Positions 1 to 54,866 of a DNA stretch of 54,866 nt are shown piece after piece. The DNA is from Octopus bimaculoides (lineage: Eukaryota). The translations under genes and the position numbers were made by a program. A model generated the notes under the pieces. That model saw only the letters and a list, made by a program, of their open reading frames with translations, was not told the DNA's origin and searched no databases. The DNA lies in NCBI RefSeq assembly GCF_001194135.2, contig NC_069008.1, forward strand, positions 12,010,678-12,065,543. Direction: 5' to 3'. The first letter of the stretch is position 1. Each line of letters starts with the position of its first letter.

Positions 1-24
1 ATATATATATATATATATATATAT
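1..24. repeat. (AT)n microsatellite
   Basis: Direct reading. Confidence 0.95.
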
Positions 25-1066
25 AGTCCAGAAACTTAAAGGGAGGTAATAAATTTGGTAAAAATCTATTACCACGTTTCATTCACAAATTTTGTTGTAT
101 ATTTCTATTATGATGTCATAGTTAGTTACCAATTTTCCTTAAGTCCTGACTTTTTCTTCATATTATCCATACTTTGGCAGACACCAACACTGGATTTATA
201 GATACCCACTTGTCTATAAACAACACACCATTGAATTATTTTCCCGACTTGTCTTTTAATCTTTTTGTAAGAGCGGGCAGAGCTGCACCTATATGTTTAA
301 GGGTTTCTGAGATTTCTTTGAGGCAGTAAATTATCGTTAAACTATAGAACTCAAATTTTTTAATTTCAAATCTGAAATCTCAATGGTGGTTGGTGTCATA
401 ACATAATTGCAAAGTATTTAGTTTGTGTCATTTAACTGTATAGGCTCTTAACAAGGCTCTTTCAGTGCAGAAAACCTGGGAGTTCCAACAAGAAACCAAC
501 AGTTTTGCAACAAATTTGTATGGAAAGGAAATATAGAATTTATTCTGTAATATTATAGGTGGAATATTTCCTCTGAATTAACAGAACATTTTTGCTTTAT
601 TTTGCTTCAATCTGTGTGTGTGCATGTTTAAGATAACACAGCTGGGCCTATTTTGACAGCACACACAGATGAAGATGGCTTATTTTCATGTCCACCTTTT
701 GGTTCCAATATAATACCCACATGATTCCTTTCCTTCCAAATCTGTTTTTTTCTAAAGTGATGATGAGCTCTCTGTGGTGTGCTTGGTCAAATGCTTCAGC
801 ATCATTTACGAATCAATTTTCTTACATTTATTTGCAAAAGCAATTTATTTGCTTTTGTGTTGGAATGTTGAATCATAATATGACATCTCTTGTACCTCTG
901 TTGACCTTAAATCCAAATTGCTCTTCACCAACTTCTGCATGAATTTTTCTATTTCTATTCATTCTTCCTAGTATGGCTCTTAGAAATATTTTGAGAGCAT
1001 GAGACTAATAGTACTATTTCAGAGCTCTCATTGATTTTAGGTTTTCTTGGAAAGGTGATAAATAAC

Positions 1067-1260
1067 CATCATCATCATCATCATCGTATGTCTGTTCTCC
1101 ATGCTGATATGGGTTGGATGGTTTGACAGGAGCTGCCCAGCTTTGAAGCTGCCCAGGTTTCATTTTGTCTGTTTTGGATGCCCTTCTGACAGCCAACCAC
1201 TTTACACAAAGTGGTGGGTGCTTTTAAAGTGGCACCAGTACAGGGGCTTTTACATGGCAT
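1067..1260 (-). mobile_element. (GAT)n-tailed retroposon (RTE-related 3' end / SINE family E)
   Basis: Reverse complement matches the copies at 9590-9852, 9955-10211 and 21389-21897 (ggtgcc...aaaagcacc, aaaccatccaacccat..cagcatgg, (gat)n tail). Confidence 0.8.
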
Positions 1261-2964
1261 ATGATTAAAAAGGTCAGTGAGTTTGACAATTCTATAACTT
1301 TCTATTACTTCAAACATCTCAAATGTTATTGTATGTGAAATAGGCAGGAAATCTTCCACAGATCTGGTCTTGTTATCCTCAATTGTAGTCAAAATAGAGG
1401 AAAAAATCCAGTGATCCGTCGGTACTGATTTCCACAGAGTTGGTATTAGTAGATAACAATAGTCACCGTTTTTCAACCTTGTGAGTGAATGACATTCTTT
1501 ATTGATATATCAAAGGATTGCCAAAGCTCGTTTTATCATGAAATATGTGGGAATCATTTATCTCAAATAAGCTATTTAAAAGTGCAGGGACCTTGCTTGG
1601 TCCTGCCTGAAATTCAAAACCAAATCCACTGGCTTGTTGCTTGTCAAGCAAGTATGAAATCCCTTTGTCTTTGCATCTCCACACTGGATGATTAATGGAA
1701 ACACTTGACCTAAGACCTTTTTGCTGGTCACTGAAGGGTCAGTTCTTTGTTTAAGATTTGACCTACATCCTGAACATAGACTATATAACACAGAGTATTT
1801 CTTTCTCTGATCTCTTCTGTCAACCCAACTGGCATGGAACATGTTTGTGTCAGCCATGAACAGAAGCAAATCTTCTTCTTGTCCTTCAGTTGTCATTCAA
1901 AGAGCAGCTTTGAGGGACAATGCCACCTTTATCCTTTCTTCCTCTCTGTCAGCATAGTGTAATCTTTACTCTTTCTCTCACTACCAGCAGAATGCATAAC
2001 TACCAACCAGCGAGTGAAACTTTAACACTCTCAGCTATGTACAATTACTGCTGTCTTACTAACAACTGCAGGCAAATAAATCTGTAAATATTATTGTATT
2101 CTTCAATGTTTATCGTCATTTGGTGTCTCTTATGTGAGAACCTTACATCTTCACTTCAACAGTAGTTACATCTACACACTACAAAAGCGCACAAACAAAT
2201 ACACAAATATTTGTTTATTGATCACTGTAGGGAAATCTGGATTAGTTGTAAAGTCAAAAGCGAAAAGCGACTTAAATTACTATAGGTGTGTATTTCAGTT
2301 CTATGCTACAAAGGCTGTTTGACTGGACTTTTTACTGTTTTGAATTGAGTTGGCTCCTTCTTGCTGTTTATGCACATCTATTTATTCCACACATAAATAT
2401 GTTGATTCAATGTAATTTTCATATTGCTTCATATTTCTAACTTTTCTAGAAAAAACAAAATGAAATTATTAGTTTTGAATGGAATATAAACCAAAATGGT
2501 GGAGTTTCATCTCAGTGTTTATAATCGAGAAGGCCTATGGTGAAACATATTCCAGTATTGACTATTCTAAAAATATAAAAATAAAAGGGCTCCAGATAAT
2601 GGATAATCTGAATCTGATAACACTGGACAACAAAGATTTTGCTACTGGAGTGAAAGCTTGTGTTTCAGACTAAATTGAGGATTCTGAATCTGCACTCAGA
2701 ATTGTTCTAGCACGTCAGGATTTTGAGTGATGTGCAAAATTATAACTATACTTTCGGCTAGATATAGGCCATATTATAAAATATGCTAAAATGAAAAGAG
2801 TCTTAATCCAAAATTAAAGAAATGGATGAGAAAGTTCATTATTTAGTTTAGCACCAAATACGTCAGTTTGTTCTTGGCAACTCAGTGTCATTTGCACTGC
2901 CGTCACATGTAGTATGTATATCTCTCGCTCAGCATGATTAGTTTTAACTGTTCTCATTGTGTTA

Positions 2965-4207
2965 GATCATAACTTTTGTTATGTCTGTTAGTAATTTGTT
3001 GTGCGTGACCAGCAGAAGAACATTGCCACTAAATTAAAAACTGCCTATAAATATTATTTCGGGTTTAAAGCTGGGCACCAAGACAAGAGGTGGTTACCTC
3101 ATATATGCTGCTCCGTGTATTACTCAGGGGTTACACAGTAGCTGAATGGAAAATGGAAGGGAATTCCTTTTCCTGTACGGATGGTATGGCGTGAGTAACC
3201 AATCATGTCTCTGATTGTTACTTTTTGCATAACTAATATTGGTGGTTTCTCAAAGAAAACTAAAGCAAAAATTGTGTATGCAGATTGTAAGTCGGCTCTA
3301 AAACCGGTCCCACATGACATCGAGAACCCTGTTCCAGTTTCCCTCTCACATGATTCACTTGAAGACCTTGACACCCACCACCCTGATTCTCCTATCGACG
3401 AAGAGTACGTAGTTGATTCTAAGAAAAATGAGCCACGCTTGTTTAATGAAGAAGATTTGGTCAAACTAAAGGGTTTGACCCCGTGGGAAATAAAAAAATT
3501 AAATATTCTAATAGGTGTAAAACAACTTGCTGCGAACGAATATGAAGAAAAAAACGCTCGTTCGCGAACGNNNNNNNNNNNNNNNNNNNNNNNNNNNNNN
3601 NNNNNNNNNNNNNNNNNNNNNNNNNNNNNNNNNNNNNNNNNNNNNNNNNNNNNNNNNNNNNNNNNNNNNNNNNNNNNNNNNNNNNNNNNNNNNNNNNNNN
3701 NNNNNNNNNNNNNNNNNNNNNNNNNNNNNNNNNNNNNNNNNNNNNNNNNNNNNNNNNNNNNNNNNNNNNNNNNNNNNNNNNNNNNNNNNNNNNNNNNNNN
3801 NNNNNNNNNNNNNNNNNNNNNNNNNNNNNNNNCTGGGAACGAATATGCGTGTGTGTGTGTGTGTGTCTGTGAGTGTGTGTGATATGTGACGATGTGAATG
3901 TTCCGAGTCCTCTCCCCACCCCACCTTTCGCGGGAGCCCATTTTTTTTTTTTTTCATATTCGTTCAGAGCAAGTAGTTTTACATCTATTGCACTATTTTT
4001 CTTTTGTTTCTTTGCTCCGGTGAGGCGTCTCGGAACATTCAGGATGCGAATGTTCCGAGGCCTCCCCCCGTTCGCGAGCGCGCGTTTTTTTTCTTCATAT
4101 TCGTTCGCAGCAAGTTGTTTTACACCTATTAGAATATTTAATTTTTTTATTTCCCTCCGGGTCAAACCCTTTAGTTTGACCGAAGATTTGAACGATTTAG
4201 TAAGAGA
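2965..4207 (+). mobile_element. Chapaev3-like (CMC superfamily) DNA transposase, N-terminal pseudogene fragment, interrupted at 3459-4181
   Basis: Translation across stops and frameshifts gives NFCYVC..QQKNIATKLKTAYKYYFGFKAGHQDKRWLPHICC..LNGKWKGIPFPVRMVWRE..NHVSDCYF-CITNIGGFSKKTKAKIVYADCKSALKPVPH..EPRLFNEEDL|NDLVRD. This follows the Chapaev3 N-terminal Cys-rich pattern (FCYICG, YFG..GDQDK.W.PH.CC, PF.VPM.WREP.NH..DCYFC, SA.KPVPH, ..LNDLVRD). Confidence 0.8.
3459..4181. mobile_element. Non-autonomous foldback-type DNA transposon, >=112-bp TIRs, 8-bp TSD GAAGATTT
   Basis: 3459-3570 and the reverse complement of 4070-4181 differ at about 4 of 112 nt. GAAGATTT is at 3451-3458 and 4182-4189. Removing the element and one TSD restores the Chapaev frame EEDLND. 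Contains a 262-N gap. Confidence 0.85.
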
Positions 4208-5343
4208 CAGCATTATAATTAATAGTTCATCTGGATTTGTGAGTAACATTTTAAAATCGAGCACACAAATTCCTGTCATTTTGTTTTATTCATTTACTTA
4301 TTTCGGATCTTTTCTGTGAAAAGTCTAATTCTTCTTTTGTATATTTAGAACTACACTGTCGTATGCGTTCTCTTTTTTTTTTTAAGACAGAAGTTGTAGT
4401 TTGAGGGTAATTTATCTGTTATTTCTAGCAGGTTACACAACCATGTAGAGGATCCTTTGTTGATATAAAATAGTTATTATACTGGATGATTTTTTTTTTA
4501 TATTCCTTATGTATTAAATTGCGTTAGGAACGTTTAGCATATGACACCGGTGTCATTCATACAGGGAAAAATTATCAATGACACCGTCTGTCCCGTATGT
4601 TTATAATTAGTTCAATTAATCTAAAAATGGATTTTGTTATTATCTCATGTTAACGTGTAAACGTTAATATTTGAGACTAACATAGTAACCTACATGTTTC
4701 AGAGTCGATGCCCAATCACCTTTATTTTAAAACATTTCCTTTCATTACAAACTACGTTACGTTGTGAAGTGATTGTTCTCTATTTTGCAAAGGAAAAAGA
4801 TTTTAATGACCAACAAACGGAATGAATCTACTTTCTGAAGTTTTCTTGATTTTCAGTTGGCCTTCGGTTGGGAAGGACGTATTATTTAGATTAGCATCAT
4901 TGTAAACTTAATTACTCTCCACACTAAACAAACGTAATTTATCAAGACTACACACACGCACACATTTTCTTTCTCTGGCTTTGGTTAGTATGTTTTTGCT
5001 TTATAGTTGTTCCTATCATTCATTCTGTTACAACATGTAGTTGTAGAAATGTCGATTTTGTCCGAATGTCTGCTAACAGTTATTTACGAACTCTCTTCAT
5101 TTGTTGTAACCTACATGATAACATCCATTTACCACATCCACATTTCTTAACGTAGAAATAGAAGTCGTTTTGTTAACAATGTGTGGTGCCACATGGAGAA
5201 AACTCGGTATGTAACAGGCATTCTAGTAAGTATGAAATATATCTACATTGCATATTTTCCACACATGTAAATAGAGATCTATGATATCCAAACCAAGAAA
5301 CTGAACCATAACAGATTATACTCGCAGACATTTCTCAGTTCTT

Positions 5344-6786
5344 ATGTGTTTCTTGAAAATGAATATGGAGAACGTTAATCACTTGGACACTGCGAACACA
5401 GCGGGTTTTAACGACACAGTTACAGTTACACAGATAGACAGAGATGAGAGACCTCTTCATATTGAAACAGTCATTAAACAAAGATCATTAGAGAGAAATA
5501 GTTCTGATTATCGCTGTGAGATTCGTAGGAAAACATTCTCTTCGGAACACGAAGTATTTCGGCATAAAGTAATACACTATAGGGAAAAACTTTTCCAGTG
5601 TGAAGTATGCGGAAAATCTTTTGTGTTTAACAGTAAATTAGCAAGTCATAAGAGAATGCACACAGGAGAAAAACCTTACGAGTGTGCAATATGTGGGAAA
5701 TCTTTCTTTTATAATTCTCATCTTGTTACCCACAAACGTACTCACACAGGAGAAAAACCTTTTCATTGTGAAATGTGTGGAAAGTACTTTGTTTCTAACA
5801 GTAATTTAACACAACACAAAATAACACACACTGGAGAAAAACTCTATCATTGTGAAATATGTGGTAAATCTTACACTCAGAATTCTACACTTACAGTCCA
5901 CAAACGTAGTCACACGGGAGAAACTCCTTTCCATTGTGAAATATGTGGAAAGTCTTTTGTCTCCAGTGGTGATTTAAACGGACACAAAAGGACACACTCT
6001 GCAGAAAAACCTTTTCACTGTGAAATCTGTAATAAATCCTTTACACGGAACTCTAGTCTTATTTGTCACAGTCGAAGTCATTCTGGAGAGAAACCCTTCC
6101 AATGTGAGATATGTGGGAAATCGTTCATTCGAAATTCTCATTTTGTCCATCACAAAAGAAGTCACACAGGAGAAAAACCATATCGTTGTGAAATATGTGG
6201 GAAATCGTTCATTAATAATTCTTGCCTTGTAATTCACATACGTAGTCACACCGGAGAGAAACCGTTTCGTTGTGAATTGTGTGGAAAATCTTTCATTAAA
6301 AAATCCTGTCTTGTTGTTCATAAACGCGGCCACAACGGAGAAAAACCCTATCAGTGTGAAATATGTGGAAAATCTTTCGTTAAAAATTCTAGTCATGTAG
6401 ATCACAAAATAATTCACACTGGAGAAAGACCCTATCATTGTGAAATATGTGGTAAATCTTTTACTCATAACTCTCATCTTGTTGTTCATGTTCGTACTCA
6501 TACTGGAGAAAAACCTTATCATTGTGATATCTGTGGGAAATCGTTCGTCAATAATTCTAATCTTGTCGTTCACAAACGTAGTCACACTGGAGAGAAACCG
6601 TATCATTGTGAAATTTGTGGGAAATTTTTCACTGGGAATTCATGTCTTGTTGTTCATAAACGTACCCACACTGGAGAAAAACCTTTTCATTGTGAAATAT
6701 GTGGAAAATCATTTGTCTGTAATAGTCACTTAAAATCACACAAACAAATGCACACAGGAAGGAAGCCTGCTAACTGTGAACAGTGA
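5344..6786 (+). CDS. Tandem C2H2 zinc-finger protein (ZNF-1): 14 intact fingers plus 1 degenerate N-terminal finger, no KRAB/BTB/SCAN-like domain seen
   Basis: Uninterrupted 480-aa ORF with 14 C-x2-C-x12-H-x3-H units and TGEKP-type linkers. Candidate splice acceptor tttctcAG at 5337-5338. The true start is uncertain (5344, 5359, 5365 or an upstream exon). Confidence 0.92.
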   Translation: MCFLKMNMENVNHLDTANTAGFNDTVTVTQIDRDERPLHIETVIKQRSLERNSSDYRCEIRRKTFSSEHEVFRHKVIHYREKLFQCEVCGKSFVFNSKLASHKRMHTGEKPYECAICGKSFFYNSHLVTHKRTHTGEKPFHCEMCGKYFVSNSNLTQHKITHTGEKLYHCEICGKSYTQNSTLTVHKRSHTGETPFHCEICGKSFVSSGDLNGHKRTHSAEKPFHCEICNKSFTRNSSLICHSRSHSGEKPFQCEICGKSFIRNSHFVHHKRSHTGEKPYRCEICGKSFINNSCLVIHIRSHTGEKPFRCELCGKSFIKKSCLVVHKRGHNGEKPYQCEICGKSFVKNSSHVDHKIIHTGERPYHCEICGKSFTHNSHLVVHVRTHTGEKPYHCDICGKSFVNNSNLVVHKRSHTGEKPYHCEICGKFFTGNSCLVVHKRTHTGEKPFHCEICGKSFVCNSHLKSHKQMHTGRKPANCEQ

Positions 6787-7585
6787 AAAAAAAATTGCGT
6801 GTGATTTAACTGTTATTTTAAGCACATCACGACCATCTGATACGTTCCTCATTTCATTGTCTCTCTGACATGTATTGATGTTTTACATTATTTTTCTCCC
6901 CGTAAACACATTTAATGGAATGATGATGCACCCAAAGCTGTCCCATTGCTGGGATCTTAGTAAAGGATTTGGACTGTATTTTAAAAAAAGAATGGAACTT
7001 TTAGGATTTATTAGGTGGGGGTGGGATTAAAAAGTTTTTTTAAATGTTCTTTCATAATTGTATAAATTTCTGTGTGTAAAATACAAATTTGCAAAGGTTT
7101 ACAGAAAATTTTAAAAAATTAAAAAGTGATGAGGAGTTATTGAGAATATTTAAATCAGAATTCTGCTGGACATCATGGGGAAGTATTTTGGAAATCATTC
7201 TCATTGAGTTCTGTTGTGGTCTGTGTATGTGCTTGCATTTCAGAGAAATCCTTTTACCAAAGTACAGCAATACTTTGATATATGAGTTAATTTGTTCCTA
7301 GAGACCACTCATAATGCGAAAACACGTAAAGCAGAGCAATAATTTCCCATAATAGCAATGTTATATATTGTAATTCATTCCCAGAAAAATATTTTACCTA
7401 TAAAATTTATAAAACTCATAAAGAAATGGCAATAAAACAACAGTAGAATGTAAAGAATATTTTATGTAAAGTAAAAAGAATGTCAAGATCATTTATAATA
7501 AAAAAATATTATGTTTTCTGAATTACATTCACTCACACATACTATCATTTGTAGAAGCGATCACCAAGCACTTGTAGATCGACTT

Positions 7586-7968
7586 ACTCTTTTACTTGTT
7601 TCAGTCATTTGACTGCGGCCATGCTGGAGCACCCCCTTTTAGTTGAGCAAATCGACCCCAGGAATTATTCTTTGGAAGCGTAGTACTTATTCTATCAGTC
7701 TCTTTTGCCGAACCGCCAAGTTACGGGGACGTAAACACACCAGCATCGGTTGTCAAGCGATGTTGGGGGACAAACACAGACACAAACATATATATACATA
7801 TATACGACGGGCTTCTTTCAGTTTCCGTCTACCAAATCCACTCACAAGGCTTTGGTCGGCCCGAGGCCATAGTAGAAGACACTCGCCCAAGGTGCCACGC
7901 AGTGGGAATGAACCCGGAACCATGTGGTTGGTAAGCAAGCTACTTACCACACAGCCACTCTTGCGCCT
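7586..7968 (-). mobile_element. tRNA-derived SINE, family A (internal TA/CA microsatellite), full length
   Basis: The minus strand begins aggcgcaagagtggctgtgtggtaag (A-box-like) and has ggttcattcc (B-box-like). Colinear with 36735-37140 and 27375-27766. Confidence 0.85.
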
Positions 7969-8327
7969 ATAGATTTCTTTTTAAAAAAAAAAACATGTCT
8001 AGAGTTGTTTGCTTAGAAGTATTTTTTTAATCTCTCCATAAATTTCTCAGTAACACACAGAAGCAAAGGTTTCTGCTACCAGAGTAGTAGAAACTTTTAT
8101 ACTTCATTCAAAATTTGGATCTTGTGACTGAAAAATAAAACTTGTAAAATGGGTCTTTGTAAAGAGAGATATTACTGTATTGATGAATTGTGAATTAAGT
8201 GCTGACAAATAAATAAACACTGGATAAAAGTTATATCATTGGCATATGTGTAGGACATCATTCAGTGTGAATTAAGTTTACATTTGCAATCCACAGCTGA
8301 ATATAGACTGGAGGAAAAATTATACAT

Positions 8328-8372
8328 GGGTGCAGGTGTGGCTGTGTGGTAAGAAGCTTGCTTCCACGCATG
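8328..8372 (+). mobile_element. SINE family A head fragment
   Basis: ggtgcaggtgtggctgtgtggtaagaagcttgcttcc matches the family A 5' end. Confidence 0.65.
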
Positions 8373-8670
8373 TGTCGATCTATTCGCTGTGTTGATTTTT
8401 GATGAGACAGACGGAATTTTTTGAGCTGCCTGGTGGTGGTTTGTCGGTGAGTGTTGTACCAGTGGAAAGGAATGTATTCGGACCTTAGCGAGTGTGAGCT
8501 GTCCTCAGCAGACAAGGAGCTCATTAAGGCGGTAAACAGAATGGACGAGCATTTAGAAAGAGTAAAGAGTTTTGCTGAGGCATCATGTGATGGTTGTAAA
8601 TGAGCAACACTGTCATACATGCATATTTATTGTTATGTATTTTTTCATAGAATAAATTCTGGTGGTCTTT

Positions 8671-8950
8671 GACAGAGCACTAGTGTATTGAGAGAAAAGT
8701 TAGGTGTAAGAGGAATGAGATGTGGTGTGCAAGAGAGAAGACTGCATTGGTTTGGTCATGTGATGTGTATGGATGTGGACAGTTGCATAAAGAAGTGCCA
8801 ATCACTTAATGTGGATGGGACTTGTTGAAGAGGGAGACTCAGGAAGACAGGATAAAGTGTTGAAGGCCGATCTTAAGCAGCTGAGCTCTACAGAAATGAG
8901 AAAAGACCAAGACATCTGGCACCTTGCTCTACTCAAGAAGACCCATTCAC
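8671..8950 (+). mobile_element. RTE-clade LINE, ORF2 C-terminal fragment (decayed)
   Basis: Translates STSVLREKLGVRGMRCGVQERRLHWFGHVMCMDVDSCIKKC..GRLRKT (RL.W.GHV.RM motif). Homologous to 30955-31130. Confidence 0.8.
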
Positions 8951-9589
8951 CACAGCAGAATTGATATTCTAAATCACCTTGGTTAATGCTTGTCTGTGAA
9001 GGGCTCTGCCCCACGCTCACCTGCATCCTCTCTGCTCTGTTAACCATTTCCCCCTGCCATTCATCCTCTAACACCCATCACTTCCTACACCCCCTGGCTT
9101 TCTCAGTTACCTTTCTTCCCCTACTTCTATCTCCCATTGTCTTCTCCCTGCCTACTGTCTTACCAATCACTTCCTTTCTGCACCTTCTCTACCCTCCCTG
9201 TGCTGTTCTCCATCATTAACAGCTTGCTTACCTGCTATCCCCAACAATGCCCTTACATATCTACCACAATCCAAGCCCACAGAGCCTTTCCTATATTTCT
9301 CACCACAATTTGCTACAATTACCATACCCCTGTTCACTCACCCAGCTCAAGCCTCTCTATCACGTCACCAATTCTTACTACCCCCAGTGCCCCTTGAGAG
9401 CATGCCCCAACATTTCTTCGCCATCATCTCTCACTATTGCTCTCTAACTCACTCTCCTTTTTTTTCCAACTGGGCTATCCATGTATATACTCTACAATAA
9501 GACACCCATATCTGTTCTTCTTTAATATCACATCAACTGACACAAAGCCACTTAGACCTAACCCTACTTCCAGTCAAAGTGCTTTTGCC

Positions 9590-9852
9590 TTGCAAAGTAC
9601 TTGGTGACCCTGTTGGAGCTGGTGCTATGTAAAAAGCACTGATGCTAGTGTCATATAAAATACACTAGTGTTGGTGCCACATAAAAAGCACTCAGTACAT
9701 TTTGTCAAGTGGTTGGCATTAGGGAGGGCATTCAGCTGTAGAAATCATGTCAAAACAGACAATGGAACCTGATGCAATTCCCAACCTTGTTGGCTCCTAT
9801 CAAACCATCCAACCAATGTTAACATAGAAAACAGACATAAACTAATGATGAT
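9590..9852 (+). mobile_element. (GAT)n-tailed retroposon family E, preceded by a pyrimidine-rich 5' extension (about 8990-9590)
   Basis: Matches the other family E copies and ends in aatgatgat. Confidence 0.75.
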
Positions 9853-9954
9853 TGGTAAAAAGCAAGACATGATACTTAATTTTTGTTAATTAAATTAATT
9901 TTCTTGTCCCCTACATCCCTCTTCAGTTGAGAAATCCTAATCTTGTGGGATGTA

Positions 9955-10211
9955 GGTGCTGGTGCTATAGAAAGCGTCTGTACCAGTGCCATGTAAAAGC
10001 ACCTGTACTGGTGCTGTGTAAAAGCACCCAGTACACTCTGTAGAGTGGTTGGTTTTAGGAAGGGCATAAAGCCATAGAAACCATGCTAAAACAGACATGG
10101 AGTCCAGGCAGCTCTTCAGCTGGCCAGCTCCTGTCAAACCGTCCAACCCATACCAGCATGGAAGACAGATGTTGAATGAAGATAATGATGATAATGATGA
10201 TGATGATGATG
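9955..10211 (+). mobile_element. (GAT)n-tailed retroposon family E, second tandem copy
   Basis: Three gtgc..aaaag modules, ggttggttttaggaagggcat, and a (gat)n tail at 10188-10211. Confidence 0.8.
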
Positions 10212-10299
10212 AATATCAATGAGGTGAAGGAAAGAATTATTTTAGTTGACATGAATTAAGTTATACAGTTGCTGTACTTGTTTGCTATCATCCGAATAT

Positions 10300-10565
10300 T
10301 GACACTGACATGGTTATTGATCTGCATGGATGCCTATATGTGTAGTTAAGTGACTGCTTGCAGAGAATGAATCATCATAGATATCACAGCGATACAGTTT
10401 CTATATTGCATGAATTTGTATGTATGCAGATTTGTATGTTTTGTTTTATATGAATGATTATACCACAGATGTTGCAGCGGTATGGTTTTCTCTCCAGTGT
10501 GAATCTGTTTATAAGAAGTCAAAATATTTATATAGAGAATGTTATGCAACAGTGATATGGTTTGT
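10300..10565 (-). pseudogene. Decayed C2H2 zinc-finger array (about 3 fingers)
   Basis: The minus strand with frameshifts reads KPYHC..TFS / KQIHTGEK / PYRCNICG / YRCDIYDDSFSASSHLTTHIGIHADQ*PCQC. Confidence 0.8.
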
Positions 10566-11086
10566 ACAGCTAACAGCTACCAAACACCTAAACCAGGGTT
10601 GAAAATCAAATCCATATTTAACTAACAAGTACTCAGCCTATTATTTTATCCTGTTACACTAAAAAGTTTATGAGAATAAGCTGACTTCTTGATCTTTCTC
10701 AAGGTACTCATTGGTCAAAGCTGATAAGAGAGAAGAAATCCTTTGGTTTTACTTAATTTAGTTACAAAGAATATAAATTCACGAAACCAAATAGCTCTCT
10801 TTCTCTTTGGGTTGACCAGTCTCTGGTCAAAGAGCAACTCTTTCAGTATGCTGATCAATGTATGAAAGTAGATTTATCCTCATCTCTACTTACCTACAGT
10901 TTATTACTCTGTCTCTCTTTAGTAATGACTCACAGATGAAGCTAGCTACCATACACAATGAACATAGAACTAGAGACAATCTATTTACTACAACAAACAA
11001 GCTGTGTCTACAAACTATCGAAAAAGTTGTATTTTCGGTATTATAATGACTAACATAATAATCAAATTAATAAATGATCATCAATA

Positions 11087-11251
11087 GACACAGGAGTGGC
11101 TATGTGGTTAGTAGCTTGCTTACCAACCACATGGTTCTGGGTTCAGTCCCACTGCGTGGCACCTTAGGCAAGTGTCTTCTACTATAGCCTCGGGCCGACC
11201 AGAGCCATGTGAGAGGATTTGGTAGACGGAAACTGAAGGAAGCCTGTTGTA

Positions 11252-11284
<33 letters not shown>

Positions 11285-12519
11285 GTAAGGACGACCGTGC
11301 GAACTCATAAAAGGAGAAATGGTGACGAATGGAAAAACAGAGGACTCCTTTTATTTAAATGTGTCACACGGTCGAACACAATAATATATCGAAGATGATA
11401 TACATGATATGTTATGCGACGATAACATAGATGACCAGTAATGAAANNNNNNNNNNNNNNNNNNNNNNNNNNNNNNNNNNNNNNNNNNNNNNNNNNNNNN
11501 NNNNNNNNNNNNNNNNNNNNNNNNNNNNNNNNNNNNNNNNNNNNNNNNNNNNNNNNNNNNNNNNNNNNNNNNNNNNNNNNNNNNNNNNNNNNNNNNNNNN
11601 NNNNNNNNNNNNNNNNNNNNNNNNNNNNNNNNNNNNNNNNNNNNNNNNNNNNNNNNNNNNNNNNNNNNNNNNNNNNNNNNNNNNNNNNNNNNNNNNNNNN
11701 NNNNNNNNNNNNNNNNNNNNNNNNNNNNNNNNNNNNNNNNNNNNNNNNNNNNNNNNNNNNNNNNNNNNNNNNNNNNNNNNNNNNNNNNNNNNNNNNNNNN
11801 NNNNNNNNNNNNNNNNNNNNNNNNNNNNNNNNNNNNNNNNNNNNNNNNNNNNNNNNNNNNNNNNNNNNNNNNNNNNNNNNNNNNNNNNNNNNNNNNNNNN
11901 NNNNNNNNNNNNNNNNNNNNNNNNNNNNNNNNNNNNNNNNNNNNNNNNNNNNNNNNNNNNNNNNNNNNNNNNNNNNNNNNNNNNNNNNNNNNNNNNNNNN
12001 NNNNNNNNNNNCTAAGTCACCTAACAGAATCGAAGAGAGAGATGTGCCGCGGTGGTTTGGTTTGGTGTACATAGAAAGTCGTGTAGACGCTGGTGGAGAT
12101 TGATGCTGGTTAGTAGTCGTAGACTCGTGTTGCTGATGTGGCGACGGCGGTGGTCATCGTTGGCTGGACGAAGCTGTTGAAGTGGTCGCTGGCTGATGTT
12201 GCTGCTGCTGTCGCGTGGTACACGGCACAGTCTCTAAGAGAAACTGGACCGAGACAAATTTGTTGGGTATGAGTTGATCTAGTTATAGCGAATTATCAGC
12301 TCCAAGACGGTAGCAGAAAAACACTATCACATGACCTTATTAAGGGCTGGGATTGGTCAGTTTGCGTTCTGGTGGGAACGGTTCGAAGAAGTTGCCGCTT
12401 CGAATAATAATCAGTCACGTGATGAGAATGAATGGGTTCTCTGCTACGCTCGCGTTTGTTTATATTTAAATGAGAAGAATGGCGATAGCAGTTTTGTATC
12501 TAGTGACGATAGGTAGTTT

Positions 12520-12573
<54 letters not shown>

Positions 12574-12705
12574 TTGTGTGTCTGTGTTTGTCCCCCAAAC
12601 ATCGCTTGATGGTAGCGTGTTTACGTCCCCGTAACTTAGCGCTTCGGTAAAAAGAGACCAATAGAATAAGTCCTGCGGTCGACTTGCTCGAGTAAAGGCT
12701 AGTCT
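11087..12705 (+). mobile_element. SINE family A, split at its internal (TA)n by the LTR at 11284-12526
   Basis: Head and body at 11087-11260, (TA)n on both sides of the LTR, body resumes at about 12555 (tgtttgtcccc..cgtgtttacgtccccgtaacttagcg). Confidence 0.85.
11284..12526 (-). mobile_element. Solo LTR (TG...CA), copy 1, inserted in (TA)n; contains a 565-N gap
   Basis: Ends TGTAAGGACGACCGTGCG ... TTCACTACA. Homologous to 25450-26100. The minus strand has CCAAT, a TATA-like box and AATAAA in LTR order. Confidence 0.75.
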
Positions 12706-14464
12706 GGTAGAAATAGCAGCGAAATCTTAACGCAATTTTCAACCTTGTTATCAAATATAATACCACATACGGTAGCCTGAGGTAAACTATTTGTAGATAC
12801 ACACTGAGTGACGTTAAGTACTGAATATATAATTTAATATGTTCATGATACATGTATCAATATAGTGAGAATGGGAAATTTGTGGGATGACCTCGTAAGG
12901 TGAAAGTTGAAGATTACGCGGTCAATGAAAATCTCAACATAATCTTTAACAACAATTATACACGAATAATTGACATTTATTGTATATATAGTATATAATT
13001 ATGACAATATATTCATGAAACAGATTACAACATGAGTGTAAAACGATGCGTACAACAGGGACAAAGCCAAGTGAGGAATGAACTTTTGAATGGAAACAAA
13101 ACGAATAGTGTCAGTACGTAGAGACATCTATCGGTTAATTGAGGAAATATATAATATATAAATATCAAGGGGGACAACTTCCTCGCCTTGAATATTGATA
13201 TGAAATCAACGGGTACGGATGTACTTGCTCCCGTCTAAAAACGGTGAGTTGATAAAGATTCACTTTAACGTTGTAAGATAGGGGAATTACGTGAACCCTT
13301 CAGTAATTTTTTAGAAGTGAAAACATATAATAACGTTTTACGTATTACTGGATAATACTTTAGAACTGAAATATTGATCTGTTATTTTTGAAAAAGCGAA
13401 ATTCTGGTTTAAGCATCCCATATGATCCTCATTTTGTTGTTTTGAATTTTAAGAAAATTTTTAGGAATATGTGTTCTAGATACTGGAACTCAGACGATTA
13501 TGCAAAAAACAAAAAAATTGTGTTGGCGATTTAGCTGTTTTTAGCACATTTCACGACCACTTTCTTCGTTTCTTTGTCACTCTGACATTGATGTTTTTCA
13601 TTATTTTTCTCCTCATAAACATTAATGGAATAATGATATACCCAAGGGTGGTCCATTGCTGGGATTTAAGCAAATTCTACTGTAAATTCTATGTTTTTTT
13701 TAACCAAAGTTCAAAGGTGTTGGTTGTTACATGAACTTGAATTTTAGTTGAGTATATCTTGTAATTTGGAAGAATGGATTACAACTGTTTTTGTATTTAA
13801 CTGGTACTTAAACCTTTAACTGTGGGATGTTAACTCAAAACATAAAGGGCTGTAACTAAATACCAATTCTGCTATCCATCACAATTTCTAATTAAATGCA
13901 AACATATTCACTCAGTATAACAGAGGATTATTTATCTAAGTAGCTTCTCTGTTAAAGAATCTTAACTCTGGTTATACTGATCTAAATACACTCGTAAAAC
14001 TTCCCAGATGTTAGGTATTTAGTTTATGACAATCCCTGACTTTTCAGTCTTTAATAGAAGTGTTTGAAAATAAATAATTGACAGTCTGGTTCATTTTGGC
14101 CTTTGAGCTTGCTCTAAATTACATGTAAATCAATATAATTTATTACAGTTTATGGTTGGTGTTATTTATGAAGGTATAGGGGCTTGAACCCTATCACACT
14201 ATATTCAGTTAGGAATCACAGGTGAGCCACTCCAGTTTCACGTGAGGCTGTGTTGTGATATGACCTCTTGAACATTCTAAAATTGTCCCTCTTTTCACCC
14301 TGTGATATCTGGCTGAAATTCAGTTGTTCAGGTAATATTTATGTCTCTAGTTTTATTTATTTATTTATTATTTTTTTATAGAAATGTTATAAAATATCCA
14401 TTGTTGTATACCTAGTTTTTATGTATCTTCTATATCTTACACTGTTGTTTCACTTTAATTTCAG

Positions 14465-15276
14465 GTTGTCAGATGGCACTGATGTAGAATTCTTTACCTC
14501 AAGTACATCATCAATATGTATTATATATTATAAATAATGGGAAATATCATGTTAACATAAATCTATGATGAATTATTATAGCGAAATATCCCATTTGCAC
14601 TTGGATTAAATAATACTGTCTTTCTTACCTGGACTATTGCCATATTTTTGCATTTGAATTAAGATTGGACATATTTACAAGGGAGTTTCCAGCATCTAAA
14701 GATATCAGCAAATGTCATTGTTGATGGAAATATAATGTTTTGTAGTAATATAGAATTATTTTATGAGGAATAAACTATCAAAATGCAGACAAGAAAAATA
14801 TCCATATATTGTGGTGAGAAGAGAAAATTAGTGGGAAAATGAATTATGTAAGAAAATTAGGAGATTCATGTTTTCCTGAAGAGATGGCAGAAGAGATAAG
14901 AAAATAATTATTCCATTGTGCAATAAATCTTTTCACATAACAATGACTTAACTATACAAAAACATATTCACACAGAAGGGAAACCATTTCACTGTCATAT
15001 CTGGGGTAAATTATTCTCTGCAAATGATAAGTTAACTACTCACAAAAATGTTCATACTGGAGAGAAACCACATTGCTGTAATGTCTGTGGTGAATCACTC
15101 TCTAAAAGGGAAAACTTAACTATATATAAGCATAGTCATACAAGAGAGAAGACATATCACAGTGATATATATCTGTGGTAAAGTCTTATGTTGTGGTAAA
15201 ACCCTAATTATTGACAAACATTCATAGAAGTAAGAAGGCAGATCATTGTGATTTGTGTGGTAAATCATATTCTGAA
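14465..15276 (+). other. Probable 5' leader of ZNF-2, including a relic N-terminal peptide and about 4 eroded fingers (14835-15210)
   Basis: Acceptor tttaatttcAG at 14463-14464 is paralogous to 27827-27828. Relic translation: [87 protein letters not shown]. In-frame TAA at 15205-15207. Confidence 0.6.
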
Positions 15277-16161
15277 ATGAGTGACTTAATTAAACACAAA
15301 CATATTCAGACTAGAGAGATGCCATATCAGTGTGTTGTCTGTGGTAAATCATTCTCTCAAACAAGTAGCTTAACTACACATATACGTATTCACACAGGAG
15401 AGAAACCATTTCATTGTGATATCTGTGGTAAACTATTCTCTAGAAACAGTGACTTAACTAAACACAAGCGTATTCATACAGGAGAGAAACCTTATCATTG
15501 TGATATCTGTGACAAATCATTCTCTCGGAATGAAAACTTAACTATACACAAACGCATTCATACAGGAGAGGAACCACATCAGTGTGATGTCTGTGGTAAA
15601 TCATTCTATATAAGTAGCCACTTAATTGTTCACAAACGTATTCATACAGGAGAGAAGCCATATCACTGTGATATTTGTGCTAAATCTTTTTCACGTAAAT
15701 CTGAAGTAACTAAACACAAACGTATTCATACAGGAGAAAAACCATATCAGTGTGATATCTGCGGTAAATCTTTCTCTGTAAATTATAGGTTAACTACTCA
15801 CAAATATGTTCATACGGGAGAGAAATCACATTGCTGTGATATCTGTGGTGAATCTTTCTTACATATTGAAAACTTAACTACACATAAGCGTACTCACACT
15901 GGAGAGAAACCATTTCACTGTGATATCTGTGGTAAGGCCTTCTCCCAAAAGAGTAATGTAACTAGGCATAAACGTGTTCATACAGGAGAGAAGCCATATC
16001 AGTGTGATGTTTGTGGTAAATCTTTCTCTGAAACTAGTCTTATAATTAGACACAAACGCATTCATACAGGAGAGAAGCCACATCAGTGTGATATATGTTC
16101 TAAATCATTCTCTCGAAAAATTTACTTAGTCAAACATATAGCTATTCATACTGATGTGTAG
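15277..16161 (+). CDS. Tandem C2H2 zinc-finger protein (ZNF-2), 10 intact fingers
   Basis: The ORF is open from TTG 15211 and the first ATG is at 15277. Ten intact CDIC-type fingers with TGEKP linkers, stop TAG at 16159-16161. Confidence 0.85.
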   Translation: MSDLIKHKHIQTREMPYQCVVCGKSFSQTSSLTTHIRIHTGEKPFHCDICGKLFSRNSDLTKHKRIHTGEKPYHCDICDKSFSRNENLTIHKRIHTGEEPHQCDVCGKSFYISSHLIVHKRIHTGEKPYHCDICAKSFSRKSEVTKHKRIHTGEKPYQCDICGKSFSVNYRLTTHKYVHTGEKSHCCDICGESFLHIENLTTHKRTHTGEKPFHCDICGKAFSQKSNVTRHKRVHTGEKPYQCDVCGKSFSETSLIIRHKRIHTGEKPHQCDICSKSFSRKIYLVKHIAIHTDV

Positions 16162-16260
16162 CTTTATCGCAATCAAAATTCATTTTTTAACAACCATTTT
16201 ACCTGATAAATCCTTGTGGATAGTAATTGTTCTCATAGTTAACTTGTTATAGCAGTGTCT

Positions 16261-16482
16261 TTAACCTTTTAGTATTCAGATTCTTCTGTCTAATTAAATG
16301 CTTATTTATTCACAGTTTTGAATTACACATTCTCTTTTTATGTCAAGATTTCTATGATGTGCTTTTTTATCTTTAGGACGACACTGTAACATAGGTGTGA
16401 GAGGCTGAATATGGCAAATTTGAACGTAAAACAGGTAGAATATTTGAGCTGGATATGGCCAGTTTAAATTCTAAAGGCTTAA
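16261..16482. mobile_element. TTAA-flanked MITE (piggyBac-like ends)
   Basis: ttaacctttt ... ctaaaggcttaa. The body is the reverse complement of 29731-29936 and matches 21262-22002. Confidence 0.65.
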
Positions 16483-17430
16483 TTAAGTTTGTGTCCTTAT
16501 GGATATGTACCCTAATTAAAACCAGAATATGAGCATTTTCTCAACCTTTATTCCACGAAAAGATATCTTAAATAACCATAAATATATTGACCCAGTTACA
16601 GGCTATTTTAGAAATAACAGCCTCCCAACATTATATAATATATAAAACCACAACTATATCTGGAAATGTGACATGGTTTAACTGTGATATTGTTAATAAA
16701 AACATTCACATGTATATTCAATCTAACGTCTGTCATGTTAGTCTGATGACATTTTATGTCAACTACACATAACATAGCCAAAACTGGAATAAGTTTCTTT
16801 TTCAGGACTGATGAATTATTAATCCTTTACAAGACACACATGAATTCTCATGTGAGAGTTATTGCTCACATATCTAGTACAGAGTAGCTATATCACACTC
16901 ATGTACTTTAGATTTTGTGTAAAAGCACCATCTGAATTGTTAACAATCATTCACTCACCAACAAGCTGCAACTATTTCCTACAATCTTTTCTCTTCTTCT
17001 GACTCAGCAAGTTGTGTACAATTCCTGCTTCGAACGCTTACATCTTTATTTCTATACCAAAAAGGCAAAAATGGAACTTATACATTCCCTCCACCTGCTT
17101 GAAATAGCAGCTGAATCTCGAATAGCATTCTACCATCTTTGAAAAAGAAAGACATGTCTCCAGAATAGGATAATGTTCTTGGTACAGTGCCATAAAAGTA
17201 ATTAAAGAATGGACACACCTTTGACCATTGGTCAGTTCTATGAGGACTAACCAGGAGCCATACAAAAACTTCATAGAAGAGACAGTTTCTTCTTGTAATA
17301 ATTTGGGTGATAACATTTTCTGGCAAATCAAGTCAATTGGTTTCTATTATTTCTTATTTGACAACAGGAAATGATTCCTTATTTCAACAGTCAGTACTTT
17401 TCTTGGAGTAGAGTCTGTTGTATTGTATCT

Positions 17431-18468
17431 CATGTAGGATCTTTGGGGTTTAACAGGCAACATTTGTTTTCTTAACGAAACACTTTAAAACTTGGGACAC
17501 TGGTAGAATGTGTCATATAAAACAACTTCTTCTCTTAACCTTCTTAACAAAATTTTGTACATCGCAAGTTATTTCATGTTAATGTTGTCATATTTCTGTA
17601 ATTTCAACCAATCACTGACGTCTATTCAGCTGAATACAGTTAGTGCTGTTTTCTAAACAGTAGCTTTTGACTGGTAAGAAAAAATGTTATTCCCCTGACA
17701 TATTTCATCCGGTTTTTTGGTTTGTTTTCTTTTGAAGCAGACAAAATTACAGAAAAATGGTAATTTATATGCAAATATTGTTGGTAATCTTCAAGTTTAG
17801 GGGGATAAAAAAATAAATAAAAATATTCAAGGGAAATAACTGAACGACTTACCAGTATTATCCGTTTTCTTCTAGCTGTTTATAAATAAATCACACCCTA
17901 ACCCTAACGTCAATCAAATCACGTGTGTGATTTATTTATAAACAGAGATGTACGGAGAATACTGGTAAGACGTTCAGTTACTTCCCTTGAATATTTTTAT
18001 TTATTTTATTTATCCCCCTAAACTTGAAGATTACCATATTGTTTATATAATAAATTACGCTGTGCGTATCTGTTATTAATGCACCTCCACCAAGTGCTTC
18101 ATTTCCTAGAAATAGCAGCCAAATCTTCAAATCAAACTCTAGTTAGGGTTAGGGTTAAGCAAGAACAAATCAAATGAAAAAATAAGCTGAGCAACACACG
18201 TGTTTACGAACAGTCTAGTTAATCGGAAATGTCAGAACTAACGGGGATTAATACCATATACACCGTTACAGCAGTTACTGAATAGACGTCAGTGATTGGT
18301 TGAAATTATCAAAATAAGACAATTTTTAACGTGAAATAACTTCAAATACAAAAATTTTTTATCTGTTCTATACCATAAAATATACAAGTATACGAAGTTT
18401 GAAAGTGTTTCGGTACCAAAAACACTACCAAAAAAATGTTGCCCGTCAAACCCCACAGATCCCTCATG
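17431..18468. repeat. Nested inverted repeats (MITE-like): outer arms 17431-17629 / 18278-18468, inner near-perfect arms 17782-17896 / 17925-18036
   Basis: Checked by reverse complement. The inner arms (about 110 bp) are nearly identical around a 28-nt spacer. The outer arms share ttcaaccaatcactgacgtctattcag and ggatct.tggggttt.ac.ggcaacattt. Confidence 0.8.
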
Positions 18469-18752
18469 TAAACCAACAATAAATGTTTCCAAATGTATAC
18501 TTTACGGATATGAACATGTATGTAAACTGTGTAATTAAAAAAGTAACAATCAGTTTGTAAGATGAAAATATGTGGAACATATTGTATGAATGAATAATGA
18601 ATTATCAAACCCAAAACTGGATGTTTTTACAATACAAGGCAATGAAAAGGTTCGTTTTGCTTCAAGTTAAAAGAAATGATGTCATATGAAAATGTAAAGT
18701 GGGTACAGTGTGAGATGTTACCTTTATTCCAGATACATTTAGGCACTAATCT

Positions 18753-19015
18753 GAAGGTGTGTGGCCTAGTGATTAGGCTGTTGCATTCACGATTGCTAGA
18801 TCATGGATTCGATTCCCTGATTGAACAGTGCATTGTGTTCTTGAGTCAAATACTTTATTTCATGTTGCTCCAGTCCTTCTGTCAGCAAGGATTGTTGGCC
18901 TGCTCACCTGGTTAGATGGGTGGTGTCATTTTAAGGCTAAAATAATGCAAAATACATTGTGACCACTGATGTGTAACAATGTCTGACAGCCTGGTTGGTC
19001 ATGCGATCATGTGAA
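18753..19015 (+). mobile_element. tRNA-derived SINE family D (decayed)
   Basis: gaaggtgtgtggcctagtg head, and a tgtgttcttgag..ctttatttcatgttgctccagt core shared with 34853-35173 and 26317-26657. Confidence 0.65.
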
Positions 19016-19794
19016 ATCTGCTCTGTTCATTAGATCTTATTTATTATTTTGCAAAATTTTATGTTAGGGTACATACCACCAAATTAAAACTGATGCTAAT
19101 TTAAAGATATCACCTGAACTACCAAATCTATTGTTTTGTTGTGATAGACATGAACGCCATATGGCATTAAAAAAAATGCAAGAATGACAGAGGGGGTGAA
19201 CAAAAGTAGGTATACCATTGCTTAATATGAGTGGAGTGTTCTTTTCCTTACTCTTTTAAACTTAAGTGATTCATAAGTTGACTAAGGGATCTGTGGTAGA
19301 AGCGTAGTTCATTGGAAGCCCTCTCTTTTCATTTCTGGGGTTATTGAGGGAATGCTTGAGTGACATTAAGCAATTGTATACCTTCTTTTCTCAACCCCGC
19401 CCGTGTATTTCAGTGTAAAGGACATTACTGAGCCATATTAAGAACAAAGTACTTCATAAATAGAAATAAAAAGAAAAAAATAAATAAATGAGAGTCATGT
19501 AAAATCTCATCACTTAAGTTTGTGACAGAATTTTCCCATAATATTTAACCCTGGTATTAATACCGTCTTTGTTGCTAATATATATTTTATTAACAAGCTC
19601 ACTGGCTAATTGCGACTCCACTACCAGTCCAGGCACTGATTTTCTATATATCGCTAATGGGGAGATGAGTCAGTCTCTCTAGCAGTCGGGCATCTGTCAA
19701 TGATGAGGTCAAGGAAGTTCAAAATCATGTGATCTATTGGTCTCAGTGTTGGAGTTGGTGGGGATTTATCTCCTCACTAGTGATATAAACAAGA

Positions 19795-20768
19795 GTGTAT
19801 TTTGCACCAAAAGCCTATAAGTTTCTCTCAGCTCTAACAAGCCACAGTTATCCAGTATTATATGCGGTGAACCAGTCTCCCATCAAAACCTACGGTCAGA
19901 TATCTTTAACTCTAGACCTTGCCTTGCGTCAAGATTTTAAATGGATTTTTGTCATAGCAGACCTGCCACAGCCTATCCTCAGGGCAGACTTCTTATACCA
20001 CTATTCACTCCTGGTAGATGTCAGGAAACAGAGACTTGTGGATACTACCGCATCTTTATCTACGCCTGCATGTGAATCTACCGCTGCTATCCACAGCCCA
20101 TCATTTTTTGTAGCTGTTGCCAATAACCAGTTTCCCGAGTTAATGGATCTATCATTTAAGCCTACTCAGACAGTCTGCTCGACTCAACACTTTATTACAA
20201 CAACTGGTCCACCCGTTTTCTCTCATCCACATAGACTAGTGCCAGACAAGCTCAAGAAAGCCCACGCTGAATTCGAGCACATGCTCCAGCTTGGTCTTAT
20301 ATGTTCTACTAGCCCTTGGGCATCTCCGCTATACCTAGCTGGGAAGGGTGAAGCGGGTTTTAGACCCGTTGGTGATTACAGGAGACTTAATGCTATCACC
20401 ACACTTGATCGTTATCCCCTACCCAACTTAAAGGATTTTTCTTATGTTCTCCATGGTTGCTCTATATTTTCCAAAGTGGATCTGATATGTGCGTACCACC
20501 AAATCCCAACGAACCTGGAAGATATATCTAAAACTGCCGTAACCACTCTGGTTCATTCTGATTCCTATCTATGCCTTTTGGTCTGAGAAATGCTGCCAGT
20601 ACATTCCAGCGTTTCGTCGATGAAGTTGTACACGGATTGAATTTGTTTGTTTTTGCTCATGTAGATGACCTCCTTGTAACCAGCGACACAGTTGAACATC
20701 ATCATCAACATCTATCTCAGTTGTTTCAACGTCTGCGAGCGTGTCATGTAAAGGTCAATTCAGCTTAA
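19795..20768 (+). mobile_element. Gypsy/Ty3 LTR-retrotransposon pol relic (protease C-half plus RT), frameshifted
   Basis: IKTYGQISLTLDLALRQDFKWIFVIADLPQPILRADFL (protease); SPWASPL, FRPVGDYRRLN, DRYPLP, FSKVDL..AYHQIP; after a frameshift MPFGLRNAASTFQR..AHVDDLLV (YVDD changed to HVDD). Confidence 0.9.
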
Positions 20769-20964
20769 TGTGCTAAACATCTTGCCTGGCATGCTAATGA
20801 TTCTGCCTGCTTGCTGCCCTAGAATATAATAAACATTGATGATGTATTTGAGGGAAACTCTTTGGTGCAAATGTTATTTGATTTTCCAGCTATGCTATGA
20901 CACACACACCACAAACATGATTGCCACTTCTTCCTAGAAGGCTATCATGAGATATGATATGATT

Positions 20965-21140
20965 AGCAAGTCTAGCTTTGAACAACCAGACCCTATTGCT
21001 GATGTTACAAACATAAGAAACGTTTTAGGGATTCTGTGAGAAACAACCTTAAAGCTTTTAGTGTGGATGTTGTTGAAGACTGGGAGCAGATGATGGAAAA
21101 TTATCTAAGATGGTTGAAAAGCATTTGAAATGTGGATGTA
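20965..21140 (+). mobile_element. RTE LINE 3' fragment, duplicate of 22185-22390
   Basis: aagaaacgttttagggat.ctgtgagaaaca.cctt.aagctttta.tgt.gatgtt and ttgaaaagcatttgaaatgtgga occur in both places. Confidence 0.6.
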
Positions 21141-21261
21141 ATGGAGAAATAGCAGTATAAGATATAGAAAATACCTAAAATGCAGAGACTTGCACAACAT
21201 ATTGTCATTTCGTCAAAGCTTTGGAATCAAACCTGCCTTAAAAGGATCCATTTAGCTTTTG

Positions 21262-22002
21262 AAACCATTTAGCTTTCAAATTACTCTGTCAAATATAATG
21301 CTTATTTTTTCATATTGCTTTGTATTAATCATGCATTATCTTGTGGTTTCAAAATGTCAATGATGTGATTGCTTATTTTTACAATGACTGTGCATCTCCT
21401 TTACAGCAGCACACCTGTTCCTGCCTTCTTTCTTGTTAACTCTCTCTCTCTCTCTGGCTGGGTAACCATGTACCTCCTTTTCAGTAAGACACCTGTTTCT
21501 GTCTCTCTGTTACACTCTAACTTTTCATCATCTGACACAAGATCACCTTTTCCAATGCCACCTCCCCTCTCAAAGATTCCTTGTCTTGTAAAGTTACTTG
21601 GTAACCCTGCCAATGTTGGTGCCACTTAAAAAGCATCCAGTCCACACTGTAAAGTGGTTGGCATTTGAAAGAGCATCCAGCTGTAGAAACCATGCCAAAA
21701 CTGACCTTGCCTGTACTGATGCCATGTAAAAAAGCACTTAGCCCATTCTGCAGGGTGGTTGGTTTTAGGAAGGGCATCTGGCTATAAAAACCATGCCAAA
21801 ACAGACACAGAAGTATAATGCAGGCTTCTGCCTGGCCAGTTCCTGTTAAACTGTCCAACCCATGCAAGCATGGAAGGGGAATGTTAAACGGTGATGGATG
21901 ACATTGTAGGGTAGGTTAGTGAGCCTGGATCTGGTCAGTTTGGACATAAAACAGGTAGGATATTTTGGCCGGATATGGCTGGTTTAAATGCTAAATGGTT
22001 AA
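21262..22002. mobile_element. TTAA MITE, itself interrupted by a family E retroposon at 21389-21897
   Basis: Left half aaaccatttagc..ttttacaatgac, right half atgacattgtagggtagg..ctaaatggttaa. ATGAC occurs at both junctions (21384-21388 and 21898-21902). Confidence 0.7.
21389..21897 (+). mobile_element. (GAT)n-tailed retroposon family E with pyrimidine-rich 5' extension
   Basis: Same modules and tail as 9590-9852; bounded by ATGAC duplications. Confidence 0.75.
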
Positions 22003-22484
22003 ACATCAAATGGCAGTCTCTAAGACAAGGCTCCTTTGTTTTTCATCAAGCCAACACATCCAGTACTGAGATGCTCCTCCATCAGCTGTGTTGGACTGGA
22101 CTCCTTACAAGGATGGAAAAAGATAGGTTGATTAAGCAGTTGTTTTTCTGGAGCTGCAAAGCAGTAAATGTCCAATACATAAACCCAAGAAACGTTTTAG
22201 GGATGCTGTGAGAAACAGCCTTTAAGCTTTTAATGTAGATGTTGAAGGCTGCAAGCAGATGAGAGAGAATCAATTGGTCTGCAAAAAGGTGATTTATGAT
22301 AGTTGAAAAGCATTTGAAACATGAATTTTGAAGACTGGGAGCAGATGAAAAAGAACCAGTCGGTTTGGTTGAAAAGCATTTGAAATGTGGAGAATCCAGT
22401 GCTCCCCATTGAAACAAGCACTTCATAAACAGGGCCTCAATTCAATCCCAGACACTGTTTTTTGCTTGGAAATGTTTGTAACAT

Positions 22485-22922
22485 CTGCAGTAGGGATCGG
22501 TGTTATCGATTAGTCCCCTTCCTTCGAAATTGCTAGCCTTGTGCCAAAATTTGAAACCAATCTGAGCTCAATTTTCGTCAAGGTTGACTTTGCCTTTCAT
22601 CCTCTTGGAGTCGATAAAATAAATATCGGTTGAGTACTGGCGTTGATGTAATCGACGTTACTCCTCCCACGAAATTGACGGCTTTCTTCCAAAATTTGAA
22701 CCCAATATTTATTCATCTAAAATGCCGAGCTTGTAGAATGGTTATCACGCTGGGCAAAACGTTAAGTGGCATTTCATCCGTCCTTATGTTCTGAGTTCAA
22801 ATTCCCGCGAAGTCGACTTTAATTTTCATCCTTTCGGGGTTGAACACTGAAGTCGATGTAACTGATTTACCAGGTCCTCCGAAATTGCTGGCACTGGGCC
22901 AAAATTTGAAACTAATATTTAT
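22485..22922 (+). mobile_element. Three head-to-tail partial copies of tRNA-derived SINE family B
   Basis: cgaaattg..ggc..t..gccaaaatttgaa.c.aat occurs at about 22525-22561, 22670-22710 and 22880-22918. The last copy has the head and gagttcaaatt B-box. Confidence 0.7.
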
Positions 22923-25179
22923 TCATGTACATAGTTTTGGTTTAATTATTTCCACTTGTACCTTTTGTAATGATATATTTCAATCGTGGTCGACATATAG
23001 AATGTCAACGAAGTTTTGGGAGATACATTGTCTCTATTAAGAAATATCCTAGCAGATAAATGTTTAATAACTTTTGAAAGTGAAAGGCTTGGAAGTATCA
23101 CACGTTCATTAACTGAAAGTTTCCATTAGATTTCTATACAATCACAGATCGTAGTTTAGAGCAGGGTCTAGAATAAGCTCGTTGATTTAATTATTGATTT
23201 CAGACCATAGTGTGGTGGAGAATAAAATTAATATCAATTATCTAACAACATCAAAATGAAAGATCTTAAATCACCGATGTTGGTCAAATTTTACTATGAA
23301 TATTATGTGTATTATATGTTACCTGTTATAGTATATAAATCAGTGTGAAGACTGAGACATCTTTACTTACACTAAAACTTAATTTTGAGCAAGAGAAAGT
23401 TTCTGGTTTACGCTACGATTCAACAGGGACTGAAATTCGAAAACAAAAATTACAAAAAAGAGACTCGGAAACATAAACGGCGAAACTTTTTTTTTTAATC
23501 TATATACGCTGTTACAATACGTATGTATCATTTCTACAAAAATACTAAAATATACACACAGTTATATATATTATTCAGAAAAGTTTTATATCTGTTATAT
23601 CTCCGAAATTTAGTGTTGTTTTGGAAGGTAACATACAAATTGGGGCCCTCGGACGTGGTATGATTTTCAATATATTTTGAATGAAGAATAAGGTATCGAT
23701 CTGGCTGTGAATGTGCTCGGACAACAAAGTCACATTTTTACTCTGAATGTGTTTCTTAAAAGCAAAACTACAAATGAAGAACGAGGATATCTGATAATAT
23801 TAGGATTATTTTTACGTTTCGTTTCTGTCGTGTTAGTTTTTATAATTTCTGTTGACAAACTTTAGCTTGGTGAATCACGGCAAGAATTAAGACATCGCCG
23901 TAGTTTAAACAAATACTGAAGATGGGAAAGCAGATTGCAGGAGTTTATGGAGAAATACAAGTAAGTCCTTAACTCAGTAGTGGCAAAGTAATAACTGATT
24001 TCACGGACTGATTGTATAACCGTTATTAAATATCTAGCCTTCACTATACGTAGCGAAGTATAGTGATGAATGAACCACGATGTAAATAAATGTAGAAAAT
24101 GCATTGGAAATACACGTATGTTGGTGCTAACATTTCTAATGAGTGAAACATTTAAAAGTTAATCAGACATAGATATTAGAGCGAGGAAGAAAGAAATATT
24201 AAAGATCAATATTATTTTCTAGTATTACTATAGATGTGTCCTCCCACCACCGACTTTGTTGCCTCATAACTTTCAGAAAATGGATATTTTTAAATGAAAT
24301 TTCCTATAAATATGCGACATTCTTTCGTTACTACAAGCATTTACGTCACTGAAGAGCGTGGTAATGCCAAATATGCTTCAGATGATGTAGATTCTCATTA
24401 TATCGGAATATGTTGCAAAAAAAAAAAAAAAAAANNNNNNNNNNNNNNNNNNNNNNNNNNNNNNNNNNNNNNNNNNNNNNNNNNNNNNNNNNNNNNNNNN
24501 NNNNNNNNNNNNNNNNNNNNNNNNNNNNNNNNNNNNNNNNNNNNNNNNNNNNNNNNNNNNNNNNNNNNNNNNNNNNNNNNNNNNNNNNNNNNNNNNNNNN
24601 NNNNNNNNNNNNNNNNNNNNNNNNNNNNNNNNNNNNNNNNNNNNNNNNNNNNNNNNNNNNNNNNNNNNNNNNNNNNNNNNNNNNNNNNNNNNNNNNNNNN
24701 NNNNNNNNNNNNNNNNNNNNNNNNNNNNNNNNNNNNNNNNNNNNNNNNNNNNNNNNNNNNNNNNNNNNNNNNNNNNNNNNNNNNNNNNNNNNNNNNNNNN
24801 NNNNNNNNNNNNNNNNNNNNNNNNNNNNNNNNNNNNNNNNNNNNNNNNNNNNNNNNNNNNNNNNNNNNNNNNNNNNNNNNNNNNNNNNNNNNNNNNNNNN
24901 NNNNNNNNNNNNNNNNNNNNNNNNNNNNNNNNNNNNNNNNNNNNNNNNNNNNNNNNNNNNNNNNNNNNNNNNNNNNNNNNNNNNNNNNNNNNNNNNNNNN
25001 NNNNNNNNNNNNNNNNNNNNNNNNNNNNNNNNNNNNNNNNNNNNNNNNNNNNNNNNNNNNNNNNNNNNNNNNNNNNNNNNNNNNNNNNNNNNNNNNNNNN
25101 NNNNNNNNNNNNNNNNNNNNNNNNNNNNNNNNNNNNNNNNNNNNNNNNNNNNNNNNNNNNNNNNNNNNNNNNNNNNNNN

Positions 25180-25395
25180 GAACCCTGCTGTACTCTTTTG
25201 CCACAACTTTCTCTCATTCTTACTTCCTGTTTCTGTTGTGCCTGTAATTCAAAGGGTCAGCCTTGTCACACTGTGTCACGCTGAATATCCCCGAGAACTA
25301 CGTTAAGGGTACACGTGTCTGTGGAGTGCTCAGCCACTTGCACGTTAATTTCACGAGCAGGCTGTTCCGTTGATCGGATCAACTGGAACCCTCGT
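25180..25395 (+). mobile_element. SINE family C, 3' half (head lost in gap)
   Basis: Near identical to 40017-40223. Confidence 0.85.
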
Positions 25396-25449
25396 CCTTG
25401 GAGTTCCAGCTGCACGTTGTGTAACATTATATATATATATATATATATA

Positions 25450-26093
25450 TGTAAGAACGACCGTGCGAACCAAAAGGAGAAATGGTGACAAATGGAAAAA
25501 CAAGCTCCTTTATTAACGCGTCACACGGTCGCCACAAAATATATGAAATGATAAATATGTTATAATACAGATGTTCTTCGCAGGTGTCGGATTCTGGCTG
25601 TTATTTTCATGGTGAAGAAATCACACAAACAGGGTTGAGAAGAGAAGCTGCGGTTAGCTGTTGGTAGCTTGTGTACGTGTAGAGTCATGTTGACGCTGGC
25701 GGCGATGCTGGTAGTCGTAGAGTCGTGTTGCTGTTGGCGACGTCGGGGGCGATGCTTGTAGTTTGTAGTTGAACGATGGTGTTGTTGATGTCGTCGCTGG
25801 AACTGGCTGGCAGTGTTACGCGTGTGTGGTCAGCGGCCAGATCTAAGAGATCTGAGTCGCGACGAATTGGCAGGTATTTAGCAGGCTATTTATAGCTAAA
25901 GGTGGGCTCCAGAGAAGCATTAGAAGAACACTCTCACGTGACCTTATTAGGGGCTATGGTTGGTCAGTTTGCGTCCTGGGGTGAACGGGTGGAGATAATT
26001 TACCCGCACAAAGAATAGTCAGTCAGGTGATGACAGGGAATGAGTTGCTTTCTACTACGCTCGCCTGTTAATATATATAGTGAGAGAAGTGTT

Positions 26094-26100
<7 letters not shown>
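25450..26100 (-). mobile_element. Solo LTR (TG...CA, 651 bp), copy 2, inserted in (TA)n
   Basis: TGTAAGAACGACCGTGCG ... GTTCACTACA with (TA)n on both sides. Minus strand: TATAAATA at 25887-25894, AATAAA at 25509-25514. Confidence 0.8.
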
Positions 26101-26132
<32 letters not shown>

Positions 26133-26316
26133 GTTACACAATGTGCTGCTGTAACTAGTTAATGTCTGCTCTCAATGGTTAACATGGGTTTGATAGTTTG
26201 ATAGAATCAGATAAGTTAGAAGATCTTGTCTTGGTCCAGTGTTTGTTTTGGCATGGTTCCTACAGCTTGATAATGTCAACTACCTTACAGGTTGTCATGG
26301 GAACAAGGTAAAGATA

Positions 26317-26657
26317 ACCCCCCTCCTCAGTCATGGATGACCATGGGATTGCACCTAGAATGTTCACAATACTCCCCGAGGCACAAGTCCAGCCAAGGTT
26401 GTTTATGAAAAAGCCACCAGTCGCCCATGCATACCAGCCTCTCCTCTCCACACCATGGATGTTATCCAAGGGAAAGGCAAAGGCCAATACAGCTTCACAC
26501 CTGTGACGTTGCAACTCATTTCTACAGCTGAGTGAACTGGAGCAATGTGAAATCAAGTGTCTTGCTCAAGAACACAATGCAGTCCAATCCAGGAATCAGA
26601 CTCATTACCTTATGATTGTGAGTCTGACGGTCTAATCACTGAGCCATGCACCTTCAC
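26317..26657 (-). mobile_element. SINE family D, full length
   Basis: The reverse complement is colinear with 34853-35173. Confidence 0.8.
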
Positions 26658-27374
26658 ATGGAAGCAACGTGCAAGAAAAAAGGGCAGGTAACTGAAGGAG
26701 AAAAGGACAGAGAGAAAGAACGTGTGTGATGTTTTTATGTCAGGTGATGAGAGAGGGTAAGGCATGATAAGAGGAACAGGTATGATAGTGTTTGTAGAGT
26801 GAGTAACTGAATAGACATTATTGAGGGATATGTAGAAGTGGTAATGGAGGGAGTAACAGAGACATTGTTGTGGAGGTAAGCAGAATGGACAATGAGAATG
26901 GAAAGGCTAAGGGGTTCTTAGGCGTGTCCAGACCTATGCTACATTATAAGAGCAAGTACAAGCAGATGTGAGGGGGAAGGGAACACGAAAGGAAGAAAAT
27001 AGACAAAGGTGGTGAGGATCTTGAGAGAGTCATTGAAAGAAAGAAGAGATATTCAGTTCTGTAAATTTTTAAATCTACAGTTTTTCTTTATAGGAAAATA
27101 TCCATTGTTGTATCTCTTTTTGAAAAACTAAGTGCATGCCCTCTGTAGGGCTTGTGAAAAGGGCTCCGACTTCTTGGCACTGAAATTCCTAATGAGGCTC
27201 CATCTCCAAAGGGTTAAGATTAGACATATTTACAAAAGAATTTCCAGCATCTAAAGATATCGGCAAATGTCACTGTTGATTGAAATATAGATTTCAATCC
27301 TTCATTTGTTCACTTAAATGTTTATATCTATAGTTTTTTTTTATTATAGAAATGGTTGTAAAATTTCCACTATT

Positions 27375-27766
27375 CTTTCTTTCATTCTTTTATTTGTTTC
27401 AGTCATTTGACCATGGCCATGCTGGAGCACTGCCTTACAGGGTTTTAGTCAAAGAAATCAATCCCAGGACTTATTCTTTGTAAGCCTAGTACTTATTCTA
27501 TCGGTCTCTTTTGCTGAGCCACTAAGTTATGGGCATGTAAACACACCAACATTGGTTGTCAAGTGGGGGGAACAAACACATACATAAACACACACACACA
27601 CATGATAGGCTTCTTTCAGTTTCTGTCTACCAAATCCGCTCTCAAGGCATTGGTTGGCCTGAGGCTATAGTAGAAGACACTTGCCCAAGGTGCCATGCAG
27701 TGGGACTGAACCTGGAACCATGTGGTTGGGAGGCAATCTTCTCACCACACAGCCACACCTGTGCCT
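27375..27766 (-). mobile_element. SINE family A in the ZNF-3 upstream intron
   Basis: Colinear with 7586-7968. Confidence 0.85.
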
Positions 27767-28337
27767 ACTGTATATTCATTTTTTAAGTATCTTCTATAAC
27801 TTACACTGTTGTTTCTCTTTAATTTCAGATTATCAGATGAAACTGGTCTAGAATTTTTACCTCAAGTACATCGTTAATGTGGATTATAAATTGAAAAATA
27901 AAGGGAAATGTTATATAGAACTGATACAAACCTGTTTACATAAATCTGTGATGAATCAACATGTAGTGAAATGTTCATTTTGAACTAGGATCAACAACAA
28001 TGTCTTTCTTCTTCATTATCTGGAATATTGTCATAATTTTGCATTTTAATTAAAACTGGACATATTTACAAAGAGATACCAACACCTAAAGATATCGGCA
28101 AGCATCACTTTTAATGGAAATGTAGTATTTTATAGTAATATTATATTATTTTGTCAGGAATAAGTTATAAAAATGCAAATGAAAAAAATATCCATATAAT
28201 TATATTTGATGAGAAAAGTAAAGTAGTAGAAAAATGAATTATGTGAGAAACTTGGAAGAACTTTGAGGATTGATGATTACCTGAAGAGATTCCAGAAAGA
28301 GTTGGGAAATCATCATTCCATTGTGATATCTATAAAA

Positions 28338-29246
28338 ATGTCTTTCTTGCTAGAATCAAATGTTATTAAACACAAACATATTCATACAGGAGAGAAGCCA
28401 TATCAGTGTGATATTTGTAGTAAATTATTCTCTCATAAATGTGAAGTAATTAGTCACAAACATATTCATGCAGGAAAGAAAGTATATCATTGTGATATCT
28501 GTGGTAAATCGTTCCCTCAAAAGGGTAAACTAGCTACTCACAAGCGTATTCACACAGGTGAGAAGCCATATCACTGTGACATCTGTGGCAAATCATTCTC
28601 TCACAATGGATATTTACCTACGCACAAGCTTGTTCATACAGGAGAGAAACCACATCAGTGTGTTATCTGTGGTAAATCCTTCTCTCTACGTAGCAACTTA
28701 ACTGCTCACAAACGCATCCATACAGGAGAGGAACCATATCAGTGTGACATCTGTGGTAAATCATTCTCTCATAGAAGACCCTTCACTACACACAGACGTA
28801 TCCATGCAGGTGACAGACCATATCTTTGTGATTTATGTGGTAAATCATTTATTGAAAATAGAAACTTAACTACACACAAACGTGTTCATACAGGAGAGAA
28901 GCCATATCAATGTGATATCTGTGGTATATCATTCCCTGATAATGGTCATGTAAAAAGGCACAAACGTATTCATACGGGAGAGAAGCCATATCAGTGTGAT
29001 ATCTGTGGTAAACCATTCTCTGAACCTGGCCATGTAACAAAACACAAACGTATTCACACAGGAGAGAAGCCATATCAGTGTGATGTTTGTGGTAAATCTT
29101 TCTCTGAAATTAGTCATGTAATAAGACACAAACGTATTCATACTGGAGAGAAGCCATACAAGTGTGATATATGTGGTAAATCATTCTCTCTAAACAGTAA
29201 TTTAACAAGGCACAAACATATTCACTCAAGAGAAACCATATCCTGA
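28338..29246 (+). CDS. Tandem C2H2 zinc-finger protein (ZNF-3), 10 intact fingers, paralog of ZNF-2
   Basis: The ORF is open from TTG 28263 and the first ATG is at 28338. Ten CDIC-type fingers, stop TGA at 29244-29246. The upstream acceptor (27827-27828) and leader are homologous to those of ZNF-2. Confidence 0.85.
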
Positions 29247-29420
29247 TTTATGTGGTAAATCATTCTATCGAAAGAGTGATTTAATTGCATACAAATATGT
29301 TCATACAGGAGAAAAGGCTTACCACGATATATCTGTGGTAAGTCATTCCCTTGAAATTTTGAAGTGCCTATACACAAATGTATCCATACAGGAGAGAATT
29401 CATATCAGTGACATACATTA
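29247..29420 (+). pseudogene. Out-of-frame eroded fingers (about 2) in the ZNF-3 3' UTR
   Basis: [27 protein letters not shown].. and a further atccatacaggagagaattcatatcag linker relic. Confidence 0.75.
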
Positions 29421-29730
29421 TAAATCAGTGTTTCTGAATCATTTTTTGACCCCTTTGAATCCCTAGTTTACTCAGATGGACCCTCGTAACCATTCGATGT
29501 TTAAAAAGAATTCTGTTATATTTTTATAATTAAATATTAAGAATTGTATAAAAAAACTTGTTAAAATATTTTGTGTATTGTAGAAACGTAGCCAGTTTAT
29601 TGCAGATAACTGTTAACAACAAAATCTTATATGGAACTCAGTTGAGAGCATCTGTTATAAATCATTTTGTCATAAAAAGTAACTTGATTGAGCATGCAGC
29701 CATTCATTTACAATCAAAATTCATTACATT

Positions 29731-29936
29731 TTAAACCCTTTTGCATTGAATACAGCCCTTGTCTGGCTCAAATATTCTGCCTGTTTTATGTTAAAATTCA
29801 CCAGATCCAACCTTTCACACCTACCCTGCAATGTCATTCCAAAAATATACAAACACACCATTGAGATCTTGAAACTACAAGATAATGCATGATTAATTTA
29901 GAACACTGTAAATAAATAAGCATGCTAAAGGGTTAA
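29731..29936. mobile_element. TTAA MITE (piggyBac-like ends)
   Basis: ttaaacccttttgcatt ... atgctaaagggttaa. Confidence 0.75.
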
Positions 29937-30148
29937 ACCATTTCACCTGCTAAACCAGGGGTTATCGTTGTGGATGTTGCCCATAACATTAATTGTAATG
30001 ATAAACGTCGCCCTTTCAGAGCCTAGCCAGGCTCATGGGCCCGGTTTCCTGGTTTCTATGGCGTATGTGTTCTCCGTGAGACGTTTCAATGCCATAGTAC
30101 AAGAGTTGCTTCCCTTAGCTTTAAGTTTTACGAAGGAATTTAGTGGTT

Positions 30149-30357
30149 CTTTTATCTTATTCAGTCATCAGAATGTGGCCATGATGGGGCACCATCTTGA
30201 AGAATTTCAATCAAACAAATCGGCACCAGTTCTTCCTTTTTTATGCCCAGTACTTTTTTTGTTGGCTTCTTTTACTAAACTGCTAAGTTACGTGAATGCA
30301 AACACAGTAACACCAGGTATCAAGTGATGGTGAGGAACAAACAGACACAAAGCCATA

Positions 30358-30420
<63 letters not shown>
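30149..30420 (-). mobile_element. SINE family A, diverged 3' half ending at its (CA)n(TA)n tract
   Basis: ttcagtcat..tgtggccatg..ggggcacc and ctgctaagttacg..aacaaacagacaca align to family A. Confidence 0.65.
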
Positions 30421-31830
30421 CAAACCACAAACCCCAAACCCCTTCAGGTAGACGGCTCTGCTTGATCTGTAGAAAAGACGTAGGTAGAAATTCCATAAGA
30501 TGTACCCAGTGTAAGCTATAGACACATAAGAGGTGCAGCAATATCAAAGGAAGGCTAACTGGGAAAGTAGTTTTTGTATGTGGCAGATGCTCAGGAGCAA
30601 TAAACACTGTAAACAAACAGGAAACAACTTCTGCCACATTCCAGGGAGAAAAGCTAGAGGTAGTTGGTAGCTTCCGTTACCTTGGTGACCAAGTCAGTAG
30701 CAGGGGAGGGTGCGCTGAAAGTGTAGCTGCTAGAATAAGAAAAGCCTGGGCAAAGTTGAGAGAACTCTTACCTCTGCTGGTGACAAGGGGCCTCTCACTC
30801 AGAGTAAAAGGCAGACTGTATGACGCATGTGTATGAACAGCCATGCTTCATGGCAGTAAAACATGGGCTGTGACTGCTGAGGCCATGCGTAGGCTTGCAA
30901 GGAATGAAGCCAGTATACTCCAATGGATGTGTAATGTCAGTGTGCATACTCGACAGAGTATCAGTACCTTGAGAGAAAAGTTGGACCTAAGAAGCATCAG
31001 TTGTGGTGTGCAAGAGAGATGATTGCACTGGTATGGAGATTTGGCGAGAATGGATGAGGATAGCTGTGTGAAAAAGTGCCACACCCTAGTGGTTGAGGGA
31101 ACCTGTAGAAGAGGGAGACCTGGGATGAGGTGGTGAAGCACGACCTTCGAACATTAGGCCTCACCGAGGCAATGACTAGTGACCGAGACCTTTGGAATTA
31201 TGCAGTGTGTGAGAAGACCTGGCAAGCCAAGCGAGACCATAATCCGTGGCTACTGCCAGGGGTGTAGCCAGACCACTTATGTGTACCTTTCCATCTTTGG
31301 ACACAAAACCCTGCTTGCGAAGACCTGTTGAGGCAAGTGAAATCGAAATCGAAAATTGAACCAAGTTCGTTGACTAGCACCCATACCAACCTTCCTTCAT
31401 TGGACACTAAACTCAGCTTGCAAAGACCCTGTTGGGGCAAGTGACATCAAAACTGAACCAAATTTGATGACTGGCACCCGTGCCAGTGGAGCGCTAACAG
31501 CACCGTCCGAGCAGGATTACTACCAGAGCAGCAGCTTTGCTTCCATGCCGGTGGCACATAAAATGCACCATTTGAGCGTGATTGTTTCCAGCTTCGCCTC
31601 ACTGGCACTTGTTCCAGTGGCATGTGAACAAAACATTGGGCTGACTCCTGCGCAGGTGGCACGTAAAAAGGAAATAAACTACACTCTCGGACTGGTTGGC
31701 ATTAGGAAGGGCATTGAGCTGTAGAAACTCTGCCAATTTAGATTAGAGTCTGGTGTAGCCATCTTGTTCACCAGTTCCCAGTCAAATCGTCCAGCCCATG
31801 CTAGCATGGAAAGCGGATGTTAAATGATGA

Positions 31831-31834
<4 letters not shown>
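30421..31834 (+). mobile_element. 5'-truncated RTE-clade LINE: PHD-like finger, RT thumb/C-terminus, 3' UTR and (GAT)n tail
   Basis: CLIC..CTQC..H..C..CGRC, then KLEVVGSFRYLGDQ, ARIRKAWAKLRELLPLL, KGRLYDACV, LHGSKTWA, QER*LHWYG, RRGRP. Several stops. (TA)n on both sides. Confidence 0.9.
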
Positions 31835-31874
<40 letters not shown>

Positions 31875-33727
31875 TCTATTCAAATTTTAAAAGAACTCCA
31901 AAATTTTGTGAACTTATTTCATTTCAACTGAATTTAAAGTAATACCATATTGGTAAAGTACCAATAAATGCTTTATTATTATTGCTCTCTTTAGTTTTGG
32001 GCCACAGGTCCAGTTAGCTCTCCACGGGAGCTAGTTTAAAAGTCCGCATGGAGTGTGGCTTTTAAGCTAGTATTATATAAAACTACAGCTAAATCCACAC
32101 GTCAGGTGATTTAACTGTATGTTATTGTTAATAAAATCATTCATAAATATTCACTCTAACATATCTCTAGAATTGAGAAAATATACTATTGATTTATTTG
32201 ACAATGTGGGTAAATAATTGAAGAATGTACTTCTATAAACCGGATATAACATTGCTGTACAGTTATTATATTACAAACAAACAGATAGAACATGAAAGAA
32301 AATACTTCATTAGACCATAGACAAATATATGTAGAATATTTTACATATATTCTGAATCTCATACACATTCTTTCATGTATCTTATGTAAATCCTGGTTTA
32401 AATTTTGTTTTGTATATATCCCATCAAAGGAATGGTTCTTTTTTTTGTTGGGATTTATATACCGTTCTCATTTCTTTTATTTATAGCATAATTCCTTTGT
32501 GAGTTAATGGTTAAGTTCAATATTTATTTACAAACATGATCATAACAGTTAATATAATATGAAGTGATATAATTTGCAAACCATCATTATTGTTGCAGTT
32601 GATGTTTTAATGTCCATTCTCTGTGCAGACATGGCTTCACTGTGCCTGTCGTGCAATATATCGCCTCGTTTTCTCAATATTTTGTTGTCTCAGTTTTAAG
32701 TTCCAGAATCCAGACATCTGGCTTCATGACACTTTATGAATGTTCTTATTAAACCTGAAATCTGAATAAATCTGGTTTCCTCTGTCATTCTGCATGTATC
32801 ACATTTAAGCAAATTGGGTGCTGACACAACCCTAAATTGTAGAATTCACAAACTTGATCAATCTATGATAAAAGTTGTGCATTTCTCTGACTGATCTACA
32901 GTAACAGTTTTATTTAAAAGCTAGATATTTTCCGTTGACATTATCTGATATTAGAGGTTATCATACATTGAATGAGAGATAAACAGTGGGATAATTTTGT
33001 ATATTAAGATATGATATATGTTGTTATCTAGTCAATATGTGATTAAACCAGCTAAATGTATTGAAAAGACATTTCCCAATGTCTAATAATGTTAAAATGT
33101 GATACATATTGCTGTATAAGAATTGAATTTATGTTAGTTTGACTTTATCTTACACAGATGTGAAATCAATTGAGAAAGTCCACCAGTAATATTTTGTGGT
33201 GAAACCATCACAATATATCATGCCAAACAAAGACATGTGATAGTGTCTAAATTGGTTATTTCATATTACTCTGTAAGGAGTATAAGGCACCAACTTCATT
33301 GCTGACTTCCAAATGGGTATTTTTCAATGAAGTTTTCTACAAATGTGCTTCAGATGATATAAATTCTGATTATATTGGAACTTATGTTGAAAACATTTTT
33401 AAGAGGGTGGAGTGAGGAGTTTCAGAATATTTCACATGAGTCGACTTTGTTTCCTCCTAAGTTCTGAAAGAAGTGGGCATTTTTTTTTACAGTGTGGCTG
33501 TATGGTAAGAAGCTTGCTTCCCAACAACATGGGTACATGTCTGAAGTAGATTTCTTCAATCAGCTGGGTCTAATTGTCAATATACATTGCAAGAATATCA
33601 TTTGGCTGGTACTTATGTACCAAGTTTGATATTTACTTGATAATGTGTGTGTATATCATTCTGACCTAACGGAATACCTCAATTTAAGTGCCTAATTCAA
33701 CTTAATCTTACTTATATATATATAAGT

Positions 33728-34058
33728 AAAGGTGACGCTTTAGACACAAACAATTACAGAGGTATCAAGTTGTTGGATCAAGTAATGAAAGTTACGGAGA
33801 GGGTCATAGCCCAACTAATTAGGGAGAGAGTCAGTTTAGATGAGATGCAGTTTGGGTTCGTTCCAGGGAAAAGCACCACTGATGCTATATTTCTGGTAAG
33901 ACAGCTTCAGGAGAAATACCTAGCCAAGGATAAACCTCTGTACCTGGCCTTCGTTGACATGGAGAAAGCCTTTGACAGGGTCCCCCGATCCCTCATCTGG
34001 TGGTCAATGAGGAAACTAGGGATAGAAGAATGGTTAGTGAGAGCTGTGCGAGCCATGT
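33728..34058 (+). mobile_element. RTE-clade LINE RT fragment running into a gap
   Basis: KGDALDTNNYRGIKLL..EMQFGFVPGKSTTDAIFLVRQLQEK..LYLAFVDMEKAFDRVPR with no stops. Confidence 0.92.
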
Positions 34059-34852
34059 NNNNNNNNNNNNNNNNNNNNNNNNNNNNNNNNNNNNNNNNNN
34101 NNNNNNNNNNNNNNNNNNNNNNNNNNNNNNNNNNNNNNNNNNNNNNNNNNNNNNNNNNNNNNNNNNNNNNNNNNNNNNNNNNNNNNNNNNNNNNNNNNNN
34201 NNNNNNNNNNNNNNNNNNNNNNNNNNNNNNNNNNNNNNNNNNNNNNNNNNNNNNNNNNNNNNNNNNNNNNNNNNNNNNNNNNNNNNNNNNNNNNNNNNNN
34301 NNNNNNNNNNNNNNNNNNNNNNNNNNNNNNNNNNNNNNNNNNNNNNNNNNNNNNNNNNNNNNNNNNNNNNNNNNNNNNNNNNNNNNNNNNNNNNNNNNNN
34401 NNNNNNNNNNNNNNNNNNNNNNNNNNNNNNNNNNNNNNNNNNNNNNNNNNNNNNNNNNNNNNNNNNNNNNNNNNNNNNNNNNNNNNNNNNNNNNNNNNNN
34501 NNNNNNNNNNNNNNNNNNNNNNNNNNNNNNNNNNNNNNNNNNNNNNNNNNNNNNNNNNNNNNNNNNNNNNNNNNNNNNNNNNNNNNNNNNNNNNNNNNNN
34601 NNNNNNNNNNNNNNNNNNNNNNNNNNNNNNNNNNNNNNNNNNNNNNNNNNNNNNNNNNNNNNNNNNNNNNNNNNNNNNNNNNNNNNNNNNNNNTTGGTAT
34701 ATATATATATATATATATATATATGTTTAACTTTGACAGGTTTTGGCCAATATAGGCCCAGGTCATGTCTAACTTAATAGCACCACCTGGTATATGTGTA
34801 TATGTATATATAATATATATATATATATATATATGTATATGTATATGTGTAT

Positions 34853-35173
34853 GGCACATGGCTTAGTGGTTAGAGTGTCAAACTCACAACCAAGAGGTTG
34901 TGAGTTCGAATCTTGGACCGGGCTGCATGTTGTGTTCTTGAGTAAGACACTTTATTTGACATTGCTCCAGTTCACTCAGCTGTAGAAATGAGTTGCGACA
35001 TCACTGGAGACAAGCTGTATCAGCCTTTGCCTTTTTCTTGGATAACATCGGTAGAGGAGGCTGGTATGCATGGGCGACTACTGCTCTTCCATAAATAACC
35101 TTGCCTGGACTTGTGCCTCGGAGGGTAACTTTCTGGGTGCAATCCCATGGTCATTTGTGACCGAAGGGGTCTC
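34853..35173 (+). mobile_element. SINE family D, full length
   Basis: tRNA-like head tggcttagtggttagag / gagttcgaatc, conserved core, and a cccatggtcatt.gtgaccgaagggg tail. Confidence 0.8.
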
Positions 35174-35589
35174 CGATATATGTATGTATATGTGTATATA
35201 TATATATATATGTGTACATATATATATATATNNNNNNNNNNNNNNNNNNNNNNNNNNNNNNNNNNNNNNNNNNNNNNNNNNNNNNNNNNNNNNNNNNNNN
35301 NNNNNNNNNNNNNNNNNNNNNNNNNNNNNNNNNNNNNNNNNNNNNNNNNNNNNNNNNNNNNNNNNNNNNNNNNNNNNNNNNNNNNNNNNNNNNNNNNNNN
35401 NNNNNNNNNNNNNNNNNNNNNNNNNNNNNNNNNNNNNNNNNNNNNNNNNNNNNNNNNNNNNNNNNNNNNNNNNNNNNNNNNNNNNNNNNNNNNNNNNNNN
35501 NNNNNNNNNNNNNNNNNNNNNNNNNNNNNNNNNNNNNNNNNNNNNNNNNNNNNNNNNNNNNNNNNNNNNNNNNNNNNNATGCATATATA

Positions 35590-36045
35590 TGTATATATAA
35601 AAAATGCACAAAAAATACAAAAATGGGACAAGAATGCAAAACATCCAGACAGTTAGGTGATACAAAAAAGGGACAACAAACCATCCAGACAGATGATACA
35701 AAGAAAACAAGGATGGGTCATTCGGAGTTTTCTATCCTCAGTCAAGTTCCACATTATCTTTGCAATTTCTGCTGGTTATACTTGAGATTGCTCCAATCTG
35801 GCCTGCCCCAAGGAAAAACTAAGCTTAGAGCATTAGATTCCTTGGAAGACAGCAGCGAATGGCTACGAAAACAAGGACGGAAAAAAAACCCCAGAGAAAT
35901 GTTACACAAATACAAATGTAATTAACAGGACATAACAACAAGTGTCTTTCGACTAAGGACAAATTAAATTATGCTGGTGTGTGTAGCAGTAAAGTCTTAT
36001 GGCAGGGACATAAGATTTAATAGGCACAGGGAGGAATATAGATGT
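35590..36045. repeat. Probable interspersed repeat of unassigned class, with internal direct repeats (aaacatccagacag..gatacaaa twice)
   Basis: Internal duplication is visible and there is a sharp junction with the pseudogene fragment at about 36045. The class cannot be established from this window. Confidence 0.45.
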
Positions 36046-36722
36046 AACTGTAATATCCTGGATCACATTGTTATAATTTCTACTATTTTCTTTGTCTCTT
36101 GTTAGTAATATTTCAGTTATGTCTATTTGTTTCATTTCATTCACAGTTTAAATGAATTTCATCAATTTAAATGACCCACAAACTACAGCCATTTCCACAT
36201 CTACTACAACACACCAGTTGACTGTTAGGAGTGATACATTCATAATAATTTCTCGTTTGGTAAATTACCAATGACAATGGAAATTCCACCTTTAATGTCA
36301 ACAGTTGGTTTTTATTATTATCATTCATAATAACCAGTGTGTTTGACTGCCATCGACACATATTGATATTGTAACCAGCATATAATTTGATAGAATCCAG
36401 AAGTTGACCATCAAATGTGAATAACTTAATGTTTTCATTCTTCCAGTCGTATCCTGCAACCAGGTTATTTTCATTAATAACCAAACGATAAATCTCCATG
36501 GGTCCTTTATCTCTAAAATCTGGGGGTGGGGGTGGGGGTGTCATCAACATGAATATGTCTGCCTTTATCAGAAACTGTCAGATCCTGTAGATATAAAGAT
36601 GACAACATTTCACTGAGAGAAATGTTTCTGGAAAATACATCTACCAGGTCGATATAAATATTGAGTTGATTATTTGTAACGAGATCATTAACCAACAAAT
36701 TATGATCGTTTATAGCAAACAT
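36046..36722 (-). pseudogene. Paralog fragment 1 of the multi-propeller gene (end of module B plus first half of module C)
   Basis: MFAINDHNLLVNDLVTNNQL..LYLQDLTVSDK / NENNLVAGYDWKNENIKLFTFDGQLLDSIKL..MCRWQSNTLVI..LLTLKVEFPL / KQIDI..IQDITV aligns to 45189-45840. One frameshift near 36520-36545, another near 36150, and a TAA at 36167. Confidence 0.92.
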
Positions 36723-36734
36723 ATGGCATTGTCT

Positions 36735-37140
36735 AGGCGCAGGAGTGGCTGTGTGGTAAGTAGCTTGCTTACCAACCACATGGTTCCGGGCTCAGTCCCA
36801 CTGCGTGGCACCTTCGGCAAGTGTCTTCTACTATAGCCTCGGGCCGACCAAAGCCTTGTGAGTGGATTTGGTAGACGGAAACTGAAAGAAGCCTGTCGTA
36901 TATATGTATATATATATGTGTGTGTGTCTGTGTTTGTCCCCCCTAGCATTGCTTGACAACCGATGCTGGTGTGTTTATGTCCCCGTCACTTAGCGGTTCG
37001 GCAAAAGAAACCCATAGAATAAGTACTAGGCTTACAAAGAATAAGTCCCGGGGTCGATTTGCTCAACTAAAGGCGGTCCTCCAGCATGGCTGCAGTCAAA
37101 TGACTGAAACAAGTAAAAGAGTAAAAGAAAAAAAAAAAGA
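36735..37140 (+). mobile_element. SINE family A, full length
   Basis: A-box and B-box-like head, internal TA/TG tract, (gtaaaaga) and polyA tail. Confidence 0.88.
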
Positions 37141-37639
37141 GAGATCCACCATAGAGATTGGGGCAAGGGTTCATTTGGCACAGTAAAACACTGGGGACCA
37201 TCTTAATACTGCTACTATTACCATCACAACAACTACTGCCATGACCGCCACCATCAATGCTAGTATTGTACTGAAAGGCTTTTCTTATGTGTATATGTAT
37301 GAGTCATCAATGTTGTGCGTGTATGATAACCTACTTAAAAAGCCAAGCAATCTGCAGTTACTTCAGACTCTGAATAATATATCTCTCACCTCCACTTCCC
37401 ATTTACTTCTACATTCTTTCTTTTGACCTCTATCTCTCTCTCTCACTCCTTTCTGTCTTTACACCGCAGCCACAGCCGCCGCCAACACCACCACCACTAC
37501 TACTACTACTACTACTCAACCTGTTTTAATACAATCAGTGAGGAAAAAAAAGTGTGGGAAGTTTTGGCCCATTTACATAAAAGTATGTGTGCCTCTGAAT
37601 ACATACACACAGCAATACCTATATACACGTTCATACCTA

Positions 37640-37805
37640 TATACTCTATCAACCCCAGTATTTCACTGGTACTTAATTTATCAACTCTGGAAGGATGAAA
37701 AGCCAAGTCGACCTCAGCTGAATTTGAACTCAGAATGTAGCGACTGGTGAAATACCGCTAAGCATTCCGTCCAACATGCTAACAAATCTGCCAGATCGCC
37801 ACCTT
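37640..37805 (-). mobile_element. SINE family B
   Basis: Reverse complement ggcgatctggcaga..ctgagttcaaattcagctgaggtcgacttggcttttcatcc matches 22722-22830. Confidence 0.7.
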
Positions 37806-37811
37806 AAGCCT

Positions 37812-37832
37812 AATACTAATAATAATAATAAT

Positions 37833-37870
<38 letters not shown>

Positions 37871-38000
37871 CCACCACAACAACAACAACAACAACAACAA
37901 TGTCAATCTACTTCATTTTCGTTTATATAGAAAGGATTGAGGTAACTCCTCCTGAAGATATAGAGTCAAAATTAAAAGAAGAGTGCCATTTGCTATCTCG

Positions 38001-38037
<37 letters not shown>

Positions 38038-38040
38038 CAA
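37812..38040. repeat. (AAT)n/(AAC)n microsatellites (37812-37900 and 38002-38040)
   Basis: Direct reading. Confidence 0.9.
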
Positions 38041-39889
38041 TAGGCATTCCATCAGTTACAACAACAAGGGTTCCAATTGATCCTATGAATGGAACAGCCA
38101 GTTTATGAAATTAATGTGCAAGTGGCTCCACACCAGCTAGACTAACATCGAAAGATTGCCCACTATGACACAACATACACATACATACACACTCCAACAC
38201 ACATTTGATGAAATATACTTATACATGCTCACACACTTTTAAACAAAGCTACACTCACACACTACACAAAAATGATACAATAGCATTCACATATCAACCT
38301 CTTCCTGCTATGTTATAAATATCTCCATGACAGTTGTAGAAGTCACTGTTTTACCTCTGTTTTGAACAAATTGATACTTCTGACACAGAAAGACTTCAGG
38401 CAGAAATTGAAACCCAAATATTGACTCTGGTAAATATCATTGCAATTATTATTTTAATTAACAAATGAATTACTAACATATTTACACCATTAAAAATGCT
38501 AGAGCTACTTCACATTAGAGAAGGATGAATTAGCATAGTATCACAGAATGTCTTTGGTCAAATTATGTAAAAGTAATTTTACAAATTAAATAGTTTTAGA
38601 TTTTGATCTTTCAAAGGAAATTCAAAATTTGCAAATTAATTTTACAGATATAAAATATAGATTTTGCTTTCTTCATATAGTTTAATGGAATTTCTTAAAT
38701 AAACCTCCGGCTTTCAGCAAAGCAAGGAAATGATTTAAGTCAATCTTTACTTTTATGCTTATTATTCAACAGTAATTTGATTACTTTGCTAATTAAATTT
38801 GTGTACATTAATAGAAATCAAACTGTAATATAAGTGGAGAATTAATATTATTGGCTTTTCAATACATATTTATCCAATGTTAACTCCTTTATGTTAACTG
38901 TAAGGTGAGTTGGCAAAGTTATTAGCACATTTTTACGGAAAACTGTATTTGCTCAGAGTTCAATACCTCGCGGGGTTGACTTTACTTTCCATTATATTTT
39001 TATGGTCGAAAGGAACCAGTCAAATATTGGAGTAAATCTGTCATCATTGTTGTTGTATTATTTGTCTTCCTCCTCTACGACTTTTCTCTTTCTATGTGGA
39101 AGACATTGACAGGGGTTACACATGTAGGGAGAAAGTCTCATCCAGATTTGTAATGCCTTAAACACATTGTATGTCACACTGGAAGACATTAGCAGTAGGT
39201 GGGTGTGGAGAAGGATTTCCCCAGATTTCAGGTGTTCTAAGCATGTTATATGGTACACTGATATCCTTAAGGCTCCATTAGGTGAACAGAGCTGAAGAAA
39301 TGGCTTTGAATATAAACACACATAATTATTATTTTAACTGTCATTTTTCAAAAGACAGGGACTTTAAAAATTCTTGTCTCAAAAAACTTTCCTTCACTGC
39401 TTTGCAGTGCATGAAAAAAGGGGAAAATCCTGACAAAAATGGGGAAATTCTAACTTATATAGGACAGCTATTCTGAAAGTCTGTTTTTCCAGTTTCCAAT
39501 AAAGGGTTCCAGTGGGGAACAATGAGTAATATTTACTGCATTACCTTATGTCTTGAGGAAACACTGAATATCTGATATATTTAACAAAGCTAGTATCATT
39601 TTGTAGATACACTAATATTTATTATATTTAATTATCTTAATTATTTTTATCTTCTAATTATTGTTACTGATATTATTACTATGTTGTTGCTGCTATCATT
39701 ATTATTTAAATTTAAATCTTTGATTAGGTTATTTCTTAATTATTATATAATTCCTTTTAAAATTTTCTTTTTCCATTTTATTTTTTATTTTAATTCTATT
39801 TTTTATCTTCACCATACTACAATTTAAAAGAAAAATTTATTCCTTGAAGAAAAATATTTTTTCAAAATAGGATATCTACCTTAGTGAAT

Positions 39890-40223
39890 GTGGAGGCACA
39901 ATGGCCCAGTGGTTAGGGCAGCGGACTCGCGGTTTCGATTCCCAGACCAGGCGTTGTGAGTGTTTATTGAGCGAAAACACCTAAAGCTCCACAAGACTCC
40001 AGCAGGGGTGGTGGCGAACCCTGCTGTACTCTTTCACCACAACTTTCTCTCACTCTTACTTCCTGTTTCTGTTGTGCCTGTAATTCAAAGGGTCAGCCTT
40101 GTCACACTCTGTGTCACACTGAATATCCCCGAGAACTACGTTAAGGGTACATGTGTCTGTGGAGTGCTCAGCCACTTGCACGTTAATTTCACAAGCAGGC
40201 TGTTCTGTTGATCGGATTAACTG
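39890..40223 (+). mobile_element. tRNA-derived SINE family C, nearly full length
   Basis: gtggaggcacaatggcccagtggttaggg head and ggtttcgattccc B-box. The 3' half is near identical to 25180-25395. Confidence 0.85.
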
Positions 40224-42403
40224 TGGTGAATGATGTATCAATTATATTTCTATAGAATTCTCATTAACTCAACTTGTCTTCTACTCATAGTTAATATTTA
40301 GAATTATTATTGACCAAATCAAATTTTCCCCATAACCAAATAATATATCTACTGAACAGCTTGTTTCTGCTTACCAGCTCCGTATATTTGAATAGGTCAA
40401 TAGCAGTTCAAATGGGATAGAAATTTTGCTGTATCCAATCAGGATCAAATAAATATTATTCATAAGCAGGTCTGCTGAAATACCTCCTAATCCCTTGTAC
40501 TGGTCAAATATTGTTAGTTTTACAACTATCTCTCTCCCTTAAAATGTTTTCTGTTCCAAGCAGCATGGCATAACTGCGATAAAGATAGGATGGTATTAAA
40601 TTTTCTATTTTTGTAAATCTTATATCAATTGCTGCATCACAGAATTTTGGAATTTGGCAATCTATCTAAAACATACATAAATGCTTACTTAAATATACAA
40701 CTACTTAATTCTCCATTCTTTTACATGTTTCTGCTATACTCTGTGACCTTATATTAAATTTATTCAGTATTTGAACATTGCGCTTACAAAATGGACAGGC
40801 AGCAGAAAGAAAATTTACGGTCTTCCTGGATTACAATGGTTTTCACTGGACAATTTAATTAACAAAGAGTGATTCCTATAGACTGTTTATAAAGTTTTCA
40901 CCTTCAGAATTATAAAGCTAAGATAATTATTACGTAGTTTTGATGTGATTTTCTTCCCAAAAGTAAACCGTGTAGAATGGCACAGGAAATATAAACATGA
41001 ATCCCGTTTAATTTTACAGTTGAAATATTTACTGTTATCTGGTTTATGCTTCATGGAATTTCTTGTCGACAACAAAAGCAATAACAACAAAATAGCTTTA
41101 TTCTATAAAATAAAATGATATCAATGTATCTGAAATATATGTTGTAGTCTTGTCCATATATATTCAGAAAGCTGAAATCATTTTGCATCATTTTGCCTTT
41201 CATCCCACCTTGATCAAAAGAATAACAGTCACTATTTAGAAGATGAAGGTGGAGGAGAATGATTATGAAGGTGGTTTTATGAATCACCAGAATATCATTA
41301 AACACCCCACCAATATTTCCTAATCCACCTCATTAAACCCCCAATACTTCTTAATAAACTACAATGGTTATATTTCCTCACCTAACACAAAACAAAACTC
41401 ACTTCACTTGCCAAATCCATTTTCTATACAAATATGTTTCTCATTGCTACCTGAACACTATATCTTATATTAAATGTGATTAGGATGAACCTATTTTTCA
41501 TTAATTGTGATTATTGCTACTATATATAAATCATTAACCAATCTTTATTATCTCAATCAGGAACAAATAATAACGATCCTCTCAACATGCTGTGTATCAG
41601 TGTGATTATATGAAAGCCCATTTTTTGATAAGCTTTCCAAGTTTAATCAATGTTGTCTATGATAATTGTGTGGATTATATTGGAATGTTGAGAGATTTAC
41701 AGCATTTGTCAGGTTAAGAACCAGTTTCATCTCCAGCTTTATTGATATCTCTTCATCTAAGTAAATATGATGGAAACTAAGCCAACCATGACGGTCCCAT
41801 CATTTCCAGTATATATAATCATTAGTAATACTTATATTCCATCTAATAAGCAAGATGTTCAGTCTGTCTTGTATCTGACAACTTATATGAAGCATAACGT
41901 CTATGTTTTGCTAATTGTTCCATGTTCATGAAGTTTGAACATAATTACCATGAGTGTGCTGTGGCGTACCCCATGTATATCAATTAAATTTAACTTTCTC
42001 TACAGTTTAGAGTATCTCATTATTGAATACTTTCAAGGGCAAGTAAATCTGTAGACCAATTATTAAATAAATCTAAACCAGACATGGCTATTAATTTGTG
42101 ATGTTGACGAAAAATATCATTTCCAGTGAGTATAATTATTGCTAATATTTAGACTCCATGTAACTAGTGAAACTTATTAATACATCCAATAATAGAATGT
42201 AATTAGATGTTTATTTCTAATAATTATTATTCCCACAAGAAGTTGTTTAAATATTAATTTAACAACCTAATACACTGACAGAAATACATTAATCTTTTGT
42301 TTGTGTGTTTAGAATAATGAAGTAAACATTATCTCCCTGAAACTTTAATGTTTTCACAAAGTTGAATGTTTTTTTTTCACTTATATTTCATTATAGATTC
42401 ACT

Positions 42404-45400
42404 ATGGAAGACCAAACAAGAAATACTTTAAGAACACTTATATCTCTGAAAAGAGTTTTTCGTGACTCAACAACAAAATATGATGAAGAAAGAGTTCACA
42501 AAAAAATGCGTAGATATGAGGGAGATGATGGTTCAAGGAGAAAAATGTCAAAGAAACGACCTTCACCTGAGTCAACAACAAAACAAAAAAGACATAGAGG
42601 GGACCATAAAAAGAGGGAAATAGCTGAAAGACAAGATGTTTTTGACAAACATATATATTATACAAGATTCAATGTATATGAAGACAAAATTGATATGTTG
42701 ATAAATTCTCAGAAAGAAATATGTACTTTTTTAAAACGTATAGGATTAGATACAAATAACTTTCTACAAGATTTTACACAGAGAATCGACATTTTGATGA
42801 AAGACATTAAGGAAAACGATTACAATCAAGAATTTATTATTATCAGAAAACTGGAATTGTTCCTGAAACACTATTTGAAGACAAATGTTTTACAAGACAA
42901 GCACAAGACAATTGAGGCACCAAAAATAATCAATAAATTTCGATCTCTTTCTTCAGTTGTGACTACAGAAGCAGCGATAGTTGGATCTGGTGAGGATATA
43001 GACAACATGGTATCCAAAATTGTTGTCATACAAGGAGGAATAGTGACATATTCCCGCCATTGTCTGACAATATNNNNNNNNNNNNNNNNNNNNNNNNNNN
43101 NNNNNNNNNNNNNNNNNNNNNNNNNNNNNNNNNNNNNNNNNNNNNNNNNNNNNNNNNNNNNNNNNNNNNNNNNNNNNNNNNNNNNNNNNNNNNNNNNNNN
43201 NNNNNNNNNNNNNNNNNNNNNNNNNNNNNNNNNNNNNNNNNNNNNNNNNNNNNNNNNNNNNNNNNNNNNNNNNNNNNNNNNNNNNNNNNNNNNNNNNNNN
43301 NNNNNNNNNNNNNNNNNNNNNNNNNNNNNNNNNNNNNNNNNNNNNNNNNNNNNNNNNNNNNNNNNNNNNNNNNNNNNNNNNNNNNNNNNNNNNNNNNNNN
43401 NNNNNNNNNNNNNNNNNNNNNNNNNNNNNNNNNNNNNNNNNNNNNNNNNNNNNNNNNNNNNNNNNNNNNNNNNNNNNNNNNNNNNNNNNNNNNNNNNNNN
43501 NNNNNNNNNNNNNNNNNNNNNNNNNNNNNNNNNNNNNNNNNNNNNNNNNNNNNNNNNNNNNNNNNNNNNNNNNNNNNNNNNNNNNNNNNNNNNNNNNNNN
43601 NNNNNNNNNNNNNNNNNNNNNNNNNNNNNNNNNNNNNNNNNNNNNNNNNNNNNNNNNNNNNNNNNNNNNNNNNNNNNNNNNNNNNNNNNNNNNNNNNNNN
43701 NNNNNNNNNNNNNNNNNNNNNNNNNNNNNNNNNNNNNNNNNNNNNNNNNNNNNNNNNNNNNNNNNNNNNNNNNNNNNNNNNNNNNNNNNNNNNNNNNNNN
43801 NNNNNNNNNNNNNNNNNNNNNNNNNNNNNNNNNNNNNNNNNNNNNNNNNNNNNNNNNNNNNNNNNNNNNNNNNNNNNNNNNNNNNNNNNNNNNNNNNNNN
43901 NNNNNNNNNNNNNNNNNNNNNNNNNNNNNNNNNNNNNNNNNNNNNNNNAAAGGCCCTTTAATAAAGGTCCACTCTGATTACGTTAAAATATGTAATATTG
44001 TATCAAATAAGTGTTTGGCTCTGATCACCAGAGAAAACAAATATGAGGTCCATATCCTATTGATTAAGGAGGAGGAAGTTGAAATCACACAAAAAATTTC
44101 CCTGGAACACGATAATGTCACCATTGCTGCAACTCCAATTAATTTTGTAGTCATAGATGGAAAGAAGCATAAATTGGTATTTTATTCGACAAGTGGTGAA
44201 GAACTTTTTGAAAAATACCTTCCATTCTATGGCTACCCTCATCACATCTACTCTGATAATGTTTATTATTATGTCCTGTTCAAGAGACAGTCGATTGTTG
44301 CATGTTATGATATATATGGAGAAATTAAATGGCAGTGGAAACTACCTTTCCCTGTTCACCCTCACATTGCTGTTTTCCAAGGAACTTTTTATGTGCCAGA
44401 TGTTGAACTCAACAGAGTTCTTCTTTACAAGTATAACGACTGGTCTGGATGTTGTTTACGCATCAAAAATCCTTATATCAGAAATCTAAATCTACGACTC
44501 AAAGAAAAGCAGAATGACAAAAAACTTCTCATTGCCAAAATATGTCATCTGGCAAATGGACAGTTGNNNNNNNNNNAAACTTCTCATTGCCAAAATATGT
44601 CATCTGGCAAATGGACAGTTGGTGGTGTCCGACATCAACCATGATTGCTTGTTATACATTTCTAATGAAGGAGACATTGTGTCTACATTATCTTTGCCAT
44701 CTTTAGCTACAGATATATGTCGATGGGATTCTAATCAAATAGGTGTCACATTACCCCTACAGAAACAATTAAGGGTCATTGGAAACCTATCAAAGACAGT
44801 GAGAAGTGTATCATTAAGGCAGCCTTATGTATGGGTGTGTAAGCTGGGTAAAGGTCAAATTGTTTGTAATTGTGATAAACCATCTCGTTTAGATATTTTA
44901 GCCATTAAAAATTATAATCAAGCTGAAATAATTCATAGAATTAATATTCCATTTGTAGTGAAATCACTATCAATAGAAAATGAAACACTAAAACTATTAA
45001 TTGTTACTAGGGGAAAAGCTTTTCAGTACAACACTAGAATAGATGGTGGTGGTCATGGCACTGGTGATCATCATCCTTGTAGTATTAAGATGGTCCCCAG
45101 TGTTTTAATGTCCCAAGTGAAACGTCCCCTCAATCTCTACGGTGGATCTATTGACCAAATGTTTGTATATCTTATAGAGAACAGCCGTATGTTTGCTATA
45201 AACGATCATAATTTGTTGGTTAATGATCTCGTTACAAATAATCAACTTAATTATTATATCGACCTGGTAGATGTATTTTCCAGAAACATTTCTGTCAGTG
45301 AAATGTTGTCATCTTCTTTATATCTACAGGATCTGACAGTTTCTGATAAAGCCAGACGTGTTGTTGTCCCTCCCGATTTGGCAGACAATCAATCAGTGAG

Positions 45401-47753
45401 CATTTGCTGTTCAGTTATTACTGAAAATAATCTGATTGCAGGATACGACATTAACAATAAAAACATCAAGATATTAACATTTGATGGTCAATTTCTGGAC
45501 TCTGTCAAGCTGAATGGTAATGATGTTAAAATGTGTCGATGGCAGTCAAACACACTGGTCATTACAACTGATGATGACAAACATGAATTATTGACACTAA
45601 AAGTGGAATTTCCATTGTTACTGGTGAATTACCAAACGAGAAATAAATATCAATGTGTTGCTTGTTTGTCTGACAATCTACTGGTGTGTAGTACATGTAG
45701 CGATAAACTCAGTTTGTATATCACCAGTATTGATGAAATGCATTCAGCTGTGAATGTACTACAACAAATTAATATACCTGAGGCATTAACGCAGGAGACC
45801 AATGTTAATTACATTTATTACATCTGTGATATTATAGTTACAGCTAATGATGTCATCATTGTCAACAATAAAAGATTCATAATTTTCTTCAACAGTGATG
45901 GTCAATATTTACATTCAGTTAGACACTATATGCAGCATACCAGTTATTATAACAGGATGACGAGTGATGACAGCTTTTTGTACATTAATAGTCAGTGGGA
46001 AAGATCTAGTGGCCTCTACAATCAATATGATAAGATAGTATGCTTCAACCAGACTGGTGAATACAACCGGATATTTTTAAAGAGAATTTATAAATATGAA
46101 ACAGATATTTCCAACATGAACTGTAAAGGACCAACATTTATTGGAAGCCATTGGAGTAGCAATTGTAATAAACTCTATGTTGAAGGTCTGTTTAGGTTTA
46201 ATCGGGAAAGATTCTCTGTTTCTCGTTTACAAACAGACGAATTTCCTGTTCAAGTAAAAGATTTTGATATTTCTGATGAAGGAAAGACAGTTGTATGTGA
46301 AAAAGCCAATAATGGAAATGTTAAAATATTTGATGAGGATGGGGAGTTGCTATGTTGCAGAAATGTTGGAAGTTTAGTTGGTGGTGTGTGTTTTACACAA
46401 GAAGGAGACATAATGGTCACAGTTCCTAAAAGACAAGAAGTATTTCAACTGAAGAAACAAGATTTGAAGAAATATAAAACTTGGGAAAGTCAAGTACCCT
46501 ATTTAGTAATATGGAGAAAAGTGGGAAATATTTACTGGTGTGTACATATTAACTTGATTGACTGTGATGGTATAAAGATTGATGGGGACCAAGTGAACAT
46601 TCTGGAATCTGTGTCGTTATTAAATCTTGATTCTGATTTTCATTTCCCTTCCATGACATCTCAAATGAACAAGGAAATATTCACTAGTGAATTAATTAAT
46701 AAAGTGAAATACACTGGAGGAGATGAAGGAGGAGTAAGAAGAGGTAAATCAGGTGAAATAATTGGTCACGGTAGATTAAAGGTAAGATGTGGTAATTTCA
46801 TGGCAGTGAGTATGCGAGGAATTGATGAAATATCAGTGAGGAGACTGCCACATAGAACAGCAATGATCCCTCTTTCTATTCCTACATGTGTTGAACCTGT
46901 TAATTATGATGATAATAGAGACTACAACAGCAAACTAATTAAGTTAGATGACGATGTCTATGTGTTGCTGTTTAGAGACACTGTCACATTAATCAGTACA
47001 ACAACAGGTGACATACTTCAACATAAACAATTACCACAACAACCACTAGGTATATGTCGATGGACGGATCAATGTTTCATAGTCATCTTTGGTAAAGAAA
47101 TGGTGGTCTTCAATAGAGATCTTTGTCATTTAAAAACCATCAACACTGAGAAATACTACAACAGAATTTATAAATACAACGTCAATCAACTTGTGTGTGG
47201 TGGTCATTATGTTAAAGGCAGAAATGAAGGTGGAAAATATAACTATTGTTATTATGTAGATATAGTCGATATTGATGGCAGAAGATGTAAATACAGTCGG
47301 GAAGTGTGTTCTGGGGAGGTGAAGGTAGAGGAAGAGGTGGTAGTGATGTTTGATTTAGCAGTGACATCTGATGGTAATATTATCATTGGGAAGTGGGAAA
47401 GCGAGGAATTGGAGCAACGGAATAATGATGGTCACTATGAAATCTTCTGGTACAAGGAACATTTGGTCAGAAGTATAAAAGTACCGAGATATGCAAATTA
47501 TTATATTCACAAGCCTTATCTAACCACACATCATGAATGTATTTATACAACAGATGCAGATAACAATATTTACGAAATCCCTGGACATATTGAATACCAA
47601 ACATCCAAAGATCTTGAAAAATATTTACTCCTCAGGGGTGAAGATAATGAAGTCTATAAAGTTCTTGGCTTTGACATTTCAGACAATTCTTTTATGGTTT
47701 TTGGAATAATCCCAGGACGTCATTCTTTTGCTTTCTTTCATTATGACAAATAA
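42404..47753 (+). CDS. Large (~1760 aa nominal) apparently single-coding-exon protein: basic N-terminus, helical region, 5-6 tandem NHL-like beta-propeller modules; function unknown
   Basis: Acceptor ttatAG at 42395-42396, ATG at 42404, open to the gap at 43074. Open again from 43949. The 45-nt sequence 44522-44566 is repeated at 44577-44621 across 10 N. Removing 55 nt joins track ORFs 42362 and 44514 into 1249 stop-free codons ending TAA 47751-47753. Repeated motifs: DICRWDSN / KMCRWQSN / GVCFTQEG / GICRWTDQ and Y-x2-[IV]-x7-[LI]VC-like. Confidence 0.85.
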
Positions 47754-47939
47754 ATATTTTCATAAATATTTGTTGTTGTTGTTACTGGGCACACTTTGGA
47801 ATTGATCTACGCTGCTCACACTGCATTCTACACTAACAATTACAGTTGTAACATTCTTCAAGACACGCACATACACGCACGCACTACCTCTCTCTCTTCT
47901 TTCCTCTTCTCTGTTCTCTTTCCTTCTTCCTCTCTTGCC

Positions 47940-48718
47940 TTTCTCTTCTTCTTCTTCTTCTTCTTCTTCTTCTTCTTCTTCTTCTTCTTCTTCTTCTTCT
48001 TCTTCTTCTTCTCTGTCTTCTCTTTCTCTCTCTGTGTCTTCTCTCTCTCTCTGTCTTCTCTCTCCCTCTCTCTCTGTCTTCTCTCTCTGTCTTCTCTCTC
48101 TCTGTCTTCTCTCTCTCTGTCTTCTCTCTCTCTCTGTCTNNNNNNNNNNNNNNNNNNNNNNNNNNNNNNNNNNNNNNNNNNNNNNNNNNNNNNNNNNNNN
48201 NNNNNNNNNNNNNNNNNNNNNNNNNNNNNNNNNNNNNNNNNNNNNNNNNNNNNNNNNNNNNNNNNNNNNNNNNNNNNNNNNNNNNNNNNNNNNNNNNNNN
48301 NNNNNNNNNNNNNNNNNNNNNNNNNNNNNNNNNNNNNNNNNNNNNNNNNNNNNNNNNNNNNNNNNNNNNNNNNNNNNNNNNNNNNNNNNNNNNNNNNNNN
48401 NNNNNNNNNNNNNNNNNNNNNNNNNNNNNNNNNNNNNNNNNNNNNNNNNNNNNNNNNNNNNNNNNNNNNNNNNNNNNNNNNNNNNNNNNNNNNNNNNNNN
48501 NNNNNNNNNNNNNNNNNNNNNNNNNNNNNNNNNNNNNNNNNNNNNNNNNNNNNNNNNNNNNNNNNNNNNNNNNNNNNNNNNNNNNNNNNNNNNNNNNNNN
48601 NNNNNNNNNNNNNNNNNNNNNNNNNNNNNNNNNNNNNNNNNNNNNNNNNTCTCTCTCTCTCTCTCTCTGTCTTCTCTCTCTCTCTCTCTCTGTCTTCTCT
48701 CTCTCTCTCTCTCTCTCA
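47940..48718. repeat. (TCT)n and (CT)n / CTCTGTCTT simple repeats around a 510-N gap
   Basis: Direct reading. Confidence 0.95.
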
Positions 48719-48769
48719 TGGGTGGTTCGTCAAACTCTAAAGCCAAAGACAAATGTAACTTTTCATCTC

Positions 48770-48920
48770 TACATACATATAGTTTTCGCCTACCAGATCC
48801 ACTCACGAGATTTGGTCGGCCTGAGGGTATAATAGAAGACACTTGCTCAAGGTGTCACACAGTGGGACTGAACCATGTGGTTGTGAAGCAAGCTTCTTAC
48901 CACATAGCCACGCCTGTACT
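48770..48920 (-). mobile_element. SINE family A head half (diverged)
   Basis: ctaccagatccactcac..gaagacacttgctcaagg..agcttcttaccacatagcc. Confidence 0.75.
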
Positions 48921-49280
48921 TGAAGTTCATTGCACAACTTAGCTAACCTTAAAAAGTGATGTGAAGTGCACTGCTAACACAGTAGAACAGGTATTGGCTT
49001 ATAAAAACGTTTAATATACTTTATAGTATATTTTGGTCATAACGAAATACCATATCCCTACAAGTCACTAATATTTACTTATCATCTTCCACGAATGTGT
49101 TTAATATGTAAAAGTGGTATATTCAATAATGTTACATACACATACTCCCAAAATATGTACACGCATACACTCCAAAATGCGTCCACATACATACCTAGAT
49201 ACATATTGCCAAAATAACCTGAAATACATGAGGAAATATACACGCGCACTGATGCATCTCAATACACACACCTGTATATA

Positions 49281-50545
49281 TTGGGTTGGCAACTAAGTTC
49301 CCGCCGTTTTTTTAAATTAAAATTTTTTTTAAAGGTTTAATAAAAAATAACAACTAATTAATCAATAATGTATTCACCCTTATTGTTTACAACTTCTTCC
49401 CAACGTTCAACAAGATTTTCAATATCTCATTGGTAGAAATCACCCGATTTCGACTAGAAAAATTGATCCAACCAAGCTCTCAATTCTGCATCAGTATTGA
49501 ACGAAACTCCACGCATAGCATTTGAAAGAGATCGAAAGAGGTGGAAATCCGTTGGTGCCAAATCAGGAGAGTACGGCGGGTGTGGCAGCACTTACCAGCC
49601 ATGCGTTTGAATGGCCTCCTTGGTCATATTGGCGATATGAGGGCAGGCGTTGTCGTGCAGCCGAAGAACTCCATGCTGCCAATTAGGTCTTTTCTTTTGA
49701 ATAGCCGTGTTGAGTCGTTCCATCAGTTGAACATAGAGTTCCGCGTTGACCGTTTGGTTCCGTTCAAGCAATTCGTAATGGATAATCNNNNNNNNNNNNN
49801 NNNNNNNNNNNNNNNNNNNNNNNNNNNNNNNNNNNNNNNNNNNNNNNNNNNNNNNNNNNNNNNNNNNNNNNNNNNNNNNNNNNNNNNNNNNNNNNNNNNN
49901 NNNNNNNNNNNNNNNNNNNNNNNNNNNNNNNNNNNNNNNNNNNNNNNNNNNNNNNNNNNNNNNNNNNNNNNNNNNNNNNNNNNNNNNNNNNNNNNNNNNN
50001 NNNNNNNNNNNNNNNNNNNNNNNNNNNNNNNNNNNNNNNNNNNNNNNNNNNNNNNNNNNNNNNNNNNNNNNNNNNNNNNNNNNNNNNNNNNNNNNNNNNN
50101 NNNNNNNNNNNNNNNNNNNNNNNNNNNNNNNNNNNNNNNNNNNNNNNNNNNNNNNNNNNNNNNNNNNNNNNNNNNNNNNNNNNNNNNNNNNNNNNNNNNN
50201 NNNNNNNNNNNNNNNNNNNNNNNNNNNNNNNNNNNNNNNNNNNNNNNNNNNNNNNNNNNNNNNNNNNNNNNNNNNNNNNNNNNNNNNNNNNNNNNNNNNN
50301 NNNNNNNNNNNNNNNNNNNNNNGTGTCGACAATGCTCGTTTTTCTTAACTTGACATTCCACTTTAATGATCTGAAAATAAACAAAAATTAACTAAAATTA
50401 ACTAGAAAAAAAATAAAATAAAAAGCAAAATAGATTCCAAAATGATTCAAAAATAGAATTCTTAAAAAAAATAAATTCCAAAATTTAAAAACGCAATAAA
50501 TTCCAAAATTTAAAAAAAACGGCGGGAACTTAGTTGCCAACCCAA
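49281..50545 (-). mobile_element. Full-length mariner (Tc1/mariner, DD34D) element with inactivated transposase (about 49358-50361)
   Basis: Matching TIRs TTGGGTTGGCAACTAAGTTCCCGCCGTTTTTTT at both ends, TA context. MECQVKKNEHCRH..HDNACPH..GW*VLPHPPYSPDLAPTD with exactly 34 residues between the Asp residues. At least 3 in-frame stops; 535-N gap. Confidence 0.92.
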
Positions 50546-50789
50546 CATATGGTATATATACGTCCCTACACAACTACATATAAAAAACAATACGAGGGTA
50601 TGAAGGAGCCACAAAACAAGCAGACAAACACACATACAATCTGGGTGACACGTACGTGCGTGCACACATGGGCACGCAAATGTATACTTAAACCTGAGTA
50701 TAGTTAAAACATTCATTCGTATCTAAGCAGAGATGCACGCACGCGCGCGCGCACACACACACACACACACATATGTACAGTGGTTGACA

Positions 50790-50975
50790 GCTATTTGTAC
50801 CATGAATATACAAATAACTGTCATCAATAGTCATATTGTTATAACCAAAATAATCCAAATAGTGTCCCACTGAATGTAAATATTGACCATCACTATTGAG
50901 GGAAATGATGAATATGTATTTTCCGACTGGTAAATTAGCGTCGACAGTGGAAATTCCATCTTTAATGGCAACAGT
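50790..50975 (-). pseudogene. Paralog fragment 2 of the multi-propeller gene (middle of module C)
   Basis: TVAIKDGISTVD..KYIFIISLNSDGQYLHSVGHYLDYFGYNNMTIDDSYLYIH vs gene IVTANDVIIVNNKRFIIFFNSDGQYLHSVRHYMQHTSYYNRMTSDDSFLYIN. The nucleotide run agtgatggtcaatatttacattcagt is identical. Confidence 0.85.
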
Positions 50976-51597
50976 TAGTTTTTATTGTGCAGCGAGAATC
51001 AGTCCTTCAATTTCAACTTTTAATCCAGAGCTTTTGAGCCGTCGTTGGTTTAAAAGCTGACCTGTTCTCAGTCAAGCCTTGCAGAGTATTGGCCATAGAG
51101 TGATTTTTCACTCCATTTCTTCTTTGGTATTTTGTAAATCCTGTTTCCATGTTTTTTTTTGTTGTTGTCACTTTGACCATTTCTGCCATGTCATCTGAGG
51201 CCAGTGTGCCAGTGTAGCTTGTTTCTGTTTTGTATTATGTCACCTCCTTGTGTGTATATAGAGAAAAGCGTTTTCTTTTTCTCATGTTGCTTTACTGCAT
51301 GCAGTAGTCTTCCACTCTTTGTTTCTAAGTACTTTCCTAGTCCAACTGTTGGCATTTTATACTAGTTCTCTATATCAGGTCACGGCCTCCTTCTGAATGG
51401 GGTAGATATATTCTGTCTGCGTCTGATTTGTGGTGGTGATTTTGGTACTCTGTTAGTTCTTTTCTAGTTTTTCTATCTAGGTTTCCCAATTCACCGGTCT
51501 GTTATGTTAAAGCTATAATTCTTTGACTGGTATGGCTTGCGTGTTTGTCTCTATTATCTGTTTTTTAGCATTAAGTTCAGTGTTTAATATTAGCGTT
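50976..51597 (-). mobile_element. R4/Dong-clade (RLE-type) non-LTR retrotransposon fragment, decayed
   Basis: LILNTELNAKKQIIETNTQAIPV, LDRKTRKELT..HHKSDADRIYLPHSEGGRDL, WSEKSLYGQY, RLKSSGLKVEIEGLILAAQ. Confidence 0.8.
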
Positions 51598-51646
51598 TAT
51601 TATTATTGCTATTGTTGTTGTTGTTGATTTTGCTGCAATTAAAATG

Positions 51647-51773
51647 AAGGGGCAGATCTGGTACCCTAAACAAAATGCTTAGTAGCATTTTCTCTGGTTT
51701 TAGGTCCTGTGTTCAAATCCTGCCGAGGGCAACTTTGCATTTCAAACTTTCGGGGTCAATAAAATAAGTACAC
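51647..51773 (+). mobile_element. SINE family B, partial
   Basis: caaaatgcttag..gttcaaatcctgccgagg.caactttgc..ttcggggtcaataaaataagtac. Confidence 0.7.
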
Positions 51774-51789
51774 AACTGGTAGAATGTTT

Positions 51790-52652
51790 AAGAGAAAAAT
51801 TTATTTATATGTTAACTTGTGTGTCTGTGTGTGCGAATATAAACAGGCCGTCATGTATACAATCTGTATGTGTAAAACATAGATGTATGCGTGTGCGATA
51901 AGTACAGAGCATAGAAAGATGTCTATAAAGACGTTAGAAGAATGTTCAGACACTAGGATGATAAATACCAGTTCGTAGTCAAGGTACACAGTAGTTGAAG
52001 TGCTGTATCAAGAAGCTGTAGCGGCAATGCAGAGCCGGGAAGAGGCACATGTCGTGTAAGAAGTCGTGGCTTCAATGCTGCTGCCGGTTACTTGTTACAG
52101 AAGGTTGTCGCAGGTTGTATTTGCTGTTAACCATGGTGAAGTAATTCACAAACATTGTAGAGATAGAACTTGTACGAGCGTTGCTGATTGGTGTGTACGT
52201 AGAGAAATGATGTTGACGCTAAGAAGCTGGAGGCGACGAAGATGGAGGTCCTAAATGCTTGCTGCTGGACGAAGTGTTGATGAGTCTCCATGTGGCTGCT
52301 GTTGTGTCGTCGCTGGAACTGGTTGTGTGCTCTGTGGTCAGTGGCTAGACCCCAGAAGGTCTGGAGCCGACGACATATGGAACGGTAAGAAACTGGCTTT
52401 TATAACATTCTGTCGGCTCACCAGAAGTTTAGAAAATACTGTCTCACGTGACCTCATCTGAAGGCTGCGATTGATTGGGTTGTATTTTGGTGCGCAATTG
52501 AACAAGAGACTTACTGTGCCAATACCAACCAATCAGAGTGGTGGACACAACAGTGTCCAAAGGTGCGGCCGAAGGCTAGCTGTTATCCACTACGTCCGTA
52601 TTTATGTATATATAACAGAGAGAGAAAAGTTTCCCTTAAGGCGTACGCTACA
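51790..52652 (-). mobile_element. Diverged third member of the solo-LTR family (left boundary uncertain)
   Basis: Shares catggtgaag.aa..cacaaaca, tgttgacgct, gtcgtcgctggaactgg and ctcacgtgacct with 25450-26100, and ends in ctaca. Confidence 0.55.
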
Positions 52653-52774
52653 CATCCTTTGTTGAAGAAAGTAAAACTTGGGTAAAACCAGTGTATAAAT
52701 CACTCCTCTCAATACACGTATGTGTGTGTTTATAAATGTACGGATATGTAAGTGTCTATATGTACATACGTATG

Positions 52775-52910
52775 AATATACAAATGTATGTATGTACACA
52801 TGTACATATTTATATTCATACACACACACGCGCACACACAAACATACATACATACACACACATGCATACATACATACATACATACATACATACATACACA
52901 CACACATATG
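52775..52910. repeat. (CA)n/(CATA)n microsatellite
   Basis: Direct reading. Confidence 0.9.
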
Positions 52911-54834
52911 TATTGGCTTCGTGCAGGCATGGCGTGGATTCGATCCTCTATCGCCAAATTTCGCTTAACAGTTCAACAGCACTTTTCCCTACAGAGAAAA
53001 CAATGGTTGACAGCAAGTTACATTTAGTATATGGCTTTGCTAAGCCGATTTGTCTTTGCCACTTGACGCTTCTAACCTCTTCTAGGCCATGAAAAGTTAG
53101 AATTGAGATAACAGACCCCCCCCNNNNNNNNNNNNNNNNNNNNNNNNNNNNNNNNNNNNNNNNNNNNNNNNNNNNNNNNNNNNNNNNNNNNNNNNNNNNN
53201 NNNNNNNNNNNNNNNNNNNNNNNNNNNNNNNNNNNNNNNNNNNNNNNNNNNNNNNNNNNNNNNNNNNNNNNNNNNNNNNNNNNNNNNNNNNNNNNNNNNN
53301 NNNNNNNNNNNNNNNNNNNNNNNNNNNNNNNNNNNNNNNNNNNNNNNNNNNNNNNNNNNNNNNNNNNNNNNNNNNNNNNNNNNNNNNNNNNNNNNNNNNN
53401 NNNNNNNNNNNNNNNNNNNNNNNNNNNNNNNNNNNNNNNNNNNNNNNNNNNNNNNNNNNNNNNNNNNNNNNNNNNNNNNNNNNNNNNNNNNNNNNNNNNN
53501 NNNNNNNNNNNNNNNNNNNNNNNNNNNNNNNNNNNNNNNNNNNNNNNNNNNNNNNNNNNNNNNNNNNNNNNNNNNNNNNNNNNNNNNNNNNNNNNNNNNN
53601 NNNNNNNNNNNNNNNNNNNNNNNNNNNNNNNNNNNNNNNNNNNNNNNNNNNNNNNNNNNNNNNNNNNNNNNNNNNNNNNNNNNNNNNNNNNNNNNNNNNN
53701 NNNNNNNNNNNNNNNNNNNNNNNNNNNNNNNNNNNNNNNNNNNNNNNNNNNNNNNNNNNNNNNNNNNNNNNNNNNNNNNNNNNNNNNNNNNNNNNNNNNN
53801 NNNNNNNNNNNNNNNNNNNNNNNNNNNNNNNNNNNNNNNNNNNNNNNNNNNNNNNNNNNNNNNNNNNNNNNNNNNNNNNNNNNNNNNNNNNNNNNNNNNN
53901 NNNNNNNNNNNNNNNNNNNNNNNNNNNNNNNNNNNNNNNNNNNNNNNNNNNNNNNNNNNNNNNNNNNNNNNNNNNNNNNNNNNTAAATCATCGTGCAAAC
54001 TTTAAATTCATTTCGATTTCATTGTACTGTGTAAATTCAACCGATTTCATTATATTCGATTTTTTTAACTACTGTATAACCCCTGCCATATGATGAATTA
54101 GTATTTAAGTGCTCAATATGTATAAATATTAAACTATTTCTGAATAATTTTCTTTTCCTCCCTCTATTGTGGTAAAAGTTTGGTATATACTGAAAAGTAT
54201 CCATAAATTTCTCTCCTTTTGTTAATATATTCTTCTTAATAACCCTCTGAATAGCCATAAACTTTATCTGTATACAATATAACAACATTGTTTTAAAACA
54301 TTTACCTATAGTACTACATGATAAGACTTCCCCTGTTTCATTATCAATGATCTGCTAGTGGGGACCTCCTTAGCTGTCAGCCAACATCTTGTTTTAAGTT
54401 TTCCTTTACCAAACCTCATGATTTTATGACTATACCAGCTATGATTTCTATCTACTCTCTCATCCCTACCCCTAACAGATGATACCCTTTATTCGCTCAA
54501 GCCTTAGATATGCAAGGATTGATAAACTAGTCTATAAATTAAAACTAAAAAACAAATAAAATCAGTGACAGGCAGAGTCTTCTTGATATTTTATTTATTA
54601 ACTTCTATGTTGTAGTAAAAGCAACATGTTCTTTGTCTATCTCCTTAACCTCTTGGAGATTTTAGGTATAATTATACTAATGTGTCCATCTGTTCTAATT
54701 TAATTAAATTCTATGTCTTTGTGCAGCTGAGGATTGCTCTGCATTTAAAATTGATGTAATGATTACACTGTTCAAATAAATGGAGTTGTATGAAACGATC
54801 GTACTGCATTACCTCTGGATATCCTTGTTGCTTA

Positions 54835-54839
<5 letters not shown>

Positions 54840-54866
<27 letters not shown>
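54840..54866. repeat. (TA)n microsatellite
   Basis: Direct reading. Confidence 0.95.

What the first reader, a model, noticed from the sequence alone, without database searches (positions are those of the whole stretch)
42404..47753. Uncharacterised giant tandem beta-propeller protein (5 visible, probably 6 modules) encoded by one ~5.3-kb exon
Seen: after removing the contig-overlap artefact, 1249 codons are stop-free. A C-R-W-like motif recurs at 44718, 45534, 46389 and 47055 (272, 285 and 222 aa apart). A second motif (YVKICNIVSNKCL / YVWVCKLGKGQIVC / YQCVACLSDNLLVC / YLVIWRKVGNIYWC / YNRIYKYNVNQLVC) defines five modules. MVSKIVVIQGGIV before the gap looks like the start of a sixth. No signal peptide or TM segment is seen. 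Established: ~45-aa blades with G-x-[IL]-V-V-x-D-x-x-N and F-x-x-D-G-x-x-L signatures typify NHL-type six-bladed propellers, and molluscs have large expansions of B-box/coiled-coil proteins ending in ONE such propeller. Inference: a multi-propeller concatemer is an unusual architecture. With two paralog relics nearby it suggests a lineage-specific, fast-evolving intracellular binding/sensor family (immune or RNA-binding). Best candidate for an undescribed system in this window.
Basis: partly seen in the sequence, partly recalled or inferred. Interest (0 to 1): 0.85.

Follow-up and report, generated by a model that had tools for sequence, protein, structure and literature searches.

The report
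Octopod giant six-propeller NHL-like protein
This stretch of Octopus bimaculoides DNA is one large coding exon for a roughly 1,770-residue intracellular protein made of six NHL-type beta-propellers in a row. It belongs to an undescribed gene family found only in octopods, with dozens of tandem copies; its architecture is new but its function is untested.

Summary
The 10-N gap is flanked by an exact 45-bp duplicate. Removing it leaves 1,249 stop-free codons, and every motif sits at the stated coordinate. Both sides of the 875-N gap align colinearly to full-length paralogs of 1,660-1,913 aa, which place 301-305 residues in the gap. It is therefore one gene of about 1,770 aa. Paralogs in O. bimaculoides, O. 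vulgaris and Argonauta carry the whole CDS in a single exon behind a conserved splice acceptor.

AlphaFold models are almost entirely four-stranded blades, and Foldseek matches only beta-propeller proteins. Six in-register three-blade segments define six propellers. Pfam finds nothing. A profile of those segments hits solved TRIM2, TRIM3, Brat and TRIM71 NHL domains (E 2e-10 to 9e-5). The only relatives outside octopods, in an exhaustive search of 1.84 billion proteins, are molluscan RING/B-box/NHL proteins with one propeller.

There is no RING, B-box, signal peptide or membrane segment. The N-terminus is basic and then helical, with no known relative. Paralogs vary mainly on one loop face, but dN/dS is about 0.5, never above 1.

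Verdict: a real gene and a new architecture of a known fold. A binding or sensor role is inferred, not shown.

The parts
42395..42403 (+). Conserved 3' splice acceptor (AG at 42395-42396, after a polypyrimidine tract) and 7 nt of 5' UTR before the start codon.
   Evidence: The TTTCATTATAG|ATTCACTATG block is conserved in O. bimaculoides paralog L001 and O. vulgaris L002. The AG is invariant, including in Argonauta L003.
42404..42628 (+). Start codon and N-terminal basic, probably disordered stretch (aa 1-75, pI 10.5) with NLS-like clusters KKMRRY..SRRK and KRHRGDHKKR.
   Evidence: The equivalent residues of paralog P0005 are modelled as disordered (pLDDT 25-42).
42629..42898 (+). N-terminal helical region (aa about 76-165), with no known relative.
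   Evidence: Four helices are predicted in P0005 at residues 34-134, pLDDT 50-75. There is no Pfam hit. A profile against PDB sequences gives a best E of 0.014. It has no similarity to the RING/B-box/NHL relatives. It is the most variable part of the family.
42899..43012 (+). Linker carrying the family-conserved K-F-R motif (KHKTIEAPKIINKFRSL...).
   Evidence: Conserved columns. Low pLDDT at P0005 residues 135-169.
43013..43073 (+). Start of propeller 0: strands a and b of blade X0 (DNMVSKIVVIQGGIVTYSRHCLTI), cut by the gap.
   Evidence: Aligns in register with the X blades of the other five modules. It is beta-strand with pLDDT 85-91 in the P0005 model.
43074..43948 (.). Assembly gap (875 N, estimated). 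It should hold about 301-305 codons: the rest of propeller 0 and blades X1-Y1 of propeller 1.
   Evidence: Paralogs place 301-305 residues between parts A and B. That region of P0005 models as six confident four-stranded blades at 174-390, a linker at 402-413, then the next propeller from 422.
43949..44521 (+). Propeller 1, visible part (B aa 1-191): end of blade Y1, blade Z1 (YVKICNIVSNKCL) and three further NHL-like blades.
   Evidence: P0005 residues 494-563 model as strands. The last three blades are read from the sequence pattern only.
44522..45395 (+). Propeller 2 (B aa 192-464): blades X, Y (TDICRW at 44718), Z (YVWVCKLGKGQIVC) and two to three more, ending in a conserved non-beta segment at 45222-45323.
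   Evidence: DSSP strands in model residues 4-208 and 260-263, pLDDT 77-85. It holds the most conserved blades of the family.
44567..44621 (.). Assembly artefact inside propeller 2: 10 N plus a second copy of 45 bp. It is not part of the gene.
   Evidence: Exact duplicate. Paralogs have a single copy and align without a gap after its removal.
45396..46247 (+). Propeller 3 (B aa 465-748): six blades, with CRW at 45534.
   Evidence: 23 strands grouped as 4+4+4+4+4+3 in model residues 276-536. The module profile aligns positions 3-231 of 285 to the single C-terminal propeller of Sepia RING/B-box/NHL protein P0092.
46248..46925 (+). Propeller 4 (B aa 749-974): blades X, Y (C-F-T at 46389), Z, a 54-aa low-confidence Gly/charged insertion (46626-46787), then one three-stranded blade.
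   Evidence: DSSP and pLDDT. Only about four blades are confident, so closure is unresolved.
46926..47753 (+). Propeller 5 (B aa 975-1249): six blades, with CRW at 47055, then the TAA stop at 47751-47753.
   Evidence: 23 strands grouped as 4+4+4+4+4+3 in model residues 786-1057, pLDDT mostly 78-92.
36040..37303 (-). Paralog relic 1: a frameshifted fragment matching P0005 aa 823-1117, interrupted by an interspersed repeat at 36734-37126.
   Evidence: tblastn pieces lie in frames -1, -2 and -3 at 57-85% identity. The repeat insertion is shown.
50799..50989 (-). Paralog relic 2: a short, degraded fragment matching P0005 aa 1023-1054 and 1113-1167.
   Evidence: two frames, 45-50% identity.

Best explanation
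**Shown.** Positions 42404-47753 are the single coding exon of one Octopus bimaculoides gene, broken by two assembly defects. The product is about 1,770 aa. It starts with a basic, NLS-like disordered stretch, a four-helix region with no known relative, and a linker. Six consecutive beta-propellers of about 230-300 aa follow. Each propeller starts with the same three recognisable blades: X, a canonical NHL repeat; Y, carrying T-D-I-C-R-W; and Z, carrying Y..C......C. The gene belongs to a family known only from octopods (Octopus species and Argonauta). The family has dozens of copies in tandem and inverted clusters, including pseudogenes.

**Inferred origin.** The family arose by repeated internal duplication of a whole propeller of the molluscan RING/B-box/NHL (TRIM-like) type, with loss of the RING/B-box part.

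**Inferred mechanism.** The protein is a non-enzymatic, intracellular (cytosolic or nuclear), multivalent binding platform. Each propeller would offer the face formed by its b-c and d-a loops to a ligand, RNA or protein, as TRIM-NHL propellers do. Gene duplication and divergence of that face would give the paralogs different specificities.

**Rough likelihoods.** Gene structure and six-propeller NHL-type architecture: about 0.85-0.9. Binding scaffold or sensor rather than enzyme: about 0.5. Specifically immune or anti-transposon sensing: about 0.15-0.2. The single confidence figure of 0.6 blends the well-supported anatomy with the untested mechanism.
For: **One gene, one exon.**

**Fold.**
- The window model (B aa 192-1249) has mean pLDDT 70.6 and about 84 short strands. 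Foldseek's best matches are multi-propeller chains: LRP2, DDB1 and ROS1, E 1e-19 to 1e-15.
- The model of paralog residues 1-563 has six blades at pLDDT 85-91.

**Six modules.** Six X-Y-Z segments align in register. Pairwise module profile matches reach E 3e-6 to 3e-4.

**NHL type.**
- A profile of the X-Y-Z segments against PDB sequences gives TRIM2 1.7e-10 in one stretch, TRIM3 7e-7, Brat 1e-6, TRIM71 9e-5 and Mei-P26 2e-3.
- An exhaustive HMMER search finds, outside octopods, only weak hits (E 4e-5 to 6e-4). Of the ten scanned, five score above the cut-off of Pfam's NHL model and four carry RING and/or B-box hits at E up to 0.01. The named ones come from Mytilus, Potamilus, Sinanodonta and Sepia.
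- A single-module profile aligns over about 215 residues of their one propeller.

**Location.** No signal peptide or membrane segment; basic N-terminus.

**Under constraint.** dN/dS against paralog P0005 is 0.49 for part B and 0.75 for part A.

**One face varies.** Entropy of the b-c and d-a loops is 1.57 bits, against 0.90 for the a-b and c-d loops and 0.92 for strands, Mann-Whitney p 2e-10. That face is net basic in propellers 2-4, at +3 to +5, while the other face is -3 to -10.

**Clustered copies with decay.**
Against: - Pfam's NHL model, like every other Pfam model, fails to reach significance on the window protein and on five paralogs.
- Foldseek cannot tell NHL from WD40 or YWTD propellers here. 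Its TM-scores are low (0.1-0.4) because the relative positions of the domains differ.
- No coordinates were available, so ring closure and blade number per propeller rest on strand counts. Propeller 2 has five clear blades and propeller 4 about four.
- Propeller 0 of the window gene is hidden in the gap and is inferred from paralogs.
- The variable face shows dN/dS of only 0.47-0.83, and its dS is raised too, so diversifying selection is not shown.
- There is no expression, localisation or ligand evidence of any kind.
- No paper in the library mentions the family.
Confidence: 0.6

Rival explanations
1. The propellers are of the WD40 or YWTD/LDL-receptor class B type, not NHL. The NHL signal would then be generic blade similarity.
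For: The best-scoring PDB sequences for the X-Y-Z profile are a Nostoc WD40 repeat protein and designed WRAP-T propellers, E 1e-36 to 1e-22. Foldseek's top structures are LRP2 (YWTD) and DDB1 or UTP WD40 arrays.
Against: The WD40 scores are sums over as many as 13 almost identical repeats. Each scores only 6-14 bits, with individual E of about 0.5-95 in the two matches printed. TRIM2 scores 44 bits in a single stretch. No family member hits Pfam WD40 or Ldl_recept_b. Five of the ten distant relatives scanned score above the cut-off of Pfam's NHL model and none lists WD40 or Ldl_recept_b. Blade counts of six fit NHL or YWTD rather than seven-bladed WD40. There are no EGF modules or signal peptide as in LDL-receptor proteins.
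Confidence: 0.08
2. A structural scaffold for a protein complex, DDB1-like: an adaptor that holds other proteins such as ubiquitin-ligase parts. On this reading the gene copies are redundant rather than diversified in specificity.
For: DDB1, a three-propeller adaptor, is among the best Foldseek matches. The family descends from relatives that carry RING/B-box domains, typical of E3 ligases. dN/dS below 1 everywhere fits conserved partners.
Against: Dozens of diverged paralogs at 40-70% identity, with variability concentrated on one loop face, are not expected of a housekeeping scaffold. The family is absent outside octopods. No RING, B-box or other partner-recruiting domain is left.
Confidence: 0.15
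3. The propellers are enzymes, like the six-bladed lyases and lactonases of the same superfamily (PAL, SMP-30/gluconolactonase, virginiamycin B lyase).
For: Virginiamycin B lyase appears in the Foldseek list with TMt 0.54. The distant relatives have weak SGL and Vgb_lyase Pfam hits.
Against: No family member reaches any enzyme family in Pfam. The nearest sequence matches are the non-enzymatic TRIM-NHL domains. Six catalytic domains in a row, with surface loops that vary freely among paralogs, would be odd. Conserved central metal ligands were not looked for.
Confidence: 0.05
4. A selfish or mobile multi-copy ORF, derived from a transposon or virus, rather than a host gene family.
For: The coding sequence has no intron. 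Copies number in the dozens, are clustered, and include many pseudogenes. Some gene models are fused to hAT-like or zinc-finger domains. Repeats and a reverse-transcriptase fragment lie nearby.
Against: No transposase, reverse-transcriptase or integrase domain lies in the ORF. Copies are old and diverged (40-70% aa identity) under purifying selection. Homology between copies ends about 130 nt upstream and 150 nt downstream, with a conserved splice acceptor and no terminal repeats seen. Matches to viral protein structures are generic propellers only.
Confidence: 0.04
5. The window copy is two genes, or a pseudogene whose defect is hidden in the 875-N gap.
For: About 300 codons are unread. The window holds two decayed copies. 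The public gene model covers only the last 1,044 residues. No identical product is on record in the newer assembly's gene calls.
Against: Both flanks are intact, colinear with full-length paralogs, and leave a gap of the right size. The 1,472 visible codons have no stop. dN/dS is 0.49-0.75 rather than 1. The truncated public model is explained by the 45-bp duplication artefact.
Confidence: 0.07

Closest known systems
TRIM-NHL proteins (TRIM2, TRIM3, TRIM71/LIN-41, Drosophila Brat, Mei-P26)
   Same: The first blade of every module is a recognisable NHL repeat. The X-Y-Z profile finds their solved NHL domains at E 1.7e-10 to 2e-3. Both are intracellular. From established knowledge of these proteins, their propeller binds RNA or proteins through its top face, which is the model for the mechanism proposed here.
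   Different: They have one six-bladed propeller at the C-terminus behind RING, B-box and coiled coil. This protein has six propellers and none of those domains. Its N-terminal helices show no similarity to theirs. Pfam's NHL model does not detect it.
Molluscan RING/B-box proteins with one NHL-like propeller (for example Sepia pharaonis CAE1315789.1, Mytilus VDI39367.1, Potamilus KAK3588083.1)
   Same: These are the only non-octopod relatives found among 1.84 billion representatives, at E 4e-5 to 6e-4. One octopod module aligns over about 215 residues of their propeller, starting at its first blade.
   Different: They are 280-860 aa long with a single propeller and an N-terminal RING and/or B-box. 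The octopod proteins are 1,660-1,913 aa with six propellers and an unrelated N-terminus.
LDL-receptor family (LRP2/megalin, LRP4, LRP6) and ROS1/Sevenless ectodomains
   Same: Chains with several six-bladed propellers are the best structural matches to the whole model, E 1e-19 to 1e-15.
   Different: They are extracellular, with a signal peptide and EGF or other modules between YWTD propellers. Here the propellers abut directly and there is no signal peptide, EGF module or Ldl_recept_b match.
DDB1 (three-propeller adaptor of CUL4 ubiquitin ligases)
   Same: It is an intracellular protein built almost entirely of consecutive propellers, and it ranks high in Foldseek.
   Different: DDB1 has three seven-bladed WD40-like propellers, is a single-copy gene, and is conserved across eukaryotes. 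There is no sequence similarity.

Membership tests
NHL-repeat six-bladed beta-propeller superfamily | Sequence match to the NHL repeat | tested here: met
   Pfam PF01436 itself gives no hit on the window protein or five paralogs. A family profile of the X-Y-Z blades matches solved NHL domains: TRIM2 at E 1.7e-10 and 44 bits in one stretch, then TRIM3, Brat, TRIM71 and Mei-P26. The feature is met at profile level only.
NHL-repeat six-bladed beta-propeller superfamily | Beta-propeller fold built of four-stranded antiparallel blades | tested here: met
   The AlphaFold models are nearly all-beta with runs of four short strands. More than 1,000 Foldseek matches have E up to 0.001, and all those listed are propeller proteins.
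NHL-repeat six-bladed beta-propeller superfamily | Six blades closing one ring per domain | tested here: inconclusive
   Strand counts give six blades for propellers 0, 3 and 5, five to six for propeller 2, and about four plus a disordered insertion for propeller 4. No coordinates were available to check closure.
TRIM-NHL (tripartite motif) family | N-terminal RING finger | tested here: not met
   No RING hit in the window protein or five full-length paralogs at E up to 1-10. The precomputed Pfam field is empty for nearly all 64 family members.
TRIM-NHL (tripartite motif) family | B-box zinc finger(s) | tested here: not met
   No B-box hit. The upstream frame is closed 42 nt before the ATG, and the ATG lies 7 nt after a conserved acceptor.
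TRIM-NHL (tripartite motif) family | Coiled coil between B-box and C-terminal domain | tested here: inconclusive
   Four helices are predicted at P0005 residues 34-134. They show no similarity to the relatives' N-terminal parts or to any solved structure.
WD40 repeat proteins | Match to the WD40 repeat model and, typically, seven blades | tested here: not met
   No Pfam WD40 repeat (PF00400) hit; only sub-threshold, E 0.017-0.26, matches to three WD40-type propeller families. The PDB WD40 matches are sums of 6-14-bit hits over identical repeats. Blade counts are six or fewer.
LDL-receptor class B (YWTD) propeller proteins | YWTD repeats with flanking EGF modules in a secreted or membrane protein | tested here: not met
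   No Ldl_recept_b or EGF hit. No signal peptide or membrane segment. The resemblance is at fold level only.
Transposable-element or viral ORF | Transposase, reverse-transcriptase, integrase or capsid domain, or terminal repeats around the copies | tested here: not met
   No such domain. Homology between copies stops about 130 nt upstream and 150 nt downstream, and no terminal repeats were noticed. The viral structure library gives generic propellers only. Terminal repeats were not searched for systematically.

The most novel reading that the evidence does not exclude
The family could be an octopod invention of a new kind of intracellular receptor repertoire. On this reading, dozens of tandemly duplicated hexa-propeller proteins each carry six diversified NHL faces. 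Together they would recognise polyvalent non-self or selfish nucleic acids or proteins, such as viral or transposon RNA. Recombination and gene conversion among paralogs would shuffle specificities. This would be functionally analogous to NLR or TRIM expansions in other animals, but built on a different scaffold.
Probability: 0.15. Interest if true: 0.8.

Novelty: new variant of a known kind. Interest (0 to 1): 0.55.

Why it matters
NHL propellers are well-studied RNA- and protein-binding modules, but always as one domain at the end of a TRIM-type protein. This family strings six of them together with nothing else recognisable. It has been amplified to dozens of copies in one animal lineage, and it has no Pfam domain, no name and no paper.

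If the variable faces do bind ligands, the family would be a lineage-specific recognition repertoire in cephalopods, whose innate immunity and genome defence are poorly understood. It would also be a natural example of multivalent propeller arrays.

On the practical side, the public gene model for this locus (A0A0L8H207, 1,051 aa) is truncated by an assembly artefact and should be about 1,770 aa. A family profile could annotate many 'uncharacterized' octopus proteins.

Tried and rejected
- **Direct sequence searches found nothing.** Pfam and phmmer against PDB sequences gave no result. Profiles were needed.
- **Self-BLAST of the protein showed no internal repeat**. Whole-module hhalign comparisons gave only partial matches, E 3e-6 to 3e-4, mostly in the junction blades.
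- **Foldseek could not classify the propeller type.** This held for the 1,058-aa model and for the 563-aa model. Tandem-propeller chains of all classes rank first and TM-scores are low.
- **The viral structure library gave generic propellers only,** so a viral origin was dropped.
- **The N-terminal helical region stayed unidentified.** Its profile against PDB sequences gave nothing significant, with a best hit to designed helical binders at E 0.014. HMM search against the TRIM-like relatives also gave nothing.
- **The gap could not be closed.** The public product P0001 is not on record in the contig collection. No eukaryotic genome collection was available to search.
- **Positive selection was not found.** Pairwise Nei-Gojobori dN/dS by 100-codon windows and by loop class never exceeded 1.
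- **Literature searches found nothing on the family.** Searches by topic and by six locus names were used. One bivalve paper lists an expanded B-box orthogroup, which is only tangential.

Full report
**1. Source and coordinates**

The window is Octopus bimaculoides. The only 100%-identical database protein is UniRef A0A0L8H207_OCTBM. The finding spans an ATG at 42404, an 875-N gap (43074-43948), a 10-N gap (44567-44576) and a TAA at 47751-47753.

**2. The two gaps**

The 10-N gap is flanked by an exact 45-bp duplicate, 44522-44566 = 44577-44621. Removing the Ns and one copy gives 1,249 stop-free codons from 43949; the other frames have 81 and 158 stops. The repaired protein aligns without a gap to paralogs across the junction. 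This is a contig-overlap artefact. It also explains why the public model (1,051 aa) begins inside the duplicate.

For the large gap, the frame is kept as written (1 leftover base + 875 N = 292 codons). The N count is only an estimate, so this proves nothing. The evidence is colinearity. Part A (223 aa) aligns to the N-terminus and part B to the remainder of five full-length paralogs, and each leaves 301-305 residues between them. That is about 902-915 nt, against 875 N. I conclude that this is one gene of about 1,770 aa. The unread part remains an inference.

**3. Gene structure**

Three paralogs show a single coding exon:
- P0005 (O. bimaculoides) is an uninterrupted 5,352-nt CDS.
- Argonauta hians P0053 is an uninterrupted 5,742-nt CDS.
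- O. vulgaris P0002 has residues 3-1788 in one block.

About 170 nt upstream of the ATG are conserved among the Octopus copies. This includes a polypyrimidine tract and an AG 7 nt before the ATG, and that AG is also present in Argonauta. The gene therefore has one large coding exon behind a probable 5' UTR intron. It is not a retrocopy-style intronless gene.

**4. Motifs and repeats**

Three exact CRW tripeptides are far beyond chance: 0.02 are expected, and none of 20,000 shuffles reached three. BLAST sees no internal repeat.

Family profiles do. Six segments of about 125 aa align in register (pairwise E 3e-6 to 3e-4). Each consists of three blades:
- X: I..(L/I)..NG.(L/I)VV.D...N..(L/I)..(F/I)...G
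- Y: T-D-I-C-R-W....(I/V).VTLP
- Z: Y..(I/V)C.......(L/I)VC

The first X blade is the MVSKIVVIQGGIV... sequence just before the gap.

**5. Fold**

AlphaFold2 on window residues B192-1249, with 62 family sequences, gave mean pLDDT 70.6 and an almost purely beta model of about 84 short strands. Foldseek against the PDB returned more than 1,000 matches with E up to 0.001. The top ones are all multi-propeller chains: LRP2/megalin, DDB1, ROS1/Sevenless, IFT-A and UTP proteins, E 1e-19 to 1e-15.

A second model, of paralog P0005 residues 1-563, covers what the gap hides:

| Residues | Prediction |
|---|---|
| 1-33 | disordered |
| 34-134 | four helices, pLDDT 50-75 |
| 135-169 | disordered linker |
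| 174-390 | six four-stranded blades, pLDDT 85-91 |
| 402-413 | low-confidence linker |
| from 422 | next propeller |

Each module is thus one propeller that starts with blade X. By strand count, propellers 0, 3 and 5 have six blades and propeller 2 has five to six. Propeller 4 has about four blades plus a 54-aa low-confidence insertion. Propeller 1 has six blades by sequence pattern. I had no coordinates, so ring closure is not verified. TM-scores are low because the relative positions of the domains differ.

**6. Which kind of propeller**

Pfam gives nothing significant on the window protein or on five paralogs, NHL included. Foldseek cannot discriminate between classes. Profiles can.

The X-Y-Z profile was searched against all PDB sequences:

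| Solved NHL domain | E-value |
|---|---|
| TRIM2 | 1.7e-10 (44 bits, one stretch) |
| TRIM3 | 6.7e-7 |
| Brat | 1.2e-6 |
| TRIM71 | 8.8e-5 |
| Mei-P26 | 2e-3 |

The nominally better WD40 hits (2ymu and the designed WRAP-T proteins) are sums over as many as 13 nearly identical repeats. Each scores 6-14 bits, with individual E of about 0.5-95 in the two matches printed. I discount them.

Independently, an exhaustive HMMER search used a 1,144-position family profile against 1.84 billion representative proteins. It found 24 hits below 1e-10. All are Octopus or Argonauta proteins except two short fragments whose records carry no species. It also found a tail at E 4e-5 to 6e-4. Ten of that tail were scanned with Pfam. 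Five score above the cut-off of its NHL model, and four carry RING and/or B-box hits at E up to 0.01. The named ones come from Mytilus, Potamilus, Sinanodonta and Sepia pharaonis.

A single-module profile aligns positions 3-231 of 285 to the one C-terminal propeller of the Sepia protein. The modules are therefore diverged NHL-type propellers. The family most likely arose by serial duplication of a whole TRIM-like NHL propeller, with loss of the RING/B-box part.

**7. The rest of the protein**

The first 75 residues are basic (pI 10.5), with two NLS-like clusters. No 19-residue window reaches membrane-segment hydrophobicity, and there is no signal peptide.

The helical region has no relative in Pfam, in PDB sequences (best E 0.014) or in the TRIM-like relatives. 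It is the most variable part of the family.

**8. Family dynamics**

All 64 hits of the first search are octopod proteins named 'uncharacterized' or 'hypothetical'. Most O. vulgaris copies lie on one 29-Mb chromosome record.

One 33-kb O. vulgaris stretch holds a frameshifted copy, a 39%-identical copy and P0002, and another copy starts 5 kb further on. The window itself holds two decayed fragments on the opposite strand.

The closest proteins are only 67-69% identical, whether from the same species or from O. vulgaris.

dN/dS against P0005 is 0.49 for part B and 0.75 for part A. No 100-codon window exceeds 0.81. dS is mosaic, ranging from 0.09 to 0.95, which suggests gene conversion or recombination among copies.

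**9. A hint at function**

Loops alternate between the two faces of a propeller. Among 25 full-length paralogs the b-c and d-a loops have mean entropy 1.57 bits. The a-b and c-d loops have 0.90 and strands have 0.92 (Mann-Whitney p 2e-10). The split into two faces does not depend on the strand phase I assumed.

The variable face is net basic in propellers 2-4, at +3 to +5, while the other face is acidic. In TRIM-NHL proteins this face is the one that binds RNA or protein; that statement rests on established knowledge, not on a test here.

Pairwise dN/dS on the variable face stays at 0.47-0.83, with raised dS. So diversifying selection is not demonstrated.

**10. Interpretation**

Shown:
- One intact gene, apart from the unread gap.
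- A single coding exon.
- An N-terminal basic and helical part followed by six NHL-type propellers.
- A clustered family known only from octopods that gains and loses copies, under moderate constraint.

Inferred:
- The protein is an intracellular, non-enzymatic, multivalent binding platform.
- Its specificity is diversified among paralogs on one propeller face.

Rivals are given with the evidence for and against each: WD40 or YWTD class, DDB1-like scaffold, enzyme, mobile ORF, and split gene or pseudogene.

**11. Novelty**

The fold is known. The architecture of six abutting NHL propellers without RING or B-box is not one I could find described, and neither is the family. The genes exist in databases only as unnamed predictions. 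I rate it a new variant of a known kind, of moderate to good interest. The main weakness is that nothing about its function is tested.

Noticed in passing
window 5344-6786, 15211-16161, 28263-29246 (all + strand): Three intact ORFs (480, 316 and 327 aa) made of arrays of C2H2 zinc fingers, with Pfam zf-C2H2 and zf-H2C2_2 at E 1e-50 to 1e-109. The propeller gene sits inside a C2H2 zinc-finger gene cluster. One O. vulgaris gene model even fuses the two kinds (P0015).
   Followed up: partly
window 19795-20586 (+): A 263-aa ORF with a weak reverse-transcriptase match (RVT_1, E 3e-4, below Pfam's cut-off). It is probably a retroelement remnant.
   Followed up: no
window 7584-7974, 11084-11276, 12529-12674, 27371-27779, 30148-30421, 36734-37126, 48781-48916; L001 15597-16033: An interspersed repeat of about 420 bp occurs at least seven times in the window. 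One copy is inserted in paralog relic 1. Others lie shortly downstream of both the window gene and paralog P0005.
   Followed up: no
window 47880-48139: A long (CTT)n then (CT)n-rich microsatellite starts about 130 nt after the stop codon and runs into the next assembly gap.
   Followed up: no
window 43949-47750 compared with L001 11481-15349: Synonymous divergence from paralog P0005 is mosaic. It is 0.09-0.3 over B aa 1-450 and 700-1050, but 0.6-0.95 over aa 450-700 and 1055-1249. This pattern is expected from gene conversion or recombination between paralogs.
   Followed up: partly
window 45222-45323 (B aa 407-440): The segment DLVDVFSRNISVSEMLSSSLYLQDLTVSDKAR lies between propellers 2 and 3. 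It is among the most conserved of the family, with 11 positions invariant even against Argonauta. Yet it is modelled with pLDDT below 50 and no strands. It may be a functional linear motif or a plug.
   Followed up: partly
window 44577-47753 versus UniRef A0A0L8H207_OCTBM (P0001): The public gene model for this locus (1,051 aa) starts with seven residues read from the duplicated 45 bp. It lacks the first 700 or so residues of the protein, so it is truncated by the assembly artefacts.
   Followed up: yes
L002 3903-9346 (-), 10418-15739 (+), 27567-32924 (+), from 38182 (+): In O. vulgaris four family copies lie within 43 kb. One is frameshifted, one is only 39% identical to its neighbour and lies inside the annotated 'intron' of P0002, and two are intact.
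   Followed up: partly
window 25180-25394 and 39889-40223; L001 6885-7102 and 8767-8998: A repeat of about 215 bp at 88-94% identity is present in both orientations upstream of the paralog in L001 and twice in the window. It could be an inverted-repeat element.
   Followed up: no
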